Assembly (NCBI GenBank): GCA_038234375.1
Contig: JBBSUL010000001.1
Coordinates: 1 to 60,347, forward strand
Direction: 5' to 3'
Origin: Solirubrobacterales bacterium
GTDB lineage: Bacteria > Actinomycetota > Thermoleophilia > Solirubrobacterales > Solirubrobacteraceae
DNA: 60,347 nucleotides
In this document: positions 1 to 60,347 of the stretch, piece by piece
Layout of the letters: the number at the start of each line of letters is the position of its first letter
Position numbering within the stretch: the first letter of the stretch is position 1
Notes under the pieces: model-generated
Databases searched by the model: none
Seen by the model: only the letters and a program-made list of their open reading frames with translations
What the model was told of the DNA's origin: nothing
Program-made: the position numbers and the translations under genes

Positions 1-3591
<3,591 letters not shown>

Positions 3592-3677
3592 GCAACGGTA
3601 CGCAACACGGCCGACGGCCCGTGGTCGCGGTGCCTCACGGTCCTCGCACGCCCCGGTCGCGCGTAGACTCAGGGCCC

Positions 3678-4952
3678 ATGGGCAAGGTCGTCAACCTCGA
3701 CCCCGGCGACGCGCGCGGGTCCACCGGCTCCAAGCGCCCGGACGGCACCCGCCGCCGCAAGCACTCCAAGACGGCGCTCGTGCTGGGGGGAGGGGGCTTC
3801 ACCGGCGGCGTCTACGAGGTCGGGGCGCTGCGGGCGCTGGACCTGCTGTCGGTCAACCGCACGATCAACCAGTTCGACGTCTACGTCGGCACCTCGGCGG
3901 GCGCGATCGTCGCCTCGCTGGTGGCCAACGGCGTGACGCCGGAGGAGATGATGCGGGTCGTCAACCAGCAGGTCCCCACCCCCTTCCGGGACGTGGACCT
4001 GGGCCAGATGCTGCGTCCCAACGTCCGCGAGTTCGCCCGCCGCGGGGTGATGCTGCCCTGGACGCTCGCCGGCCTGGCGCGCGAGCTGATTCCCCGCCTG
4101 GGGACCGTGACGGCGATGGACGTCGTGATGGGGCTGGCGGAGGCGCTGCCCAGCGGCATGTACTCGGGGTCGGGGATCGAGGGCTACGTGCGGACCGTGC
4201 TCCAGGACCCGGACCGCAGTGACGACTTCCGGGCGCTGGAGCGTGAGCTGTATGTCACCGCCACGGACCTGGACACCTGCGAGCGGGTCGTGTTGGGGGC
4301 CGCCGGCTGGGACGACGTGCCGATCTCCACGGCGGTGCGCGCCTCGACGGCGATGCCGATGATCTACAAGCCCGTGAGGGTCCGCGAGCGTGAGCTGGTC
4401 GACGGCGGCATCGTGTCGACCACGAACCTGGACATCGCGGTGGAGGCGGGGGCGAAGTTCATCGTCGTCATCAACCCGCTCGTGCCTTACGTCAACGACT
4501 TCACGGACACGGTGCGCACGCCGCTGGGCTCCCGGGCCCGGCACATCAGCGACATGGGGTTCCCCCAGATCGGCTACCAGGCGTTCAAGCTGCTGGCCTA
4601 CCAGCGCCTGCACGAGATGGCCCGGCAGTGGGAGGACCGCTACCCGGGGGTGGACATCCTCCTCATCGAGCCCGAGCCCGACGACGAGCTCATGTTCCAG
4701 ACGTCGATGATGAACTACACCGCGCGCACCGACATCGCCCGGCACGGATTCCAGTCGGTGACCCTGAAGCTCACCGAGGACTACGACCGCCTGCAGGAGA
4801 TCTGCGAGCGCCACGGCCTGGAGATCTCGGCCACGCGCGTGAGGAAGGTCGTGCAGCACTTCGGGGCCGACGAGCCCGAGCGCACCCGCGCGTGGCGCAA
4901 GATCCTCGAGCAGACGACCGGGGCGCTGCTGCGCCAGTCCTCCGGCGACTGA
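3678..4952 (+). CDS. Patatin-like phospholipase family protein
   Basis: LGGGG oxyanion loop, GTSAG nucleophile, DGG motif; start placed at ATG 3678. Confidence 0.9.
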   Translation: MGKVVNLDPGDARGSTGSKRPDGTRRRKHSKTALVLGGGGFTGGVYEVGALRALDLLSVNRTINQFDVYVGTSAGAIVASLVANGVTPEEMMRVVNQQVPTPFRDVDLGQMLRPNVREFARRGVMLPWTLAGLARELIPRLGTVTAMDVVMGLAEALPSGMYSGSGIEGYVRTVLQDPDRSDDFRALERELYVTATDLDTCERVVLGAAGWDDVPISTAVRASTAMPMIYKPVRVRERELVDGGIVSTTNLDIAVEAGAKFIVVINPLVPYVNDFTDTVRTPLGSRARHISDMGFPQIGYQAFKLLAYQRLHEMARQWEDRYPGVDILLIEPEPDDELMFQTSMMNYTARTDIARHGFQSVTLKLTEDYDRLQEICERHGLEISATRVRKVVQHFGADEPERTRAWRKILEQTTGALLRQSSGD

Positions 4953-4982
4953 CGCCAGACCCGGACCACACGGAGGCCGGGC

Positions 4983-6092
4983 TCAGCCGCGCACGAGCTC
5001 GGCGGCGCGCAGCGTGCGCACCAGCAGCGCCTCGGTCGTCGGGACGGTCATGCGGACCCCGCCAGGGTCCCCGAGCTGGGCTCCCGGCGCCACGACGATG
5101 CCCAGGCGCCGCAGGGCCGCCGCCAGGCCGTCGCCCGTCTGCGCCGGATCGGCGACCCAGAGCACGTTGGCCTGGCTGTTGGGCACCCCGAAGCCCAGGT
5201 CGACGAGCTCGTCGCGCAGCTGCGCGCGCAGCGGCGCCAGGCCGGCCGCCCGGTCCCGGGCCAGCGTGGGCAGGCTGCGCAGCGCCTCCAGCACCCCGGC
5301 CTGGGCGAGCTCGTCGAGCCCGAGCTCGTCCCTCAGGCCGGTCAGCAGCGGCTGGGAGCCGTCCGCGCCCAGCGCGTAGCCGACCCGCAGGCCGGCCAGC
5401 CCCCACGCCTTGGAGAACGTGCGGAACAGCAGCATGCGGGGGTGGTCGTCGAGCAGGCCGACGGTGGCGTCGACGTCCTCGGCGTCGGCGAAGTCGCGCA
5501 GCGCCTCGTCGACGAGCACGACGACGCGCTCGGGCAGCGCGTCGAGCAGGTCCGCCAGCGCGCCTGAGTCCAGCAGCTCCCCGGTGGGATCGTTCGGGTT
5601 GCACAGCGCGACGAGCCGCGTCCTCGGGGTCACGGCGGCGAGGATGGCCTCCGCCGAGAAGCCACGGACGGGGACCGGGTGCGCCCGGGCGCGACGGGCC
5701 ATGAGCGGGTACAGGCCGTAGGACGGCCAGGGGGTGATGAGCTCGTCCGCGGGATCCTCGACCAGGGCCTGCGTCGCGGCGGTGAGCAGTGAGGCGGCGC
5801 CCCCGGCCACGACGATCCGCCCCTCGGGGACGCCATGGCGGACGGCCAGCTCCCCGCGCAGGGCGCCGGCGTCGCGGTCGGTGTAGCGGTGCAGCCCGCG
5901 GCGCGCGACGTAGGTGATCGCGTTGACGACGACCGCGGGCGGGACCTGTGGCCACGTCGTGCGCGCGAGGTCCAGCGGCTCCACCCGGGTCAGCGCCGGG
6001 GCGCGGCGTTCGGCGGCGTCCGCGCGCTTGCCGACGTTGACCTCCTCGTCGGTCAGCGCCTCGAACTGCCGGTAGCGGTCCAGCAGGCCCAT
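4983..6092 (-). CDS. PLP-dependent aminotransferase class I/II (HisC-like)
   Basis: CNPNDPTG, VDEA, TFSKAWGLAGLRVG. Confidence 0.88.
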   Translation of the reverse strand: MGLLDRYRQFEALTDEEVNVGKRADAAERRAPALTRVEPLDLARTTWPQVPPAVVVNAITYVARRGLHRYTDRDAGALRGELAVRHGVPEGRIVVAGGAASLLTAATQALVEDPADELITPWPSYGLYPLMARRARAHPVPVRGFSAEAILAAVTPRTRLVALCNPNDPTGELLDSGALADLLDALPERVVVLVDEALRDFADAEDVDATVGLLDDHPRMLLFRTFSKAWGLAGLRVGYALGADGSQPLLTGLRDELGLDELAQAGVLEALRSLPTLARDRAAGLAPLRAQLRDELVDLGFGVPNSQANVLWVADPAQTGDGLAAALRRLGIVVAPGAQLGDPGGVRMTVPTTEALLVRTLRAAELVRG

Positions 6093-6102
6093 CGGCCGGC
6101 GC

Positions 6103-6579
6103 TCAGGCCTGGCCGGAGACCGACAGCGAGCCCAGGCCGCCGATGAGCAGAAGCCACAGCACGAACGCCGAGCCGCCGACGACGGCGCACACGCCGAAGA
6201 CCGTGCCCAGCACGCCCTCGCGCTGGTCGTGGCCGGCGGCGCGGCGCACGAGGACCCAGGTGTGGTCCAGGCGCTTGAGTCCGGCCAGGCCGCTGAACAG
6301 GACGGCGAGCAGGACGACGAAGCCCAGCAGGATGCCGAGCGACACGCTGCCGGACCGGTACTGGACCTGGGAGGCGACCCACAGCGAGCCGGCGGGGATC
6401 GGGCCCCAGAACAGCAGGTTGAGCAGGATCTGGAGTGTCAGGAGGGCGGCCGCGAGGATGCCGTCGAACCGGCGCCGTGCGGTGGTCCCGGTGTCCGGCA
6501 GCTCCCGGTAGTGCAGCGGCGCCGTCCCCGGCCGACGGCCGACGAACAGCCCTCCGTTGTCGGTCGGGTCGGTGCGCAC
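6103..6579 (-). CDS. Hypothetical membrane protein
   Basis: Three hydrophobic segments; fits between flanking minus-strand genes. Confidence 0.7.
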   Translation of the reverse strand: MRTDPTDNGGLFVGRRPGTAPLHYRELPDTGTTARRRFDGILAAALLTLQILLNLLFWGPIPAGSLWVASQVQYRSGSVSLGILLGFVVLLAVLFSGLAGLKRLDHTWVLVRRAAGHDQREGVLGTVFGVCAVVGGSAFVLWLLLIGGLGSLSVSGQA

Positions 6580-6614
6580 GCCTCTGAGGGTAGCCCGGGG
6601 GCCGCGACGGGCCG

Positions 6615-7379
6615 TCAGATGGGGTTGGGCACGTCGACGAACTCGTGCCGGATCCCGAAGCGCTCGGCGAGCAGGTCCCCCAGGCGGCGGACGCCGAAGG
6701 TCTCGGTGGCGTGGTGGCCGGCGGCCAGGAACGTGATGCCGTAGTCGCGGGCGATGGCCATGGCGCGCTCGGCCGGCTCGCCGGTGACGAAGGCGTCCAG
6801 GCCCAGAGCGATGGCGTCGTGGACGTGGTCGGTCGCCGCGCCCGACACGATGCCCACCGTCCGGACGGGGTCAGGGCCGTCCAGGAAGGCCAGCGGCTCA
6901 TGGCCGCCAGTCGCCTCGCGGACGCGGTCCACCAGAGTCTGTCGGGGGATACCGTCGCCTCCGAACCTGCCGCGTACGCCGAGCGGCTGGCCGCGGTGCT
7001 CGGCGAACGGAGCGACGTCGGCCGCGCCCAGCGCGGCGGCGAGCAGCGCGTTGTTGCCGTGCTCCTGGTGCCCGTCGAGCGGCAGGTGGTAGGCGGCCAG
7101 GGCGATGTCGTGCTCCAGCAGGACGCGCAGGCGCCGCACGGCGACGTGGTCCAGGGTGCGCGGGGCGCCCTCCCAGAACAGCCCGTGGTGGACGAGGACC
7201 AGGTCGGCGTCCAGCGCGGCCGCCCGGTCCAGCAGCTCCTGGTGCGCGGAGACCCCGGTGACGACGGTGGCGACGTCGCCGGTGGCGGCGACCTGCAGGC
7301 CGTTCGGGCAGTAGTCCGCGAACAGCGACGGGGACAACAGATCGTCCAGATGGGCGATGAGTGAGCAGAGATCGGTCAT
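6615..7379 (-). CDS. Nif3-like dinuclear metal centre protein (YbgI family)
   Basis: DYCPNGLQV, VHHG, YHLPLD, GNN, TGE, GHHATETFG; start at ATG 7379. Confidence 0.93.
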   Translation of the reverse strand: MTDLCSLIAHLDDLLSPSLFADYCPNGLQVAATGDVATVVTGVSAHQELLDRAAALDADLVLVHHGLFWEGAPRTLDHVAVRRLRVLLEHDIALAAYHLPLDGHQEHGNNALLAAALGAADVAPFAEHRGQPLGVRGRFGGDGIPRQTLVDRVREATGGHEPLAFLDGPDPVRTVGIVSGAATDHVHDAIALGLDAFVTGEPAERAMAIARDYGITFLAAGHHATETFGVRRLGDLLAERFGIRHEFVDVPNPI

Positions 7380-7477
7380 GAGCGTCGGCGGTGCCTTGTC
7401 GCGGGTCCAAGTCCACGCTACCGTGCGTGCACGCGACGCCGGGGGCCACGCAGGCAGCCGGCGTCGTGTCTGAGGAG

Positions 7478-8980
7478 ATGACCCCGACCGCGACGCCCGC
7501 GTCGCCGCGTCCCGCACCGGTGCGCGGCGCCGGCGAACCCACCGACGTTGATCTTGTCGCCCGCGTTCGCAGGGGGGACGAGGTCGCCTTCGAGCGCCTG
7601 TACGCGCGCTACCAGCGGCCGATCGGCGGCTTCGTCGGCGGCATGGTGCGCGACTCCGGGCGCACCGAGGACATCGTCCAGGAGGTGTTCCTGTCCGCCT
7701 TCCGGCGCCTGCAGGCCACCGAGCAGCCGGTCGTCTTCCGCCCGTGGCTGTTCGAGATCGCACGTAACGCGTCCATCGACCACTTCCGCCGCGCGCAGCG
7801 CGCGCAGGAGGTCTCGATCGACGCCGGGGGCGCGGGGCTCGGTGCCGCCGACCGCGGGCGGCTCGTCACGACGAGCCCCGCCCCCGATGTGGCCGTCGAC
7901 CACAAGGAGTCGCTCGACCATCTGCGGGGCGCGTTCGGCGAGCTCAGCGACGCGCAGCACCAGGTCCTCGTGCTGCGCGAGCTGGAGGGGTGCAGCTACC
8001 GGGAGATCGGCGAGCGCCTGGGCATGAGCCGGCCGTCGGTGGAGTCGACGCTGTTCCGGGCCCGTCGCCGCCTGACCGCCGAGTACGCCGACCTGGCCAG
8101 CGGCGAGCGCTGCGTGCGGGTGCAGCGCATCCTGGCGGCCGCCCCGACCGGCCCCGGCGGAGGCCGCGCGCAGCGACGCCTGGCCGCCCACCTCTCCCAC
8201 TGCCAGCCGTGCCGGCGGGCTGCCCACGAGGCGGGCCTCGACCTCGGCGCGATCGCGCGGCCCGGCCGCTCGGTGCGGACGCGCGTCGCCGCGTTCCTGC
8301 CGCTGCCGGCGTTCCTGCGCCGAGGGTCCGAAACCGGATCCGCGACCGGTACGCCCGGTGCGAGCTCGGGCCACGCCGCCGGCGTGGTGCACTGGTCGGC
8401 GTCCGCAGCATCGACCGACCCTGCGTTCTTCGCGTGGCTGAAGGCGGCGGCCACCGCCGCCACTGTCGCGGCGATCGGGCTCGGCGCCGGGGCCCAGACG
8501 CACGCCGTCGGCGGGCAGCTGGACCGGCTGCTGCCGGACCGGCCCGCGTCCGCGTCGCCGGTCCCGCGGTCCGCCGCCCCGGTGACCGTGTCGCGCCCGG
8601 AACGTGTCGCCGGCGGGGCAGCGGCGGCCGGACCGCCGGTCGGCCCGGCCGCCGCGGGCACGTCGAGCGTGGCGGCGCGGCCGTCCACCGGTGCGACCCC
8701 GCCGAGGACGTCGCCGGCCGGGCCCGGGAAGGGTGCGCCGCCGGTCGTCAAACCGATCCCGAGGCCGCCGGCGAGTGCGCCCGAGAGCCTGCCCGGGGTC
8801 GTCGCCGAGACGCTGGCGGTCCCGGTGCGGCCGCTCCCCGCGGTGACGCCGACGGCCCCGTCGCGGCCGTCCGCGGCACCGTCGCTGATGGAGCAGGTGG
8901 CCGGCGCGACCGTGAAGTCCGAGCAGACGGTGACCAACGCGACCACCGAGACCGCGTTGCCCGCGCCGCCCGTCCCCTGA
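7478..8980 (+). CDS. ECF RNA polymerase sigma factor with fused zinc finger and Pro/Ala-rich tail
   Basis: Region 2 (EDIVQEVF...FRPWLFEIARN), region 4 (SYREIGERLG...STLFRARRRL), HLSHCQPC; GAGGAG RBS directly before ATG 7478. Confidence 0.88.
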   Translation: MTPTATPASPRPAPVRGAGEPTDVDLVARVRRGDEVAFERLYARYQRPIGGFVGGMVRDSGRTEDIVQEVFLSAFRRLQATEQPVVFRPWLFEIARNASIDHFRRAQRAQEVSIDAGGAGLGAADRGRLVTTSPAPDVAVDHKESLDHLRGAFGELSDAQHQVLVLRELEGCSYREIGERLGMSRPSVESTLFRARRRLTAEYADLASGERCVRVQRILAAAPTGPGGGRAQRRLAAHLSHCQPCRRAAHEAGLDLGAIARPGRSVRTRVAAFLPLPAFLRRGSETGSATGTPGASSGHAAGVVHWSASAASTDPAFFAWLKAAATAATVAAIGLGAGAQTHAVGGQLDRLLPDRPASASPVPRSAAPVTVSRPERVAGGAAAAGPPVGPAAAGTSSVAARPSTGATPPRTSPAGPGKGAPPVVKPIPRPPASAPESLPGVVAETLAVPVRPLPAVTPTAPSRPSAAPSLMEQVAGATVKSEQTVTNATTETALPAPPVP

Positions 8981-9030
8981 CGCCCTCGCCGTCGTCCCCG
9001 GCGCGAACGTGGGATACTGCAGGTCCTCAT

Positions 9031-9104
9031 CGGGGCGTGGCGCAGCCTGGTAGCGCGCGCCGTTCGGGTCGGCGAGGTCCCCGGTTCGAATCCGGGCGCC
9101 CCGA
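9031..9104 (+). tRNA. tRNA-Pro (anticodon CGG), CCA not encoded
   Basis: CGGGGCG/CGCCCCG acceptor stem, D arm with TGGTA, anticodon stem CGCCG/CGGCG around TTCGGGT, T loop TTCGAAT. Confidence 0.97.
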
Positions 9105-9144
9105 CTAGGAGCAGACCGCGGTCGACGACCCAGCCGCGGGCAGC

Positions 9145-9181
9145 ACGGAGGCCCTGCGACCGCGGGGCCTTCGTCGTTCTT
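9145..9181 (+). terminator. Probable intrinsic terminator after the tRNA
   Basis: ACGGAGGCCCTGCG/CGCGGGGCCTTCGT stem (with G-U pairs) followed by CGTTCTT. Confidence 0.6.
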
Positions 9182-9331
9182 GGCCGGGTCACGCCACCCT
9201 GGCGTGGTCCCGAGACGGGGTCGCTCGCTGGCGGGTGCTCGTGACGCTCCACCGCGGCAGGCGGACGGTGAACTTCGCCCCGCCCCCCGGTGGCGTCGGC
9301 TCCCACCCGCTGCCGCCGCGCGCTCTTAGCA

Positions 9332-9704
9332 GTGGCCGGCCTGACGCTCGACGCCGGTGCGTTGATCGCCTACGAGCGTGCCGACGCTGGGATGCGCGAG
9401 ATCCTCGCCACCGGTTCGCGCGGGGCATCGTCCCGACGGTTCCGTCGGTGGTCATCGCCGAGACGTGGCGGGGTGACGCCAAGGACGCTCGGGTCGACGG
9501 CTGCTGAAGGCCTGCGTGGTGGAGCCGCTGGACGAGCGCAGAGCCCGCGAAGCCGGGGCCCTACGCCGCCGGGTCGCCAGCGCCGGCGCGATCGACGCGT
9601 GCGTCGCCATCGGGGTCGGCAGGCGGGGCGACGCCGTGGCGACGTCCGACCCGGGGGACATGGAGCGCCTGCTCGGGCCGAGCGCGACGATCCTGCTGGT
9701 GTAG
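9332..9704 (+). pseudogene. PIN-domain (VapC-like) toxin, two frameshifts
   Basis: Three frames join as MAGLTLDAGALIAYER / RGIVPTVPSVVIAETWRG / LLKACVVEPLD...AIDACV...VATSDPGD, giving the PIN acidic residues; no antitoxin seen. Confidence 0.75.
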
Positions 9705-10052
9705 CGGCAGCGTCCCGCCGAGGAGCTGGGCGGCCTACCGTGAGAAACCCTCGGCGGCGACCGGCGTGAGTGCCGTGGCCGTTCGTTGCCTGCGGTGAGC
9801 GGCACGTCATGGGCCGTGCCGGCAACCCGAGCGGCCGATGATCGCGAGGGTGGCCACAGGAGCCCGGAATCCGTCCCTCTCTGTGGCCACCCCGGCCTGT
9901 CGACGCGGATCTCGACCTCGGTTCCGCTGCCCGGCGGGCGGCTGGCCGGCCGGAGGCTGACCGGCTGTCGGCGCGGACGAGGCGGACGTCTGGGGATCGC
10001 CTGGGACCACGTCGATCCGGTTGGGGATCCCCGGCCAGGGTAGACCCGGCCC

Positions 10053-10472
10053 ATGAGCCCTACCGACGACGAGCTGTTCGGCGACGAGCACGTCCGCGCC
10101 TACCAGGAGACCGACGGCGAGCGCGGCTATCACTGGCGGGGTACGACGATCCTGCTGCTGACCACGACCGGCCGGTCGTCGGGCAAGCCGCGCACGACGC
10201 CGTTGATCCACCTCGTCGACGGGGACCGCTACGTGGTCATCGCCTCCAAGGGCGGCGCTCCGGAGGACCCCGACTGGTTCGCCAACATGCAGGCCGACCC
10301 GGTCGCCGAGGTGCAGGTCAAGGCCGACCACGTCCCCGTGGCGATGAGCGTCGCCGAGGGGGACGAGCGCGCCCAGCTGTGGGACGCGATGGTGCAGGTC
10401 TGGCCCGCGTACGTCGAGTACGCCGAGAAGACCGACCGCCAGATCCCGGTCGTCGTGCTCACGCCGCGCTGA
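10053..10472 (+). CDS. Deazaflavin (F420)-dependent nitroreductase family protein (Ddn-like)
   Basis: LLLTTTGRSSGKPRTTPL, ASKGG...PDW, Y...TDRQIPVVVL. Confidence 0.92.
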   Translation: MSPTDDELFGDEHVRAYQETDGERGYHWRGTTILLLTTTGRSSGKPRTTPLIHLVDGDRYVVIASKGGAPEDPDWFANMQADPVAEVQVKADHVPVAMSVAEGDERAQLWDAMVQVWPAYVEYAEKTDRQIPVVVLTPR

Positions 10473-10528
10473 CGCGGATCGGGCGCAACGGTGGTGCGTC
10501 CCGCGCGGCACCGGGTAGGCGGTGACGC

Positions 10529-11413
10529 ATGACGACCAGCGAGAACACCCACACGACCGTCGCCGTGCTCGGTGCCGGCGGCACCATGGGCCTCGGGATG
10601 GCCCGCAACCTGCTGGGTGCCGGCTTCGCCGTCCGCGCCTGGAACCGCACCACCGAGAAGGCACAGCCGCTGGCCGATGACGGCGCGGACGTCTGCGACA
10701 CCGCCGCCGACGCCGTGACCGGGGCCGGCGTCGTGCTGACGATGCTCAGCGACGCCGACGCGGTGCTCGCGACGATGCTCGCCGCGGTCGGCCAGATCGG
10801 CGAGGACGCGGTCTGGGTGCAGGCGAGCACTGTCGGCCTGGAGGGCACCGCGCGCTGTGCGACGCTGGCCACCGAGCACGCCCTCACGCTCGTCGATGCG
10901 CCTGTCCTGGGGACGAAGGCCCCCGCCGAGGCCGGGGAGCTGATCGTCATCGCCGCCGGGCCCGACCGTGCCCGGGCGCGCGTGGAGCCCGTCTTCGACG
11001 CGGTGGGGAAGCGGACGCTGTGGCTGGACGAGGTCGGCGCCCCGACCCGGCTGAAGCTCGCGGTCAACGCGTGGATCCTCACGCTGGTGGAGGGGACGGC
11101 CGAGACCATGGCGCTCGCCGAGGGCCTGGGCCTGGACCCTCAGCTTGTGCTCGACCTCGTGGCCGGCGGGCCGCTGGACGTCCCCTACCTGCAAGCGAAG
11201 GGCAAGGCGATCATCGACCGCGACTTCACGCCGTCCTTCCGCCTGGCCCTGGCGGCCAAGGACGCGGGGCTCGTGCAGGAGGCCGGGCGCCGCCACGACA
11301 TGGACCTGCCGCTGCTGGCCACCATCCGCGCCCGCCTGGACGAGGGCGCGCGCGAGCACGGGGACGAGGACATGATCGCCACCTGGCACACCAGCGCGCC
11401 CGACCGCGGCTGA
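10529..11413 (+). CDS. 3-hydroxyisobutyrate dehydrogenase family NAD(P)-dependent oxidoreductase
   Basis: GAGGTMG Rossmann motif, WNRT, DAPVLG, KLAVN, F.LALAAKD. Confidence 0.9.
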   Translation: MTTSENTHTTVAVLGAGGTMGLGMARNLLGAGFAVRAWNRTTEKAQPLADDGADVCDTAADAVTGAGVVLTMLSDADAVLATMLAAVGQIGEDAVWVQASTVGLEGTARCATLATEHALTLVDAPVLGTKAPAEAGELIVIAAGPDRARARVEPVFDAVGKRTLWLDEVGAPTRLKLAVNAWILTLVEGTAETMALAEGLGLDPQLVLDLVAGGPLDVPYLQAKGKAIIDRDFTPSFRLALAAKDAGLVQEAGRRHDMDLPLLATIRARLDEGAREHGDEDMIATWHTSAPDRG

Positions 11414-11700
11414 CGGGGCGCCGGCCTAGGGCTACCCGGCCGCGCGCAGGGGTGTCCGGTGGGTGCCGAGACGCGCGGGCGCCGTGTCCAGTGAGGTGGA
11501 GCGACCGGTTCAGTCGGGCGTTGCGTACCGGATGTCATAACCGCCAGACCCGAGTGACCCTCATGCTGCAGTCGAGTGTTGGCAACGCGGCGGGTTCCCA
11601 GGCCTCAGGCGCCGTCGGCCGGTCGTGCGCCCGGCAGCGGTACCCTCGACCTGAAGTTAGAGGTCACATAAGTGGAGGTCCCGAGCCCCGCCGAGGGCGT

Positions 11701-12738
11701 TCAGGCGGCGGCGGGGAACGTCCGAACGGGGCCGTGGACGCCGATGCTGACGCGGCTGCCGGGAGCGGGGGCCGGACTGCCGACGACCCGCGCGGAGAGC
11801 CGGACGTCGTCGGGGCCGAGGTCAAGGTCGACCACGGCGTCGTGCCCGTAGAACGTGACGTCGCGGACGTGGGCGGGGACCCCGTCCGGAGCGTCTAGGA
11901 TGAGGTGCTCGGGGCGGATGAGCACCTGGGCCGGACCGGCGGCGACGGAGCCCGTCGCGGTCAGGGAGCCCAGGGCGCAGTGCGCGCGGCCGTCGGCGAC
12001 GTGCGCGGGCAGGATGATGGCCTCGCCGACGAAGCCGGCGATACCGAGGTCGCCGGGAGCGGCGTAGACGTTGGCGGGTGCACCGACCTGGGCGATGCGG
12101 CCGTCGCGCATGACGGCGACGGCGTCGGTGAGCGACAGCGCCTCAGCCTGGTCGTGGGTCACGAGGATCGCGGTGGCCTCGGCGGCTCGCAGCGCGCGGA
12201 GCACGGCGCGCCCGGTCTGCACGCGCAGGTGCGCGTCGAGCGCGGCGAAGGGCTCGTCCAGGAGCACGAGCGAGGGGCGCGGTGCCAGGGTCCGGGCCAG
12301 CGCGACGCGCTGCTGCTGCCCGCCGGAGAGCTGGTGGGGGTAGCGGTCCATCAGGTCCTCGTCCAGTTCGACGAGCGCGAGGAGCTCGCGGACTCGGGAG
12401 CGAGCCCGCCGCTGGGCCCGGGGCAGGCCGAAGGCGACGTTGGCGGCGACGTCCAGGTGCGGGAACAGGGCGCCCTCCTGGGCCACGTACCCGACACGCC
12501 GTCGCTGCGAAGGCACCCACGCGCGGTCGCCGGTGACTGTCTGGCCGGCGATGGCGATGGTGCCCGCCTCCGGGCGCAGGAACCCGGCGATGAGGCGCAG
12601 CAGCGTGGTCTTGCCGCAGCCCGACGGTCCGAGAACGGAGAGCATGGTCTGGTCGGCGACGGCGAGCGCGACGTCGTCCAGGACCGGGCGACCGGGCTCG
12701 AAGCGCATGGACAGCCCGGTGATCGTCAGAGCGCTCAT
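11701..12738 (-). CDS. Fe(III) ABC transporter ATP-binding protein (FbpC-like)
   Basis: GPSGCGKT, LSGGQQQR, LLDEPF, TOBE-like tail; ATG 12738 overlaps the permease stop. Confidence 0.92.
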   Translation of the reverse strand: MSALTITGLSMRFEPGRPVLDDVALAVADQTMLSVLGPSGCGKTTLLRLIAGFLRPEAGTIAIAGQTVTGDRAWVPSQRRRVGYVAQEGALFPHLDVAANVAFGLPRAQRRARSRVRELLALVELDEDLMDRYPHQLSGGQQQRVALARTLAPRPSLVLLDEPFAALDAHLRVQTGRAVLRALRAAEATAILVTHDQAEALSLTDAVAVMRDGRIAQVGAPANVYAAPGDLGIAGFVGEAIILPAHVADGRAHCALGSLTATGSVAAGPAQVLIRPEHLILDAPDGVPAHVRDVTFYGHDAVVDLDLGPDDVRLSARVVGSPAPAPGSRVSIGVHGPVRTFPAAA

Positions 12739-14279
12739 CGGGCGCGGTGGCGTCCCACGCCCGTGAGCAGGAGCGTCGCGGGGAGCGAGAGCAGGACCAT
12801 GAGGGCAGCGTAGGGGGCGGCGGCCCCGTAGTTCAGATCGCCGGTCTGGCTCCAGAACGCGGTGGCCAGGGTCCGCGTCCCGGTCGGGGCCAGCAGCAGG
12901 GTCGAGGTCAGTTCGGTGACGACCGCGAGGAACACGAGGGCGGCACCGGCGCCGACACCCGGCGCCATGAGCGGGAGGGTGACACGGCGCAGGCGGGTCA
13001 GCGGCCCGGCCCCGAGGGATGCGGCGACGTCGTCCAGCAGCGGTGGTGCCTGCGCGAGCGCGGCGCGCTGGCTGATGAGCGCGCGCGGCACGTAGAGGAT
13101 CACGTACGCCGTCACGAGCATTGTGGTGGTCTGGTAGAGCGGGCGGGCGTGACGCACGGTGATCGCGATGAGGGCCAGGGCGACGACGATGCCCGGCAGG
13201 GCGCTGCCGATGTACGTCGCGCGTTCCAGCACGGTGCCCAGGATGGACCGGCGGCGGCCGACCAGCCAGGCGACCGGGAGTGCGAGCAGGGAGGTGACGG
13301 CGGCGGCGAGGGCGGCCAGCAGCAGCGACGTCCCCGCGGTGCTCACGAGGTCGCCGAGCGGGAAGGCGGTCGAGGAGCCGGCGATCAGCCAGCGCGTGAG
13401 GCTGCCCAGCGGCACCCCGAGCGCGAGGACGACGAGGCCGGTCACCGCGGCCAGGACCGGCAGCGTCGTCGCGCCGAGGCGCACCGGGGAGGCGGTCCGC
13501 TGGGCCCCGGAGCCGACCCGGGCCAGCTGTCGAGGTCCGCGCAGGCGCAGGTCGGCCATGAGCAGGACCAGGCAGCCGAGGACGAGCACGGAGGCCAGCG
13601 CCGAGGCCTGCGGCCCGTTGAACGTGGACTGGTACTGGTCGTAGATCGCGGTGGTGAAGGTCGGGAAGCGCAGGTTGGCCAGGGCGCCGAACTCGGCCAG
13701 CAGGTGCAGGCCGACGAGCAGGCTGCCGCCCAGCAGGGCGGGCCGCAACTGCGGCAGCACGACCCGCCGGAACGTGGCCATCGGGCCGAGCCCGAGCGCG
13801 CGGGCCGAATCCTCCAGGGCCGGGTCCAGCCCCCGTAGGGCGGCGGCCACCGGGAGGTAGACCAGGGGGTAGTAGGAGAGGGTGACGATGAGCAGGGCTC
13901 CGCCGAACCCCTCCACCGACGAGGTCAGCGACGACCATCCGTAGCTGTTGACGAACGCCGGGACCGCCAGCGGGGCCGCGAGCAGCACGGTGAAGGTCCG
14001 GCGTCCGGGCAGCGACGTGCGCTCCACCGCCCATGCGGCGCCGACGCCGATCACCGCGCTGGCCGCCATCGCGCTCGCGGTCAGGCGGATCGTGTTGCTC
14101 AGCAGCTCACCGGTGCGCGGCCGGTCCAGCAGCCGGTACAGCTCCGCCGGGCCGACGTCCACCGTGAACTGCAGCACGAACCCCAGGGGGATCAGCGTCA
14201 GCAGAACCGCCGGCAGCGCGAGGGCGATTCCGCCCGCGCCACCGCGGGCGGCGCGCAGCCGCCGTCCCGCCCGAGGCAC
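12735..14279 (-). CDS. Fe(III) ABC transporter permease (FbpB-like); start uncertain (14279-14306)
   Basis: Two EAA-type loops (LEDSARALG, LDDVAASLG), many TM segments. Confidence 0.9.
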   Translation of the reverse strand: MPRAGRRLRAARGGAGGIALALPAVLLTLIPLGFVLQFTVDVGPAELYRLLDRPRTGELLSNTIRLTASAMAASAVIGVGAAWAVERTSLPGRRTFTVLLAAPLAVPAFVNSYGWSSLTSSVEGFGGALLIVTLSYYPLVYLPVAAALRGLDPALEDSARALGLGPMATFRRVVLPQLRPALLGGSLLVGLHLLAEFGALANLRFPTFTTAIYDQYQSTFNGPQASALASVLVLGCLVLLMADLRLRGPRQLARVGSGAQRTASPVRLGATTLPVLAAVTGLVVLALGVPLGSLTRWLIAGSSTAFPLGDLVSTAGTSLLLAALAAAVTSLLALPVAWLVGRRRSILGTVLERATYIGSALPGIVVALALIAITVRHARPLYQTTTMLVTAYVILYVPRALISQRAALAQAPPLLDDVAASLGAGPLTRLRRVTLPLMAPGVGAGAALVFLAVVTELTSTLLLAPTGTRTLATAFWSQTGDLNYGAAAPYAALMVLLSLPATLLLTGVGRHRAR

Positions 14280-14302
14280 CCCAACCGTGGCGGACGGCGA
14301 GC

Positions 14303-15346
14303 TCAGAGGATGCCCGCGTCCTGCATCAGCGTCACGACCTGCCGGTTGTTGAGCTCGTCCGGGTCGACCACGGGCGCCTTCAGGGTGGCCAGCGGCGGCA
14401 GGGCGTCGTTCGCGGGCACCCCGCTGGCGATCGTGTACTCCAGTGCGGTGCTGTCGGCCAGGACCTGCTGGCCGCGCTTGCCGGTGAGGAAGGCGACCAG
14501 GCGCTGGGCGGCCTCGGCGCGCTTGCTGGACTTCAGCACCCCGGCGCCGGACACGCTGGTGAACGCGCCGGGGTCGCCCGCGCCGAAGAAGTGCAGCTTG
14601 GTGTTCTTGGAATCCGCGCCGGACTCCGCCTGGTCCTGGAACCAGGAGTAGTGGTAGATGACGCCACCCTCGATGTCCCCCTTGTTGACCGCGGACATGA
14701 CCTTCGAGTTGCCCTGGTAGGCCACGGCGTTGCGCTTGAGACCGGTCAGCCACGCCTTCGTGGCGGCCGGCCCCTTGAGCGCCAGCACGGCGCTGACGAT
14801 CGCCTGGAAGTCCGCACCGGTCGGCGAGTAGCCGAAGCGCCCCTTCCAGCGCGGGTCGGCAAGGTCCATGATCGAGGTCGGCAGGCCCTTGGCGGCCGGC
14901 TTGCCGGTGTTGTAGACGAAGACCGTCTGGCGAGCCGCAAACCCGACCCACTCGTTGTCGGCGGGCCGGTAGCGCGCCGGCACCTGACCGACCGTGGTCG
15001 GGGAGACCGGGGTGAACAGCTTCGCGTTGTCGACCAGCGTCATGGCCGGTGAGTTCTCGGTCACGAACACGTCGGCCGGTGACCGGTCACCCTCCTGCAC
15101 CAGCTGGTTGGCCATCTCCAGATCGTCGCCGTTGCGCATGTTGACCTTGATGCCGGTCTCCTTGGTGAAGGCGTCGGTCATCTCCTTGAGCAGATCCTCG
15201 TGCTGGGCGTTGTAGAGCGTCACGCTCTGGGCCGACGGCGAACCGGTGCCGGACGAGCCGCCGTCGTCGGACCCGCAGGCAGCGACGGTCAGGGCGGCGG
15301 CGACGGTGGCGGCGGCGAGGCATGTGGTCCGGGACAGTCGTGGCAT
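14303..15346 (-). CDS. Fe(III) ABC transporter substrate-binding lipoprotein (FbpA/FutA-like)
   Basis: Lipobox VAAC, YNAQH, EG..SPADVF, IYHY. Confidence 0.92.
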   Translation of the reverse strand: MPRLSRTTCLAAATVAAALTVAACGSDDGGSSGTGSPSAQSVTLYNAQHEDLLKEMTDAFTKETGIKVNMRNGDDLEMANQLVQEGDRSPADVFVTENSPAMTLVDNAKLFTPVSPTTVGQVPARYRPADNEWVGFAARQTVFVYNTGKPAAKGLPTSIMDLADPRWKGRFGYSPTGADFQAIVSAVLALKGPAATKAWLTGLKRNAVAYQGNSKVMSAVNKGDIEGGVIYHYSWFQDQAESGADSKNTKLHFFGAGDPGAFTSVSGAGVLKSSKRAEAAQRLVAFLTGKRGQQVLADSTALEYTIASGVPANDALPPLATLKAPVVDPDELNNRQVVTLMQDAGIL

Positions 15347-15406
15347 GAGCGAGGTTCTTTCCGCAGGAGTGAGGGTGCAGGCCCGCGCTGGTCGGTGCCG
15401 AGCGCA

Positions 15407-15450
15407 TCGGGTTAGGCAACCCTACATGACCGCGCGTTAGGGTGCCCGAA
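15407..15450. promoter_or_regulatory. Tandem IdeR/DtxR-like iron boxes
   Basis: TCGGGTTAGGCAACCCTAC (15407-15425) matches 14/19 of TTAGGTTAGGCTAACCTAA; a weaker GTTAGGGTGCCCGAA copy follows; upstream of the iron ABC operon. Confidence 0.7.
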
Positions 15451-15832
15451 CTGGGTACGGGCGAAAGGTCGGCTCGCGGGTTCGCCCGGGCAGCAGGAGC
15501 GAGAGCAGTCCGGCGGCGAGGACGAATGCCGAGGACGCCCACAGGCAGGCCTGCAGTCCGTGCCACTGGTAGAGGGCTCCCGACAGGACGGTGCCCGCGA
15601 GGCGGCCGAAGGCGTTGGCCATGTAGTAGAAGCCGACGTTCATCGCGACCTTGTCCGAGTCCGCGTAGGCGAGGATGAGGTAGGAGTGCACGGCGGAGTT
15701 CAGGGCGAACACGACGCCGAAGAGCAGCAGGCCCACGACGACCACGGCCGCAGGGTCGATGTCCGAGCGCGATCAGCGCCGGGAACGCGGCAGCACGAAG
15801 GCCAGGCGCGTGGCGCTGCCGATCCGCGTCAT
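15437..15832 (-). pseudogene. arsJ: ArsJ-type organoarsenical efflux MFS, C-terminal remnant
   Basis: FALNSAVHSYLILAY...VGFYYMANAFGRLAGTVLSG is the ArsJ C-terminus; most of the gene is missing and there are frameshifts near 15760-15795. Confidence 0.8.
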
Positions 15833-15847
15833 GGCCCGGTCGGCGCC

Positions 15848-16627
15848 TCAGCCGGCGGGCTTCACGGCCCGGACGATCGCCGCGGCGGCCTGGTCGTGGA
15901 CGCGGTGCGTCTCGCGGATCTCGACGTCCTGCAGGCCGGCGGCGGCCAGCGCCAGCGTGAACTCATCGCGGGTCAGCGCCCCGGCGATGCAGCCGGTCCA
16001 GGCGGCGGCGTCCGCACGGGTCGCCGCGTCCATGTCCTCGTCGGCGATCACGTCCGAGACGGCGAACCGGCCGCCGGGCCGCAGGACGCGGGCGACCTCG
16101 CGCAGGACCTGCGCCTTGTCGGCGGAGAGGTTGATGACGCAGTTGGAGATGACGACGTCGACCGATCCGTCGGCCAGCGGGATGCGCTCGATCTCGCCCT
16201 TGACGAACTCGACGTTGTCCAGCCCGGCGGCCGCGGCGTTCGCGCGCGCGAGGGCGAGCATCTCGTCGGTCATGTCCAGGCCGATCACACGGCCAGTCGG
16301 GCCGACGCGCCCGGCGCTGATGAACACGTCGCTGCCGGCGCCCGACCCGAGGTCCAGGACGGTCTCGCCCTCGTGCAGGTCGGCGACGGCGGTCGGGGCC
16401 CCGCAGCCCAGGGAGCCCGCGAGCGCGGACGCGGCGACCGCGGTGTCCTGCCCGGCGTAGTGGACGTCGCCGAACACCTGCGTGCCCGACGCGTCGGTCA
16501 GCGGCACCTCGGCGGGACCGCAGCACGAGGCCGGCGCCGCGGATCCCGCCGCCGCTGCCCGCGCGGCGGCGGCGTACGTCTCACGGACCGTCTCGCGGAC
16601 GGTCTCAGGGTCACTCAGGTCAGCCAT
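15848..16627 (-). CDS. arsM: Arsenite methyltransferase
   Basis: SCCG, SLGCGAP, LDLGSGAG, SNCVINL, WTGCIAGAL. Confidence 0.93.
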   Translation of the reverse strand: MADLSDPETVRETVRETYAAAARAAAAGSAAPASCCGPAEVPLTDASGTQVFGDVHYAGQDTAVAASALAGSLGCGAPTAVADLHEGETVLDLGSGAGSDVFISAGRVGPTGRVIGLDMTDEMLALARANAAAAGLDNVEFVKGEIERIPLADGSVDVVISNCVINLSADKAQVLREVARVLRPGGRFAVSDVIADEDMDAATRADAAAWTGCIAGALTRDEFTLALAAAGLQDVEIRETHRVHDQAAAAIVRAVKPAG

Positions 16628-16968
16628 GCGGTCAGCTCCTTCAGCGCCTCGGGGCGCAGGTAGTAGTACGTCCATGTGCCGCGGCGCTCGGCGCCGAGGA
16701 CGCCCGCGGAGACCAGCACCTTCAGGTGCTTGGCCACCGCGGCCTGGGACATGGGGAACAGCGGCAGCAGCTCGCACTGGCACAGGGCCTCGGGGTCGGC
16801 CTTGCGCACCGCGTCGACGATCCGCAGCCGGGTGGGGTCCGCCAGCGCCTTGACCACGGTCGCCAGCCCGATGGCCTCCGCGGCTTCGAGATCGGGGACC
16901 ACGGCCGCCTCGCAGCAGCCGCCCGCCTGGCGCTCGCGGGGGGACATGACGGGGGCGGTCGCGGTCAC
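16615..16968 (-). CDS. arsR: ArsR family repressor
   Basis: KALADPTRLRI, LCQCEL, SQ.AV.KHLKVL, ERRGTW.YY; N-terminal CC. Confidence 0.9.
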   Translation of the reverse strand: MTATAPVMSPRERQAGGCCEAAVVPDLEAAEAIGLATVVKALADPTRLRIVDAVRKADPEALCQCELLPLFPMSQAAVAKHLKVLVSAGVLGAERRGTWTYYYLRPEALKELTAWLT

Positions 16969-16985
16969 GCGACCAACCATACACA

Positions 16986-17014
16986 ACCAAACGGCTATGA
17001 CATAGCCGTCTGGT
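16986..17014. promoter_or_regulatory. Probable ArsR operator
   Basis: ACCAAACGGCTATG-A-CATAGCCGTCTGGT inverted repeat just upstream of arsR. Confidence 0.7.
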
Positions 17015-17065
17015 GGTGGCTTTGGAGCGCCCCGGTGCGGGCCGTCGGCCTGTCACGCTGGGTCC

Positions 17066-17464
17066 ATGACCTGGTGGCAGTGGGCGCTGATCGTTGGCGG
17101 CGCTGGGCTGGCCGTCTACGCGGCGTTCGTCGCCGGCCTGCTGCTCGCCGGCCGCCGCACCGACGCGCGTGCCCTCGCCGGGGTGGTCCCGGACTGCGTC
17201 GTGCTCGTGCGCCGCCTGCTGGCCGACGAGCGCGTCCCACGTACCGACAAGCTCCTGCTCGCCGCGCTGGTCGCCTATCTCGTGATGCCGCTGGACCTCG
17301 TGCCCGACGTCATCCCCGTCGCCGGACAGCTGGACGATGTGCTGCTCGTCGTCCTCGTCCTGCGCCGCCTGGCCCGGACCGCCGGGTCAGAGCTGCTGCG
17401 CGAGCACTGGCCCGGGCCCGAGGCGTCACTGCGGGTCCTGCTGCGCGTGGCCGCCGGCGGCTAG
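17066..17464 (+). CDS. YkvA/DUF1232 family membrane protein
   Basis: YLVMPLDLVPDVIPVAGQLDD. Confidence 0.9.
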   Translation: MTWWQWALIVGGAGLAVYAAFVAGLLLAGRRTDARALAGVVPDCVVLVRRLLADERVPRTDKLLLAALVAYLVMPLDLVPDVIPVAGQLDDVLLVVLVLRRLARTAGSELLREHWPGPEASLRVLLRVAAGG

Positions 17465-17530
17465 GCTTGCGAGCATGGACGACCGCAGCCAGGGGTCGCG
17501 AGCGCGCTGCGCGTGGCACGAGGCGGGGCG

Positions 17531-17925
17531 GTGAACCCGCAGACGCAGCCGGCCCCGGCCGCCGTCCGGGCCCGCGCCCCGGTCGGTCCGCCGCCCGCCG
17601 AGCGCGACCGGCTCATCCGGCAGGCCAAGGCGCTGTCGTGGCTCAGCCTGGCGTGGATGACCGTCGAGGGCGCGGTCGCAATCACCGCCGCGCTCGCCGC
17701 CGGGTCGCGCTGCTGGGCTTCGGCATCGACTCGGCGATCGAAGGCCTGGCGTCGGTCATCATCATCTGGCGCTTCACCGGCGCCCGCCGGCTCTCCGACG
17801 ACGCCGAGCAGCGCGCGCAGAAGCTCGTCGCCGTCAGCTTCTTCCTGCTGGCACCGTACGTCGCGCAGGACGCCGTGCGCACGCTGGTGGCCGGTGAGCA
17901 CCCGTCGACCAGCTGGGTCGGCTAG
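17531..17925 (+). pseudogene. Cation (CDF-like) transporter, frameshifted and 3'-truncated
   Basis: W..VEGAVA...AGS / VALLGFGIDSAIEGLAS...; frameshift ~17705; ends abruptly at the convergent TetR stop. Confidence 0.75.
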
Positions 17926-18509
17926 TAGGCGTCGGACAACGAGGTCATCCGCCCGATCGTGGCGAGGCTCGCGAGAACCTGCTCGGCGCTGATCGCCGCG
18001 TCGGGGTTGATGAGCCATTGGATCGCCAGGCCGTCGAACAGCGCGATCAGCGTCGACGCGAGCGCCGACACCTCGTCCGATGGCGCGTCGCCGTCTTCAG
18101 CCGGGGGCTGCAGGCCTGCCGCCACGACCCCGCGGAACTCACCGTAGGCGTCGGCGAGCCGCGCTCGCAACTCGTCGCTGCGCTCGGCCTGCGCGAAGGC
18201 CTCAGCGGCGGCCACGACGTACGCGCGATCCTCGGCGAGGGTGGACAGGAACCGGTCCAGGCTGCGGCCCAGCCGCTGGGCGGGGGGTGCGTCGGTCACG
18301 TGCGGGGCGGTCATCGTGGTCTGGCCCCAGCGTCGCAGCGCCTCGACGACCGCGTCGTGCAGCAGGCGCTCCTTGGACCCGAAGTAGTAGTTGACCGCCG
18401 GGAGGTGCAGCCCCGCCGCCGCCACGATCCGCCGCGTAGTGGTCTGTGCGTACCCGTGTTCCTGCAGGCAGCTGATAGCGGCCTCCAAGAGGCGCTCTCG
18501 CGGATCCAT
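17922..18509 (-). CDS. TetR family regulator
   Basis: N-terminal HTH: RERLLEAA...GYAQTTTRRI...VNYYFGSKERL. Confidence 0.93.
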   Translation of the reverse strand: MDPRERLLEAAISCLQEHGYAQTTTRRIVAAAGLHLPAVNYYFGSKERLLHDAVVEALRRWGQTTMTAPHVTDAPPAQRLGRSLDRFLSTLAEDRAYVVAAAEAFAQAERSDELRARLADAYGEFRGVVAAGLQPPAEDGDAPSDEVSALASTLIALFDGLAIQWLINPDAAISAEQVLASLATIGRMTSLSDAY

Positions 18510-18520
18510 GGAGGTGATGG

Positions 18521-18545
18521 TAACAAGCGTTTGTAACGCTTGTTA
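18521..18545. promoter_or_regulatory. Probable TetR operator
   Basis: Perfect TAACAAGCGTT-TGT-AACGCTTGTTA between divergent tetR and P450. Confidence 0.8.
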
Positions 18546-18555
18546 GGCTCACGCC

Positions 18556-19911
18556 ATGTCCCCGGCACCGCCGTCCGCCCGAGAGCCCTCGAAGCTGCCC
18601 CTCCCCGGGCTCGCCCAGATGGCCCTACTCGCCGCGTTCCCGGTTGGGTACCTGGAGCTCTGCCGGCGCCGCCTCGGGCCCGTCTTCCGGGTCCCGTACC
18701 CAGGGTCGCCTCCGTTCGCCTTCGTCGCCGACCCGCAGCTCGCGCGCGACCTGTACGGACACGACCGCGAGGTCGGACGCGCCGGCGAAGCACGCGCGCC
18801 GTTCCTGACCCCGCTGGTCGGCGATGCGTCCCTGCTGTGCCTCGAGGGCGACGCGTGGAGGCGGCAGCGCGAGCTCATCGCGCCGGCGCTGCACGGCGAT
18901 CGGGTCGTGCGCTGGCGCGAGGCGATCGGACAGATCACAAACGCCGAAATGGACCACTGGCAGCCGGGCCAGTCCTTCGCGCTGCGTCCTCGCATGCAGG
19001 CGATCACACTCGAGGTCATCCTGCGGCTGGTGTTCGGGGTGCAGGATGCCGGACGCCTCGAGCAGCTCCGCGCGGCGGTGCCCAGGTTGCTGGACCGGGC
19101 GTCGGTCGCGCTTCTCATCCCCGGTCTGCGTCGACGGCTCGAGCAGCCGGCGCTGACGCGGCTGCCCGGCAACCCGGTCCGGGCCTTCACGCGTCTGCGC
19201 GGCGAGGTCGACGCGCTGCTGTACGCGGAGATCGCCCGCCGGCGTGCCGAAGGGCGCGACCGCCTGCAGGAGCGGGACGACCTGCTGTCCGTCCTCATGG
19301 CCAGTCAGGACGAGGACGGCGAGGCGATGACCGATTCCGAGCTGCGCGATGAGCTGATCACGCTGCTGTTCGCCGGTCACGAGACGACGTCGACCGCCCT
19401 GGCGTGGACGTTCGAGCGGCTCGTGCGCTACCCGGACGCCCTGCGCGCCCTGCGCGACGATCTCGCCGCGGGTGGGAGCGGCTACCTCGACGCCGTCATC
19501 AAGGAGACGCTGCGCGCCCGCCCGGTCGTCTTCGACACGCCGCGCTCGCTCAGCCAACCGCTCGTCCTCGGCGACTACCTGCTCCCCGAGGGCTGGCTGG
19601 TCGCGCCGGCCATCCCGCTCGTGCACCGGGACGCCGAGCTGTTTCCCGACCCCGACGATTTCAGGCCCGAGCGCTTCCTGACCGACAGCCCGCCGGTCGC
19701 AGGGTGGATCCCCTTCGGCGGCGGCCAGCGGCGGTGCGTCGGATCACGGCTGGCGATGCTAGAGCTGCAGACGATCGTTGCCGCCGTGGTGACCCGCTTC
19801 GAGCTCACGGCGACCCGCCCGGCGGCCGAGCGCCAACGCGTCCGGGCCGTCACTCTGACCCCCGCGAACGGGGCACGCGTCACGCTCGGTCGGCGCCTCG
19901 GCGGTGGCTGA
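18556..19911 (+). CDS. Cytochrome P450
   Basis: AGHETT, ETLR, PERF, FGGGQRRCVG. Confidence 0.96.
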   Translation: MSPAPPSAREPSKLPLPGLAQMALLAAFPVGYLELCRRRLGPVFRVPYPGSPPFAFVADPQLARDLYGHDREVGRAGEARAPFLTPLVGDASLLCLEGDAWRRQRELIAPALHGDRVVRWREAIGQITNAEMDHWQPGQSFALRPRMQAITLEVILRLVFGVQDAGRLEQLRAAVPRLLDRASVALLIPGLRRRLEQPALTRLPGNPVRAFTRLRGEVDALLYAEIARRRAEGRDRLQERDDLLSVLMASQDEDGEAMTDSELRDELITLLFAGHETTSTALAWTFERLVRYPDALRALRDDLAAGGSGYLDAVIKETLRARPVVFDTPRSLSQPLVLGDYLLPEGWLVAPAIPLVHRDAELFPDPDDFRPERFLTDSPPVAGWIPFGGGQRRCVGSRLAMLELQTIVAAVVTRFELTATRPAAERQRVRAVTLTPANGARVTLGRRLGGG

Positions 19912-19966
19912 CCGCTTTGCGCTGGTCAGATGTCCGGGTTGACGGGAACCTGTTCGGACCTGCGAG

Positions 19967-20611
19967 TCAGGCCGCCTGCCCGCGGATCGTCTGCGCCGAG
20001 TGCCAGGTGATCTGCAGGATCACGAGGGTGATGACCAGCCCGATCAGCGGGTCCCCGAGCGGGAAGCCGAGCGCCACGACCGCCGCGCTGCCGACGACCG
20101 ACAGGCTCACCAGCCCATCGACGCGGGCGTGCTGACCGTCGGCGACGAGAGCGGGGCTGTCCAGGCGGGCGCCGGCGCGCAGGCGGACCTGGGCGGCGAG
20201 CTCGTTGCCCAGGAACCCGACGAGACCCGCGAACGCGAGGGCGCCGAGGTGGCGCAGGTCGGTGGGGTGCACCAGGCGGCTGACCGCCTCGAAGGCGGCC
20301 ACGCACGCGCTGACGAAGATGGTCGCGACGACGAAGTACCCGGCGCTGCGCTCGGCGACGAACGACCGCAGGGCGAAGGCGATGGCCAGCGGGATCGCCG
20401 TCAACGCGTCTCCGGCGTTGTGAATGAGGTCGGCCAGCAGCGCGACGCTGTCGGTGGCCAGGAACACGACCGTCTGCAGGGCGGCGGTGGCCAGCAGGAT
20501 CGCCAGGCTGGCGCCGACGGCGCGCATGCCCTCACGCGAGCGCACGATCGAGCGGTCGACGAGGCCGTGGCTGTGCCCGTGCCCGTGGTGGTGCGTGTGG
20601 TCCGGGGTCAT
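19967..20611 (-). CDS. Cation diffusion facilitator (TM domain only)
   Basis: His-rich N-terminus, SVALLADLIHNAGD, ADGQHARVD. Confidence 0.88.
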   Translation of the reverse strand: MTPDHTHHHGHGHSHGLVDRSIVRSREGMRAVGASLAILLATAALQTVVFLATDSVALLADLIHNAGDALTAIPLAIAFALRSFVAERSAGYFVVATIFVSACVAAFEAVSRLVHPTDLRHLGALAFAGLVGFLGNELAAQVRLRAGARLDSPALVADGQHARVDGLVSLSVVGSAAVVALGFPLGDPLIGLVITLVILQITWHSAQTIRGQAA

Positions 20612-20979
20612 GAGGCGACCGCCTCGGCCGGGTGCACGCGCTGCGAGACCCCGAGCGCGAGGTGCTGGACGTGGAAGATCGCCTGGTCCAGGAGCTCGGC
20701 GACATGGGTGTCGTGCAGCGCGTAGAACACCTGCTTGCCTTGCCGGTCTGCTACCACGAAGCCGAGCTGCCGCAGTGATCGCAGCTGGTGGGAGACCGCC
20801 GAGGCCTCCATGTCGACCGCGTCGGCCAGCGCCCCGACCGAGCAACTCCCTTCGCGCAGGCGGCCCAGGATCTGCACGCGGCTCGGGCTGGCGAGCATCT
20901 GCATCCGGGTCGCCACCTCGCGCGCAAGGGTCGCGTCGATCACCTCTGGTGGGGTGTGTTCTCCGGTGCGATGGCTCAT
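20608..20979 (-). CDS. ArsR/SmtB family metal sensor (NmtR/SmtB-like alpha5 site)
   Basis: SAVSHQLRSLR, R.GKQVFY, DTHV...FHVQH. Confidence 0.88.
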   Translation of the reverse strand: MSHRTGEHTPPEVIDATLAREVATRMQMLASPSRVQILGRLREGSCSVGALADAVDMEASAVSHQLRSLRQLGFVVADRQGKQVFYALHDTHVAELLDQAIFHVQHLALGVSQRVHPAEAVAS

Positions 20980-21006
20980 CTGCATACATGATAGTAAGTT
21001 CAGATG
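20977..21006. promoter_or_regulatory. Possible SmtB-type operator
   Basis: CATCTG...CAGATG imperfect inverted repeat in an AT-rich patch at the regulator start. Confidence 0.45.
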
Positions 21007-21037
21007 TTCACTCCTACCCCGGAGTCGACTTCGGGCC

Positions 21038-21180
21038 GCCGACGGCCCGTCGACGTCGTGGTCAGCGCGTGGGTCATCGAGACCGTGGCCGACCCGCTGG
21101 CCGCCGTCACCGAGCTCCTGCGCGTGCTCGCACACGATGGCTTCGTCGTCTATGGGGTTTGGCTTCCGTATCGACTGTAG
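21038..21180 (+). pseudogene. Class I SAM methyltransferase fragment
   Basis: ADGP/(F)DVVVSAWVIETVADPLAAVTELLRVLAHDG; no N-terminus. Confidence 0.55.
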
Positions 21181-21347
21181 ATACGGGGCCCGGCACGGGA
21201 AGCGGGGGCACCCACACACTCACCGCGGACAACTACGGATCTCCGCGATGCCCGGGGTCTGAGCAATGGGCCAGGACCAGAGGCCGAGCCCGTGGGCCCG
21301 AGCGCGCAGCGCGATACCACGCACTACAGACTGTAGGATCAACGTCG

Positions 21348-22016
21348 ATGGCCGACCCTCGCCACACCTTCGTCTTCGCCGACCTCTCCGGCTACACGGC
21401 GCTGACCGAGGCGCACGGGGACGATGCCGCCGCCGACACCGTCGAGCAGTTCTGCGCCTTCGCGTGCGAGCGCCTGGACGCCCGCGGGGCCGAGCGGGTC
21501 AAGGGCATCGGTGACGCGCTCATGCTGCGCTGCGAGGACGCCGCCGACGGCCTGCGGCTGGGGGTGGAGCTCGTGTGGGGGATCGGCCGACGGCATGGCT
21601 TCCCCCGGGTGCGGGTCGGCGTCCACACCGGACCGGCCGTCCGGCGGCGCGGCGACTGGTTCGGGGCGGCCGTCAACCTGGCCGCCCGCATCGCCGACGC
21701 CGCCGAGGGCGGGCACCTGCTCTGCTCGCAGGCCACCGCCGAGGCGGCGACCGCCGACTCGGCGCTGCTGCTCACCGCTGCGCGCGTCCGGACGTTCAAG
21801 AACGTTGGCGACCCGGTCGCCCTGTGGGAGGTCACCCCCGTCGGCCTGGACATCGAGGGCGTGTGGCCGGTCGATCCGGTCTGCCGCATGGTCGTGGATC
21901 CGGCCCAGGCCAACGACCGGCTCGTGGTCGAAGGGGTGACCGTCGTGTTCTGCTCTCCGGCGTGCGCGGCGCGCTATGCACGTCTGCGCGGTGCTCCGGC
22001 GGCCGCCACGCCGTGA
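21348..22016 (+). CDS. Class III adenylate/guanylate cyclase fused to a YHS domain
   Basis: FADLSGYTALTE, VKGIGD, GVHTG, GAAVNLAARI; C-terminal DPVCRM...FCSPAC. Confidence 0.9.
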   Translation: MADPRHTFVFADLSGYTALTEAHGDDAAADTVEQFCAFACERLDARGAERVKGIGDALMLRCEDAADGLRLGVELVWGIGRRHGFPRVRVGVHTGPAVRRRGDWFGAAVNLAARIADAAEGGHLLCSQATAEAATADSALLLTAARVRTFKNVGDPVALWEVTPVGLDIEGVWPVDPVCRMVVDPAQANDRLVVEGVTVVFCSPACAARYARLRGAPAAATP

Positions 22017-22792
22017 TGAGCCCGTTCGCGATCATCACGATCCGCCTGGCCCCGGAGATCCACCTCGGACCGGTCACCCTCGCCTGGCACGGGCTGACGA
22101 TCGCGCTGGGCATCCTGCTCGGCGGCCTGTACGCGGCACGCCGGGTCCGGCGCCAGGGCCTGCCGCCTGATCCGGTGCAGAACCTCGTCGGACTCGCGGG
22201 CCTCGGTGGCCTGATCGGCGGACGGCTGTTCTACGTCCTCGAGCACGGCGGCCCGCTGCTGGGCACTCGGGGGTTCACCTTCGACGGCGGTCTCATCCTC
22301 GCCGCGATCCTCATCGTGATCTACGTCCGCCGCACCCAGCTGCACAGCGCCTACCTGGACGCGGTCGCCATCGGCCTGCCGCTGGGGGTGGCCGTCGGGC
22401 GCCTCGGCGACGTCATCAACGGTGAGCACTACGGGGCCCGCAGCATGTCGTTCCTGGCCGTGCGCAACGCCAACCCGGACGCCCTGACGCCCGACCCGCG
22501 CTTCGCCTACGAGAACGGCGGCCTGTACGAGGTGCTGCTCGGAGCGCTGATCTTCGTGGTTCTGCTCGCGGTGCAGCGTCACGTTCGTCGCCCCGGAGAC
22601 CTGGCGTGGCTGGTGTTCGCCCTGTTCGCCGTCGGTCGCTTCTTCGAGTTCTTCCTGCGGTCCGACAGCCCGAACCTCGCGCTCGGCCTGAACAACGCGC
22701 AGTGGACCAGCGTCGTGCTGCTGGCCGTGGTGGTGGTCGGGCGAACGGTCAGCGCCCGGCGCCGGGGACCGGCCGCAGCGACGCCAGGCTGA
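22016..22792 (+). CDS. lgt: Prolipoprotein diacylglyceryl transferase paralog
   Basis: WHGL, GGRLFYV, GRLGDVINGEHYG, LYE, RFFEFFLR, AQW. Confidence 0.85.
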   Translation: MSPFAIITIRLAPEIHLGPVTLAWHGLTIALGILLGGLYAARRVRRQGLPPDPVQNLVGLAGLGGLIGGRLFYVLEHGGPLLGTRGFTFDGGLILAAILIVIYVRRTQLHSAYLDAVAIGLPLGVAVGRLGDVINGEHYGARSMSFLAVRNANPDALTPDPRFAYENGGLYEVLLGALIFVVLLAVQRHVRRPGDLAWLVFALFAVGRFFEFFLRSDSPNLALGLNNAQWTSVVLLAVVVVGRTVSARRRGPAAATPG

Positions 22793-22815
22793 CTGCCGCT
22801 GGGCCCGCCCGGTGC

Positions 22816-23328
22816 TCAGGTCGTGCCGGGCCGCGTGCAGGAGACCATGCCGCGCAGGCGGAAGGCCAGCCCGGCGCCCAGCAGGCCGACGCTCAGCACG
22901 CCGAGGATGGGCTGCAGGGGCGCCCAGTAGCTGAGGGCGCCGCTGACGCCCACCAACGAGACGACCAGCTTGTTGCAGATCGGGCAACCGACGGCGAACG
23001 TGGACAGCAGGGTGGCTCCGAGGGTCCGGCCGGAGCGGTCCCGGGTGCCGTCGGGAGTCGCGGAGCGCAGGTATGTCGCCGCGGTGACGCCCGCCAGCAG
23101 CGCGGACGCGGCCCATACGGGGTAGTTCCACCAGAGCACCGGGGTCATCCGCGTGTAGAAGCCGGTGCGGATCACCCCGGTCGGGACGCCGATGACCAGA
23201 GCGGCCACGATCGTCGCCGCGGCGGCCACCGCCCAGCGCGCGACGGTCCATGTCCGCAGCAGCGACAGCGCACCGCGGAGGCTTGGGGAGGTCTCGAACG
23301 ATGCGGGAGCCGCGGCGGAGGACGCCAT
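22816..23328 (-). CDS. Membrane protein with CPxC motif
   Basis: Four TM segments; FAVGCPICNKLVV; LSYWAPLQP. Confidence 0.75.
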   Translation of the reverse strand: MASSAAAPASFETSPSLRGALSLLRTWTVARWAVAAAATIVAALVIGVPTGVIRTGFYTRMTPVLWWNYPVWAASALLAGVTAATYLRSATPDGTRDRSGRTLGATLLSTFAVGCPICNKLVVSLVGVSGALSYWAPLQPILGVLSVGLLGAGLAFRLRGMVSCTRPGTT

Positions 23329-23514
23329 GTCCGGAAGTGTACGCAAAACCTACGCAATGTAGGAGACGTCGGTTCGTTGCCTGTCCGGTCCGCGCAGCGC
23401 ACGGGCGAACGGAACTAAACGCCACAGTCGTGAACGCGCGTCGCCCGGCGGCGGGCGCGCAGCGGTCGGTTGTGTCGGTGTGCATGCTGATGGCACCGGG
23501 CGTCGCGGATTCGT

Positions 23515-23601
23515 GGCCCGGCCAACACCGAGCACGAGCGCGAAGACGGCGAGCGTGATGGGGATGTCGGCGACGTTGAACGACAGCCAGCTGATGTCCG
23601 C
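23515..23601 (-). pseudogene. lspA: Lipoprotein signal peptidase C-terminal remnant
   Basis: Minus strand reads DISWLSFNVADIPITLAVFALVLG (LspA FNxAD motif plus last TM). Confidence 0.6.
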
Positions 23602-23622
23602 ATGACCGTTAGAGTATTGGTT

Positions 23623-23985
23623 GTGAATGCGGATGAGACCTGCGAACTGCTGTGCATCGACGTGCCGAAGGCCGAAGCGCTGCGCCGCGCGCTGCCTGTC
23701 CTCGATGCGCTGGAAGCTGCCGCCGAGAGCGCGAAGGCGCTCTCAGACCCGACCCGTCTGCGGTTGGCTCTCGCGTTGCGAGAGGGCGGGGAACTGTGCG
23801 TGTGCGACCTGGCGTGGATCAGTGAGCGCCAGGACAAGCTCGTCTCTCACCATCTGCGCCAGCTGCGGGCAGGGGGGCTTGCACGGTCACGCAAGGACGG
23901 TCGGATGGTCCTCTACTCGCTGACCGACCGCGGCCACGTGCTTCTCGTGGCGGTAGCGGCCGAAGCAGCGGCCGAGGTGGCGTGA
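23623..23985 (+). CDS. CadC-like ArsR/SmtB regulator (start 23602 or 23623)
   Basis: TCELLC N-terminal cysteines, KALSDPTRL, ELCVCDL, VSHHLRQL. Confidence 0.88.
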   Translation: MNADETCELLCIDVPKAEALRRALPVLDALEAAAESAKALSDPTRLRLALALREGGELCVCDLAWISERQDKLVSHHLRQLRAGGLARSRKDGRMVLYSLTDRGHVLLVAVAAEAAAEVA

Positions 23986-26351
23986 TGAGCGAGACGCCGA
24001 TGCTGCCGATGGCGGCGGGTTCGGAGCCTGAGGCACCCACCGTCGGGCCGGACGCGCAGCGCTTCCGCGTCGAGGGTATGGATTGCGCGTCGTGTGCCCG
24101 CACGGTGCAGAAGGTGGTCGCCGGCCTCGATGGCGTGCGTGCGGCGCAGGTCTCGTTCGGCAACGCGACGTTGCTCGTTGACGGCGACGTTCCTCCCGAC
24201 GCGGTGCGCAACGCGGTTCGGCGCGCGGGCTACACCGCCAGTGAGGCTGGGCATCACCGTGACACGAGCACGCCGTTCTGGCGTCGTAGCCCTCGTGCGC
24301 TCTCGACGACGCTCTCGCTCGGGCTGCTGTTCCCGGCGGTCGCGGCGTCGCTGCTGACTGCGCCACGGGTCGTCAGCGAGCCGCTGTACCTGCTGTCGAT
24401 GGGGGTCGGCGGCTGGCCGATCGCCTACGCCGCGCTCGGGGCACTGCGCCGCCGCACGCTCGACATGAACGTGCTGATGACGATGGCGGCGGTGGGTGCG
24501 GTTGGTATCGGTGGCTACGCCGAGGCAGCGTGGGTGCTGGTCCTGTTCGCCGTCGGGACCACGCTTGAGAGCTTCGCGCTGGACCGCAGTCGCCGCTCGG
24601 TCGAGATGCTGATGGAGCTCGCGCCCGCAGAGGCCAACATCCTTGTCGACGGTCGCGAGCAGACCGTGCCGGTCGAGGAGGTCGTCCTGGGCGCGTTGCT
24701 CATCGTGCGCCCCGGTGAGCGGCTGCCCCTCGATGGCGTCGTCGTCGAGGGGAACTCCTGCGTCGATGAATCCGCGCTCACTGGCGAGTCGGTCCCCGTG
24801 GACAAGGAATCGGGCTCCGAGATCTTCGCCGGCACGCTGAACGCCTTCGGCGCCCTTACGATGCGCGCGACCTCGGGCGCGGCGGACTCGACACTCGCGC
24901 GTGTCGCACAGCTGGTCGCCGACGCGCAGGGCAGCCAGGCGCCGTCGGAGCGGTTCGTCGACCGTTTCGCGCGCGTGTATACGCCGCTGGTGTTCGCCGC
25001 CGCGGTGCTCGTGGCGGTCGTGCCGACGCTGGCGGGCGGCGACTTCGACACGTGGCTGTACCGCGCGCTGGCGCTGCTCATCGTCGCGTGTCCGTGCGCG
25101 CTGGTCATCTCCGTGCCGGTCAGCGTGGTGTCGGCCATCGGCGGAGCCGCCCGGCGCGGCGTGCTCATCAAGGGCGGCCAGGCGCTGGAGGATCTCGGCC
25201 GCGTCACCGTCGTCGCCATCGACAAGACCGGCACCCTGACCGAGGGCCGCCCGTTGCTGGCGAGCACCACGGTCCCGGGCAGCGGGGACGAGCAGCAGCT
25301 CCTCGCCTTGATGGCGGGCGTCGAGCGCGGCTCCGAGCATCCGCTCGGGCTCGCGCTCGTGCGTGCCGCCGAGGAGTCGGGCATCCCCGTGCCCGCGGCG
25401 ACCCAGTTCGAGGCGCTGCCGGGCCGCGGGGCCGTCGCCGTCGTTGCCGGCCGCCGGCTGTGGGCGGGCGGGCCACGCCTGGCCGCCACGCATGGCGCGA
25501 CGCTGCCGGACGAGCTCGAGCGGGCCGAGGAACGCGGCGAGACGGCGGTCCTGCTCGGCGAGGGCGACCGTGTTCTCGCCGTTTTCGGGCTGGCCGACCA
25601 GCCCCGTACCCAAGCCGCCGACGCCGTCCGCGGACTCCGCGAGCAGGCTGACGTCGAACGCGTGGTGATGCTCACCGGCGACAGCGATCGCGTCGCACGC
25701 GCGGTCGCGCAGCGCACCGGCGTCACCGAGTGGCGAGCCGGCCTGCTGCCCGAGGACAAGCTCGCCGCCGTCCGCGCGCTGCGCGACGAGCACGGCCCGA
25801 CAGCGATGGTGGGCGATGGCGTCAACGACGCCCCGGCGCTGGCCGGCGCGACGGTCGGCGTGGCGATGGGCGCGGCCGGCTCTGACGTCGCGCTGGAGTC
25901 CGCGGACGTCGCGCTGATGAGCGACAACCTCGACCGCCTGCCCGAGGCGCTCACGCACAGCCGCCGCGCGCTGCGCATCATGCATCAGAACGTCGGCATC
26001 TCGCTGATGACCAAGGCCGTCTTCGTCGTCCTCGCCCCGCTCGGCTATGTGACCCTCGTGGTCGCGATCGTCGCCGACATGGGCATCTCGTTGCTGGTCA
26101 CGCTCAACGGCCTGCGGCTGATGCGCGCGACCTCCGGCGCCGTAAGCACTACCGACGTCACTGCCGCCCCGGTCCCAGCAGGCCGACCGGCCGTCTCGAC
26201 CTGTGAGGACGGCTGCTGTGCGACAGAGAACCAAGCCGATGTCGTCGCGCTCGCTGCCGCTGCTTTTCTGGATGAGCGCGCGGCGAAGCCGGCGACCGGC
26301 GCCGAGCCGTTGGCCCTAGTCTCGCGGGCGGGTGGCAAAGTACTACGATAG
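23985..26351 (+). CDS. cadA: Zn/Cd/Pb P1B-type ATPase
   Basis: [36 protein letters not shown] Lys and ADMG. Confidence 0.92.
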   Translation: MSETPMLPMAAGSEPEAPTVGPDAQRFRVEGMDCASCARTVQKVVAGLDGVRAAQVSFGNATLLVDGDVPPDAVRNAVRRAGYTASEAGHHRDTSTPFWRRSPRALSTTLSLGLLFPAVAASLLTAPRVVSEPLYLLSMGVGGWPIAYAALGALRRRTLDMNVLMTMAAVGAVGIGGYAEAAWVLVLFAVGTTLESFALDRSRRSVEMLMELAPAEANILVDGREQTVPVEEVVLGALLIVRPGERLPLDGVVVEGNSCVDESALTGESVPVDKESGSEIFAGTLNAFGALTMRATSGAADSTLARVAQLVADAQGSQAPSERFVDRFARVYTPLVFAAAVLVAVVPTLAGGDFDTWLYRALALLIVACPCALVISVPVSVVSAIGGAARRGVLIKGGQALEDLGRVTVVAIDKTGTLTEGRPLLASTTVPGSGDEQQLLALMAGVERGSEHPLGLALVRAAEESGIPVPAATQFEALPGRGAVAVVAGRRLWAGGPRLAATHGATLPDELERAEERGETAVLLGEGDRVLAVFGLADQPRTQAADAVRGLREQADVERVVMLTGDSDRVARAVAQRTGVTEWRAGLLPEDKLAAVRALRDEHGPTAMVGDGVNDAPALAGATVGVAMGAAGSDVALESADVALMSDNLDRLPEALTHSRRALRIMHQNVGISLMTKAVFVVLAPLGYVTLVVAIVADMGISLLVTLNGLRLMRATSGAVSTTDVTAAPVPAGRPAVSTCEDGCCATENQADVVALAAAAFLDERAAKPATGAEPLALVSRAGGKVLR

Positions 26352-26358
26352 ATAGTTG

Positions 26359-27984
26359 ATGCGCCGGGGTCTGTTCATCGTCGTGGCGGTCCTCGTCGTG
26401 GTGTTGGCGACTGCGGGTTCGGCTGGCGCGCATTCGGCGTTTCTGGGGTCAACCCCGGAGCCGGGGGCGCGCCTGGAGCGTGGCCCGCGTCTGGTGAAGT
26501 TGACGTTCACCGAGCCGCTGAACGAGCGGTTGAGCACGGCGACGGTGGTACGTCTGGGGAGCGGTGGAGGACCGGTGCGGACGCGCGGTCGGCCATCGGG
26601 CAAGCGCTTGATCCTGGAGGTGTTGGCCACGTTGCCGCGTGGGGCCTATCAGGTGCGGTGGCACACGGTGTCCACGCGTGACGGTCATGCGCTGGAGGGC
26701 ACGTTCGCCTTCGGGGTGCGGGCGGCGGTGGCGGGCGGGGGTGAGCATGACGTGCAGCAGAGCCCGTTCGCGCGGCAGGGTGAGCTTCGGGTGGCGGCCC
26801 GCGTCCTGTTGTACGCGTCGCTGCTGGTCTTCGGCGGCGCGCTGTTGGTGCAGGCCATGCTGGGTGGTCGCGACGGGCGCTGCTGGCTGACGCTCGCGGA
26901 CACAGGCGATCCGGCTCGTGTGCGGGTGAGCAGGCGTGAGCGTGCGATCGTGCTGCACGCGGGCTGCGTGGCGGTCGGGGCGGCCGCGTTGAGTGCGGCC
27001 GCCGATGCGGCGGACGCTGCGGGTGGGTTCTCGGCCCGCGGCCTGGCGGAGTTCCTGTTGTACGCCGACGCGGGTCTGACGCGCCTGGCCGTCGTCGGTC
27101 TGCTCGCCGTGGCTCTGGCTGTCGTCGCGGCGGGCCGGCGGCGCGCAGCGGTCGTCCCGGCGGCGGCGGCCATGTTGGCGCTCGCGGTCTCCGGGCACGC
27201 CAACGCGAGCGCCCCGCGGGCGCTGGCCGTGCTCGTCGACTGGCTGCACCTGCTGTCGGCGGCGGTGTGGGCCGGAGGCATTGCTGTGCTCGTGCTCGTG
27301 TGGCTGCCGCTGCTGAGCGGGGCGCCTCGCTCCCGGCGGCACGCCGTCGCAGGGCAGGTGCTGCCGGCGTTCGGGCGGGTCGCCCTACCGGCGTTCGTCG
27401 TGGTTGCCGTCACCGGCATGGTGTCCGCGGGGATCGAGCTCGGCCGTGTCACGGCGTTATGGCAGTCTGACTACGGGCGCGTGCTCATGGTGAAGGTCAG
27501 CGTGGTTGTGCTGATCGCGGCGGCCAGTGCGGTGCACGCCTGGCGCCTGCGGCCGCGCTTCCTGGCCGAGCGGATCGAGTCACGGTCACGCTCCGAGCGC
27601 CGCCACTGGCGGCTGCTCGGGGTCGAGCCGGTGCTCGGCCTGGGCGTCGTCGCGGCGGTGGGGGTGCTGGTGGCCTTTCCGTTGCCCCCGCGGCAGCTCG
27701 ACGACGCTGGCAGCGCCGAGGCCGCGGTCGCCGCCGTCCCGGATTGCTCGCCGTGCCCGCTTCCGTCTCCGCGGCCGGGCGAGCTGGCGGTGGCCGAGCA
27801 CGCGGGCTCCAACGTCGCGGCCGCGTGGGTGCGCCGCGACGGTGCTGCGCTCGTGGGCACGGTGCGGGTCTACGGCCTGAACAAGCGCCCGCGGCCCGGA
27901 CCGTTGCGAGTGCCGGTGCGGTGCAGCGCTCGTGCGGGAGCGGGTGCCGAAGGATCCGCCTGGCGCGCGCGCCACGGGCGTTGA
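26359..27984 (+). CDS. CopC/CopD copper-resistance fusion (probably continues to 28577 across a frameshift)
   Basis: Signal peptide ending A-H, S.P..G, W..VS..DGH, TM domain with SGHA and HLL...WAGG, YG..L..K. Confidence 0.85.
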   Translation: MRRGLFIVVAVLVVVLATAGSAGAHSAFLGSTPEPGARLERGPRLVKLTFTEPLNERLSTATVVRLGSGGGPVRTRGRPSGKRLILEVLATLPRGAYQVRWHTVSTRDGHALEGTFAFGVRAAVAGGGEHDVQQSPFARQGELRVAARVLLYASLLVFGGALLVQAMLGGRDGRCWLTLADTGDPARVRVSRRERAIVLHAGCVAVGAAALSAAADAADAAGGFSARGLAEFLLYADAGLTRLAVVGLLAVALAVVAAGRRRAAVVPAAAAMLALAVSGHANASAPRALAVLVDWLHLLSAAVWAGGIAVLVLVWLPLLSGAPRSRRHAVAGQVLPAFGRVALPAFVVVAVTGMVSAGIELGRVTALWQSDYGRVLMVKVSVVVLIAAASAVHAWRLRPRFLAERIESRSRSERRHWRLLGVEPVLGLGVVAAVGVLVAFPLPPRQLDDAGSAEAAVAAVPDCSPCPLPSPRPGELAVAEHAGSNVAAAWVRRDGAALVGTVRVYGLNKRPRPGPLRVPVRCSARAGAGAEGSAWRARHGR

Positions 27985-28577
27985 CGATCACCCTGTATGA
28001 CCGCGGACGCCGGCGTTCCGCCCACCTGCCCGTGCGCTGGGAGGCCGGTCGCAGCCGTCAGGCCCGCCGGCTGCTGGACCAAGCCCAAGCCACGATGCGC
28101 GCGCTGCGCTCGGTGCGCGAGACCGAGCGTGTGACCAGCGTCCCCGGGCGCGGGGCGACCACCCGGTACGTGCTGCAGGCGCCGGATCGGATGACGTTCC
28201 AGACCGATCTGGGGGTGCGCAGCGTGATCATCGGGTCACGCCAGTGGATCCGGACGGGAGCCTCCGGCTATCGACAGACCCCATACGGAGCGGGCCTGGC
28301 GTTCAGCACCCGCACCTGGTTCACCTGGAGCACGTATGCGCAGTTCACCTACCTGCTGGGGATGCAGCGCGAGCGCGGCCGTGACGTGGCCGTCGTGGCG
28401 CTCATGGATCCCGGCACCCCGGCCTGGTATCGCCTGCACATCGACCGCCGCTCGCATCGCGTGCTGCGCGCGCGGCTGATCACCTACGCGCACTTCTCCA
28501 CCGAGCGCTTCGCGCAGGCCAACGTGCCGGTGCGCATCCAGCCCCCGATTGGAAGCGATCATGGACCCCGACCCTGA
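27916..28577 (+). CDS. C-terminal extracytoplasmic domain of the CopC/D protein (alternate frame after ~27916)
   Basis: GTGCCG-GTGCGG junction restores V-P-G-A-V-Q if one G is added; beta-rich sequence with QAPDR; stop overlaps the next gene. Confidence 0.6.
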
Positions 28578-29259
28578 CGGCCACCCCGACGACGACGTGG
28601 GCACCACCGCATCACGGGGCAGTCGGCTGCGCTTCCTGGCTCCGCTGCTGGGCGCGGGGGCTGCCGCGGCACTCGTCGCGCTGCTGGTCTACGGGGTGCT
28701 GGCGCAGAGCCCGAGCACCCGGATCGACGAGCGCCTGTCGCGCGACCAGGCCACGCCGGCGCCTACCTACCGGTTGCAGGTCCTGCGGGCCGGCAAGCTG
28801 GGTCCACGGCTTGACCGCGCCGTGGCGCCCGCGCTCAAGGACGGCTGGGTGCAGCCGCAAGAGCTGGTCGGAACCCCGTACGTGCTGAACATCTGGGCCT
28901 CGTGGTGCATCCCGTGTCGAGAGGAGGCCCCGCTGCTGGAGCGCCAGTGGCGCGTGCAGCGCCCGCGCGGCGTGCTGTTCGTCGGGCTGAACATGCAGGA
29001 CTTCCGCGAGGACGCCCGGGGGTTCATGGACGGGTTCGGCGTGGACTATCTGAACATCCGCGATCCCACGAACGAGACGTCCCGCCGCTACGGCGCCACC
29101 GGGCTTCCCGAGACGTTCTTCGTCAGCGCCCGCGGCCTGGTGGTCGGCCACGTCATCGGCGCCATCAGCGCCGATCAGCTACGCCGGGGCATCGTCGCCG
29201 CGGCCTCCGGACGTCCCGAGGCCGCTCGCGAGGGTGGGCCCAGGAGAAAGGCACGCTAG
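28561..29259 (+). CDS. TlpA/ResA-family thiol-disulfide oxidoreductase
   Basis: N-terminal TM, NIWASWCIPCREEAP, G.PETF. Confidence 0.92.
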   Translation: MDPDPDGHPDDDVGTTASRGSRLRFLAPLLGAGAAAALVALLVYGVLAQSPSTRIDERLSRDQATPAPTYRLQVLRAGKLGPRLDRAVAPALKDGWVQPQELVGTPYVLNIWASWCIPCREEAPLLERQWRVQRPRGVLFVGLNMQDFREDARGFMDGFGVDYLNIRDPTNETSRRYGATGLPETFFVSARGLVVGHVIGAISADQLRRGIVAAASGRPEAAREGGPRRKAR

Positions 29260-29307
29260 GTAACTACAGCCCGTGTAGTAGGACGCCCTCATGCGGCCGG
29301 ACCTTCT

Positions 29308-29382
29308 TCACCGAAGGTGTTCGACGCCATCCGCACCTTCCGGGCCGCCTACACCGACAAGGCGCCCGAGCTGATCCCGTGA
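29308..29382 (+). pseudogene. Short C-terminal gene remnant (DUF3105-like)
   Basis: SPKVFDAIRTFRAAYTDKAPELIP*, coding-like codon usage, no start. Confidence 0.35.
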
Positions 29383-29406
29383 ACGCACCCGCCGCCCGCG
29401 GCACGG

Positions 29407-30342
29407 TCACGCCGCGGCAAGTCGCGGCGGCCGCCGCCGGCCACCGAGCACGATGCCGGCACCGACCGCGAGCAGCCCCACCACCATCGCGGCCATGCAC
29501 AGCTGGGAGGCCAGAAGGGGAAGGCTGACCGGCCTTCCCGTTCCGCCGGCCTGGGATATACGCATCGCGGCCAGCAGGATCAGCACTGTGCCGGCCAGAG
29601 AGGAGACGATCGAGAGCAGCGGCACCGCCCAGCGAGGGCGATGTCCGAGCAGATGGTCCACCCGCTCGGGGGCCACCCCGGTCACGGCCGGGCCCGACGG
29701 GGCATCGAACGCGATCAGGGCGGCCGCGAGCGGCCGCGGGTCGCCGCGGTGGGCACGGACCGCCGTCGCGTCGGCGGCCAGTTCGGCCAGGCACGCGTAT
29801 CCCTCGGCCGACCGCCGCAGCGCCGGGACGAAGAACAGCGCGTCGCTGGTCACGCGCGTCAGCATCACGCGCAGCGGGTCGCGGCCACGGGCGTGATGGA
29901 GCTCGTGGGCCAGGACCGCGTCCAGCTGGTCGCGCGTCAGCGCGTGCAGCGCCGCGGTGGAGACGTAGACCCGCGGCCTCAGGTAGCCGGCGCAGAAGGC
30001 CATGGCCCGGGTGTCGGCAAAGACCACGGGACCGCGGGGCAGAACGTCGGTCACCTGCAGGGCGGCGAGGAAGCTCCGCGTCGCTCGCAGCTGGCGCACG
30101 ACCGAGCGCATCGCCGCCGTGATCGTGGCCAGCGCGAGGCCACCGAGGACCAGGGCGGCGATCACGGAGGCCGAGAGCCGCTGGGGCAGGCTGAACCCCG
30201 CGCACGCGTTCCAGAGCTCGGTTCCGCGGGGAACGCCGAGCGTGAACATCGACTGCGCCGCGATGGACGCCGCGAGCATGGCCAGTGTGCCGGCGAGCAC
30301 CAGGCCGGCGTGCAGAGTCAGCACGGTACGAGGCCGGGTCAC
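29407..30342 (-). CDS. M56 family (BlaR1-like) membrane metallopeptidase
   Basis: AFCAG..RPRV.VS, AVLAHELHH, ELAAD; coupled to blaI-like gene. Confidence 0.9.
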   Translation of the reverse strand: MTRPRTVLTLHAGLVLAGTLAMLAASIAAQSMFTLGVPRGTELWNACAGFSLPQRLSASVIAALVLGGLALATITAAMRSVVRQLRATRSFLAALQVTDVLPRGPVVFADTRAMAFCAGYLRPRVYVSTAALHALTRDQLDAVLAHELHHARGRDPLRVMLTRVTSDALFFVPALRRSAEGYACLAELAADATAVRAHRGDPRPLAAALIAFDAPSGPAVTGVAPERVDHLLGHRPRWAVPLLSIVSSLAGTVLILLAAMRISQAGGTGRPVSLPLLASQLCMAAMVVGLLAVGAGIVLGGRRRPPRLAAA

Positions 30343-30770
30343 GACTGGGCCAGCCGTCGCAGCGCCGCTTGACGCTTGGGATCAAGCTCGGCCATCTGCC
30401 GCGCGAAATGCACCAGCGCGACCTCGCCGTACTCGTCGACGAGCTGGGTGACCTGGTGGCGGGCGCGGGCCTCCTGGTACTGGGCTGCGGTGAGGATCGG
30501 GGTGTAGATGTCGGTGCGGCCCTGGCGCTCGCGCGTCAGCACGCCCTTGCCGTGCAGCCGCGCCATGATGGTCATGATCGTCGTGTACTTGCGCTGCTTG
30601 ACCGAGCGGGCGTTGAGGGCGTCGAGCACCGTCCGCACGGGGCCTTCGCCGAGCCCCCACAGCTCGGTCATCACCTCGGCCTCCAGGTCGTGCAGGCGCG
30701 GAGGTGCGGGATCGGGGTCGGGGCTCACCGACCGAAGCGTAGTGGTGACGGCTTGAGCGGCGTCGGTCAT
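30339..30770 (-). CDS. BlaI/MecI/CopY family repressor
   Basis: LEAEVM..LW, YTTIMTIMARL..KG.L.R...GR...Y. Confidence 0.92.
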   Translation of the reverse strand: MTDAAQAVTTTLRSVSPDPDPAPPRLHDLEAEVMTELWGLGEGPVRTVLDALNARSVKQRKYTTIMTIMARLHGKGVLTRERQGRTDIYTPILTAAQYQEARARHQVTQLVDEYGEVALVHFARQMAELDPKRQAALRRLAQS

Positions 30771-31501
30771 ATGCCCGCAAAGAACGACAGGCCGTGATCG
30801 GCGAGGAACCGCTGGGCCTCGATGTTCAGCCGGAAGAGCTCGCCGGTGAAGACGAGCACCCCCATGGTGATGAGCACCGCGCCGGACCCCGCCTGCACGA
30901 CCGCATAGTGCCGTTTGAAGAAGCCGAACACCCGCGTGGCGGAGTTGAAGGCCACCGCAGCGAACACGAACGGGATGGCCAGGCCCGCCGAGTACACGGT
31001 CAGCAGCAGCGCGCCCTGGCCGGTCCCCTGCGTCGTGGCCGCCAGCCCGAGGATGGCACCGAGGGTCGGCCCGACGCAGGGGGTCCACGCGATGGCGAAC
31101 GCGGCCCCGGCCACGACGGGGCCACCGCGTCCGGCCCGCTCGATCAGGCCATCCGGTCGCCACTCCCGGTTCAGGCGCGCGAAGAACACCGACCCGAGGA
31201 ACACCACGCCCATGGTGATGACCATCGCGCCGGCGATCTTGTTGAGCGCGGGCTGGTTTGCGTACAGGAACGAGCCGATCGCCGTGGCGCCCAGGCCGAG
31301 CAGGATGAAGATCAGCGAGAACGTCCCGACGAAGATCAGGCTGCGCCCCACCACGCGGCGGTCCACCCGCCCGCCGAGATCATCCGGGGCGGTGCCCGAG
31401 ACGGTGGCCAGGTAGCCGGGGACCAGTGGCAGGCAGCATGGCGAGACAAACGACACCAGGCCGGCGGCGAACGCCAGGGCGATGCTCGGGGCGCCGATCA
31501 A
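30767..31501 (-). CDS. ccdA: Cytochrome c biogenesis/thiol-disulfide transporter CcdA
   Basis: GLVSFVSPCCLPLVPGY, WTPCVGPTL, YSAGLAIPF; start uncertain. Confidence 0.92.
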   Translation of the reverse strand: MIGAPSIALAFAAGLVSFVSPCCLPLVPGYLATVSGTAPDDLGGRVDRRVVGRSLIFVGTFSLIFILLGLGATAIGSFLYANQPALNKIAGAMVITMGVVFLGSVFFARLNREWRPDGLIERAGRGGPVVAGAAFAIAWTPCVGPTLGAILGLAATTQGTGQGALLLTVYSAGLAIPFVFAAVAFNSATRVFGFFKRHYAVVQAGSGAVLITMGVLVFTGELFRLNIEAQRFLADHGLSFFAGI

Positions 31502-31614
31502 CACCGGTGCGCGGAAGACGAAGTGACGGAGAGCATCTACTAGGACCAATAGTACTTACGGGCCGGTGGGCCCGCGGTGGCGCGGCTCAGGCCGCGGCAC
31601 CAGGGCCGCGAGGT

Positions 31615-31848
31615 TCACCGGCGGCGACCGGAGGCCTCGCCGTCGCGCAGGACGCTGTCGCGCTCGTAGTATTCCTCGGGCGTGATGTCGCCGCAGGCCA
31701 GTCGGTCGCGCAGGACGTCGCGTGCCGGGGTGGCGCGCTCGTCGGGTCTCTGTGCGGCTCGCACGGCAACGTAGACGGCCACACCGATGAGCGCGACGAG
31801 CAACAGCAGCCCCGTGAGCATCATCGCGCCCATGCCTCCGGGCATCAT
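31615..31848 (-). CDS. SHOCT-domain small membrane protein
   Basis: Met/Gly N-terminus, TM, L.DRLA.GDI..EEY.ER. Confidence 0.8.
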   Translation of the reverse strand: MMPGGMGAMMLTGLLLLVALIGVAVYVAVRAAQRPDERATPARDVLRDRLACGDITPEEYYERDSVLRDGEASGRRR

Positions 31849-32750
31849 GAGCCGGTGGTGCGGACGGTCCAGCGGACGCCGCCGTCGGTCGAGCGCTTGA
31901 CGGTGCCGTCGGCCAGTCCGGCGTACAGGTCGTCGCCGGTGGCGATGAAGGCGGCCGGCTGCCCGCCGATGGCGCCGCGTCGACGCCAGTTCGCGCCGGA
32001 GTCGGTGCTGACCAGCACGGTGCCCTGCCCGTCCACCAGGTACAGCCGCCGCTTCCGGGGCCAGGCCAGCAGCCCGATCCGGTCGGGGGTGCGCGGGCGC
32101 CACGAGCGGCCGGCGTCTGCGGATGCGGCGATGCCCCCTTCGGTGGACGCGACCACGCGGGAAGGGTTGGTGGGGTCGATGGCCAGTGCGACCGTCGGTG
32201 CCGGCACGGTCCGCTGAGCGAAGGTGGTGCCGGCGTCACGCGAGACCATCAGGCGGCCCTGGGTGCCGTCGAAGCCGTAGACCCTGCGGCCGGAGGACTC
32301 CAGGACGTGGAAGTCGGCCTGGCCGAGCAGCGAGACGTTCTTCCAGGAGGTGCCGCCGTCGCGCGAGCGGATGAGGCCGAGGTGGGGCGGCACGTTCTGA
32401 CCGGGGGCCGGGTGCCCGGAGCCGATGAAGGTCCCGGGCTTCAGCAGCGAGAAGCCCATGATGTCCTGGGTGCTCGTCCCCACTCGGGCGGGGGTGGTGA
32501 CGCCACGATCGGCGGCGAACAGGCCTTGGTGGGTCGCGATGAACAACCGCTCGGTGTCAGGGTCGACCCCGAGGCCGTGGATGTGGTCCAGGGCCTGGGT
32601 GGCGTCGGTCGCGGCCCTCGGAGGCCGCGGGCTGGAGGCCGGTTGGTCGGCGGTGCTGCCGCACGCCCCGAGCGCCGCGGCCGCGGCCACGACGACGCCC
32701 AGCGGGAAGATCCGAAACCGGCGACGGCCCGACTGGCCGGGGAGGATCAC
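31845..32750 (-). CDS. BNR/Asp-box beta-propeller lipoprotein (F510_1955-like)
   Basis: Lipobox LGAC, HIHGLG, ATH.GL, D.MGF, SGHP, repeated S.D.G..W boxes. Confidence 0.85.
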   Translation of the reverse strand: MILPGQSGRRRFRIFPLGVVVAAAAALGACGSTADQPASSPRPPRAATDATQALDHIHGLGVDPDTERLFIATHQGLFAADRGVTTPARVGTSTQDIMGFSLLKPGTFIGSGHPAPGQNVPPHLGLIRSRDGGTSWKNVSLLGQADFHVLESSGRRVYGFDGTQGRLMVSRDAGTTFAQRTVPAPTVALAIDPTNPSRVVASTEGGIAASADAGRSWRPRTPDRIGLLAWPRKRRLYLVDGQGTVLVSTDSGANWRRRGAIGGQPAAFIATGDDLYAGLADGTVKRSTDGGVRWTVRTTGS

Positions 32751-32956
32751 CGCGGCACCGGCCCGGAGTCGGCACGCACGCCCCGGCGCTCGATCTCGGC
32801 GGCCAGTGCCCGCTGGCGCTCGCGCAAACCGTCGATCTCCGACGGCGTGGCAGGCGGGCAGCACGCCGGTCGCCTGCCCCGGCGTGACGCCCAGGCCATG
32901 TGCGCCGGGCACGCCAGGGCGGCCAGGGCCGCCACAACGATCAAGACGGTGCTCAC
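32747..32956 (-). CDS. Small membrane protein, DUF2933-like
   Basis: TM then LACPAHM, CC, coiled-coil tail; GTGA couplings on both sides. Confidence 0.7.
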   Translation of the reverse strand: MSTVLIVVAALAALACPAHMAWASRRGRRPACCPPATPSEIDGLRERQRALAAEIERRGVRADSGPVPR

Positions 32957-33171
32957 GCGCGGCCCGCGGTGGTACGACCCTGCTCACCGTCAAGGCGCTC
33001 GATCTCGCTGCCCAGGCGCTGATGCTCCTCGCGCAACTGCTCGACGCTGGCTCCGACCGCAGGCGCGCTCGGAGCGTCGTTCTGGCGCGTGCCCTTGCCC
33101 ATGAACCACATCATGAGGCCCATGCCCACCGGGCACGCGAGGAAGACGAGGCTGAAGAAGATGCTTTCCAT
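32953..33171 (-). CDS. Small membrane protein, DUF2933-like
   Basis: FLACPVGMGLMMWFM and coiled-coil tail. Confidence 0.75.
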   Translation of the reverse strand: MESIFFSLVFLACPVGMGLMMWFMGKGTRQNDAPSAPAVGASVEQLREEHQRLGSEIERLDGEQGRTTAGRA

Positions 33172-33235
33172 GGTGGGCTCCGATGCTGATGGGTAACTAC
33201 TACTCAGCATAGTACACACGCCGGGCCGGCTCGGC

Positions 33236-34534
33236 TCAGGCGTTCTGTAGGTGGGCGGTGAGCACTGCGCTCACGACCGCGTCCGGGTGGTTGAGCGGCA
33301 CGAGGTGATCGCCGGCGAGCGTCACCAGCGTGACGTCAGGATGCAGGTCGGCCGCGACGTCGTCCGCCGGCGCCTGCTCGTCGTGATCGCTCACCAGCAC
33401 CGTCGTCGGCCTCCGTGGCGCGGCCAGCGCTTTCGGCAGGGGGTTGGCCTCAAGCAGCGTCAACATGGCGTCTCGATAGGAGGGCCAAGAGTGCTCGACG
33501 CTGTCGCGGGCGACCTGCTTAGGCAGGCCACCGGCCAGGCGCGCAGCCGCGGATGCGGCGACCGGCCGCAGCAGGCACATCAGCCCGCAGGCCACCGTGG
33601 CCGCCGTCGAGTCGGCCAGGATCTGCCGCGCCAGCCATCCGCGCTGACCGAGACGCTCCCGGGCGCGAGTGGCATCGTGGAAGACCGGCGGTGACACGAG
33701 GACGAGCGCCCGCGTCCGCTCCGGACGGGCGTCGGCGAACGCGACGGCCACCGCGCAGCCGAACGAGTGGCCGACGGCGACGAGCGGTGGTCCGTCGTCG
33801 CGATCGATCAGCGCCGTCAGCGCGTCCACCTGCTCGGCCAGGCCAAACCGCGTGCCGATCCGTCGTGAGCCTCCGAACCCGAGCAGGTCCGGCGCCAGGC
33901 CGGGGATCCCGGCGTCAGCGAGCTCGGCGGCGACGTCGTGCCAGACCGCGCGCGAGGCACCCAAGCCGTGGAGCAGCAGCACCTGCGCGGGCGACGGTGG
34001 TCCGAACCTCGCCACGGCCAGCGGGATGACGCGAGGATCCGCTTGCGGGTGTCGTAGAGCGGCACCGCCGATCCCGACGCCCGGGGCCAGGCCACAGGCG
34101 ATCTCCGCACGCCGCGCGGCAAGCCAGCCGCGGGCGAGCACGAGGTAGGCCCCGGAGGTCGCCGCGGCCAGCGCCAGCCACGTCGCGGCCCCGCCGGGCA
34201 GACCAAGAGCCGAGGCATGCAGATCGAGCACCACGGACGCCAGCTGCATGCCGGGGACCCATAGGAGCTGGCCCGGTGCCGGGGTGGCGGTGAGGACCAG
34301 CCATCCGGTCAGGAGCGCCGCCGACATGGTGATCGCCGTGAGCAGCGGGGTGGCCGCGTCGGCTCCGGTGTGGGCTGCCCAGGCGATTAGCAGTAGTTCG
34401 GCGGGGAGGAGCAGCGCGAGCTGGCGGGCCAGAGAACCGGGGAGCAAGCGGTCCAGGACATCCGAGCGGTGGCCTCCGGCCGTCCCACGCGTGGGACTGT
34501 GCGGAACGCCGTCATGGCTCTGGGGTCCGCCCAT
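33236..34534 (-). CDS. Alpha/beta hydrolase with N-terminal TM region
   Basis: LLHGLG, PDLLGFG.S, GHSFG, C-terminal DH; start uncertain. Confidence 0.8.
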   Translation of the reverse strand: MGGPQSHDGVPHSPTRGTAGGHRSDVLDRLLPGSLARQLALLLPAELLLIAWAAHTGADAATPLLTAITMSAALLTGWLVLTATPAPGQLLWVPGMQLASVVLDLHASALGLPGGAATWLALAAATSGAYLVLARGWLAARRAEIACGLAPGVGIGGAALRHPQADPRVIPLAVARFGPPSPAQVLLLHGLGASRAVWHDVAAELADAGIPGLAPDLLGFGGSRRIGTRFGLAEQVDALTALIDRDDGPPLVAVGHSFGCAVAVAFADARPERTRALVLVSPPVFHDATRARERLGQRGWLARQILADSTAATVACGLMCLLRPVAASAAARLAGGLPKQVARDSVEHSWPSYRDAMLTLLEANPLPKALAAPRRPTTVLVSDHDEQAPADDVAADLHPDVTLVTLAGDHLVPLNHPDAVVSAVLTAHLQNA

Positions 34535-34700
34535 GACCCCTAACATACGACACGTCGTAGTTGACGGTTCACGGTGAGCGCGATGTGAGCGCGGCGCGCC
34601 CATGACGGTCTCGATGAGCGGGCAGAACCGGCGACGGTCCGGCCTCCGGCGCCAAGCGGTTGACCTCCCAGCCGCTGGAAGTCCTACGGTGGGCCGTGTG

Positions 34701-35495
34701 ATGCAGCGGCGGCGTGACGACCAACCCGAGCCGACGCAGCGCCGCCCGCGACTCGACGGGGACAGCACCGTCGCCGCGCTGCGCGTCGACCGCCTGGACA
34801 AGGTCTACGCCGACGGTACGCGAGCGCTGCACGAGCTGTCGCTGGAGATCCCGGCCGGGTGCTTCTTCGGACTGCTCGGACCCAACGGGTCGGGCAAGAG
34901 CACGCTCATCGGGATGGTCTCGGGGCTCGTGCGAGCCCCCGCCGGGCGCATCTTCGTCTTCGGCCACGATGCCGTCGCCCAGGCGCCGGCCGCGCGCCTG
35001 GCGCTCGGGGTCGCCCCCCAGGACATCCACCTGGACCGCTTCCTGACGGCCGAGGAGGTGCTCGTCTACCACGGGCGCTACTTCGGCCTCTCACGCCGTG
35101 AGGCCGGCCGCCGCGCCGCCGAGCTGCTTGACGTCTTCGCCCTGGCGGGCAAGGCCTCGGCCAAGCCCAACCGGCTGTCGGGTGGCATGCGCCGCCGGCT
35201 GCTCATCGCGCGCGCGCTCGTGCACCGGCCGTCCCTGCTGATCCTCGACGAGCCGACGGCCGGCGTCGACGTCGAGATGCGGCAGGAGCTGTGGACTCAC
35301 CTGCGGGACCTGCGCGAGCACGAGCACACGACGGTGCTGCTGACCACGCACTACCTGGATGAGGCGCGCGAGCTGTGCGACCGCCTGGCCTTCATCCGCG
35401 CGGGGGCGATCATCGCCCACGGCACGGTCACCGAGCTGATCGCGCACTACGGCGGCGACACGCTCCAGGACGCCTACCTGGCGGCGATGCGCTGA
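34701..35495 (+). CDS. ABC-2 exporter ATP-binding protein
   Basis: GPNGSGKS, LSGGMRRR, LDEPTAG, TTHY. Confidence 0.92.
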   Translation: MQRRRDDQPEPTQRRPRLDGDSTVAALRVDRLDKVYADGTRALHELSLEIPAGCFFGLLGPNGSGKSTLIGMVSGLVRAPAGRIFVFGHDAVAQAPAARLALGVAPQDIHLDRFLTAEEVLVYHGRYFGLSRREAGRRAAELLDVFALAGKASAKPNRLSGGMRRRLLIARALVHRPSLLILDEPTAGVDVEMRQELWTHLRDLREHEHTTVLLTTHYLDEARELCDRLAFIRAGAIIAHGTVTELIAHYGGDTLQDAYLAAMR

Positions 35496-36295
35496 TGGCG
35501 CGCAGCAGTGATACCGCGGGGCGTGCGCTGACGCGCGTGCAGCGCCGCGGGATGTGGGCGCTGGCCGGCCGCGAGATGCGTCGCGTGCTGAGCCTGTGGA
35601 CCCAGACGCTGCTGCCTGCGGTGCTGACCGGCGTCATCTTCCTCGCGGTCTTCGGAGGTGCGCTCGGCGACCAGTTGCGCACGGTGGCCGGCGTGGACTA
35701 CCTGCGCTTCGTCCTGCCCGGCCTGCTCGTGATGACGGTGGCCGGCCAGGCGTTCGCCAACAACTCCACCAGCGTCTTCCAGGCCAAGACCGAGGGCTAC
35801 ATCGAGGACGTGCTGACCAGTCCCCTGCAGCCGTGGCAACTGCTCGTGAGCTACATGGCCGGCGGCCTGCTGCGCGGCTGGCTCTCGGCGCTGGTCCTCT
35901 GGCTGCTGGCCTGGCCGTTTGCCGGTGGCGCCGAGCACGTCGCGGTCACGGTGGCTGCGCTGGTGGTGACCGGCCTCATCTTCGCCGTCCTCGGCGTGGT
36001 GACGGGGATGTGGGCCGACACGTTCGACCAGCACGCCTTCGTCGCCAACGTGCTCATCACTCCGCTGGCCCTCGTCGCCGGCGTCTTCTACGCTGTGAGC
36101 CGGCTGGCCGAGCCCTGGCGGACGCTGACGCGCCTTGACCCCGTCTTCTACCTCGTCGACGCGACGCGGCACGGGTACGCCGGGGTGCAGGAGACGTCGC
36201 CTGCCGTCGCGCTCGCGGTCGGCGCCCTGGTCGCCCTCGCCGCGTTCGCCGCCGCGGTCGCCTTGCTGGCGGCGGGCTGGCGCCTGAAGGCGTGA
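35495..36295 (+). CDS. ABC-2 exporter permease (YadH-like)
   Basis: QTLLP, Y..FVLPGL.M, F.N.S.S, GVFY, P.FYLVD. Confidence 0.9.
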   Translation: MARSSDTAGRALTRVQRRGMWALAGREMRRVLSLWTQTLLPAVLTGVIFLAVFGGALGDQLRTVAGVDYLRFVLPGLLVMTVAGQAFANNSTSVFQAKTEGYIEDVLTSPLQPWQLLVSYMAGGLLRGWLSALVLWLLAWPFAGGAEHVAVTVAALVVTGLIFAVLGVVTGMWADTFDQHAFVANVLITPLALVAGVFYAVSRLAEPWRTLTRLDPVFYLVDATRHGYAGVQETSPAVALAVGALVALAAFAAAVALLAAGWRLKA

Positions 36296-36329
36296 GCGCC
36301 AGGCGCGATGCGTGGGCTCGGGCGCGCGC

Positions 36330-36956
36330 TCAGCGGCGGATGCCCGTCGCCGCGGGCGGATCGGGCTTCTCCCGAGCCAGGACGGTGAGCATGTCGCGCT
36401 GCTCGAGGATCGCGCGGGCCATGTCGGCCAGACGCAGGTTGCGCGACCGGGCGGCGCGCTGGATGCGCCGGAACGCCTCGGGTTCGGTGACTCCGAGCGT
36501 CTCGATGAGCATGCCCTTCGCGCGTTCGACGAGCTTGCGGTCGGCGAGCGCGGTGTGGGCGCGGTCGACCTCGGCCTCCAGCGTCGCCATCTCCGCGTGT
36601 CGGGCCGCGCCCAGGCGGATCGCCGCGTCCAGCTGGCGCTCGTCGATCGGCTTGGTCAGATACGCGCTGACGCCGATCTCGATCGAGCGATCCACGAGGG
36701 TGGGGTCCTCAACGCCGGTGATGACGACGATCGGGCGGCGCAGCCCCTCGCGGGCCAGCTGGGCGCCGGCGGCCAGCCCGTCGACGCCGGGCATGTCGAT
36801 GTCGAACAGGTACAGGTCGACCTCCAGCTCGCGGGCCAGGGCGATGGCCTGCGCGCCGTCGGCGGCCGGGCCGAGGGGCTCGTGGCCGAGGTGGCGCAGG
36901 CGCTCGGCGAGGGCCAGGCCGATGATCGGCTCGTCCTCGGCGATCAGGACCCTCAT
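36330..36956 (-). CDS. ANTAR-domain response regulator
   Basis: AEDE, DIDMP, YLTKP receiver; RKLVERAKGML...EAFRRIQ ANTAR. Confidence 0.92.
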   Translation of the reverse strand: MRVLIAEDEPIIGLALAERLRHLGHEPLGPAADGAQAIALARELEVDLYLFDIDMPGVDGLAAGAQLAREGLRRPIVVITGVEDPTLVDRSIEIGVSAYLTKPIDERQLDAAIRLGAARHAEMATLEAEVDRAHTALADRKLVERAKGMLIETLGVTEPEAFRRIQRAARSRNLRLADMARAILEQRDMLTVLAREKPDPPAATGIRR

Positions 36957-38041
36957 GAGGCTGCGGCCGGGTAGCGGACCTCGGCCCAGCCCCCGTCGGG
37001 GCGGCCCTCGAGGGTCAGGGTGCCGTGGAGGCCCTGCTCGGCGACCTGACGCACGAGTTGGAGGCCCAGGCGCGGAGGGTGACCTCCCGGTCCGGAGCCG
37101 GAGTCGGTGACCCGCAGCACGATCTCCTTGCCGCGTCGCAGGTGGACGGCGATCGGCGGACGCCCGTGGCGAGCGGCGTTGGTGATGAGCTCGTTGGCGA
37201 CGATGCCCAGATGCTGGGCGCGGGCGGCGTCCAGGGTGAGCGGGTCGATGTCCAGCGATGGTCTCACGCCGGCGGCCTGGGCGACGGCATCCAGCACCGA
37301 GTGGGCGTCGACGGCATCGTGCCCGCCGGCCAGCAGGCGGTGCACGGCGGCGATCGCCCGGATGCGCTCCGCCGTCTCGTCGAAGCGCCGACCGTCGGGG
37401 CCGTCGGGGCGATTGAGCAGCAGCACGTCGGCGACGATCTGCAGGCTGTTCTTGACGCGGTGATGGGCGTCGGCGACCAGCGCTCGCGTCAGGTGGGAGT
37501 GAGCGTCGGCTTCGGCCCGCGCCGCGGCCTCGCGGGCGGTCAGCCGGGCGAGCACCACCGCCAGCAGCGTGGTGGAGGCCAGCAGCGTCAGGCGCAGGAA
37601 GACATCCCCGGCGGCAAGGGGCGCAAGCACGACGGTCGAGGCAAAGGCCAGGGCGGCCAGCGCCAGCCAAGCGACGCGTCGCCTGGCCTGGTGCACGGTC
37701 GCCAGGAAGGGCGTGATCAGGAACAGCAGCAGGTCCAGGTGCGATGTGGCACCGCCCAGCGCGACGACCAGCGTTGCCAGCGCGAGCAGGCCGCCTGACC
37801 ACAGGTCGAGCATCGCCTGTCCGCGCCCGGCGGTCAGCCATCGCTGCCAGGGGACAACCATGAGCATGGCGTTCGCGGCGGCCGCGACGAGAATGAGGAT
37901 CAGCAGCTCGTCGGGGTGCCGGGCCGGCAGGCCGAGGGTCAGCGCACCCAGCACCGCGGCGACCGATCCCCAGCCCAGCCACCAGCCGGCGCGCAGCGCC
38001 GGAAGACGCACGTCGTGATCGGCGGTGTCGGGCACGGTCAT
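36953..38041 (-). CDS. Membrane sensor histidine kinase (HisKA_2 type)
   Basis: TM N-terminus, HHRVKNSLQ, NELITNAARHG, DSG.G, LGL.LV. Confidence 0.9.
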   Translation of the reverse strand: MTVPDTADHDVRLPALRAGWWLGWGSVAAVLGALTLGLPARHPDELLILILVAAAANAMLMVVPWQRWLTAGRGQAMLDLWSGGLLALATLVVALGGATSHLDLLLFLITPFLATVHQARRRVAWLALAALAFASTVVLAPLAAGDVFLRLTLLASTTLLAVVLARLTAREAAARAEADAHSHLTRALVADAHHRVKNSLQIVADVLLLNRPDGPDGRRFDETAERIRAIAAVHRLLAGGHDAVDAHSVLDAVAQAAGVRPSLDIDPLTLDAARAQHLGIVANELITNAARHGRPPIAVHLRRGKEIVLRVTDSGSGPGGHPPRLGLQLVRQVAEQGLHGTLTLEGRPDGGWAEVRYPAAAS

Positions 38042-38130
38042 CGGGTAAGCTTCGCAGCACGGCGTTCCCGACACGACGCCACCCGAGGTCACGATCGCCT
38101 CCTCACTGTTGCTCTCTTCAGGAGGTCGTC

Positions 38131-38370
38131 GTGCATCACACCGAGTTCGTCCTTCCGGGCCTGGACCTTCACCTTGTCGCCGTCGTGCGGTGGGAGCTGT
38201 TCGTCTTTGGAGACGTGCGCGACGTCCAGCACAGCCCGATCCCGGACACCGTCGTCGTGGTCCATCGTGGCGACGCGTGCCCCACGGCATGGCGAGCGAC
38301 GTTGCTGGCCGTCGGGATCGGGACCCGCCAGCCGGCCCCGGCGGTCGGCGTCACCGAGCAGCAGGCATGA
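38131..38370 (+). CDS. Small hypothetical protein
   Basis: AGGAGG RBS just before GTG; compositionally protein-like (VRWELFVFGDVRDV). Confidence 0.55.
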   Translation: MHHTEFVLPGLDLHLVAVVRWELFVFGDVRDVQHSPIPDTVVVVHRGDACPTAWRATLLAVGIGTRQPAPAVGVTEQQA

Positions 38371-38404
38371 ACCGCACACGAACGGTTCCTCCGGCGAGGT
38401 CCCG

Positions 38405-39487
38405 ATGATGCGGTGGACGACATCCGAGGACCGGCAGCTGGCGAGCATGTACGCCGACGGTCTGCCGCTGGCGGTCATCGCCAAGCGCCTGGGACGCTCG
38501 GAGGACGCGCTCGTGGCGCGTCGATCGGCTCTCGGTATCGCGCCGCGTGGACACCCCCGCGACTGGTCACCTCGCCTGGACGCACTCATCATCGCCAGCG
38601 CCCAGGCCGGCGTGTCCTCCCGCGTGGTGGCTGAGCGCCTGGGACTTTCGGTCCATGCCGTGCGCTGGCGCCGGCGGCAGCTTGCCCCCGGCCGACCCGC
38701 CGCCCGACGCTACGACGCTGCGGAGGACGACGCCCTCCGCAGGCTCGTGGCCGAGAATGGAGGCTTCGAGGACCTGGCCGACCGGCTGGGACGCTCCACC
38801 CAGGCCCTGCGCCTGCGGGCCCGCAAGCTGGGCCTCCTGGAATGCAACCGGCGGTCACGCTGGACCGAGGAGGAGGACCGGCTCCTGCGCGTCTGCTACG
38901 CCACCGGGCTCACGTGCGCCGCCATCGCCGCCGAGCTTCCCCATGACCGCACTGCCGAGGCCGTCGCTGCCCGGGCGCGACGGCTCGGACTGGCCGCCTA
39001 CGCCCGCCAGTGGACGACCGTCGAGGATGAGCGCCTGCGGGTGCTCACCCGCGCCGGGACACCCCTGGAGGACGCGGCCGTGGCGCTGGACCGCACGCCG
39101 GAAGCTCTGCGGCGCCGCGCTCGAAAGCTCGGCCTCCAAGCGTTGAGCGCTCGCGCCCGTGCCGGCAAGGTCCGGCCCTGGAGCGGACGTGAGGACCGGT
39201 TGCTCAGGGCGACTCCCGGCGTCAATCCCGCCGCGCTGGCGGCGGCGCTCGGACGCTCAGACCGCGCTGTCCTGCAGCGCCGGCGAGAGCTCGGGCTGCA
39301 CGAGGGTCGAGAGCGCTCGCCCCACCACCGCCTCGCGGCCAGCGGCCCGTCCACCACGGTGGCGGCACCGCGAGGACGCGAGCTTGCCGCCGACGCTGCC
39401 CGCCGACGTCAGGCGGCTGTCTTCCCATCGTCCACCCGTCCGCCGGCGCACCGTTCGGCGGGCCTTCGAACGGAGCCCCCAAGATGA
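38405..39487 (+). CDS. Protein with six tandem Myb/SANT-like HTH repeats
   Basis: Repeated W(T/S)xxEDxxL...LGR(S/T)xxA(L/V)xxRxxxLG units of ~50 aa. Confidence 0.8.
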   Translation: MMRWTTSEDRQLASMYADGLPLAVIAKRLGRSEDALVARRSALGIAPRGHPRDWSPRLDALIIASAQAGVSSRVVAERLGLSVHAVRWRRRQLAPGRPAARRYDAAEDDALRRLVAENGGFEDLADRLGRSTQALRLRARKLGLLECNRRSRWTEEEDRLLRVCYATGLTCAAIAAELPHDRTAEAVAARARRLGLAAYARQWTTVEDERLRVLTRAGTPLEDAAVALDRTPEALRRRARKLGLQALSARARAGKVRPWSGREDRLLRATPGVNPAALAAALGRSDRAVLQRRRELGLHEGRERSPHHRLAASGPSTTVAAPRGRELAADAARRRQAAVFPSSTRPPAHRSAGLRTEPPR

Positions 39488-39789
39488 ACTCGATCACGTC
39501 CCTGCGGTACATCGCGCTGGCGGAGGCGACCACCTTCGTCGCCCTGCTCATCGCGACATACGTCAAGATCGCGCAGGACAGCAGCGGCGGCGCGAGCGTC
39601 GTGTCCGTGCTCGGCCCCATCCACGGCGTGCTGTTCCTGGCCTACGTCTTCGTGGCGCTGAGCGTTCGTCCGGGCCAGGGCTGGAGTGTGCGCACGACGC
39701 TGCTGATCCTCCTGGCTGCTGTGGTCCCCTTCGGCGGCTACTACGTCGACGGGTGGCTGCGCAGGAACGAGCGGGCTGCGACGTCCTGA
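39484..39789 (+). CDS. DUF3817 family membrane protein
   Basis: R.IA.AE, GPIHG.LF..Y, A.VPFG. Confidence 0.85.
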   Translation: MNSITSLRYIALAEATTFVALLIATYVKIAQDSSGGASVVSVLGPIHGVLFLAYVFVALSVRPGQGWSVRTTLLILLAAVVPFGGYYVDGWLRRNERAATS

Positions 39790-39915
39790 AGGTCGGCATC
39801 GAAGGCAACGGCGGCAGCTGCGCAGCCGCCGGATGCCCTGTGCTCGCCCACGACTGGGTGTCGGTCCCGAAGATGCCACACCGTCCGCGGGGACGTCGTC
39901 GAGCGGACCCGTCGG

Positions 39916-41082
39916 TCAAAGGGTCTTGGACTTCGACGGGGACTTGGAGAAGTACTTCGGCGAGACCTTCGGCGTGTACCCCTTGTAGGAGAAGACCCGC
40001 GTCATGCCGACCGGGGCGCCGTTGTACCCGGAGGCCATCCCGTTGGCGGTGTGGTGGGGGAAGTGGCAGTGGAAGACCCAGTTGCCGGGGTTGTCGGCGC
40101 GGAACTCCAACTCGTAGAAGTCACCCGGGTTGACCGTCTGCGTCGTCTCGCGGACCGGCGGGATCGCGTGGCCGTTCTTGGAGACCGCGATGATGTCGTG
40201 GCCGTGCAGGTGCATGGCGTGCGTCTCCTGCGAGGCGTTGTAGACGCGGATGCGGACGAGGTCGCCCTTCTTGATCTCGATGGGCCCGCCGGAGGCGTCC
40301 CCGGTCTTGCCGTTGATCGTGTCGTAGGGGAACTTGCCGCCGGGGCCGACACCGAAGGGCTTGACGAGCTGGTTGTTCTTCTTGAAGCCCCAGATCTGCA
40401 GGGTCATGTTGACGTCGACGTCGGCCTTGACCGACTGGTGCTCTTCCTTTGGCAGGACGTCGATCATCCCGCTCAATCCACGCTGGTCCTGCACGGCGGT
40501 CTGGAAGTGGGAGTGGTAGGCGAACGAGCCGATGTGGCCGGGGGCGACCTCGTAGGTCTTCTCGCCGCCGACGGGGATCGGCTTGGGCTGGCTGATGCCG
40601 GCCACGCCGTCCTGGTCGTTGGGCTGGTGCAGGCCGTGCAGATGGATCGTCGTCGGCTCGGGCAGGTTGTTGCTGACCTTGATGCGCATCTTCTCGCCCG
40701 CGTAGGCGATGAGGGTCGGACCGGGGGACGAGCCGTTGTAGCCCCACACCTTCGCGCGCTGCTGCGGGAAGTTGGCGATCTTCTGGGTCATCTGCGTGGC
40801 GTTGAGCGTGTAGGTGCGCACGTTGCCCTGCTTGACGCCCATTTCCGTCTTGACCGACGGGGTGTCGGGGACCGTCGGCTTGACCATCGGCCCGCTGCCG
40901 GTGTTCTCGTACTCGACGCCGACGCCCCCGATCTTCGCCTGCTCGGGGGCGGCAGCGGCGGGTGTCCCCTCGGCAGCGGCGGTGGTCTGGCCGGAGGAGC
41001 TGTCTGAGCCGCAGGCCGACAGCGGCAGCGCGAGCGCGACCAGTGCGGGCAGCGCGGCGTGACGGAGGGTGAGGCGGGGCAT
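39916..41082 (-). CDS. Two-domain multicopper oxidase, lipoprotein
   Basis: Lipobox LSAC; IHLHG, YHSH, HAMHLHGH, HCHFPHH...GM. Confidence 0.92.
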   Translation of the reverse strand: MPRLTLRHAALPALVALALPLSACGSDSSSGQTTAAAEGTPAAAAPEQAKIGGVGVEYENTGSGPMVKPTVPDTPSVKTEMGVKQGNVRTYTLNATQMTQKIANFPQQRAKVWGYNGSSPGPTLIAYAGEKMRIKVSNNLPEPTTIHLHGLHQPNDQDGVAGISQPKPIPVGGEKTYEVAPGHIGSFAYHSHFQTAVQDQRGLSGMIDVLPKEEHQSVKADVDVNMTLQIWGFKKNNQLVKPFGVGPGGKFPYDTINGKTGDASGGPIEIKKGDLVRIRVYNASQETHAMHLHGHDIIAVSKNGHAIPPVRETTQTVNPGDFYELEFRADNPGNWVFHCHFPHHTANGMASGYNGAPVGMTRVFSYKGYTPKVSPKYFSKSPSKSKTL

Positions 41083-41194
41083 CTGGGGACTCCGAACGTT
41101 GTCAGTGGCGGGACGCGCACCGCTCGCGGTGCGCCGTGTGAAACTCTGACCTGGCGTAGGAGCCGTCAAACGCGAGTCGGCGCCCCGCCGCTCA

Positions 41195-41211
41195 ATACCC
41201 CCATGGGGTGT
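41195..41211. promoter_or_regulatory. CsoR-type operator
   Basis: ATACCCCCATGGGGTGT, same 17-bp pattern as the boxes at copZ/csoR. Confidence 0.65.
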
Positions 41212-41273
41212 CATGGCATGACGGTGTAAGACCTCGTGACAAGCCGCCGTAGGACCACTTGCGCGGGGCGCGA

Positions 41274-42752
41274 TCAGAGGATGCGGGCGGCCTCGGCGAG
41301 GCCGAGCAACGGCTCCGCGGCCAGCCCGCCCAGCACCGTCGCCGCGGCCATCGTGGCCATCGCGGCGCGCAGGCCCCGGTGACGCCGGACGGGACCGGGT
41401 GTGGGCGTTCCGCGGTCGAGGATCGCGGGCGCGCAGAGGCGCAGGTAGAAGACCAGCGAGATCACCGTGTTGACCACGGCGACGACCGCCAGCCACGACT
41501 GCCCGGCGTCGATCGACGCGCGGAAGACCTCGAGCTTGGCGAAGAACCCGGCCAGCGGCGGCAGCCCCAGGAGGGAGAGCGCCGAGAGGGTCAGGGCGGC
41601 CGTCCACCACGGGTGCGCGCGCCCGAGGCCACGCAGGGCGTCCAGGTCCACCGAGCGGCGCTCGCGCTGCACGGCGATGATCACCGCGAACGCCGTGAGG
41701 TTGGCCACCGCGTAGGCCATGGCGTAGAAGGCGAAGGACGACAGGCCGCCCGGGGAGCGCTCGATCGCGGCGATCCCCATGAGCAGGTAGCCGGACTGCG
41801 CGATCGAAGAGTAGGCCAGCAGGCGTACGGTGTTGCGCTGGCCGAGCGCCGCGAGGTTGCCGAGGGTCATCGTCAGCGCCGCGAGCACGGCGATCGCCGT
41901 GGACCAGCCCGCGGTGTCGCCCGGCAGCGCGAGGGGCAGGACCCGGGCGATGGCGGCCAGGCCGGCGAGCTTGGAGACGACCGAGAGGTAGGCGGCGACC
42001 GAGAGCGGGGCGCCGTCGTAGGCGTCCGGCGTCCAGAAGTGGAAGGGGACGAGGGCGGCCTTGTAGCCGAGGCCGACGAGCACGAGGGCGGTGGAGCCGA
42101 CCACGACGCCGGTCGGCGCGTCCGGCAGCGCCCGGCCGACCGCGGCCAGGCTCGTGGACCCGGTCACCCCGAACCACCACGACAGCCCGTAGGTCATCGC
42201 CGCGCCGGACACCGTGCCGAACAGGTAGTACTTGATCGATGCCTCGTTGCCGCGGGGCGAGTCGCGCAGGTAGCCGGTGAGCACGAACGTCGCCAGGCTG
42301 GACAGGCCCAGGGAGATGGCCAGCAGGCCGATGTCCGCAGCCGAGCCGAGCACGACGGCGCCAAGCGAGGCGGCGGCGAGCAAGGCACCGAACTCGCCCT
42401 CGCGGTCGGTGCCCGAGACGGTGGGGTGGGCCAGGGCGACGCATGCCGCTCCACCGACGCCGACGATCATGCACAGCATCAGCGACAGGCCGTCGACCAT
42501 CACGGTGCCCGACATGACCGCCTTGAAGCCACGGTCGGCCCAGACGACGCCGGCCACCGCGGCGGCCGCCAGGTGCCCGGTGGCGACGAAGACGCCGACG
42601 GCGCCCTGGCGTCCGCGCGGCAGCACGATGGCCAGCAGCACCGCGCCCAGCGCGGTGACCACGAGCGCGCCGATGGGCACGAGCCACACGAGCTCGTGGA
42701 GCATCGTGTCCTCGACGGCCTTGGCCTGCGCGTAGGTGCCGACGTTGTCCAT
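41274..42752 (-). CDS. nuoN: Complex I antiporter-like subunit N
   Basis: EASIKYY, K..LVPFHFWTPDAYDGAP, RLLAYSSI, GLPPLAGFFAK. Confidence 0.92.
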   Translation of the reverse strand: MDNVGTYAQAKAVEDTMLHELVWLVPIGALVVTALGAVLLAIVLPRGRQGAVGVFVATGHLAAAAVAGVVWADRGFKAVMSGTVMVDGLSLMLCMIVGVGGAACVALAHPTVSGTDREGEFGALLAAASLGAVVLGSAADIGLLAISLGLSSLATFVLTGYLRDSPRGNEASIKYYLFGTVSGAAMTYGLSWWFGVTGSTSLAAVGRALPDAPTGVVVGSTALVLVGLGYKAALVPFHFWTPDAYDGAPLSVAAYLSVVSKLAGLAAIARVLPLALPGDTAGWSTAIAVLAALTMTLGNLAALGQRNTVRLLAYSSIAQSGYLLMGIAAIERSPGGLSSFAFYAMAYAVANLTAFAVIIAVQRERRSVDLDALRGLGRAHPWWTAALTLSALSLLGLPPLAGFFAKLEVFRASIDAGQSWLAVVAVVNTVISLVFYLRLCAPAILDRGTPTPGPVRRHRGLRAAMATMAAATVLGGLAAEPLLGLAEAARIL

Positions 42753-42758
42753 GGTGGT

Positions 42759-44240
42759 TCAGCCCGCGCCGACCAGCCACGCGGCCGACCCCGCGACGTC
42801 GAGGATCACCCTGGGATACACGCCGATGGCCACGAACGCCGCGACGAGCGGCAGCGCGGCGAGCGCCTCGCGCCCGTCCAGGTCCGGCAGGAACGCGAAG
42901 CGGTCGGGCGTCGGGCCCATGAAGGCGGACTGCAGCACGCGCAGGAACAGCGCGGCGGTGACCGCCAGGCCGAGCAGGGCCAGTCCGGCGATGACGGGGA
43001 ACACGTCGAACGTCCCGAGGAAGATCTGCAGCTCGGCGGGGAACTGGGCCAGGCCGGGGATGCCCAGCGACGCGAAGCAGGCGATCGCGACGAGGACGCC
43101 GAGACGCGGCAGGGGCCCGAGCAGGCCCGCCAGCTCCCGCAGGTCCCGCGTGTGGGTGCGCTGCTTCAGCAGGCCGGCGAGCAGGAACAGCGCGGCGGTC
43201 ACCAGGCCGTGGGCGACCATCTGCAGCACGGCGCCGTCGATGGCCAGCTCGCGCCCGCGCGGGCTGATGCCGCTCGCCGCCGCCGCGGCGACGGCCATGA
43301 CCACGTAGCCCATGTGGTTGACCGAGGTGTAGGCGATGAGGCGCTTGAGGTCGGTCTGGGCCAGCGCGATGAGCGTGCCCCAGAGCGCCGAGACCAGGCC
43401 GAGGATCGCCACCGCGAGCGCGTACTTGGCGAACGGGGCTGAGAGCATCTGCAGGTTCACGCGGACCAGGCCGTAGGTGCCCATCTTCAGCAGCACCCCG
43501 GCGAGCAGGATGGACCCCGTCGTCGGCGCCTGGACGTGGGCGGCGGGCAGCCAGGTATGGAACGGGACGATCGGCGTCTTGATGGCGAAGCCGACGAGGA
43601 AGGCCAGGAACACGAGGCTGGCGGCGGTCCCGGCGTCCTGGTAGGCCGGGTCGGCGGCCAGGCGGATCATGTCGAAGGTGTGCGGCTCGGAGTGCAGGTA
43701 CAGGGCGATGATCCCGAGCAGCACCGGCAGCGAGCCGATCAGGGTGTAGAGGAAGAACTTCAGGGCCGCATAGCGGCGCTCCTCCTCGCCCCACAGGGCG
43801 ATGAGGAAGTACATCGCCACGAGCGTCACGTCGAAGGCGACGTAGAAGAGGATGAAGTCCTCGGCGAGGAAGAAGGCCAGCGTCGAGCCCTCCAGCAGCA
43901 GCAGCAGGCCGCACGCGGCGCGGCCCATCGGCCGCGGCCCGACACCGTGGACGACGCTGACCGCGAACAGCAGCACGGTCAGCGCGCAGAGCGCGAGGGC
44001 CATCCCGTCCACGCCCAGGCGCCAGGCGACGTCGAGGGTGGGGATCCACCGCGCCTCTTCGACGAGCTGCATGCCCTGGCCCGGATCGAAGCGCACCCAG
44101 GTGGCCACGATGCAGGCGGCGCTGATCGCGGTCATCGCCGCGGCCAGCGCCAGGGGTGTGCGGCCCTCGCGCACAGGGAGGAAGGGGCTCAGGGCGGCGC
44201 CCAGGAGGGGGGCGAGGACGGCGATCGAGAGCAGGGGCAT
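42759..44240 (-). CDS. nuoM: Complex I antiporter-like subunit M
   Basis: KFFLYT, KTP.VPFHTWLP.AHVQAP, LLKMGTYG, KRLIAYTSVNHMG. Confidence 0.93.
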   Translation of the reverse strand: MPLLSIAVLAPLLGAALSPFLPVREGRTPLALAAAMTAISAACIVATWVRFDPGQGMQLVEEARWIPTLDVAWRLGVDGMALALCALTVLLFAVSVVHGVGPRPMGRAACGLLLLLEGSTLAFFLAEDFILFYVAFDVTLVAMYFLIALWGEEERRYAALKFFLYTLIGSLPVLLGIIALYLHSEPHTFDMIRLAADPAYQDAGTAASLVFLAFLVGFAIKTPIVPFHTWLPAAHVQAPTTGSILLAGVLLKMGTYGLVRVNLQMLSAPFAKYALAVAILGLVSALWGTLIALAQTDLKRLIAYTSVNHMGYVVMAVAAAAASGISPRGRELAIDGAVLQMVAHGLVTAALFLLAGLLKQRTHTRDLRELAGLLGPLPRLGVLVAIACFASLGIPGLAQFPAELQIFLGTFDVFPVIAGLALLGLAVTAALFLRVLQSAFMGPTPDRFAFLPDLDGREALAALPLVAAFVAIGVYPRVILDVAGSAAWLVGAG

Positions 44241-46066
44241 CAGGTGAGGGCGGTGATGGCCAGCAGGATGGCGATGGCGGCGACGCCGAGCACGGCGTCG
44301 CGCAGGTACTCGTACAGGCGGCCGGACTGCAGGCGCTGTGTGCGCGCGCCGCCGTGCCCGACGGCGTGCGCGAGGCCGTCGACGGCCGCATCGATGCCGT
44401 GCAACTCCACGCGGTCGGCGGCGTGGGCCGCGCGCACGGTCGCCCGGGCGCCCGCGTCGACCACCCGGTCCACGACACGTCGCTCGGCGGCGTCCAGCGC
44501 CCGGGCCAGCGCGAGCGTCGGCCGCTGGACGACGACGCGCAGCAGCAGCTCCAGGTGCAGCTGGTGGGCGGCCGCGGAGCGCAGGGCCTGCGGCACGCGC
44601 ACGGCCAGCAGCACCCCGCCCGCTCCGACGCCCAGCGCGGCGATCGAGAGCACGAGGCTCGGCGTCGATGTCGGCAGGGCGGGGGCGTGCAGGACCGTGC
44701 GGAGGGGGCCGCCGAGCACACCGAGGAGGATCGAGGCCCCCGCGAGCGCCCCGCACGCGGCGAGCATCGCCGGCCGGCCCTCGCGGCGCACGGGGTGCCC
44801 GGCGCCCGCGCGATCCCACAGCACCAGGGCGGGGCGCAGGACGTAGGCCGCGCCCCCGGCGGCGGCCAGCAGCACGAGGACGAACCACGCGGTGTGGCTC
44901 TCGGAGGCGGCCGCGATGTGGTCCTTGCTCCAGAACACCGCCAGCGGCGGGACGGCGGCGATCGAGGCGCCGCACACCGCGAAGGCCGTCATCGCGCCCC
45001 GCGCGTCGCGCCCGGCCCCCCGCAGGTCCGCCAGGGCGGTGCTGGAGCGGTCGCGCTGGAAGACCCCGGCGCACAGGAACATGCCGGCCTTGCCGGCCGC
45101 GTGGGCGACGAGATGGAACACGCCGACGGCCGGGCCGCCGGCGGCCACCCCGACGAACATGAGCCCGAGCTGGCTGGCCGTCGATCCGGCCAGCACGCGC
45201 TTGAGGTCGTCCTGGCCCAGGGCGATGAGCGCCCCGGCCACCGCGGTCAGCGCCCCGACCCAGCCCGCGACCTGCAACGGCCATCCGGCCAGCAGCTGCG
45301 CCGAGCGGGCCAGCAGGTAGACGCCGGCGGCGACCATCGTGGCCGAGTGCAGCAGCGCGCTGACCGGGGTGGGGCCGGCCATCGCACCCGACAGCCACGT
45401 CGACAGCGGGACCTGGGCGCTCTTGCCCATCGCCGCGACCACGAGCCCGAGGCCGATGGCGGCGCCGAGCGCCCCGGGCGGGCGGTCCTGGCCGAAGGCG
45501 AGGCTGCCGGACGCGGCCACGAGCGCCAGCACCGCCAGGTACAGGCCGACGTCGGCGGTGCGCGTGGTCAGGAACGCCCGCACCGAGGCCGCGGCCGCGG
45601 CCGGGTCGCTGCGGTGGTGCGCGATGAGGCGGGCGCTGGCCACCCCGACGAGCTCCCAGAAGATCAGCAGCGTCAGATAGCCGTCGGCGAGGACGAGGCC
45701 CTGCATCGCCGCCAGGAAGGCCAGCAGACCGGCGAGGGCCGAGCGTCCTTGCGGGTCGTCGGCGAAGTACCCGGTGGCGTGCACGAGCACCACGAGGCCG
45801 ATGACGGCGACGGTCACGGCCATCACCGCGCCCAGGCCGTCCAGGCGCAGCCCGGCGTCCAGGCCGCCCGAGGCGTTCAGCCAGCGCAGCGTCGAGGTGG
45901 CGCGCCGACCGTCGGCGGCCGCGACGAGCAGGACGACGGCGGGAACCGACGCGGCCACCGCGCCGGTCAGCGTGGCCACGGCGGCGACACGGTCGGGCAA
46001 GGCCCGCACGAGCCCCGCGGCGACCAGGGGGACGAGCACCGCCGACCACAGCAGCACGCCGGTCAT
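44240..46066 (-). CDS. nuoL: Complex I antiporter-like subunit L
   Basis: FWELVG, GKSAQ.PL..WL..AMAGPTPVSALLHSATMVAAG, SKD.I, QSG. Confidence 0.93.
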   Translation of the reverse strand: MTGVLLWSAVLVPLVAAGLVRALPDRVAAVATLTGAVAASVPAVVLLVAAADGRRATSTLRWLNASGGLDAGLRLDGLGAVMAVTVAVIGLVVLVHATGYFADDPQGRSALAGLLAFLAAMQGLVLADGYLTLLIFWELVGVASARLIAHHRSDPAAAAASVRAFLTTRTADVGLYLAVLALVAASGSLAFGQDRPPGALGAAIGLGLVVAAMGKSAQVPLSTWLSGAMAGPTPVSALLHSATMVAAGVYLLARSAQLLAGWPLQVAGWVGALTAVAGALIALGQDDLKRVLAGSTASQLGLMFVGVAAGGPAVGVFHLVAHAAGKAGMFLCAGVFQRDRSSTALADLRGAGRDARGAMTAFAVCGASIAAVPPLAVFWSKDHIAAASESHTAWFVLVLLAAAGGAAYVLRPALVLWDRAGAGHPVRREGRPAMLAACGALAGASILLGVLGGPLRTVLHAPALPTSTPSLVLSIAALGVGAGGVLLAVRVPQALRSAAAHQLHLELLLRVVVQRPTLALARALDAAERRVVDRVVDAGARATVRAAHAADRVELHGIDAAVDGLAHAVGHGGARTQRLQSGRLYEYLRDAVLGVAAIAILLAITALT

Positions 46067-46371
46067 CCGCGCAGCTGCGTCAGGTCGTCGGCTTCGGCGG
46101 TGCGGCTGTGGCGGAAGGCGCTGACCACGAGCGCGAAGCCGATGGCGCCCTCGACGGCCATGAGCGTCATGAGGATGAGCACGAAGAACGCGCCGGAGGT
46201 CGCGTCGGGCCAGGTGTACCGCAGGAAGCCGACGACGTTCAGCGCGGCGGCCCCGAGCATGAGCTCGACGCCCATGATGATCATGATCGTGTTCGTCTGG
46301 CCCAGGACGCCGTACACGCCGACGCCGAACAGCAGGGCGGCGCTGACCAGGACCAGCGGCAGCGAGATCAT
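46063..46371 (-). CDS. nuoK: Complex I subunit K
   Basis: M.VELML, A.E.AIG, terminal L.G. Confidence 0.9.
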   Translation of the reverse strand: MISLPLVLVSAALLFGVGVYGVLGQTNTIMIIMGVELMLGAAALNVVGFLRYTWPDATSGAFFVLILMTLMAVEGAIGFALVVSAFRHSRTAEADDLTQLRG

Positions 46372-46910
46372 CACTCGCGCTCCTCGCCGGCCGGGGCATC
46401 CAGGCCCAGGCGCCCGCCGTGCTGGGCCAGCAGCACCCCGCCGATCATCGCGAAGAGGATCGTCACGCCGGCGAACAGGAAGGAGAACATCGAGCGGCTC
46501 ATGACCTCGAAGCCGATGGCCTCCACGTCCGGGGCCGACCGGCCGGCCACGCGGCCCGGCCAGTCGGTCGCCACGGCGAGCACGGCCAGCGCCGCCGTCA
46601 CCGCGACGGCGACCGCCGCCGAGCGACGGGGCTGGTGGGTCATGTCCATGCCCATCAGACCACCCGGGTCGGGCATGAACATGACCATGAAGAAGGTCAT
46701 GACGACCATCTCCCCGCTCATCATGAGGACCATCAGCACCCCGAGGAACTCGCTGGCCAGGGCGAGGAACAGCAGGCCCTCGAAGCCCAGCGCGCCGAGC
46801 AGCAGCAGGCCGGCGCGGGCCATCGAGCTCGTGCGGAAGACCTGCACCGCGGTGACGAGCATCAGCGCGGCGGCGGGCCAGAAGACCAGCGCGGTGGCCA
46901 CCGCGCTCAT
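46371..46910 (-). CDS. nuoJ: Complex I subunit J-like, Met-rich
   Basis: Position between nuoH and nuoK, five TM, EFLG, AMIGG. Confidence 0.8.
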   Translation of the reverse strand: MSAVATALVFWPAAALMLVTAVQVFRTSSMARAGLLLLGALGFEGLLFLALASEFLGVLMVLMMSGEMVVMTFFMVMFMPDPGGLMGMDMTHQPRRSAAVAVAVTAALAVLAVATDWPGRVAGRSAPDVEAIGFEVMSRSMFSFLFAGVTILFAMIGGVLLAQHGGRLGLDAPAGEERE

Positions 46911-47815
46911 CGGTAGAACACCAGGGTGACCAGGCCGCCCCAGGCGATGGCGACGATGGCCAGCGGGTTGGCCAGCCGCCAGGCCAGCGAGACGACCTGG
47001 TCCACGGGCATCCGCGGCAGGCGCGTGGCGCTCCACAGCAGCAGGGCGGCGACGGCCGCGGTCTTGATCGCCATCCACAGCGCCCCGGGCAGCAGCGGCC
47101 CGTGCCAGCCGGCGAGGAACAGCGCGGCGGTCATGCCCGAGACCGCGAGGATGAGGATGCGCTGGGCGAGGTCGACGAGGGCGCGGTCCAGCCCGCGGTA
47201 CTCGTCGAACACGCCGCCGCGCAGCTCGCCGGAGGCCTGCGCGACGTCGAACGGGGAAAGGAAGCACACGGCCTGCACCGCGGGCAGCCACAGCGCGAAG
47301 GCCAGCGGCTGCACGAGCGCGGCGGGCACGGCGTGCTGGACGTCGACGATGTCGGTGACGCGCAGCGACCCGGCGGGCGCGGCGACGGCGGTCAGCGTCA
47401 TCGCCAGGGGCATGGCGTAGGCGAGCATCAGCGCGATCCAGCGGAAGGCTCCGACCACGGCCAGCGGTCGCCCGGAGCCCCAGCCGGCCATGAAGATGGC
47501 CGGGGTCACGTAGGCGAGCATCGCCGGGAAGGCGATCGCCCCCGTGGAGAGGTCGATGCCGCGGAAGGACGGAGACCACGGGACGAAGGCCAGCGCGCCG
47601 ACCGCGCCGAGCACGAGCAGCAGCGGAGCCAGGTGGAAGAGCACGCCGTCGCGCTGCTCGGGCACCGAGATCGGCTCGGCGAACGCGCGCCGGACCGCGA
47701 GGACCATCTCGCCCGGGCCCGCGGCGCGGGGGTCGATGGCGTGGTGCAGGAGGCCGAGCGCACCCGAGCCGGCCAGCGCCACGAGCAGGATCCACACGGG
47801 GGTCAGCTCGCTCAT
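46907..47815 (-). CDS. nuoH: Complex I subunit H-like
   Basis: AGW.S, GAFR, PFD...A..EL.GG...EY.G, LFLAGW.G, PR...DQ. Confidence 0.88.
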   Translation of the reverse strand: MSELTPVWILLVALAGSGALGLLHHAIDPRAAGPGEMVLAVRRAFAEPISVPEQRDGVLFHLAPLLLVLGAVGALAFVPWSPSFRGIDLSTGAIAFPAMLAYVTPAIFMAGWGSGRPLAVVGAFRWIALMLAYAMPLAMTLTAVAAPAGSLRVTDIVDVQHAVPAALVQPLAFALWLPAVQAVCFLSPFDVAQASGELRGGVFDEYRGLDRALVDLAQRILILAVSGMTAALFLAGWHGPLLPGALWMAIKTAAVAALLLWSATRLPRMPVDQVVSLAWRLANPLAIVAIAWGGLVTLVFYR

Positions 47816-49029
47816 GCGGTCGCCGCCCACCCGGAGAGGTCGAAGGACACGAGGGTGGCCAGCGCGGCCGACCATTCGGCGCCGAGGGCGGCCGCTGCGG
47901 CCAGGTCGGCCGTGGCGGCCGCCGCGTGGTCGCCGGCACCGAGCGGGCCGCGCGGCCCCTCGACGGTGGCGGCGGATGGCGGGGGGCACACGGTGCCGGC
48001 GCGCGCCGCGGAGGCCGCGGCGGCGGCGAGGACGACGGCCTGCAGGGCCTCGCCGGCGCGCACGAGCGTCCGGGCCAGCGCGTCACCGGCGGTGTGGGCG
48101 AGGACGGGCTGGAAGCCGAGGTGGGCGTAGGCCGGATCGCCGCTGCGCACGTCGTCGTTCAGACCGCAGGCTCGCGCCACCGGGCCGCGAGCCGCAGCGG
48201 CGTCGCCGGAGCTGACGGTGCCGACCCCCGCCAGGCGCCGGCGCAGCGGACGGTCGGCGGCCACCAGGCGGCTCAGACAGCCGACGGCGTCCCGCCCGTC
48301 GGGCGTCCCGGCGTGCAGCGTGCGGATGACCGCGCCCGCGGCGGCGACGAGGCGGCCGTGATCCAGCAGCCGGCCCAGCGCCCGCAGCCACGCGGCGTGG
48401 CTGAGGGCGCGCTCGCGCTCGACGGTGGCGATGAGGCCCCAGCGCTCCGGGCCGCTCGTGGCTGCCGAGGCGCGGGCCTGCTCATTCCGCGTGGCGCGGG
48501 CCGCCGGGGTCAGGGGGTCGCCGCCGACGCCGGCGAGGGTGCGGGCCACCCGGCAGGCGGCGACGACGTCCCCGTCGAGCGTGATCTGCGCGGTCACGCC
48601 CGCGGGCAGCGGGGGCCCGAGCGGGCCGAGCGTCAGGTCGATGTCCTCCATGACCAGGCCGTCGGCGGACGGATCGCCGATGATGGCCATCATGTCGTGG
48701 TCGTCGTGCTCCTCCTCGTGCCCGTGGTGGCCGTCCTCCTCGGGGGCCGGCGTCACGTCCCCGCGCGCGGCACGGGCGACGACGTCCCGCAGGCGCGGCC
48801 CGGCCGTCGCGCCCGCCGTGGGGCTGTGCACCGTCAGGCCCGCCGGCGCATCGCCCAGCCAGCGCCCCAGCGCGCGGTGAAGGCCCTCGGGCACCCGGTC
48901 GGGGCACAGCAGCACACGCGTCGATGCCGGACTCACGGCGGGCGTCAGCGACGTCGTGTCCTGGCCCCACGCGGCCCAGTGCTGCTCGTCGGGGACGATG
49001 AGGACGCCACGCGTCTGCGGCGCGTTCAC
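47812..49029 (-). CDS. Degenerate NuoB/NuoD-like fusion with His/acidic linker
   Basis: NuoD-like LGP...LDGD.V, E.ER..SH..W, GP.ARA.G...D.R..DP.Y, GDA.AR..VR..E, VE.PRG, S.D.S; N-terminal SP...VLL segment resembling NuoB without its Cys set. Confidence 0.7.
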   Translation of the reverse strand: MNAPQTRGVLIVPDEQHWAAWGQDTTSLTPAVSPASTRVLLCPDRVPEGLHRALGRWLGDAPAGLTVHSPTAGATAGPRLRDVVARAARGDVTPAPEEDGHHGHEEEHDDHDMMAIIGDPSADGLVMEDIDLTLGPLGPPLPAGVTAQITLDGDVVAACRVARTLAGVGGDPLTPAARATRNEQARASAATSGPERWGLIATVERERALSHAAWLRALGRLLDHGRLVAAAGAVIRTLHAGTPDGRDAVGCLSRLVAADRPLRRRLAGVGTVSSGDAAAARGPVARACGLNDDVRSGDPAYAHLGFQPVLAHTAGDALARTLVRAGEALQAVVLAAAAASAARAGTVCPPPSAATVEGPRGPLGAGDHAAAATADLAAAAALGAEWSAALATLVSFDLSGWAATA

Positions 49030-49349
49030 CCTGACTCCAGCGCGCCCTCGCGCCACGCGTAGAGGATGCCGAGCCCCAGAACGGTGAGGAAGAAGCCGAT
49101 CTCCGCGTAGGCGAACACGCCGAGTCGGCGGAAGACGACCGCCCACGGGTACATGTAGGCCATCTCCATGTCGAAGGCGATGAACAGCAGCGCCACGACG
49201 TAGTACCGCACGTGGTACCTGGGCCACGCGGGCGCCTGCCCGGGATGGCGGACCACGACCCCCCGCCGGACGAGCGTCGTGCCGTAGGCACACGCGATCA
49301 GACCGGCGGTCAGAACGAGAAGGACGAAGAAGAGCTCCAGGGCGGTCAT
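49026..49349 (-). CDS. nuoA: Complex I subunit A
   Basis: VRYY.VALLFI.FD.E...YPWA, Y.WR.GAL. Confidence 0.9.
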   Translation of the reverse strand: MTALELFFVLLVLTAGLIACAYGTTLVRRGVVVRHPGQAPAWPRYHVRYYVVALLFIAFDMEMAYMYPWAVVFRRLGVFAYAEIGFFLTVLGLGILYAWREGALESG

Positions 49350-49572
49350 GACGGTCGCGACGGATCCTACGCCGCGTCGGATGGCCGCCTACCCGTCGTC
49401 GCGGCGGACTGATCATGTCCGCGGCGGCAAGGGGCGGGCCGTCGGTGGGCGAGCGAGACTGCGCCAACATATCCTACGGACTGTAAGAGGACACACGCAA
49501 GAGTGTTGGCGGCGCGCTAAACGTGCAAAGGATCGCGCCGCGGTTTCCCATCCTCCTCGCCGAAAGGCCCGT

Positions 49573-50652
49573 ATGTCGACAGCCCGATCCGCTTTCCGGC
49601 CACCGGCCGTGCTCACCGCGCTGTTGGTGACGGTGGCCGCCCTGGCCACGTTCTCCGGGGCTGCCGACGCCCGCAGCCGATCAGATCGCCTCGTCTCCCC
49701 GCGTCTGCCGGTGACCCCGAGCGTCTCCACCATCCGCGGGGTCAAGCGCGGCAACACCCGCACGTTTCGCCTGACGGCCTCGCAGTTCACGCAGCAGATC
49801 GCGAACTTCCCGATCCGCACCGCGCAGGTCTGGGGCTACAACAAGTCCACGCCGGGCCCGACGCTGGTGGCGTACAAGGGCGAGAACCTCCGCGTGATCC
49901 TGCGCAACCTGCTGCCCGAGCCCACGACCATCCACTTCCACGGTGCCGGCGCCTCAAACTATGACGACGGCGTCGCCGGCATCAGCCAGGTCAACCCGGT
50001 TCCCGTCGCAGGCAGCCACACGTACGCGTTCAAGCTCAGGCGAGCAGGCACGTTCGCCTACCACTCGCACACGAACTCCGCGCGACAGGAGCTCCGCGGC
50101 CTGGACGGCTTCCTCGTCGTGCTCCCGAGGCGTGAGAAGGCGTCCGGCCGCGTCGACCGCGACTACGCCATGGCCCTGCAGCAGTTCGCCCCGCCCGGCG
50201 AGGGTGAGCTCGTCGACCCGTTTCCTCCGGGCACCGGTGACTTCCCGTTCTCGACGATCAACGGCAAGACCGGCGAGGCCTCTGGGCGCGTGCTGACGAT
50301 CCGGAGGCTGGAGCGGGTGCGCATCCGCCTGTACAACGCGTCCAATCTGTCGCACTCGATGCACCTGCACGGCATGCCGTTCCGCACCACCTCGCGCAAC
50401 GGCTACGAGATCCCCAAGGCCGCCCAGAGCCCGCAGACCGTGGTGAACCTGGCGCCCGGGGAGTTCTTCGACATCGAGTTCCGCGCCACCCGGCGTGGGA
50501 ACTGGATCTTCCACTGCCACGTGCCCCACCACACGTCCAACAAGATGATGGACGGCTACCACGGCGCGCCGGTCGGCATGACGCGGGTGTTCCACGTCGG
50601 ACCCTTCCGTCAGGTGCCCAAGGCGTACTTCGACTACGCCGGAGGAGCGTGA
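49573..50652 (+). CDS. Two-domain multicopper oxidase, secreted
   Basis: Signal peptide; IHFHG, YHSH, HSMHLHG, HCHVPHH...M. Confidence 0.92.
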   Translation: MSTARSAFRPPAVLTALLVTVAALATFSGAADARSRSDRLVSPRLPVTPSVSTIRGVKRGNTRTFRLTASQFTQQIANFPIRTAQVWGYNKSTPGPTLVAYKGENLRVILRNLLPEPTTIHFHGAGASNYDDGVAGISQVNPVPVAGSHTYAFKLRRAGTFAYHSHTNSARQELRGLDGFLVVLPRREKASGRVDRDYAMALQQFAPPGEGELVDPFPPGTGDFPFSTINGKTGEASGRVLTIRRLERVRIRLYNASNLSHSMHLHGMPFRTTSRNGYEIPKAAQSPQTVVNLAPGEFFDIEFRATRRGNWIFHCHVPHHTSNKMMDGYHGAPVGMTRVFHVGPFRQVPKAYFDYAGGA

Positions 50653-50689
50653 CCTGAGGGTTCGTGAGCCCTGAAGGCCCGGGCGTCCG

Positions 50690-51643
50690 TCAGTCCGGGC
50701 AGGGCCGCCACGGCGCGAGCGCCGTCGCTGCGTCGGCGCCCGCATGGGCGACCGACGGCAGGGCGACGAGCGCGAGCAGCCCGATGGTGGCCAGTCCCAG
50801 GAGGGCGACCAGCGCCAGGCCGGTCTGGGTGCGGACGTGCCCAGGATCTTCGAGCAGCGCGTGCAGGCGCCGCACGACGCTGCTGCCCCCGAGTGACAGG
50901 GCGGGCGTGCTGGTGGTGAACGCCGACTCGGCCGCCTTGCAGATCGCGCTGGCCAGCGAGCCGGGATGGTGGCGGCGCTCCAGGGCGTATCGGTCGGCGT
51001 CGCGCTCGAGGTGGAAGAGCAGCTCCTGCCGGGCGTGCTGCGTGCCGGGGACGAAGCGCGCGACGGCACCGAGGATCTCGGCGGCCATCAGCACGAAGCT
51101 GTGGCGGTGGGCGATGTGGCCGCGCTCGTGGTCCAGGCCCGCCGCGAGCTCCTCGTCGTCCAAGGCGACGAGGGCACCGGCCGAGACGACCAGCTGCGGG
51201 CGCCGCAGGCCGGCGGCCGCGATGACGACCTGGCCATCACCGAGGATCACGCTCTCACCCGGTCCCCGTCCGACGCTCTTGGTCGACAACAGGCAGCGGA
51301 CCGCGCGCGCCGCCCGCCACAGCGCGACCGCTCCCCAGCCCAGCGACACGGTGAGCGCCAGAACCGGGGTCCAGAGCGCGACATCGGCGAGGCCGTGGCC
51401 GGTCAGGCGCAGATGGGTGGTGAGCACCGGGACCACACCGTGCCAGCACCACCGGGTGATCACCGTGAACGTCTGCGTGCCCGGCAGCAGGAAGATGATG
51501 AACAGGGCTGCGTAGACGCAGGCGAGGGCACGGACGAGCAGCGCGCTGGACCATACGGCCGCGGCCGTCGCCGGCCGCACACCCTCCAGGCGCAGCGAGT
51601 GCGGGGCGGCGACGGCGACCAGCACGGTCAGCGCCAGGAGCAC
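50690..51643 (-). CDS. M56 family (BlaR1-like) membrane metallopeptidase
   Basis: G..RPQLVVS.G, HERGH, ERDAD. Confidence 0.88.
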   Translation of the reverse strand: MLLALTVLVAVAAPHSLRLEGVRPATAAAVWSSALLVRALACVYAALFIIFLLPGTQTFTVITRWCWHGVVPVLTTHLRLTGHGLADVALWTPVLALTVSLGWGAVALWRAARAVRCLLSTKSVGRGPGESVILGDGQVVIAAAGLRRPQLVVSAGALVALDDEELAAGLDHERGHIAHRHSFVLMAAEILGAVARFVPGTQHARQELLFHLERDADRYALERRHHPGSLASAICKAAESAFTTSTPALSLGGSSVVRRLHALLEDPGHVRTQTGLALVALLGLATIGLLALVALPSVAHAGADAATALAPWRPCPD

Positions 51644-52029
51644 GATCCCGACGAGCGCCGGCCGGCGGCGCGTCGCGCGAGCTTGCGGACCTCGTCGGAC
51701 TCCGCCGGCGGAAGGCCGCCGAGCAGCGCCGCCAGGGCGGCGTGGCGGGCAGACGGCGTGGCTCCGGCCAGCGTGTGTTCCATGCTGCGCGAGAGGTACT
51801 CGGCCTCGCTGAGGACCGGCTCGTACACCAGGCCGCGTCCGTCCTTGCGGCGGGTGAGCATGCCGCGCTCGGCCAGGCGGTTGAGCACGGTCTGCACGGT
51901 GGTGTACGCGCCGCGATGCTCGGCGGGCAGCTCACCGCGCACGGCTTCGACGGTGCCGCGTTCCAGGCGCCACAGGGCCGCCATGATCTGATGCTGCAGC
52001 TCGCCCTGCATTGGCGTCGTGTTCGTCAT
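51628..52029 (-). CDS. BlaI/MecI/CopY family repressor
   Basis: GELQ..IM..LW, AYTTVQTVLNRL..RG.L.R...GR...Y. Confidence 0.92.
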   Translation of the reverse strand: MTNTTPMQGELQHQIMAALWRLERGTVEAVRGELPAEHRGAYTTVQTVLNRLAERGMLTRRKDGRGLVYEPVLSEAEYLSRSMEHTLAGATPSARHAALAALLGGLPPAESDEVRKLARRAAGRRSSGSCSWR

Positions 52030-52094
52030 CCTGCGGCGATTCTCGCAGACCCCGAGGGCACCTACGCGGCGTCGGCGGCCGATGCTCCGCGCCT

Positions 52095-54371
52095 TCACGT
52101 CGCCGCGGTCGCCGCCGGCGTTCGGCGCTGCGCCCGGAAGCTGCGCAACCGCAGGGAGTTGGAGACGACGAACACGGAGCTGAAGCCCATCGCCGCGCCG
52201 GCGAGGACGGGGTTCAGGTACCCGGCGGCCGCGACGGGGATGAGGATGACGTTGTAGGCGAAGGCCCAGAACAGGTTGCCGCGGATAGTGCGCAGCGTGC
52301 GGCGCGAGAGGCGGATCGCGTCGGCGGCGGCACGCAGGTCGCCGGAGACGAGCGTCAGGTCGGAGGCCTCGATGGCCACGTCGGTGCCGGTGCCGATGGC
52401 CAGGCCGAGGTCGGCCTGGGCCAGCGCGGGGGCGTCGTTGACGCCGTCGCCGACCATGGCCACGGTGGCGCCCTCGCCCTGCAGGCGCATGATGACGTCC
52501 GCCTTGCCCGCGGGGAGGACCTCGGCGATGACCTCGTCGATGCCGACCTGGGCGGCGACGGCCTCGGCGGTGGCCTGGTTGTCACCGGTGAGCAGCACGG
52601 TGCGCAGGCCCAGGCCACGGAGGGCGTCGATGGCCTCCGGCGAGCTCTCCTTCGGGGTGTCGGCGACGACGAGCACGGCACGGACCTCGCCGTCCCAGCC
52701 GGCGAGGATCGCGGTCTGGCCGCGCTGCTCGGCCGCGTCCTGCGCGGCGTCGAGCTGCGCGTCCGGCGTCATGCCGTGGTCGGCGAGCAGGGCGCGGCGT
52801 CCCACGAGCACGGCGTGGCCGTCGACGGTGCCCTGCACCCCGAGCCCGGCGTGGTTGGCGAAGTCCGTGACGTTCGCAAGCTCGGTCTCGGCGCGGGCTG
52901 CCCGCGCGATGGCCTGGGCGATCGGGTGCTCGGAGGCGTCCTCCAGCGCGCCGACGAGCGTCAGGACCGTCGCCCGGTCGGTGTCCGCGGTGGCTGTCAC
53001 CTCGACGAGCGTCATGCGCCCGGTGGTCACGGTGCCGGTCTTGTCCAGGACGATCGTGTCCACGCGACGGGTGGACTCCAGCACCTCCGGGCCCTTGATG
53101 AGCAGACCGAGCTGGGCGCCGCGGCCGGTCCCGACGAGCAGGGCCGTCGGCGTGGCCAGGCCCAGGGCGCAGGGGCAGGCGATGATTAGCACGGCCACGG
53201 CGGCGGTGAACGCGAACGCGGCAGACTCGCCGGCCAGCAGCCAGCCGGCCAGCGTCACGGCGGCGATGACCAGGACGACGGGCACGAACACGCCCGATAC
53301 GCGGTCGGCCAGCCGCTGCACGGGAGCCTTGCCGCTCTGCGCGTCGGTGACCAGGCGGGCGATCTGGCCCAGCGCGGTGTCGGCGCCGACCTTCGTGGCG
53401 CGCACGATCAGCCGCCCTCCGACGTTGACGGTGGCGCCGACGACCTCGTCTCCGGGACCCCGCTCGACCGGGACGGACTCGCCGGTCAGCAGCGACTGGT
53501 CCACAGCACTGGATCCGTCCTCCACGACGCCGTCGGTGGCGACCTTCTCGCCGGGGCGCGCGACGAAGCGGTCGCCGACGTGCAGCTCGGTGATCCCGAC
53601 GCGCCGCTCCTTGCCGTCGTCGTCCAGGACGACGACCTCCTTGGCCCCGAGCTCGAGCAGGGCCTCCAGCGCCGCCCCGGCGCGGCGCTTGGCCCGGGCC
53701 TCGAAGTAGCGCCCGGCGAGGATGAAGGTGATGACGACCGAGGCGACCTCGAAGTACACATGGTCCAGCGCCGCCGACCGCTCGGCCACGAGGGTGAAGG
53801 ACATGGTCATCCCGGTCATCCCGGCGTCGCCGAGGAACAGGCCGACGACCGACCATGACCAGGCGGCGAGGGTGCCGATGGAGATCAGGGTGTCCATCGT
53901 GGCCGTGCCGTGCCGGGCGTTGAGGTAGGCGGCGCGGTGGAAGGGCCAGCCGGCGTAGAAGACGACGGGAGTGGCCAGGTTCCACGCCAGCCACTGCCAG
54001 TTGTCGAACTGCAGCGCCGGGATCATCGACAGCACGAGCACGGGCAGCGAGAGGACGGCGGCGACGAGCAGGCGGGTCCGCAGGGCCTGGAGGTGCGCGT
54101 CCGCGGGGTCGTCGTCGCCGGGACCGTCGGCCTCAGTGTCCGGCGCGGGGACCGTCGCGTCGTAGCCGGCCGCGCGGATCGTGTCGACGAGCAGTTGCGC
54201 GTCGGCCGGGGTTCCCTCGGCGTAGCTCACCGCCGCTTTCTCGGTGGCGTAATTGACGCTCGCGCTGACGCCGTCGAGTTTGTTCAGCTTGCGCTCGATC
54301 CGGTTCGCGCACGACGCGCAGGTCATTCCGGTGATCGGCAGCTCCAGCTCGGGGGACTCGGTCGTGCTCAT
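52095..54371 (-). CDS. copA: Cu(I)-translocating P1B-1 ATPase
   Basis: [36 protein letters not shown]. Confidence 0.95.
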
Positions 54372-54568
54372 CCGATCACCTCGTATCCCGCGTCGTGCAC
54401 CGCCGTGCGGATCTCCGCCTCCGCTGCCTGACCGGTGACCGTCACCCGGCCGGAGGCGAGGTCCACGTCGACGGCGTCGACGCCGGCCACCTCGACCACC
54501 TCTTCGGCGACCGCTCGGCGGCAGTTCTCGCACGTCATCCCCTGTACGGTGTAAGTCTGCTCGGACAT
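54368..54568 (-). CDS. copZ: Copper chaperone
   Basis: GMTCENC HMA domain, terminal AGY. Confidence 0.93.
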
Positions 54569-54588
54569 GATCGCGACGCTCCTTCTGG

Positions 54589-54652
54589 ATACGGGGCAGG
54601 GGTATTTACTCTTTCGAGTGTAGCAAGCCTGTGACATACGGGTAGGGGGTAT
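54589..54652. promoter_or_regulatory. Two CsoR operators
   Basis: ATACGGGGCAGGGGTAT (54589-54605) and ATACGGGTAGGGGGTAT (54636-54652) between divergent copZ and csoR. Confidence 0.85.
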
Positions 54653-54674
54653 CGGTAGCGGCTATGCTCCAGGC

Positions 54675-54965
54675 ATGGCTACGACCCCGACCCGCGGCTA
54701 CACGGCCACCAAGGACCAGTTGCTCAAGCGCCTCAGCCGCGTCGAGGGCCAGGTGCGCGGGGTGAGGAGCATGGTCGACGAAGACCGCTACTGCATCGAC
54801 GTCCTGACCCAGATCGGGGCGATCCAGGCGGCGCTGGACAAGGTCGCGCTGGGGCTCATGGACGACCACGCGCATCATTGCGTGGTCGGCGGTCCGGCCG
54901 ACCAGCAGGACGAGCGCACTGAGGAGCTCATGGGCGCGGTGGCCCGGCTCATGCGTCGAGGCTGA
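54675..54965 (+). CDS. csoR: Copper-sensing repressor
   Basis: RLSRVEGQVRG, YCIDVL.QI, H.HHC (C-H-C ligands). Confidence 0.93.
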   Translation: MATTPTRGYTATKDQLLKRLSRVEGQVRGVRSMVDEDRYCIDVLTQIGAIQAALDKVALGLMDDHAHHCVVGGPADQQDERTEELMGAVARLMRRG

Positions 54966-55160
54966 CGGCCCGCCTCGAGGATGCGCTCCCGCGGGTCGGT
55001 GAACACGTCGCGCGTGGTCTGGGGGCAGTGTCCTCAGCCCGGTGACGTGAGCCGACGATGATCTCCTACAAGTTGTAGTACGCTCTCGGCGTGCTCGCGC
55101 CCGGCGCTGGCGCGTACCCGAGCGGGCGGGGCATCGTAATCACCCAACGAAAGCCTATCC

Positions 55161-55799
55161 ATGCCGCTGGAGACCGCCGGAAGCCGACACACGATCGGGT
55201 CCTGGCCAGGATCCGCATCGACTCCCCCTTCCGCGGCGACCCCAGCTCACTACGCCGCGCTGGAAGCCGCCTTCGCGCTGGGGCTCGGGGCGACTATCGC
55301 TCTGACGCAGCACCGCGCTGAGCGCGAATCAGCCGACATCCCGAGGCAGGAGCTCGTCGTGCTCGCACTCGCGACGTTCGCACTGGCGGACACCATCGTC
55401 AAGGAGCGGATCTCCACCTGGCTCCGGGAGCCGTTCGTGGTCGAGAACGCCGACCACCGGCCGGTCTCCCCGGAAGGCCGAGGCCTCCGGCGCGTCGTAG
55501 GAGAACTGCTGACGTGCACGCGCTGCACGGGAACGTGGAGTGCGTTGGCGTTGGTGGCACTGCGCACCGCCTCGCCGGTCGCGGGGAAGACCACCGCCAA
55601 CGTCCTGGCTCTCGCCCCCCGGTCAGGCGACGACGACCCGACGCATCGTCCCAGCCTCCTGGTGGTAGACGTTGTGGCAGTGGTAGGCCCTCGTCCCCGG
55701 GTTGTCGGCGACCCGAGCGCGGCCAGACGTCGCCGGGGGTCGGTGACTAATATCCTACGACTCGTCGGAGATCGGCCCGTGGGTGGGTCCGCCGGATGA
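55161..55799 (+). CDS. DUF1360-like protein, probably with a replaced 3' end after ~55617
   Basis: WLREPFV, GLR..VGELLTC..C.GTW; low-quality tail after ANVLALA. Confidence 0.6.
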   Translation: MPLETAGSRHTIGSWPGSASTPPSAATPAHYAALEAAFALGLGATIALTQHRAERESADIPRQELVVLALATFALADTIVKERISTWLREPFVVENADHRPVSPEGRGLRRVVGELLTCTRCTGTWSALALVALRTASPVAGKTTANVLALAPRSGDDDPTHRPSLLVVDVVAVVGPRPRVVGDPSAARRRRGSVTNILRLVGDRPVGGSAG

Positions 55800-55882
55800 C
55801 CGCGAGTCGCTCGGCACGAAGCCGGCACGCCTTACCACGCGCTGTAGGATTTGGCAACGTGTTCATCATCCTCAACCTCGAG

Positions 55883-56200
55883 ATGCGCCGCCTCCGTCGG
55901 CGTACGGTGCTCGTGATGGCGCTGCTGTGTCTGTCCGGCGCGGTCGTGGCCACCCATTCTGCTGCGGGGGCCTCCCACATGGGTGATGCGGGCGACACGG
56001 TGCACGGCGTCGCGGCCGTGTGCCTGGCGGTGGCCGAGACGGCCGTCGCCGGGGCTGCGGCCCTCGTGCTCCTGAACCTTGCGCGTCTTCCACTGCTGCG
56101 GTGGACGCCGTCAATGGTGCCGCAGCTGCCACAACGCCATTCCCGAGCGAGACGGGCGGCGGCTCGGGCAGGTCCCGAGCTGCAGGTCTTCCTGATGTGA
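55883..56200 (+). CDS. Small exported/membrane protein ending in RAGP (leader-peptide-like)
   Basis: Basic plus hydrophobic N-terminus, His/Met/Cys segment, ARAGPELQVFLM C-terminus. Confidence 0.65.
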   Translation: MRRLRRRTVLVMALLCLSGAVVATHSAAGASHMGDAGDTVHGVAAVCLAVAETAVAGAAALVLLNLARLPLLRWTPSMVPQLPQRHSRARRAAARAGPELQVFLM

Positions 56201-56291
56201 GCGTGCGCGGCGCCGGACCTTGCGTCCCGGCGCTGCACACCGCGTCGCGCGGTGACCCCGACCTGAACCTCACACACGAAGGAGACCCAAC

Positions 56292-56903
56292 ATGCAGTCC
56301 CATATCCGGCGGCACCGTCCGCTCCTGGCCCTGAGCATCGTGGCCGTCGTCGTCGTATCCGCCTTGTCCGCCTGTGGCTCGAGCGGTTCGCCGTCGGACT
56401 CCGCGCAGGCGGGGAACGGCGTCGACCTCGCCCTGGTGCAGGAGATGACCCCCCACCATCGTTCGGCTGTCGCGATGGCCCGTATAGCCCAACGGCGTTC
56501 GGACCGGCCGCAGGTCAAGATGCTGGCCGACGACATCATCCGCAGCCAGAGCGACGAGATCGGCCTGATGCAGAAGCTGGCCGGCACGATGAAGGCCGCC
56601 AACGTCAAGGCCGGCGATCTCGGCCTCCCAATGCAGGCGATGGGGATGAACATGGACACCCGGGCGCTGGCCGCCGCAACGCCCTTCGACCGGGCGTTCA
56701 TCGACATGATGCTCCCGCATCATCAGGGGGCCATCAGGATGGCCCGGGTCGAACTGGCCAAGGGGTCACGAGCCGACGTCAAGCGCCTGGCCAGAGGCAT
56801 CATCGCTGCACAATCACGCGAGATCACCGAGATGAACGCCTGGCGCACCAGGTGGTACGGGGCGCCGTCCCCGGCCGGGGGAATCCCGCCCGCCGGGAAG
56901 TAG
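56292..56903 (+). CDS. DUF305 (CopM-like) lipoprotein
   Basis: Lipobox LSAC; two M.PHH..A..MA repeats with Q..EI..M. Confidence 0.9.
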   Translation: MQSHIRRHRPLLALSIVAVVVVSALSACGSSGSPSDSAQAGNGVDLALVQEMTPHHRSAVAMARIAQRRSDRPQVKMLADDIIRSQSDEIGLMQKLAGTMKAANVKAGDLGLPMQAMGMNMDTRALAAATPFDRAFIDMMLPHHQGAIRMARVELAKGSRADVKRLARGIIAAQSREITEMNAWRTRWYGAPSPAGGIPPAGK

Positions 56904-56912
56904 GACGCCCCA

Positions 56913-56939
56913 GGACCGGCGCCGCCGTGGCGCCGGTCC
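56913..56939. terminator. Hairpin between convergent genes
   Basis: Perfect 11-bp stem GGACCGGCGCC/GGCGCCGGTCC, 5-nt loop. Confidence 0.6.
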
Positions 56940-56944
56940 GGCGT

Positions 56945-58051
56945 TCAGCTGAACCCGTCCCAGCGGGTCAGCTCCGGCAGGGGGTCGACGGCCTTGCCGC
57001 CGGTGTACCAGCCCGGAGCGGTCCACAGCTCGAAATGGAGGTGGCAGCCCGAGGCCCGGCCCGTCTCGCCGACGTATCCCAGCCGCTGACCGGCGCGGAC
57101 CTTGGCGCCCTTCTTGACCAGCGCGCGGTCGCGCATGTGCATGTAGGTGTAAGACTGCCCGGTGGCGTCCTGCAGCACGACGTAGTTCCCGGCTCGCGAC
57201 TGATAGGTCTCGGCCTGGATCGTGCCGGGCCGGACGGCAACCAGCGGCGTGCCGCACTTGGCGAACATGTCCTGGCCGCCGTGGTTGCGCGCGCCGCCGA
57301 AGTTGTTGGTGTCGGACTGGCCCAGGTCGTGCTTGCCACGGATCGGGAAGATCGCGTCGTGGACGACGATGCCGTCGTCTTCGACGCCGGCGGCCGACGC
57401 CCCCGGCTGTCCGGTCAGGCGCAGGGCGTAGCGCCCGTCTTCGACGACCGCGCCCTTGACCGTGCCGTCCCAGCGCAGCTCGCCCTCTCCGGCCGGAACC
57501 GGCCAGGACCGCACGGCCGCGCCGTCGGCCAGGCGAACGGCCTCGACGGTCCGCGGGGCGGACGCCGAGTAGCGCAGGACGGCGCGCTTCCGCGACCCGG
57601 CGATGAGCGCCTCGCCGGGCTTCAGGTCGACGGCCGGACCGCTGACGTCGGCCTGCGGGATCCGGCTCGTCAGGATCTTCAGGCGCTGCTTGGGCGACGT
57701 GGTGCGTCCCGCGGGGATCTCCAGGCGCAGGCGGCCCGAGCGTGCCTTGCGCGGAAGCGCCAGGCGGAGCTCGGTGGCGGTGCGCCGGGTCGGCTTGACC
57801 GCGCGGTTGTCCTTGCTGCCCTGGCGCCCGAGGAAGATGACCCGCTTGACGGTGTCCAGGTTCGTGCCGCTGATCGTCAGCTCCTGTGTCCACCGGCAGG
57901 CCCACGCCTCACCGGTGGCGCACGTCGCCCCTGACACCGTGGCTCGCTCGGGGATTCCCGCCCCGCCGCCGCTGGCGCCGAAGGCTGCTCCGGGCGCGAA
58001 CAACGTCATGAGCACAGAACCGGCGGCCAGTACCGGGAGGCGAGCGGACAC
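56945..58051 (-). CDS. Secreted M23 family peptidoglycan peptidase with Ig-like domains
   Basis: HGGQD (HxxxD), YMH, GCHLHFE; WDG...G.Y FlgD-like segment. Confidence 0.9.
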   Translation of the reverse strand: MSARLPVLAAGSVLMTLFAPGAAFGASGGGAGIPERATVSGATCATGEAWACRWTQELTISGTNLDTVKRVIFLGRQGSKDNRAVKPTRRTATELRLALPRKARSGRLRLEIPAGRTTSPKQRLKILTSRIPQADVSGPAVDLKPGEALIAGSRKRAVLRYSASAPRTVEAVRLADGAAVRSWPVPAGEGELRWDGTVKGAVVEDGRYALRLTGQPGASAAGVEDDGIVVHDAIFPIRGKHDLGQSDTNNFGGARNHGGQDMFAKCGTPLVAVRPGTIQAETYQSRAGNYVVLQDATGQSYTYMHMRDRALVKKGAKVRAGQRLGYVGETGRASGCHLHFELWTAPGWYTGGKAVDPLPELTRWDGFS

Positions 58052-58069
58052 GGCAACTCTCTTTCGTCT

Positions 58070-58186
58070 GGCCTACGGGGTTAGCTGACGGGCTCGCGCG
58101 GAAAGATCGCGCTACGACGGCTGCTGTCGATTCGCCCCACCTGTGGGTCCCCCGCTCCCTGCCGCGACGCGGCGAGGACTCGGCTC
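58070..58186 (-). ncRNA. c-di-AMP (ydaO/yuaA) riboswitch
   Basis: Minus strand: GCCGAGTCC...GGGGGACCCA...TGGGGCGAATC...GTAG...GAGCCCGTCAGCTAACCCCGTAGGC, directly upstream of a cell-wall hydrolase. Confidence 0.93.
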
Positions 58187-58311
58187 CTATTGAGCGTAGG
58201 ACCGTACACGACGCAGGTGTCGGACCGGACGCACCCGCCGGGGATGGCGCGCAGACCCATGAGCGCCGCATCTTCTCCTGAGGGGCGCGCAGGATAGGGT
58301 CGGCGGCGCCG

Positions 58312-59037
58312 ATGCTGCTGCGCCTGCTGTCCACCGCCTACTGGGCGCTCATCTGCCTCACCGCGCCGGTCTTCTTCGTCGGCGCGCTGGTGATCTGGCT
58401 GGTCACCCTGCCCGTCGATCGGCGCCGGGTCGTCCTGCACCAGTACTCGTGCGCGTGGGCGGTCTTCTTCATCGTCATCAACCCGTTGTGGAAGGTCCGC
58501 GTCACCGGGCGTGAGCACCTGCGCTGGCGGGGACCGGCGGTGCTCGTGGCCAACCACGCCTCGCTCATCGACATCCTCGTCCTGTTCCAGCTCTTCCGCC
58601 CGTTCAAATGGGTCTCCAAGGCCGAGAACTTCAAGCTGCCGTTCGTCGGCTGGAACATGCGCCTGAACGGCTACGTGCCGCTCGTGCGCGGGGACCGGGT
58701 TTCGGTGATGAAGATGCTCGCGCAGTGCTCGGAGCTGCTGGGCCGGGGCAGCCCGGTGCTGTTCTTCCCCGAGGGCACGCGCTCCAAGGACGGTCAGCTG
58801 CGCCCGTTCAAGGACGGGGCGTTCGAGCTGGCGGTCAAGCACGCCGTCCCGCTCATCCCGATCGCCGTGCACGGGACCGCCAGCGCGTTGCCCAAGCACG
58901 GCGTGGTCCTGCAGGAGCACGTGGACGCCTGGGTGCAGATCCTCGACCCGCTGGACCCCGCCGACCACGGCGGCTCGGTCGACGGCCTACGCGACGCCGC
59001 TCGCGAGCGCATCGCGCAGGCCCTGGCGGCGCGCTGA
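58312..59037 (+). CDS. Lysophospholipid acyltransferase (PlsC family)
   Basis: NHASLID, FPEGTRS, FK.GAF. Confidence 0.92.
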   Translation: MLLRLLSTAYWALICLTAPVFFVGALVIWLVTLPVDRRRVVLHQYSCAWAVFFIVINPLWKVRVTGREHLRWRGPAVLVANHASLIDILVLFQLFRPFKWVSKAENFKLPFVGWNMRLNGYVPLVRGDRVSVMKMLAQCSELLGRGSPVLFFPEGTRSKDGQLRPFKDGAFELAVKHAVPLIPIAVHGTASALPKHGVVLQEHVDAWVQILDPLDPADHGGSVDGLRDAARERIAQALAAR

Positions 59038-59044
59038 GCGCCGG

Positions 59045-59950
59045 TCAGCCGCCGGCGCCGCCGTTGGCGTGCACGCCGGACGCGCGAGCCGGGGCGGAGG
59101 CCGAGACCCCCGGCAGGCAGATGCGGCAGAAGTCCTCGCCGAACGGCGTCAACAGGATCGAGCGGCGCACGGTCTTCGTCTTGCCCGGGCCGTGGAGGGC
59201 GGCGAGCACGTCGGGCTGGGCCTCGAGCACCTGGTAGCGCAGCGGGTCCTCCAGTGGCTCGCGCGAGAACCAGATCAGGCCGAGGCGGAAGAGGTTGTTC
59301 AGGTAGGCGGGGACGCGCTCGCCGTAGCGCACGCCGGCGTTGGGGCCGATCATCGACAGCCCGGGGGCGACCATGTTCGTCCCGATGATCGGCGAGTTGA
59401 TGAGGGGTGTCTTGCCGGTGCGCACGTCGACGGAGGGCTGGGGCCCCTCGATCGTCAGGTAGCGCAGCACCCGGGCCTCGTCGGGGGCGATCTCGTCGAT
59501 TATGCGCTGGTAGGCCGGGTGCGCGGCCTCCTCGTAGCTGACGTCGGTGGACCGGTACAGCAGCTCGGCGCCCTTGTCCTGCAGCGATCGTAGGTCCCGC
59601 GTGCCGCGCTCGGCGGCGTCCCGCGCGGGGGCGGGTTCCGGGGTGACCGCTCCGCGGCGCTCACGCAGCGCGTCGGGCAGGCGCTCGTCGATCGCGGGGA
59701 TCCCGAGGACCTCGCGCGCGTAGCCGCGGACGCCCTCTTCGACGTCCTGCAGCAGTTCGGCGGCCGACTCGCCGCTGACGGCGGCGTGCACCAGGCGGTT
59801 GCCCGCCCGCAGGTACGCGCGGGCCGTCCAGCCGGCGGTGCGGGCCCCGGCGCTCGCACCGATCCGCACGATGCCCGGCAGGGCCTTGGAGACCGAGCCC
59901 ACGGTGGGGACGGGCGGGTAGACGGGGTCTTCGCCCTCGGGCGTGGTCAT
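59045..59950 (-). CDS. Abi-alpha/DUF4393-like protein
   Basis: HPAY.RI..E..PDEAR.L, YL.NL.RLGL, LT.FG..F...C. Confidence 0.75.
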   Translation of the reverse strand: MTTPEGEDPVYPPVPTVGSVSKALPGIVRIGASAGARTAGWTARAYLRAGNRLVHAAVSGESAAELLQDVEEGVRGYAREVLGIPAIDERLPDALRERRGAVTPEPAPARDAAERGTRDLRSLQDKGAELLYRSTDVSYEEAAHPAYQRIIDEIAPDEARVLRYLTIEGPQPSVDVRTGKTPLINSPIIGTNMVAPGLSMIGPNAGVRYGERVPAYLNNLFRLGLIWFSREPLEDPLRYQVLEAQPDVLAALHGPGKTKTVRRSILLTPFGEDFCRICLPGVSASAPARASGVHANGGAGG

Positions 59951-59957
59951 GGCCGAT

Positions 59958-60347
59958 TCATACTCCAAACGCCGCGAGATGGATGAGGCCGCCGGTGAAG
60001 CCGAGGATCGCGCCGTGAGCGTAGAGCATCCACTCGTCCTCCTTGATGGCCGAGCGCAGCATCTCCTGGAAGTCGACGGGCGCCATCTCACGCATGCGCC
60101 CGGCGATCAGCTCGCGGATGAGGGCGCTCTGCTGCGCGTTGAACTCGGGATCGCCCAGCGGGGTCATCGTGTAGTCGACCGCGTCGACGGCCACCGAGTC
60201 GCGGATCGCGTCGTACTCCTTGTTGCCCATCGCCACGCGCACCGCCCGGCGGGCCGGGCCGGTCGCGCGGTCCACCGCGGGCCGCATCGCCGTCTGGATC
60301 ATCTGCCGGGTCCGGTCGGCCCGGGGGCCGGTCAGCAGCTCGGTGCC
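59958..60347 (-). CDS. DUF445-like membrane protein, C-terminal part
   Basis: F..MLR....EDEW.L..HGA.LG...G; open at the window end. Confidence 0.65.
   Translation of the reverse strand, partial: GTELLTGPRADRTRQMIQTAMRPAVDRATGPARRAVRVAMGNKEYDAIRDSVAVDAVDYTMTPLGDPEFNAQQSALIRELIAGRMREMAPVDFQEMLRSAIKEDEWMLYAHGAILGFTGGLIHLAAFGV

Follow-up and report, generated by a model that had tools for sequence, protein, structure and literature searches.

What does a complete complex I membrane arm do in a copper locus when the subunits that carry electrons are missing? The question is raised by an operon in a 60,347 nt stretch of DNA, hereafter the window, from a Solirubrobacterales bacterium (GCA_038234375.1, contig JBBSUL010000001.1, positions 1-60,347, forward strand).

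A complex I membrane arm among copper genes

ORF calling identifies eight intact genes on the minus strand in the order nuoA-X-H-J-K-L-M-N: nuoA (107 aa, 49026-49349), X (405 aa, 47812-49029), nuoH (302 aa, 46907-47815), nuoJ (179 aa, 46371-46910), nuoK (102 aa, 46063-46371), nuoL (608 aa, 44240-46066), nuoM (493 aa, 42759-44240) and nuoN (492 aa, 41274-42752). Their stops and starts overlap or nearly touch, and GC3 is high. Pfam and NCBIfam assign the seven products other than X to NuoA-, NuoH-, NuoJ- and NuoK-like subunits and to the antiporter subunits NuoL, NuoM and NuoN, which make up the complete membrane arm. The eight ORFs leave no space for nuoC, nuoI, nuoE, nuoF or nuoG. The downstream neighbour encodes a two-domain multicopper oxidase with a lipoprotein-type signal (39916-41082, minus strand), and a second two-domain multicopper oxidase is divergent from nuoA (49576-50652, plus strand). 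Between 2.7 and 5.6 kb upstream of the operon are the genes for a CopA-type P1B ATPase with an HMA domain and CPC, YN and MxxSS motifs (52095-54371, minus strand), a CopZ-type chaperone with a CxxC (54368-54568, minus strand) and a CsoR-family repressor (54675-54965, plus strand). Thus, the layout proposed in an earlier sequence-only reading, a full membrane arm without nuoC, nuoI, nuoE/F/G or an intact nuoB, flanked by two multicopper oxidases and close to copA, copZ and csoR, was confirmed.

A second, canonical nuo operon is found on contig C11 of the same genome, and the operon in the copper locus therefore encodes an additional complex. It might be a duplicate in decay, or else a stress-induced spare membrane arm, which recruits the canonical NuoB/C/D/I/E/F/G to form an NADH:quinone oxidoreductase. 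Canonical nuoB and nuoI are indeed present in the window genome and in five other carriers tested, and a few copies of the operon have a frameshift or truncation (L049, L053, L077 and L094). However, carriers of the family f21, whose genomes are 98-100% complete, lack NuoC, NuoI and any NuoB over the cut-off in 25/25 cases, and the whole operon is present in 8/8 f21 loci examined; there is thus nothing in these genomes from which the missing subunits could be borrowed. A search for NuoC and NuoI in 90 loci gave no match. Moreover, dN/dS values of 0-0.44 indicate purifying selection, the first loop of NuoA is shortened and has lost the canonical YEC motif, and the quinone-cavity residues of NuoH are gone. 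A spare arm or decaying duplicate is therefore largely refuted and strikes us as exceedingly improbable. A pseudogene cluster was rejected by the intact ORFs and dN/dS, and a borrowed peripheral arm by the f21 genome content.

The sequence-only reading had proposed a non-respiratory machine that uses the proton motive force on copper, rather than an NADH dehydrogenase, and had named homologous operons with nuoC and nuoI but without copper neighbours, relaxed selection, and uptake of canonical NuoBCDI as results that would speak against it. The homologous operons carry neither nuoC nor nuoI and are linked to copper genes, and selection is purifying; the proposal is thus supported on both counts. 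Uptake of canonical subunits is excluded by genome content in the 25 carriers mentioned above.

Subunit X and the loss of redox ligands

X consists of a cysteine-less NuoB remnant (residues ~1-90), a His/Asp/Met-rich linker (~95-128) and a shortened NuoD fold (~127-404). PF00346 is the only Pfam match of the window X, and no NCBIfam model reached the cut-off for this protein or for the 6 X homologues tested. Some databases label X as 'Ni,Fe-hydrogenase III large subunit'. The NuoD fold matches Paracoccus NuoD with a Z score of 25.6 and an rmsd of 2.5 Å over 270 residues. The N-terminus is a degenerate NuoB according to hhalign (probability 94.9, E 4.5e-8), a link that also shows in weak NuoB family matches. 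The structural match of this part to NuoB (Z 4.9) is, taken alone, within noise, and the single-sequence folding of residues 1-100 (pLDDT 42.5) was left out of the NuoB argument.

The window X has five scattered cysteines that form neither a CC nor a CxxC. None of 390 X proteins has a CC in its first 130 residues, whereas a CC or CxC is found in 20/20 canonical NuoB proteins, and an alignment of 120 X homologues has no conserved cysteine column, the best one reaching 53/120. Within the NuoD part a CxxC occurs in only one of 144 C-terminal parts and not in that of the window X, which rules out a hydrogenase. Finally, the quinone-site histidine pair (GPxHPxxHG) is seen in 0/145 X proteins vs 18/18 canonical NuoD proteins. 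The earlier claim that X lacks an Fe-S cysteine set and NiFe CxxC motifs was therefore correct. As a refinement, X is more than a NuoD-like protein, its N-terminus being a degenerate NuoB.

These features set X apart from the nearest known complexes. It shares the NuoD/large-subunit fold with the group 4 [NiFe] hydrogenases and with MBH, MBS and Ehr, but its NuoD part is devoid of the N- and C-terminal Ni-binding CxxC motifs of the hydrogenases, and the operon has no Fe-S small subunit. The NiFe-less Ehr and MBS complexes have a small subunit that bears Fe-S clusters; the NuoB part of X, in contrast, is cysteine-less, and NuoI is absent.

A heavy-metal-binding domain (HMBD) motif is present in one to seven copies in 102/390 full-length X proteins and absent from the other 288. 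The possible presence of several Cys-containing HMBDs in X, together with the retained NuoD fold and its many invariant residues, would suit a redox or energy-conserving device in which copper bound to X or to HMBDs replaces the Fe-S wire, either for copper reduction or for proton pumping by downhill movement of copper. We regard such a device as very improbable, considering that the quinone-site histidines and the NuoH acidic residues are lost, that most X proteins have no HMBD and that X can be missing. In the plasmid operon L222 X is wholly absent and the NuoJ loop has a His/Met insert instead.

Methionines on the NuoJ gate and the proton pathways

Of the 16 near-invariant methionine columns that are specific for the family, 15 are in NuoA/J/K (388 residues) and one is in NuoH/L/M/N (1895 residues). 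Most of them are on and around NuoJ helix 3, described in the available text of PMC10212512 as the gate of the complex I central axis. The NuoJ set comprises methionines 30, 63, 64, 68, 71, 75, 79, 88, 90 and 141 as well as E67 and H92, and M64 stands where canonical NuoJ has Y59. All twelve residues are found in 68/68 family rows vs 0/28 canonical rows; M79 reaches 0.03 in a larger canonical control. The pattern is kept in 9/10 loci outside its defining set and in 12/12 further loci, and L222 differs in retaining Y59 and missing E67/M68. Positions 63, 64, 67, 68, 71, 75 and 79 lie on a single face of the helix (p 0.017, resultant 0.64), the clustering of the methionines in three dimensions being deduced from the alignment to complex I. 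In NuoA, D60/E62 (E. coli D79/E81) are kept within the family motif D-M-E-M-x-x-M, and H46 is family-specific. NuoK keeps E36/E74 (E. coli E36/E72) and has the family-specific M30 and M71.

This cluster had gone unnoticed in the sequence-only reading and would supply a concrete path for copper, with NuoJ as its predicted core. Methionine is also a ligand of Ag(I) and a common residue in helix packing, which counts against a Cu(I) path. The working analogy is CusA, an HME-RND Cu(I)/Ag(I) exporter in which, according to the portion of PMC7558416 available, Cu(I) travels along a methionine ladder during proton-driven export. The fold of CusA is unrelated, and the operon, unlike CusA, comes without a periplasmic adaptor or outer-membrane channel and occurs in monoderm bacteria.

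NuoL keeps the proton-pathway set E138, K215, H240, K326 and K381 (E. coli E144, K229, H254, K342 and K399), and NuoM has D137, K221, K252, H309, H344 and E403 (E. coli E144, K234, K265, H322, H348 and E407). NuoN retains K231, K261 and K406 but no longer has the glutamate of helix 5 (E. coli E133). Most or all NuoH proteins of the family have lost the canonical D63, E157 and E241, whereas most keep D213 and E220. The charged residues of the central axis thus persist in L, M, K and A. Loss of the NuoN glutamate could break the coupling along the axis, which speaks against proton-driven export; the E133A mutation is mild in E. coli according to the part of PMC3046159 available.

The retained pathways in NuoL/M resemble those of Mrp Na+/H+ antiporters, with which the complex likely shares its logic: no redox input, and proton flow through antiporter subunits that drives a cation through a module of small subunits, as the accessible sections of PMC8165549 describe for Mrp. 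The operon differs from Mrp in having NuoH, NuoA, a NuoB/D derivative and three antiporter-like subunits, and its subunits score better to Nuo than to Mrp models. It might nevertheless encode an H+/Na+/K+ antiporter or proton conduit gated by copper. The Met and His sites would then bind copper as a regulator, and the complex, without moving the metal, would guard pH, membrane potential or ion balance when copper is in excess. Besides the proton pathways, this would fit the half of the loci that lack an adjacent copper gene (28/55 have none within 5 kb upstream) and the potassium-channel-like genes beside or inside some operons (annotated in L224, an insert in L033). However, a MrpE/F/G-like module, tied to Na+ translocation in the same sections, is missing, and methionines over a whole helix face and at both of its ends exceed the needs of a single allosteric site. 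We consider a copper-gated antiporter distinctly unlikely.

The combination of a retained membrane arm, lost electron-carrying parts and a gained methionine cluster suggests that the complex serves proton-driven copper export and not respiration. On sequence grounds, the operon probably encodes a complex-I-derived membrane complex without Fe-S or quinone ligands that would use the proton motive force to export Cu(I). The linker of X, rich in His/Met or bearing HMBDs, would collect cytoplasmic Cu(I), perhaps from CopZ. X would take the place on NuoH that NuoB/D occupy in complex I, and would pass the ion to the M-x-M-x-H loop of NuoJ, from which it would move along the methionine stripe of helix 3 with the help of the NuoA motif and the NuoK Met/Glu residues. 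The helix-3 rotation known from complex I may gate this passage. Protons passing through NuoL/M along the central charged axis could drive the cycle, by analogy with reverse electron transport and Mrp antiport, and Cu(I), once outside, would be oxidized by the neighbouring oxidases. The complex may transport Ag(I) as well. Copper transport, its direction, the assembly of the complex and its induction by copper are what we infer from these sequence features.

Copper linkage, distribution and relation to known systems

Copper genes are found at most 5 kb upstream in 27/55 loci vs 0/20 canonical operons, counts over loci not being independent since the sample is weighted towards related Solirubrobacterales. 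For CsoR-type operators, a scan at 16-base spacing gave 0/83; the 17-base form of the pattern TAC-N9-GTA, which agrees with the consensus in the available text of PMC3902906, was then adopted. With this form, fixed after an earlier sighting and thus once some nuoA sites were known, sites with at most two mismatches are seen upstream of nuoA in 17/76 loci vs 1/1342 control regions, and some of these sites, placed in divergent promoters that also drive copZ/copA/csoR or an oxidase gene, may act on that gene instead. Eight additional loci begin directly behind csoR. A site with at most three mismatches or a position directly behind csoR is found in 33/76 loci (control regions 5/1342), and neither in 43/76. 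The window nuoA has no CsoR-type site of its own, and one copy of the operon (L193) stands behind arsR/arsC-like genes; both facts count against copper export, as do the 43/76 loci above and the 28/55 loci that have no copper gene so close upstream. In the window genome, the 1342 upstream regions scanned contain a single site with at most two mismatches. It lies at 41195-41211, between nuoN and the oxidase gene downstream of it, and differs from the consensus at one position; csoR itself has two operator-like sites with three mismatches each (54589 and 54636).

The same methionine-lined path could instead import copper or load it onto cuproproteins outside the cytoplasm, among them the multicopper oxidases encoded nearby, and would then not serve bulk detoxification. 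Oxidases or cupredoxins often adjoin the operon (the window, L013, L014, L020, L128, L195, L218, L219 and L224), the near-core status in family f23 (18/31) suits a housekeeping role, and coexistence with CopA would be accounted for, whereas CopA in many carriers makes a second exporter of 2300 residues look redundant. However, many loci have no oxidase nearby, and in many the operon stands behind csoR, copA, copZ or a CsoR-type site. Excess copper lifts CsoR repression (PMC3902906, available text), which fits export better. The choice among export, import and oxidase loading, which we infer from CsoR-type regulation and co-transcription with copA/copZ, thus inclines towards export, and import or delivery appears unlikely.

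Operons with this gene order recur in Actinomycetota, Chloroflexota and Pseudomonadota and are frequently plasmid-borne; one of the plasmids is from Mycobacterium avium. Family f34 has 0/10 carriers. A plasmid search with one distant X as query gave no match, but other X queries did. A quick NuoM tree, in which the canonical sequences came solely from Actinomycetota and E. coli, gave a support of 87. In full-text literature we found no published description of the operon, which subscription papers or plasmid gene tables may mention; the word 'copper' does not occur in the available text of PMC4758237. The operon is likely to represent an unreported branch of the complex I superfamily, predicted from its sequences to have dropped all cofactors for redox chemistry and to have converted the NuoA/J/K gate to a channel for transition metals, lined with methionines. 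It would act as a proton-driven Cu(I)/Ag(I) exporter on plasmids and islands in at least three phyla, alongside a seven-subunit form without a soluble arm.

With complex I (the 14- and 11-subunit Nuo forms, NDH-1 and Fpo) it shares the seven membrane subunits in canonical order, the NuoD fold, a NuoB remnant and the central-axis residues in NuoA, NuoK, NuoL and NuoM. Unlike complex I, it has no NuoI, NuoC, NuoE/F/G, NuoB CC pair or quinone-site histidines, its A/J/K subunits are methionine-rich, NuoH acids and the NuoN helix-5 glutamate are lost, and it is mobile and linked to copper. DabAB/MpsAB combine one NuoL-like subunit with a carbonic-anhydrase-like partner, and the NDH-1 CO2-uptake variants keep the Fe-S arm. 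Both likewise reuse complex I parts, with a soluble metal-binding partner, for non-respiratory transport, but the operon keeps the whole membrane arm while its Fe-S arm is gone.

If the export reading is correct, the operon is a new class of copper-resistance determinant that databases conceal under the label 'NADH-quinone oxidoreductase'. It is frequent enough to be of consequence: 29/401 sampled Actinomycetota genomes and 26/251 genomes of one family carry it, and many plasmids do as well. It would add a route from respiratory pump back to secondary transporter and, as an entire membrane arm that runs without quinone chemistry, would serve as an experiment of nature on complex I. Since the substitutions concentrate on the NuoJ helix-3 gate, it would become testable how the central axis couples the flow of protons to the task performed at its other end.

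The operon and its copper-linked surroundings

All eight minus-strand reading frames of nuoA-X-nuoH-J-K-L-M-N (window 41274..49349) were confirmed as real, intact and tightly coupled, as the sequence-only reading had held. Pfam and NCBIfam recognise the membrane subunits NuoA, H, J, K, L, M and N, and the one soluble subunit, X, has PF00346 (49-kDa family) as its sole match and stays below every NCBIfam cut-off. By their defining tests the operon lies outside complex I, group 4 hydrogenases, Ehr/MBS and Mrp, yet it is a complex I descendant. We found no description of it in the open literature, to which the search was confined.

The copper locus was found as proposed, with a two-domain multicopper oxidase on either side of the operon and copA, copZ and csoR further upstream. 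It belongs to a wider metal-resistance island of about 42 kb (window 15437-57937), which holds ArsR regulators, a methyltransferase, a cation-efflux protein, a second P1B ATPase, CopC/D, a P450, redoxin/CcdA, DUF305 and two pairs of a BlaI-family repressor and an M48/M56 peptidase. Accessory genes of the island are seen again next to the operon in many homologous loci. A plus-strand reading frame at window 37916-39487 carries several Myb-like/GcrA-like helix-turn-helix repeats, which are unusual in a bacterium. The tRNA-Ser called by ARAGORN at window 26959-27047 falls within the CopC/D reading frame and is probably spurious; the tRNA-Pro at window 9031-9105 is ordinary in appearance.

Among loci of the homologous operons (the family) with enough flank, 27/55 have a copper gene within 5 kb upstream of nuoA, compared to 0/20 canonical respiratory nuo operons; five of the query genes had been taken from loci of the family, so that their matches are self-matches to copper-annotated genes. 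The published CsoR operator consensus has TAC-N9-GTA (PMC3902906). In the 260 bases before nuoA, 17/76 loci have a CsoR-type operator with at most two mismatches, versus 1/1342 control regions (25/76 versus 5/1342 with at most three), and the pattern is also present ahead of csoR itself (21/23 cases). In a further eight loci the operon starts directly behind csoR. More than half of the family loci are without such a site at nuoA, and some sites lie in shared divergent promoters. The region upstream of nuoA in the window has none, its site preceding the downstream oxidase. These locus counts include related genomes, which are not independent. One copy (L193:7385-9420) is preceded by arsR- and arsC-like genes, not by copper genes.

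Distribution and selection

With X as the query, we retrieved 25 loci from genomes and 58 from metagenomes, and further loci came from class and phylum samples. By tblastn, 90 loci keep the order A-X-H-J-K-L-M-N as far as contig ends allowed, listed exceptions apart, and NuoC and NuoI matched at none of them, so that the layout without these subunits holds among relatives; NuoB was not among these queries, yet X comes directly after nuoA. Four copies carry a frameshift or truncation (L049, L053, L077, L094). An additional membrane reading frame lies between nuoJ and nuoK at L033:12521-13399, the gene immediately upstream of the operon at L224:6959-7363 is annotated as a potassium-channel family member, and an unassigned reading frame lies upstream at L195:4349-4843; a recurring accessory channel is possible.

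The eight-gene operon is present on 13 of the 14 annotated plasmid stretches inspected, from Roseovarius, Paracoccus, Nitratireductor, Thioclava, Acuticoccus, Halomonas, Rubrobacter (two), Arthrobacter, Rhodococcus, Curtobacterium, Pseudonocardia and Mycobacterium avium, where it adjoins a heavy-metal ATPase and a chaperone (pMAH135, L217:7633-15775). Several further mycobacterial plasmids gave a NuoM match of similar score to that of pMAH135. The remaining stretch, from a Rhodopseudomonas sp. BAL398 plasmid (L222:8437-15795), has seven genes, nuoA-H-J-K-L-M-N, and no soluble subunit. A quick NuoM tree places the 23 family rows together on one side of a branch (SH-aLRT 87, not starred); L222, possibly an intermediate or further-reduced form, is the first of them to diverge. 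Alphaproteobacterial copies occupy more than one position, the pattern expected under horizontal spread.

A NuoJ profile was positive in 29/401 Actinomycetota genomes, including 18/31 sampled from taxonomic family f23 (tallies that count one unpublished genome, G695), and in 26/251 genomes of family f21 (counting the unpublished G890). Thermomicrobiales are also among the carriers. In f23 the operon is thus near-core, not sporadic, and copA/csoR lie less than 3 kb from it in three loci inspected.

A spare complex I, in which the operon would supply a second membrane arm, is very improbable and was rejected: in 25 of the 26 f21 carriers (98-100% complete; G890 excluded) NuoC and NuoI are absent and no NuoB exceeds the cut-off. 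Seven weak NuoB matches in f21 carriers all map some 2 kb upstream of the family's nuoJ gene, which is the site of X. Canonical nuoB and nuoI are present in five carriers of other families and in the genome of the window. Decay was also rejected, since all eight f21-carrier loci retrieved have a complete operon free of internal stops and dN/dS is low. Across nine related locus pairs it was 0-0.44, highest for X (0.2-0.44), the exceptions being one X value of 1.33 and undefined values in near-identical pairs; relaxed selection, which would have spoken against the earlier proposal, was therefore not a refutation.

Subunit X, the methionine signature and a candidate mechanism

An AlphaFold model of X built with 109 homologues (pLDDT 90.1) has the NuoD fold at residues 127-404 (Z 25.6, rmsd 2.5 Å, 270 aligned), and its best Foldseek matches are NuoD/NDUFS2 without exception. 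Profile comparison matched the C-terminal part to NuoD (probability 99.75) and the N-terminus to NuoB (94.9); the crossed comparisons were negative. The NuoB CC pair occurs in 0/390 full-length family X proteins versus 20/20 canonical NuoB, and 145/145 family rows lack both histidines at their positions in the NuoD loop GPxHPxxHG, while 18/18 canonical rows have them. Pro172 of the window X aligns to the E. coli quinone-site tyrosine. The linker between the NuoB-like and NuoD-like domains is His/Met-rich, with an HMBD motif in 102/390 proteins (maximum seven copies). A Cu-based redox device appears quite improbable.

NuoJ Met 30, 63, 64, 68, 71, 75, 79, 88, 90 and 141, Glu67 and His92 are present in 68/68 family and 0/28 canonical rows, NuoA M61, M63, M66 and H46 in 85/85 and NuoK M30 and M71 in 63/63 family rows. 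Of the 16 family-specific near-invariant Met columns in the seven subunits, 15 fall in A/J/K. The loop with M88, M90 and H92 we take to be on the cytoplasmic side, beside the NuoB/D arm. The NuoJ motif recurs in 12/12 additional loci, and 9/10 loci outside the pattern definition retain the helix-3 set, whose positions gather on one helix face (p 0.017). The tenth is L222, whose 317-aa NuoJ retains Y59, has six of the other signature Met as well as M141, and carries a long His/Met-rich insert in the loop after helix 3. A pi-bulge gate in NuoJ helix 3 is described as opening and closing the central axis of complex I (PMC10212512); M64, E67 and M68 replace E. coli Y59, A62 and I63, and thus sit at this gate. 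Proton-pathway residues are retained in NuoL and NuoM, as are E36/E72 in NuoK and D79/E81 in NuoA. NuoH D63 and E241 are lost and E157 mostly so, and NuoN E133 is lost, for which E. coli E133A has a described mild effect (PMC3046159). Cu-gated ion antiport is distinctly unlikely.

Loss of Fe-S and quinone ligands, retained proton-pathway residues, Met concentrated in A/J/K, metal-binding domains in X, the copper-linked context and selection together suggest, at the level of sequence, that the operon probably encodes a pmf-driven Cu(I) exporter. The eight subunits would assemble into one complex, X would capture Cu(I), and Cu(I) would move outward along the Met stripe, powered by proton influx via NuoL/M. 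Copper import or oxidase loading, which the sequence-only reading had set beside export, we consider unlikely. Two systems offer analogies for the proposed exporter: Mrp, in which antiporter-like subunits are described as powering cation passage through an adjacent module (PMC8165549), and CusA, an exporter described as proton-driven and as having a methionine ladder (PMC7558416).

The canonical operon of the same genome

The genome of the window carries its canonical nuo operon separately, on contig C11. There about 3.7 kb (L037:8274-11943) separate nuoI from nuoJ and interrupt the operon; this stretch includes small reading frames that look toxin-antitoxin-like by sequence. Its NuoL (L037:5222-7225) aligns Ala to E144 and Val to R175. 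E144 is essential in E. coli, and Ala occupies this position in 3/23 canonical rows.
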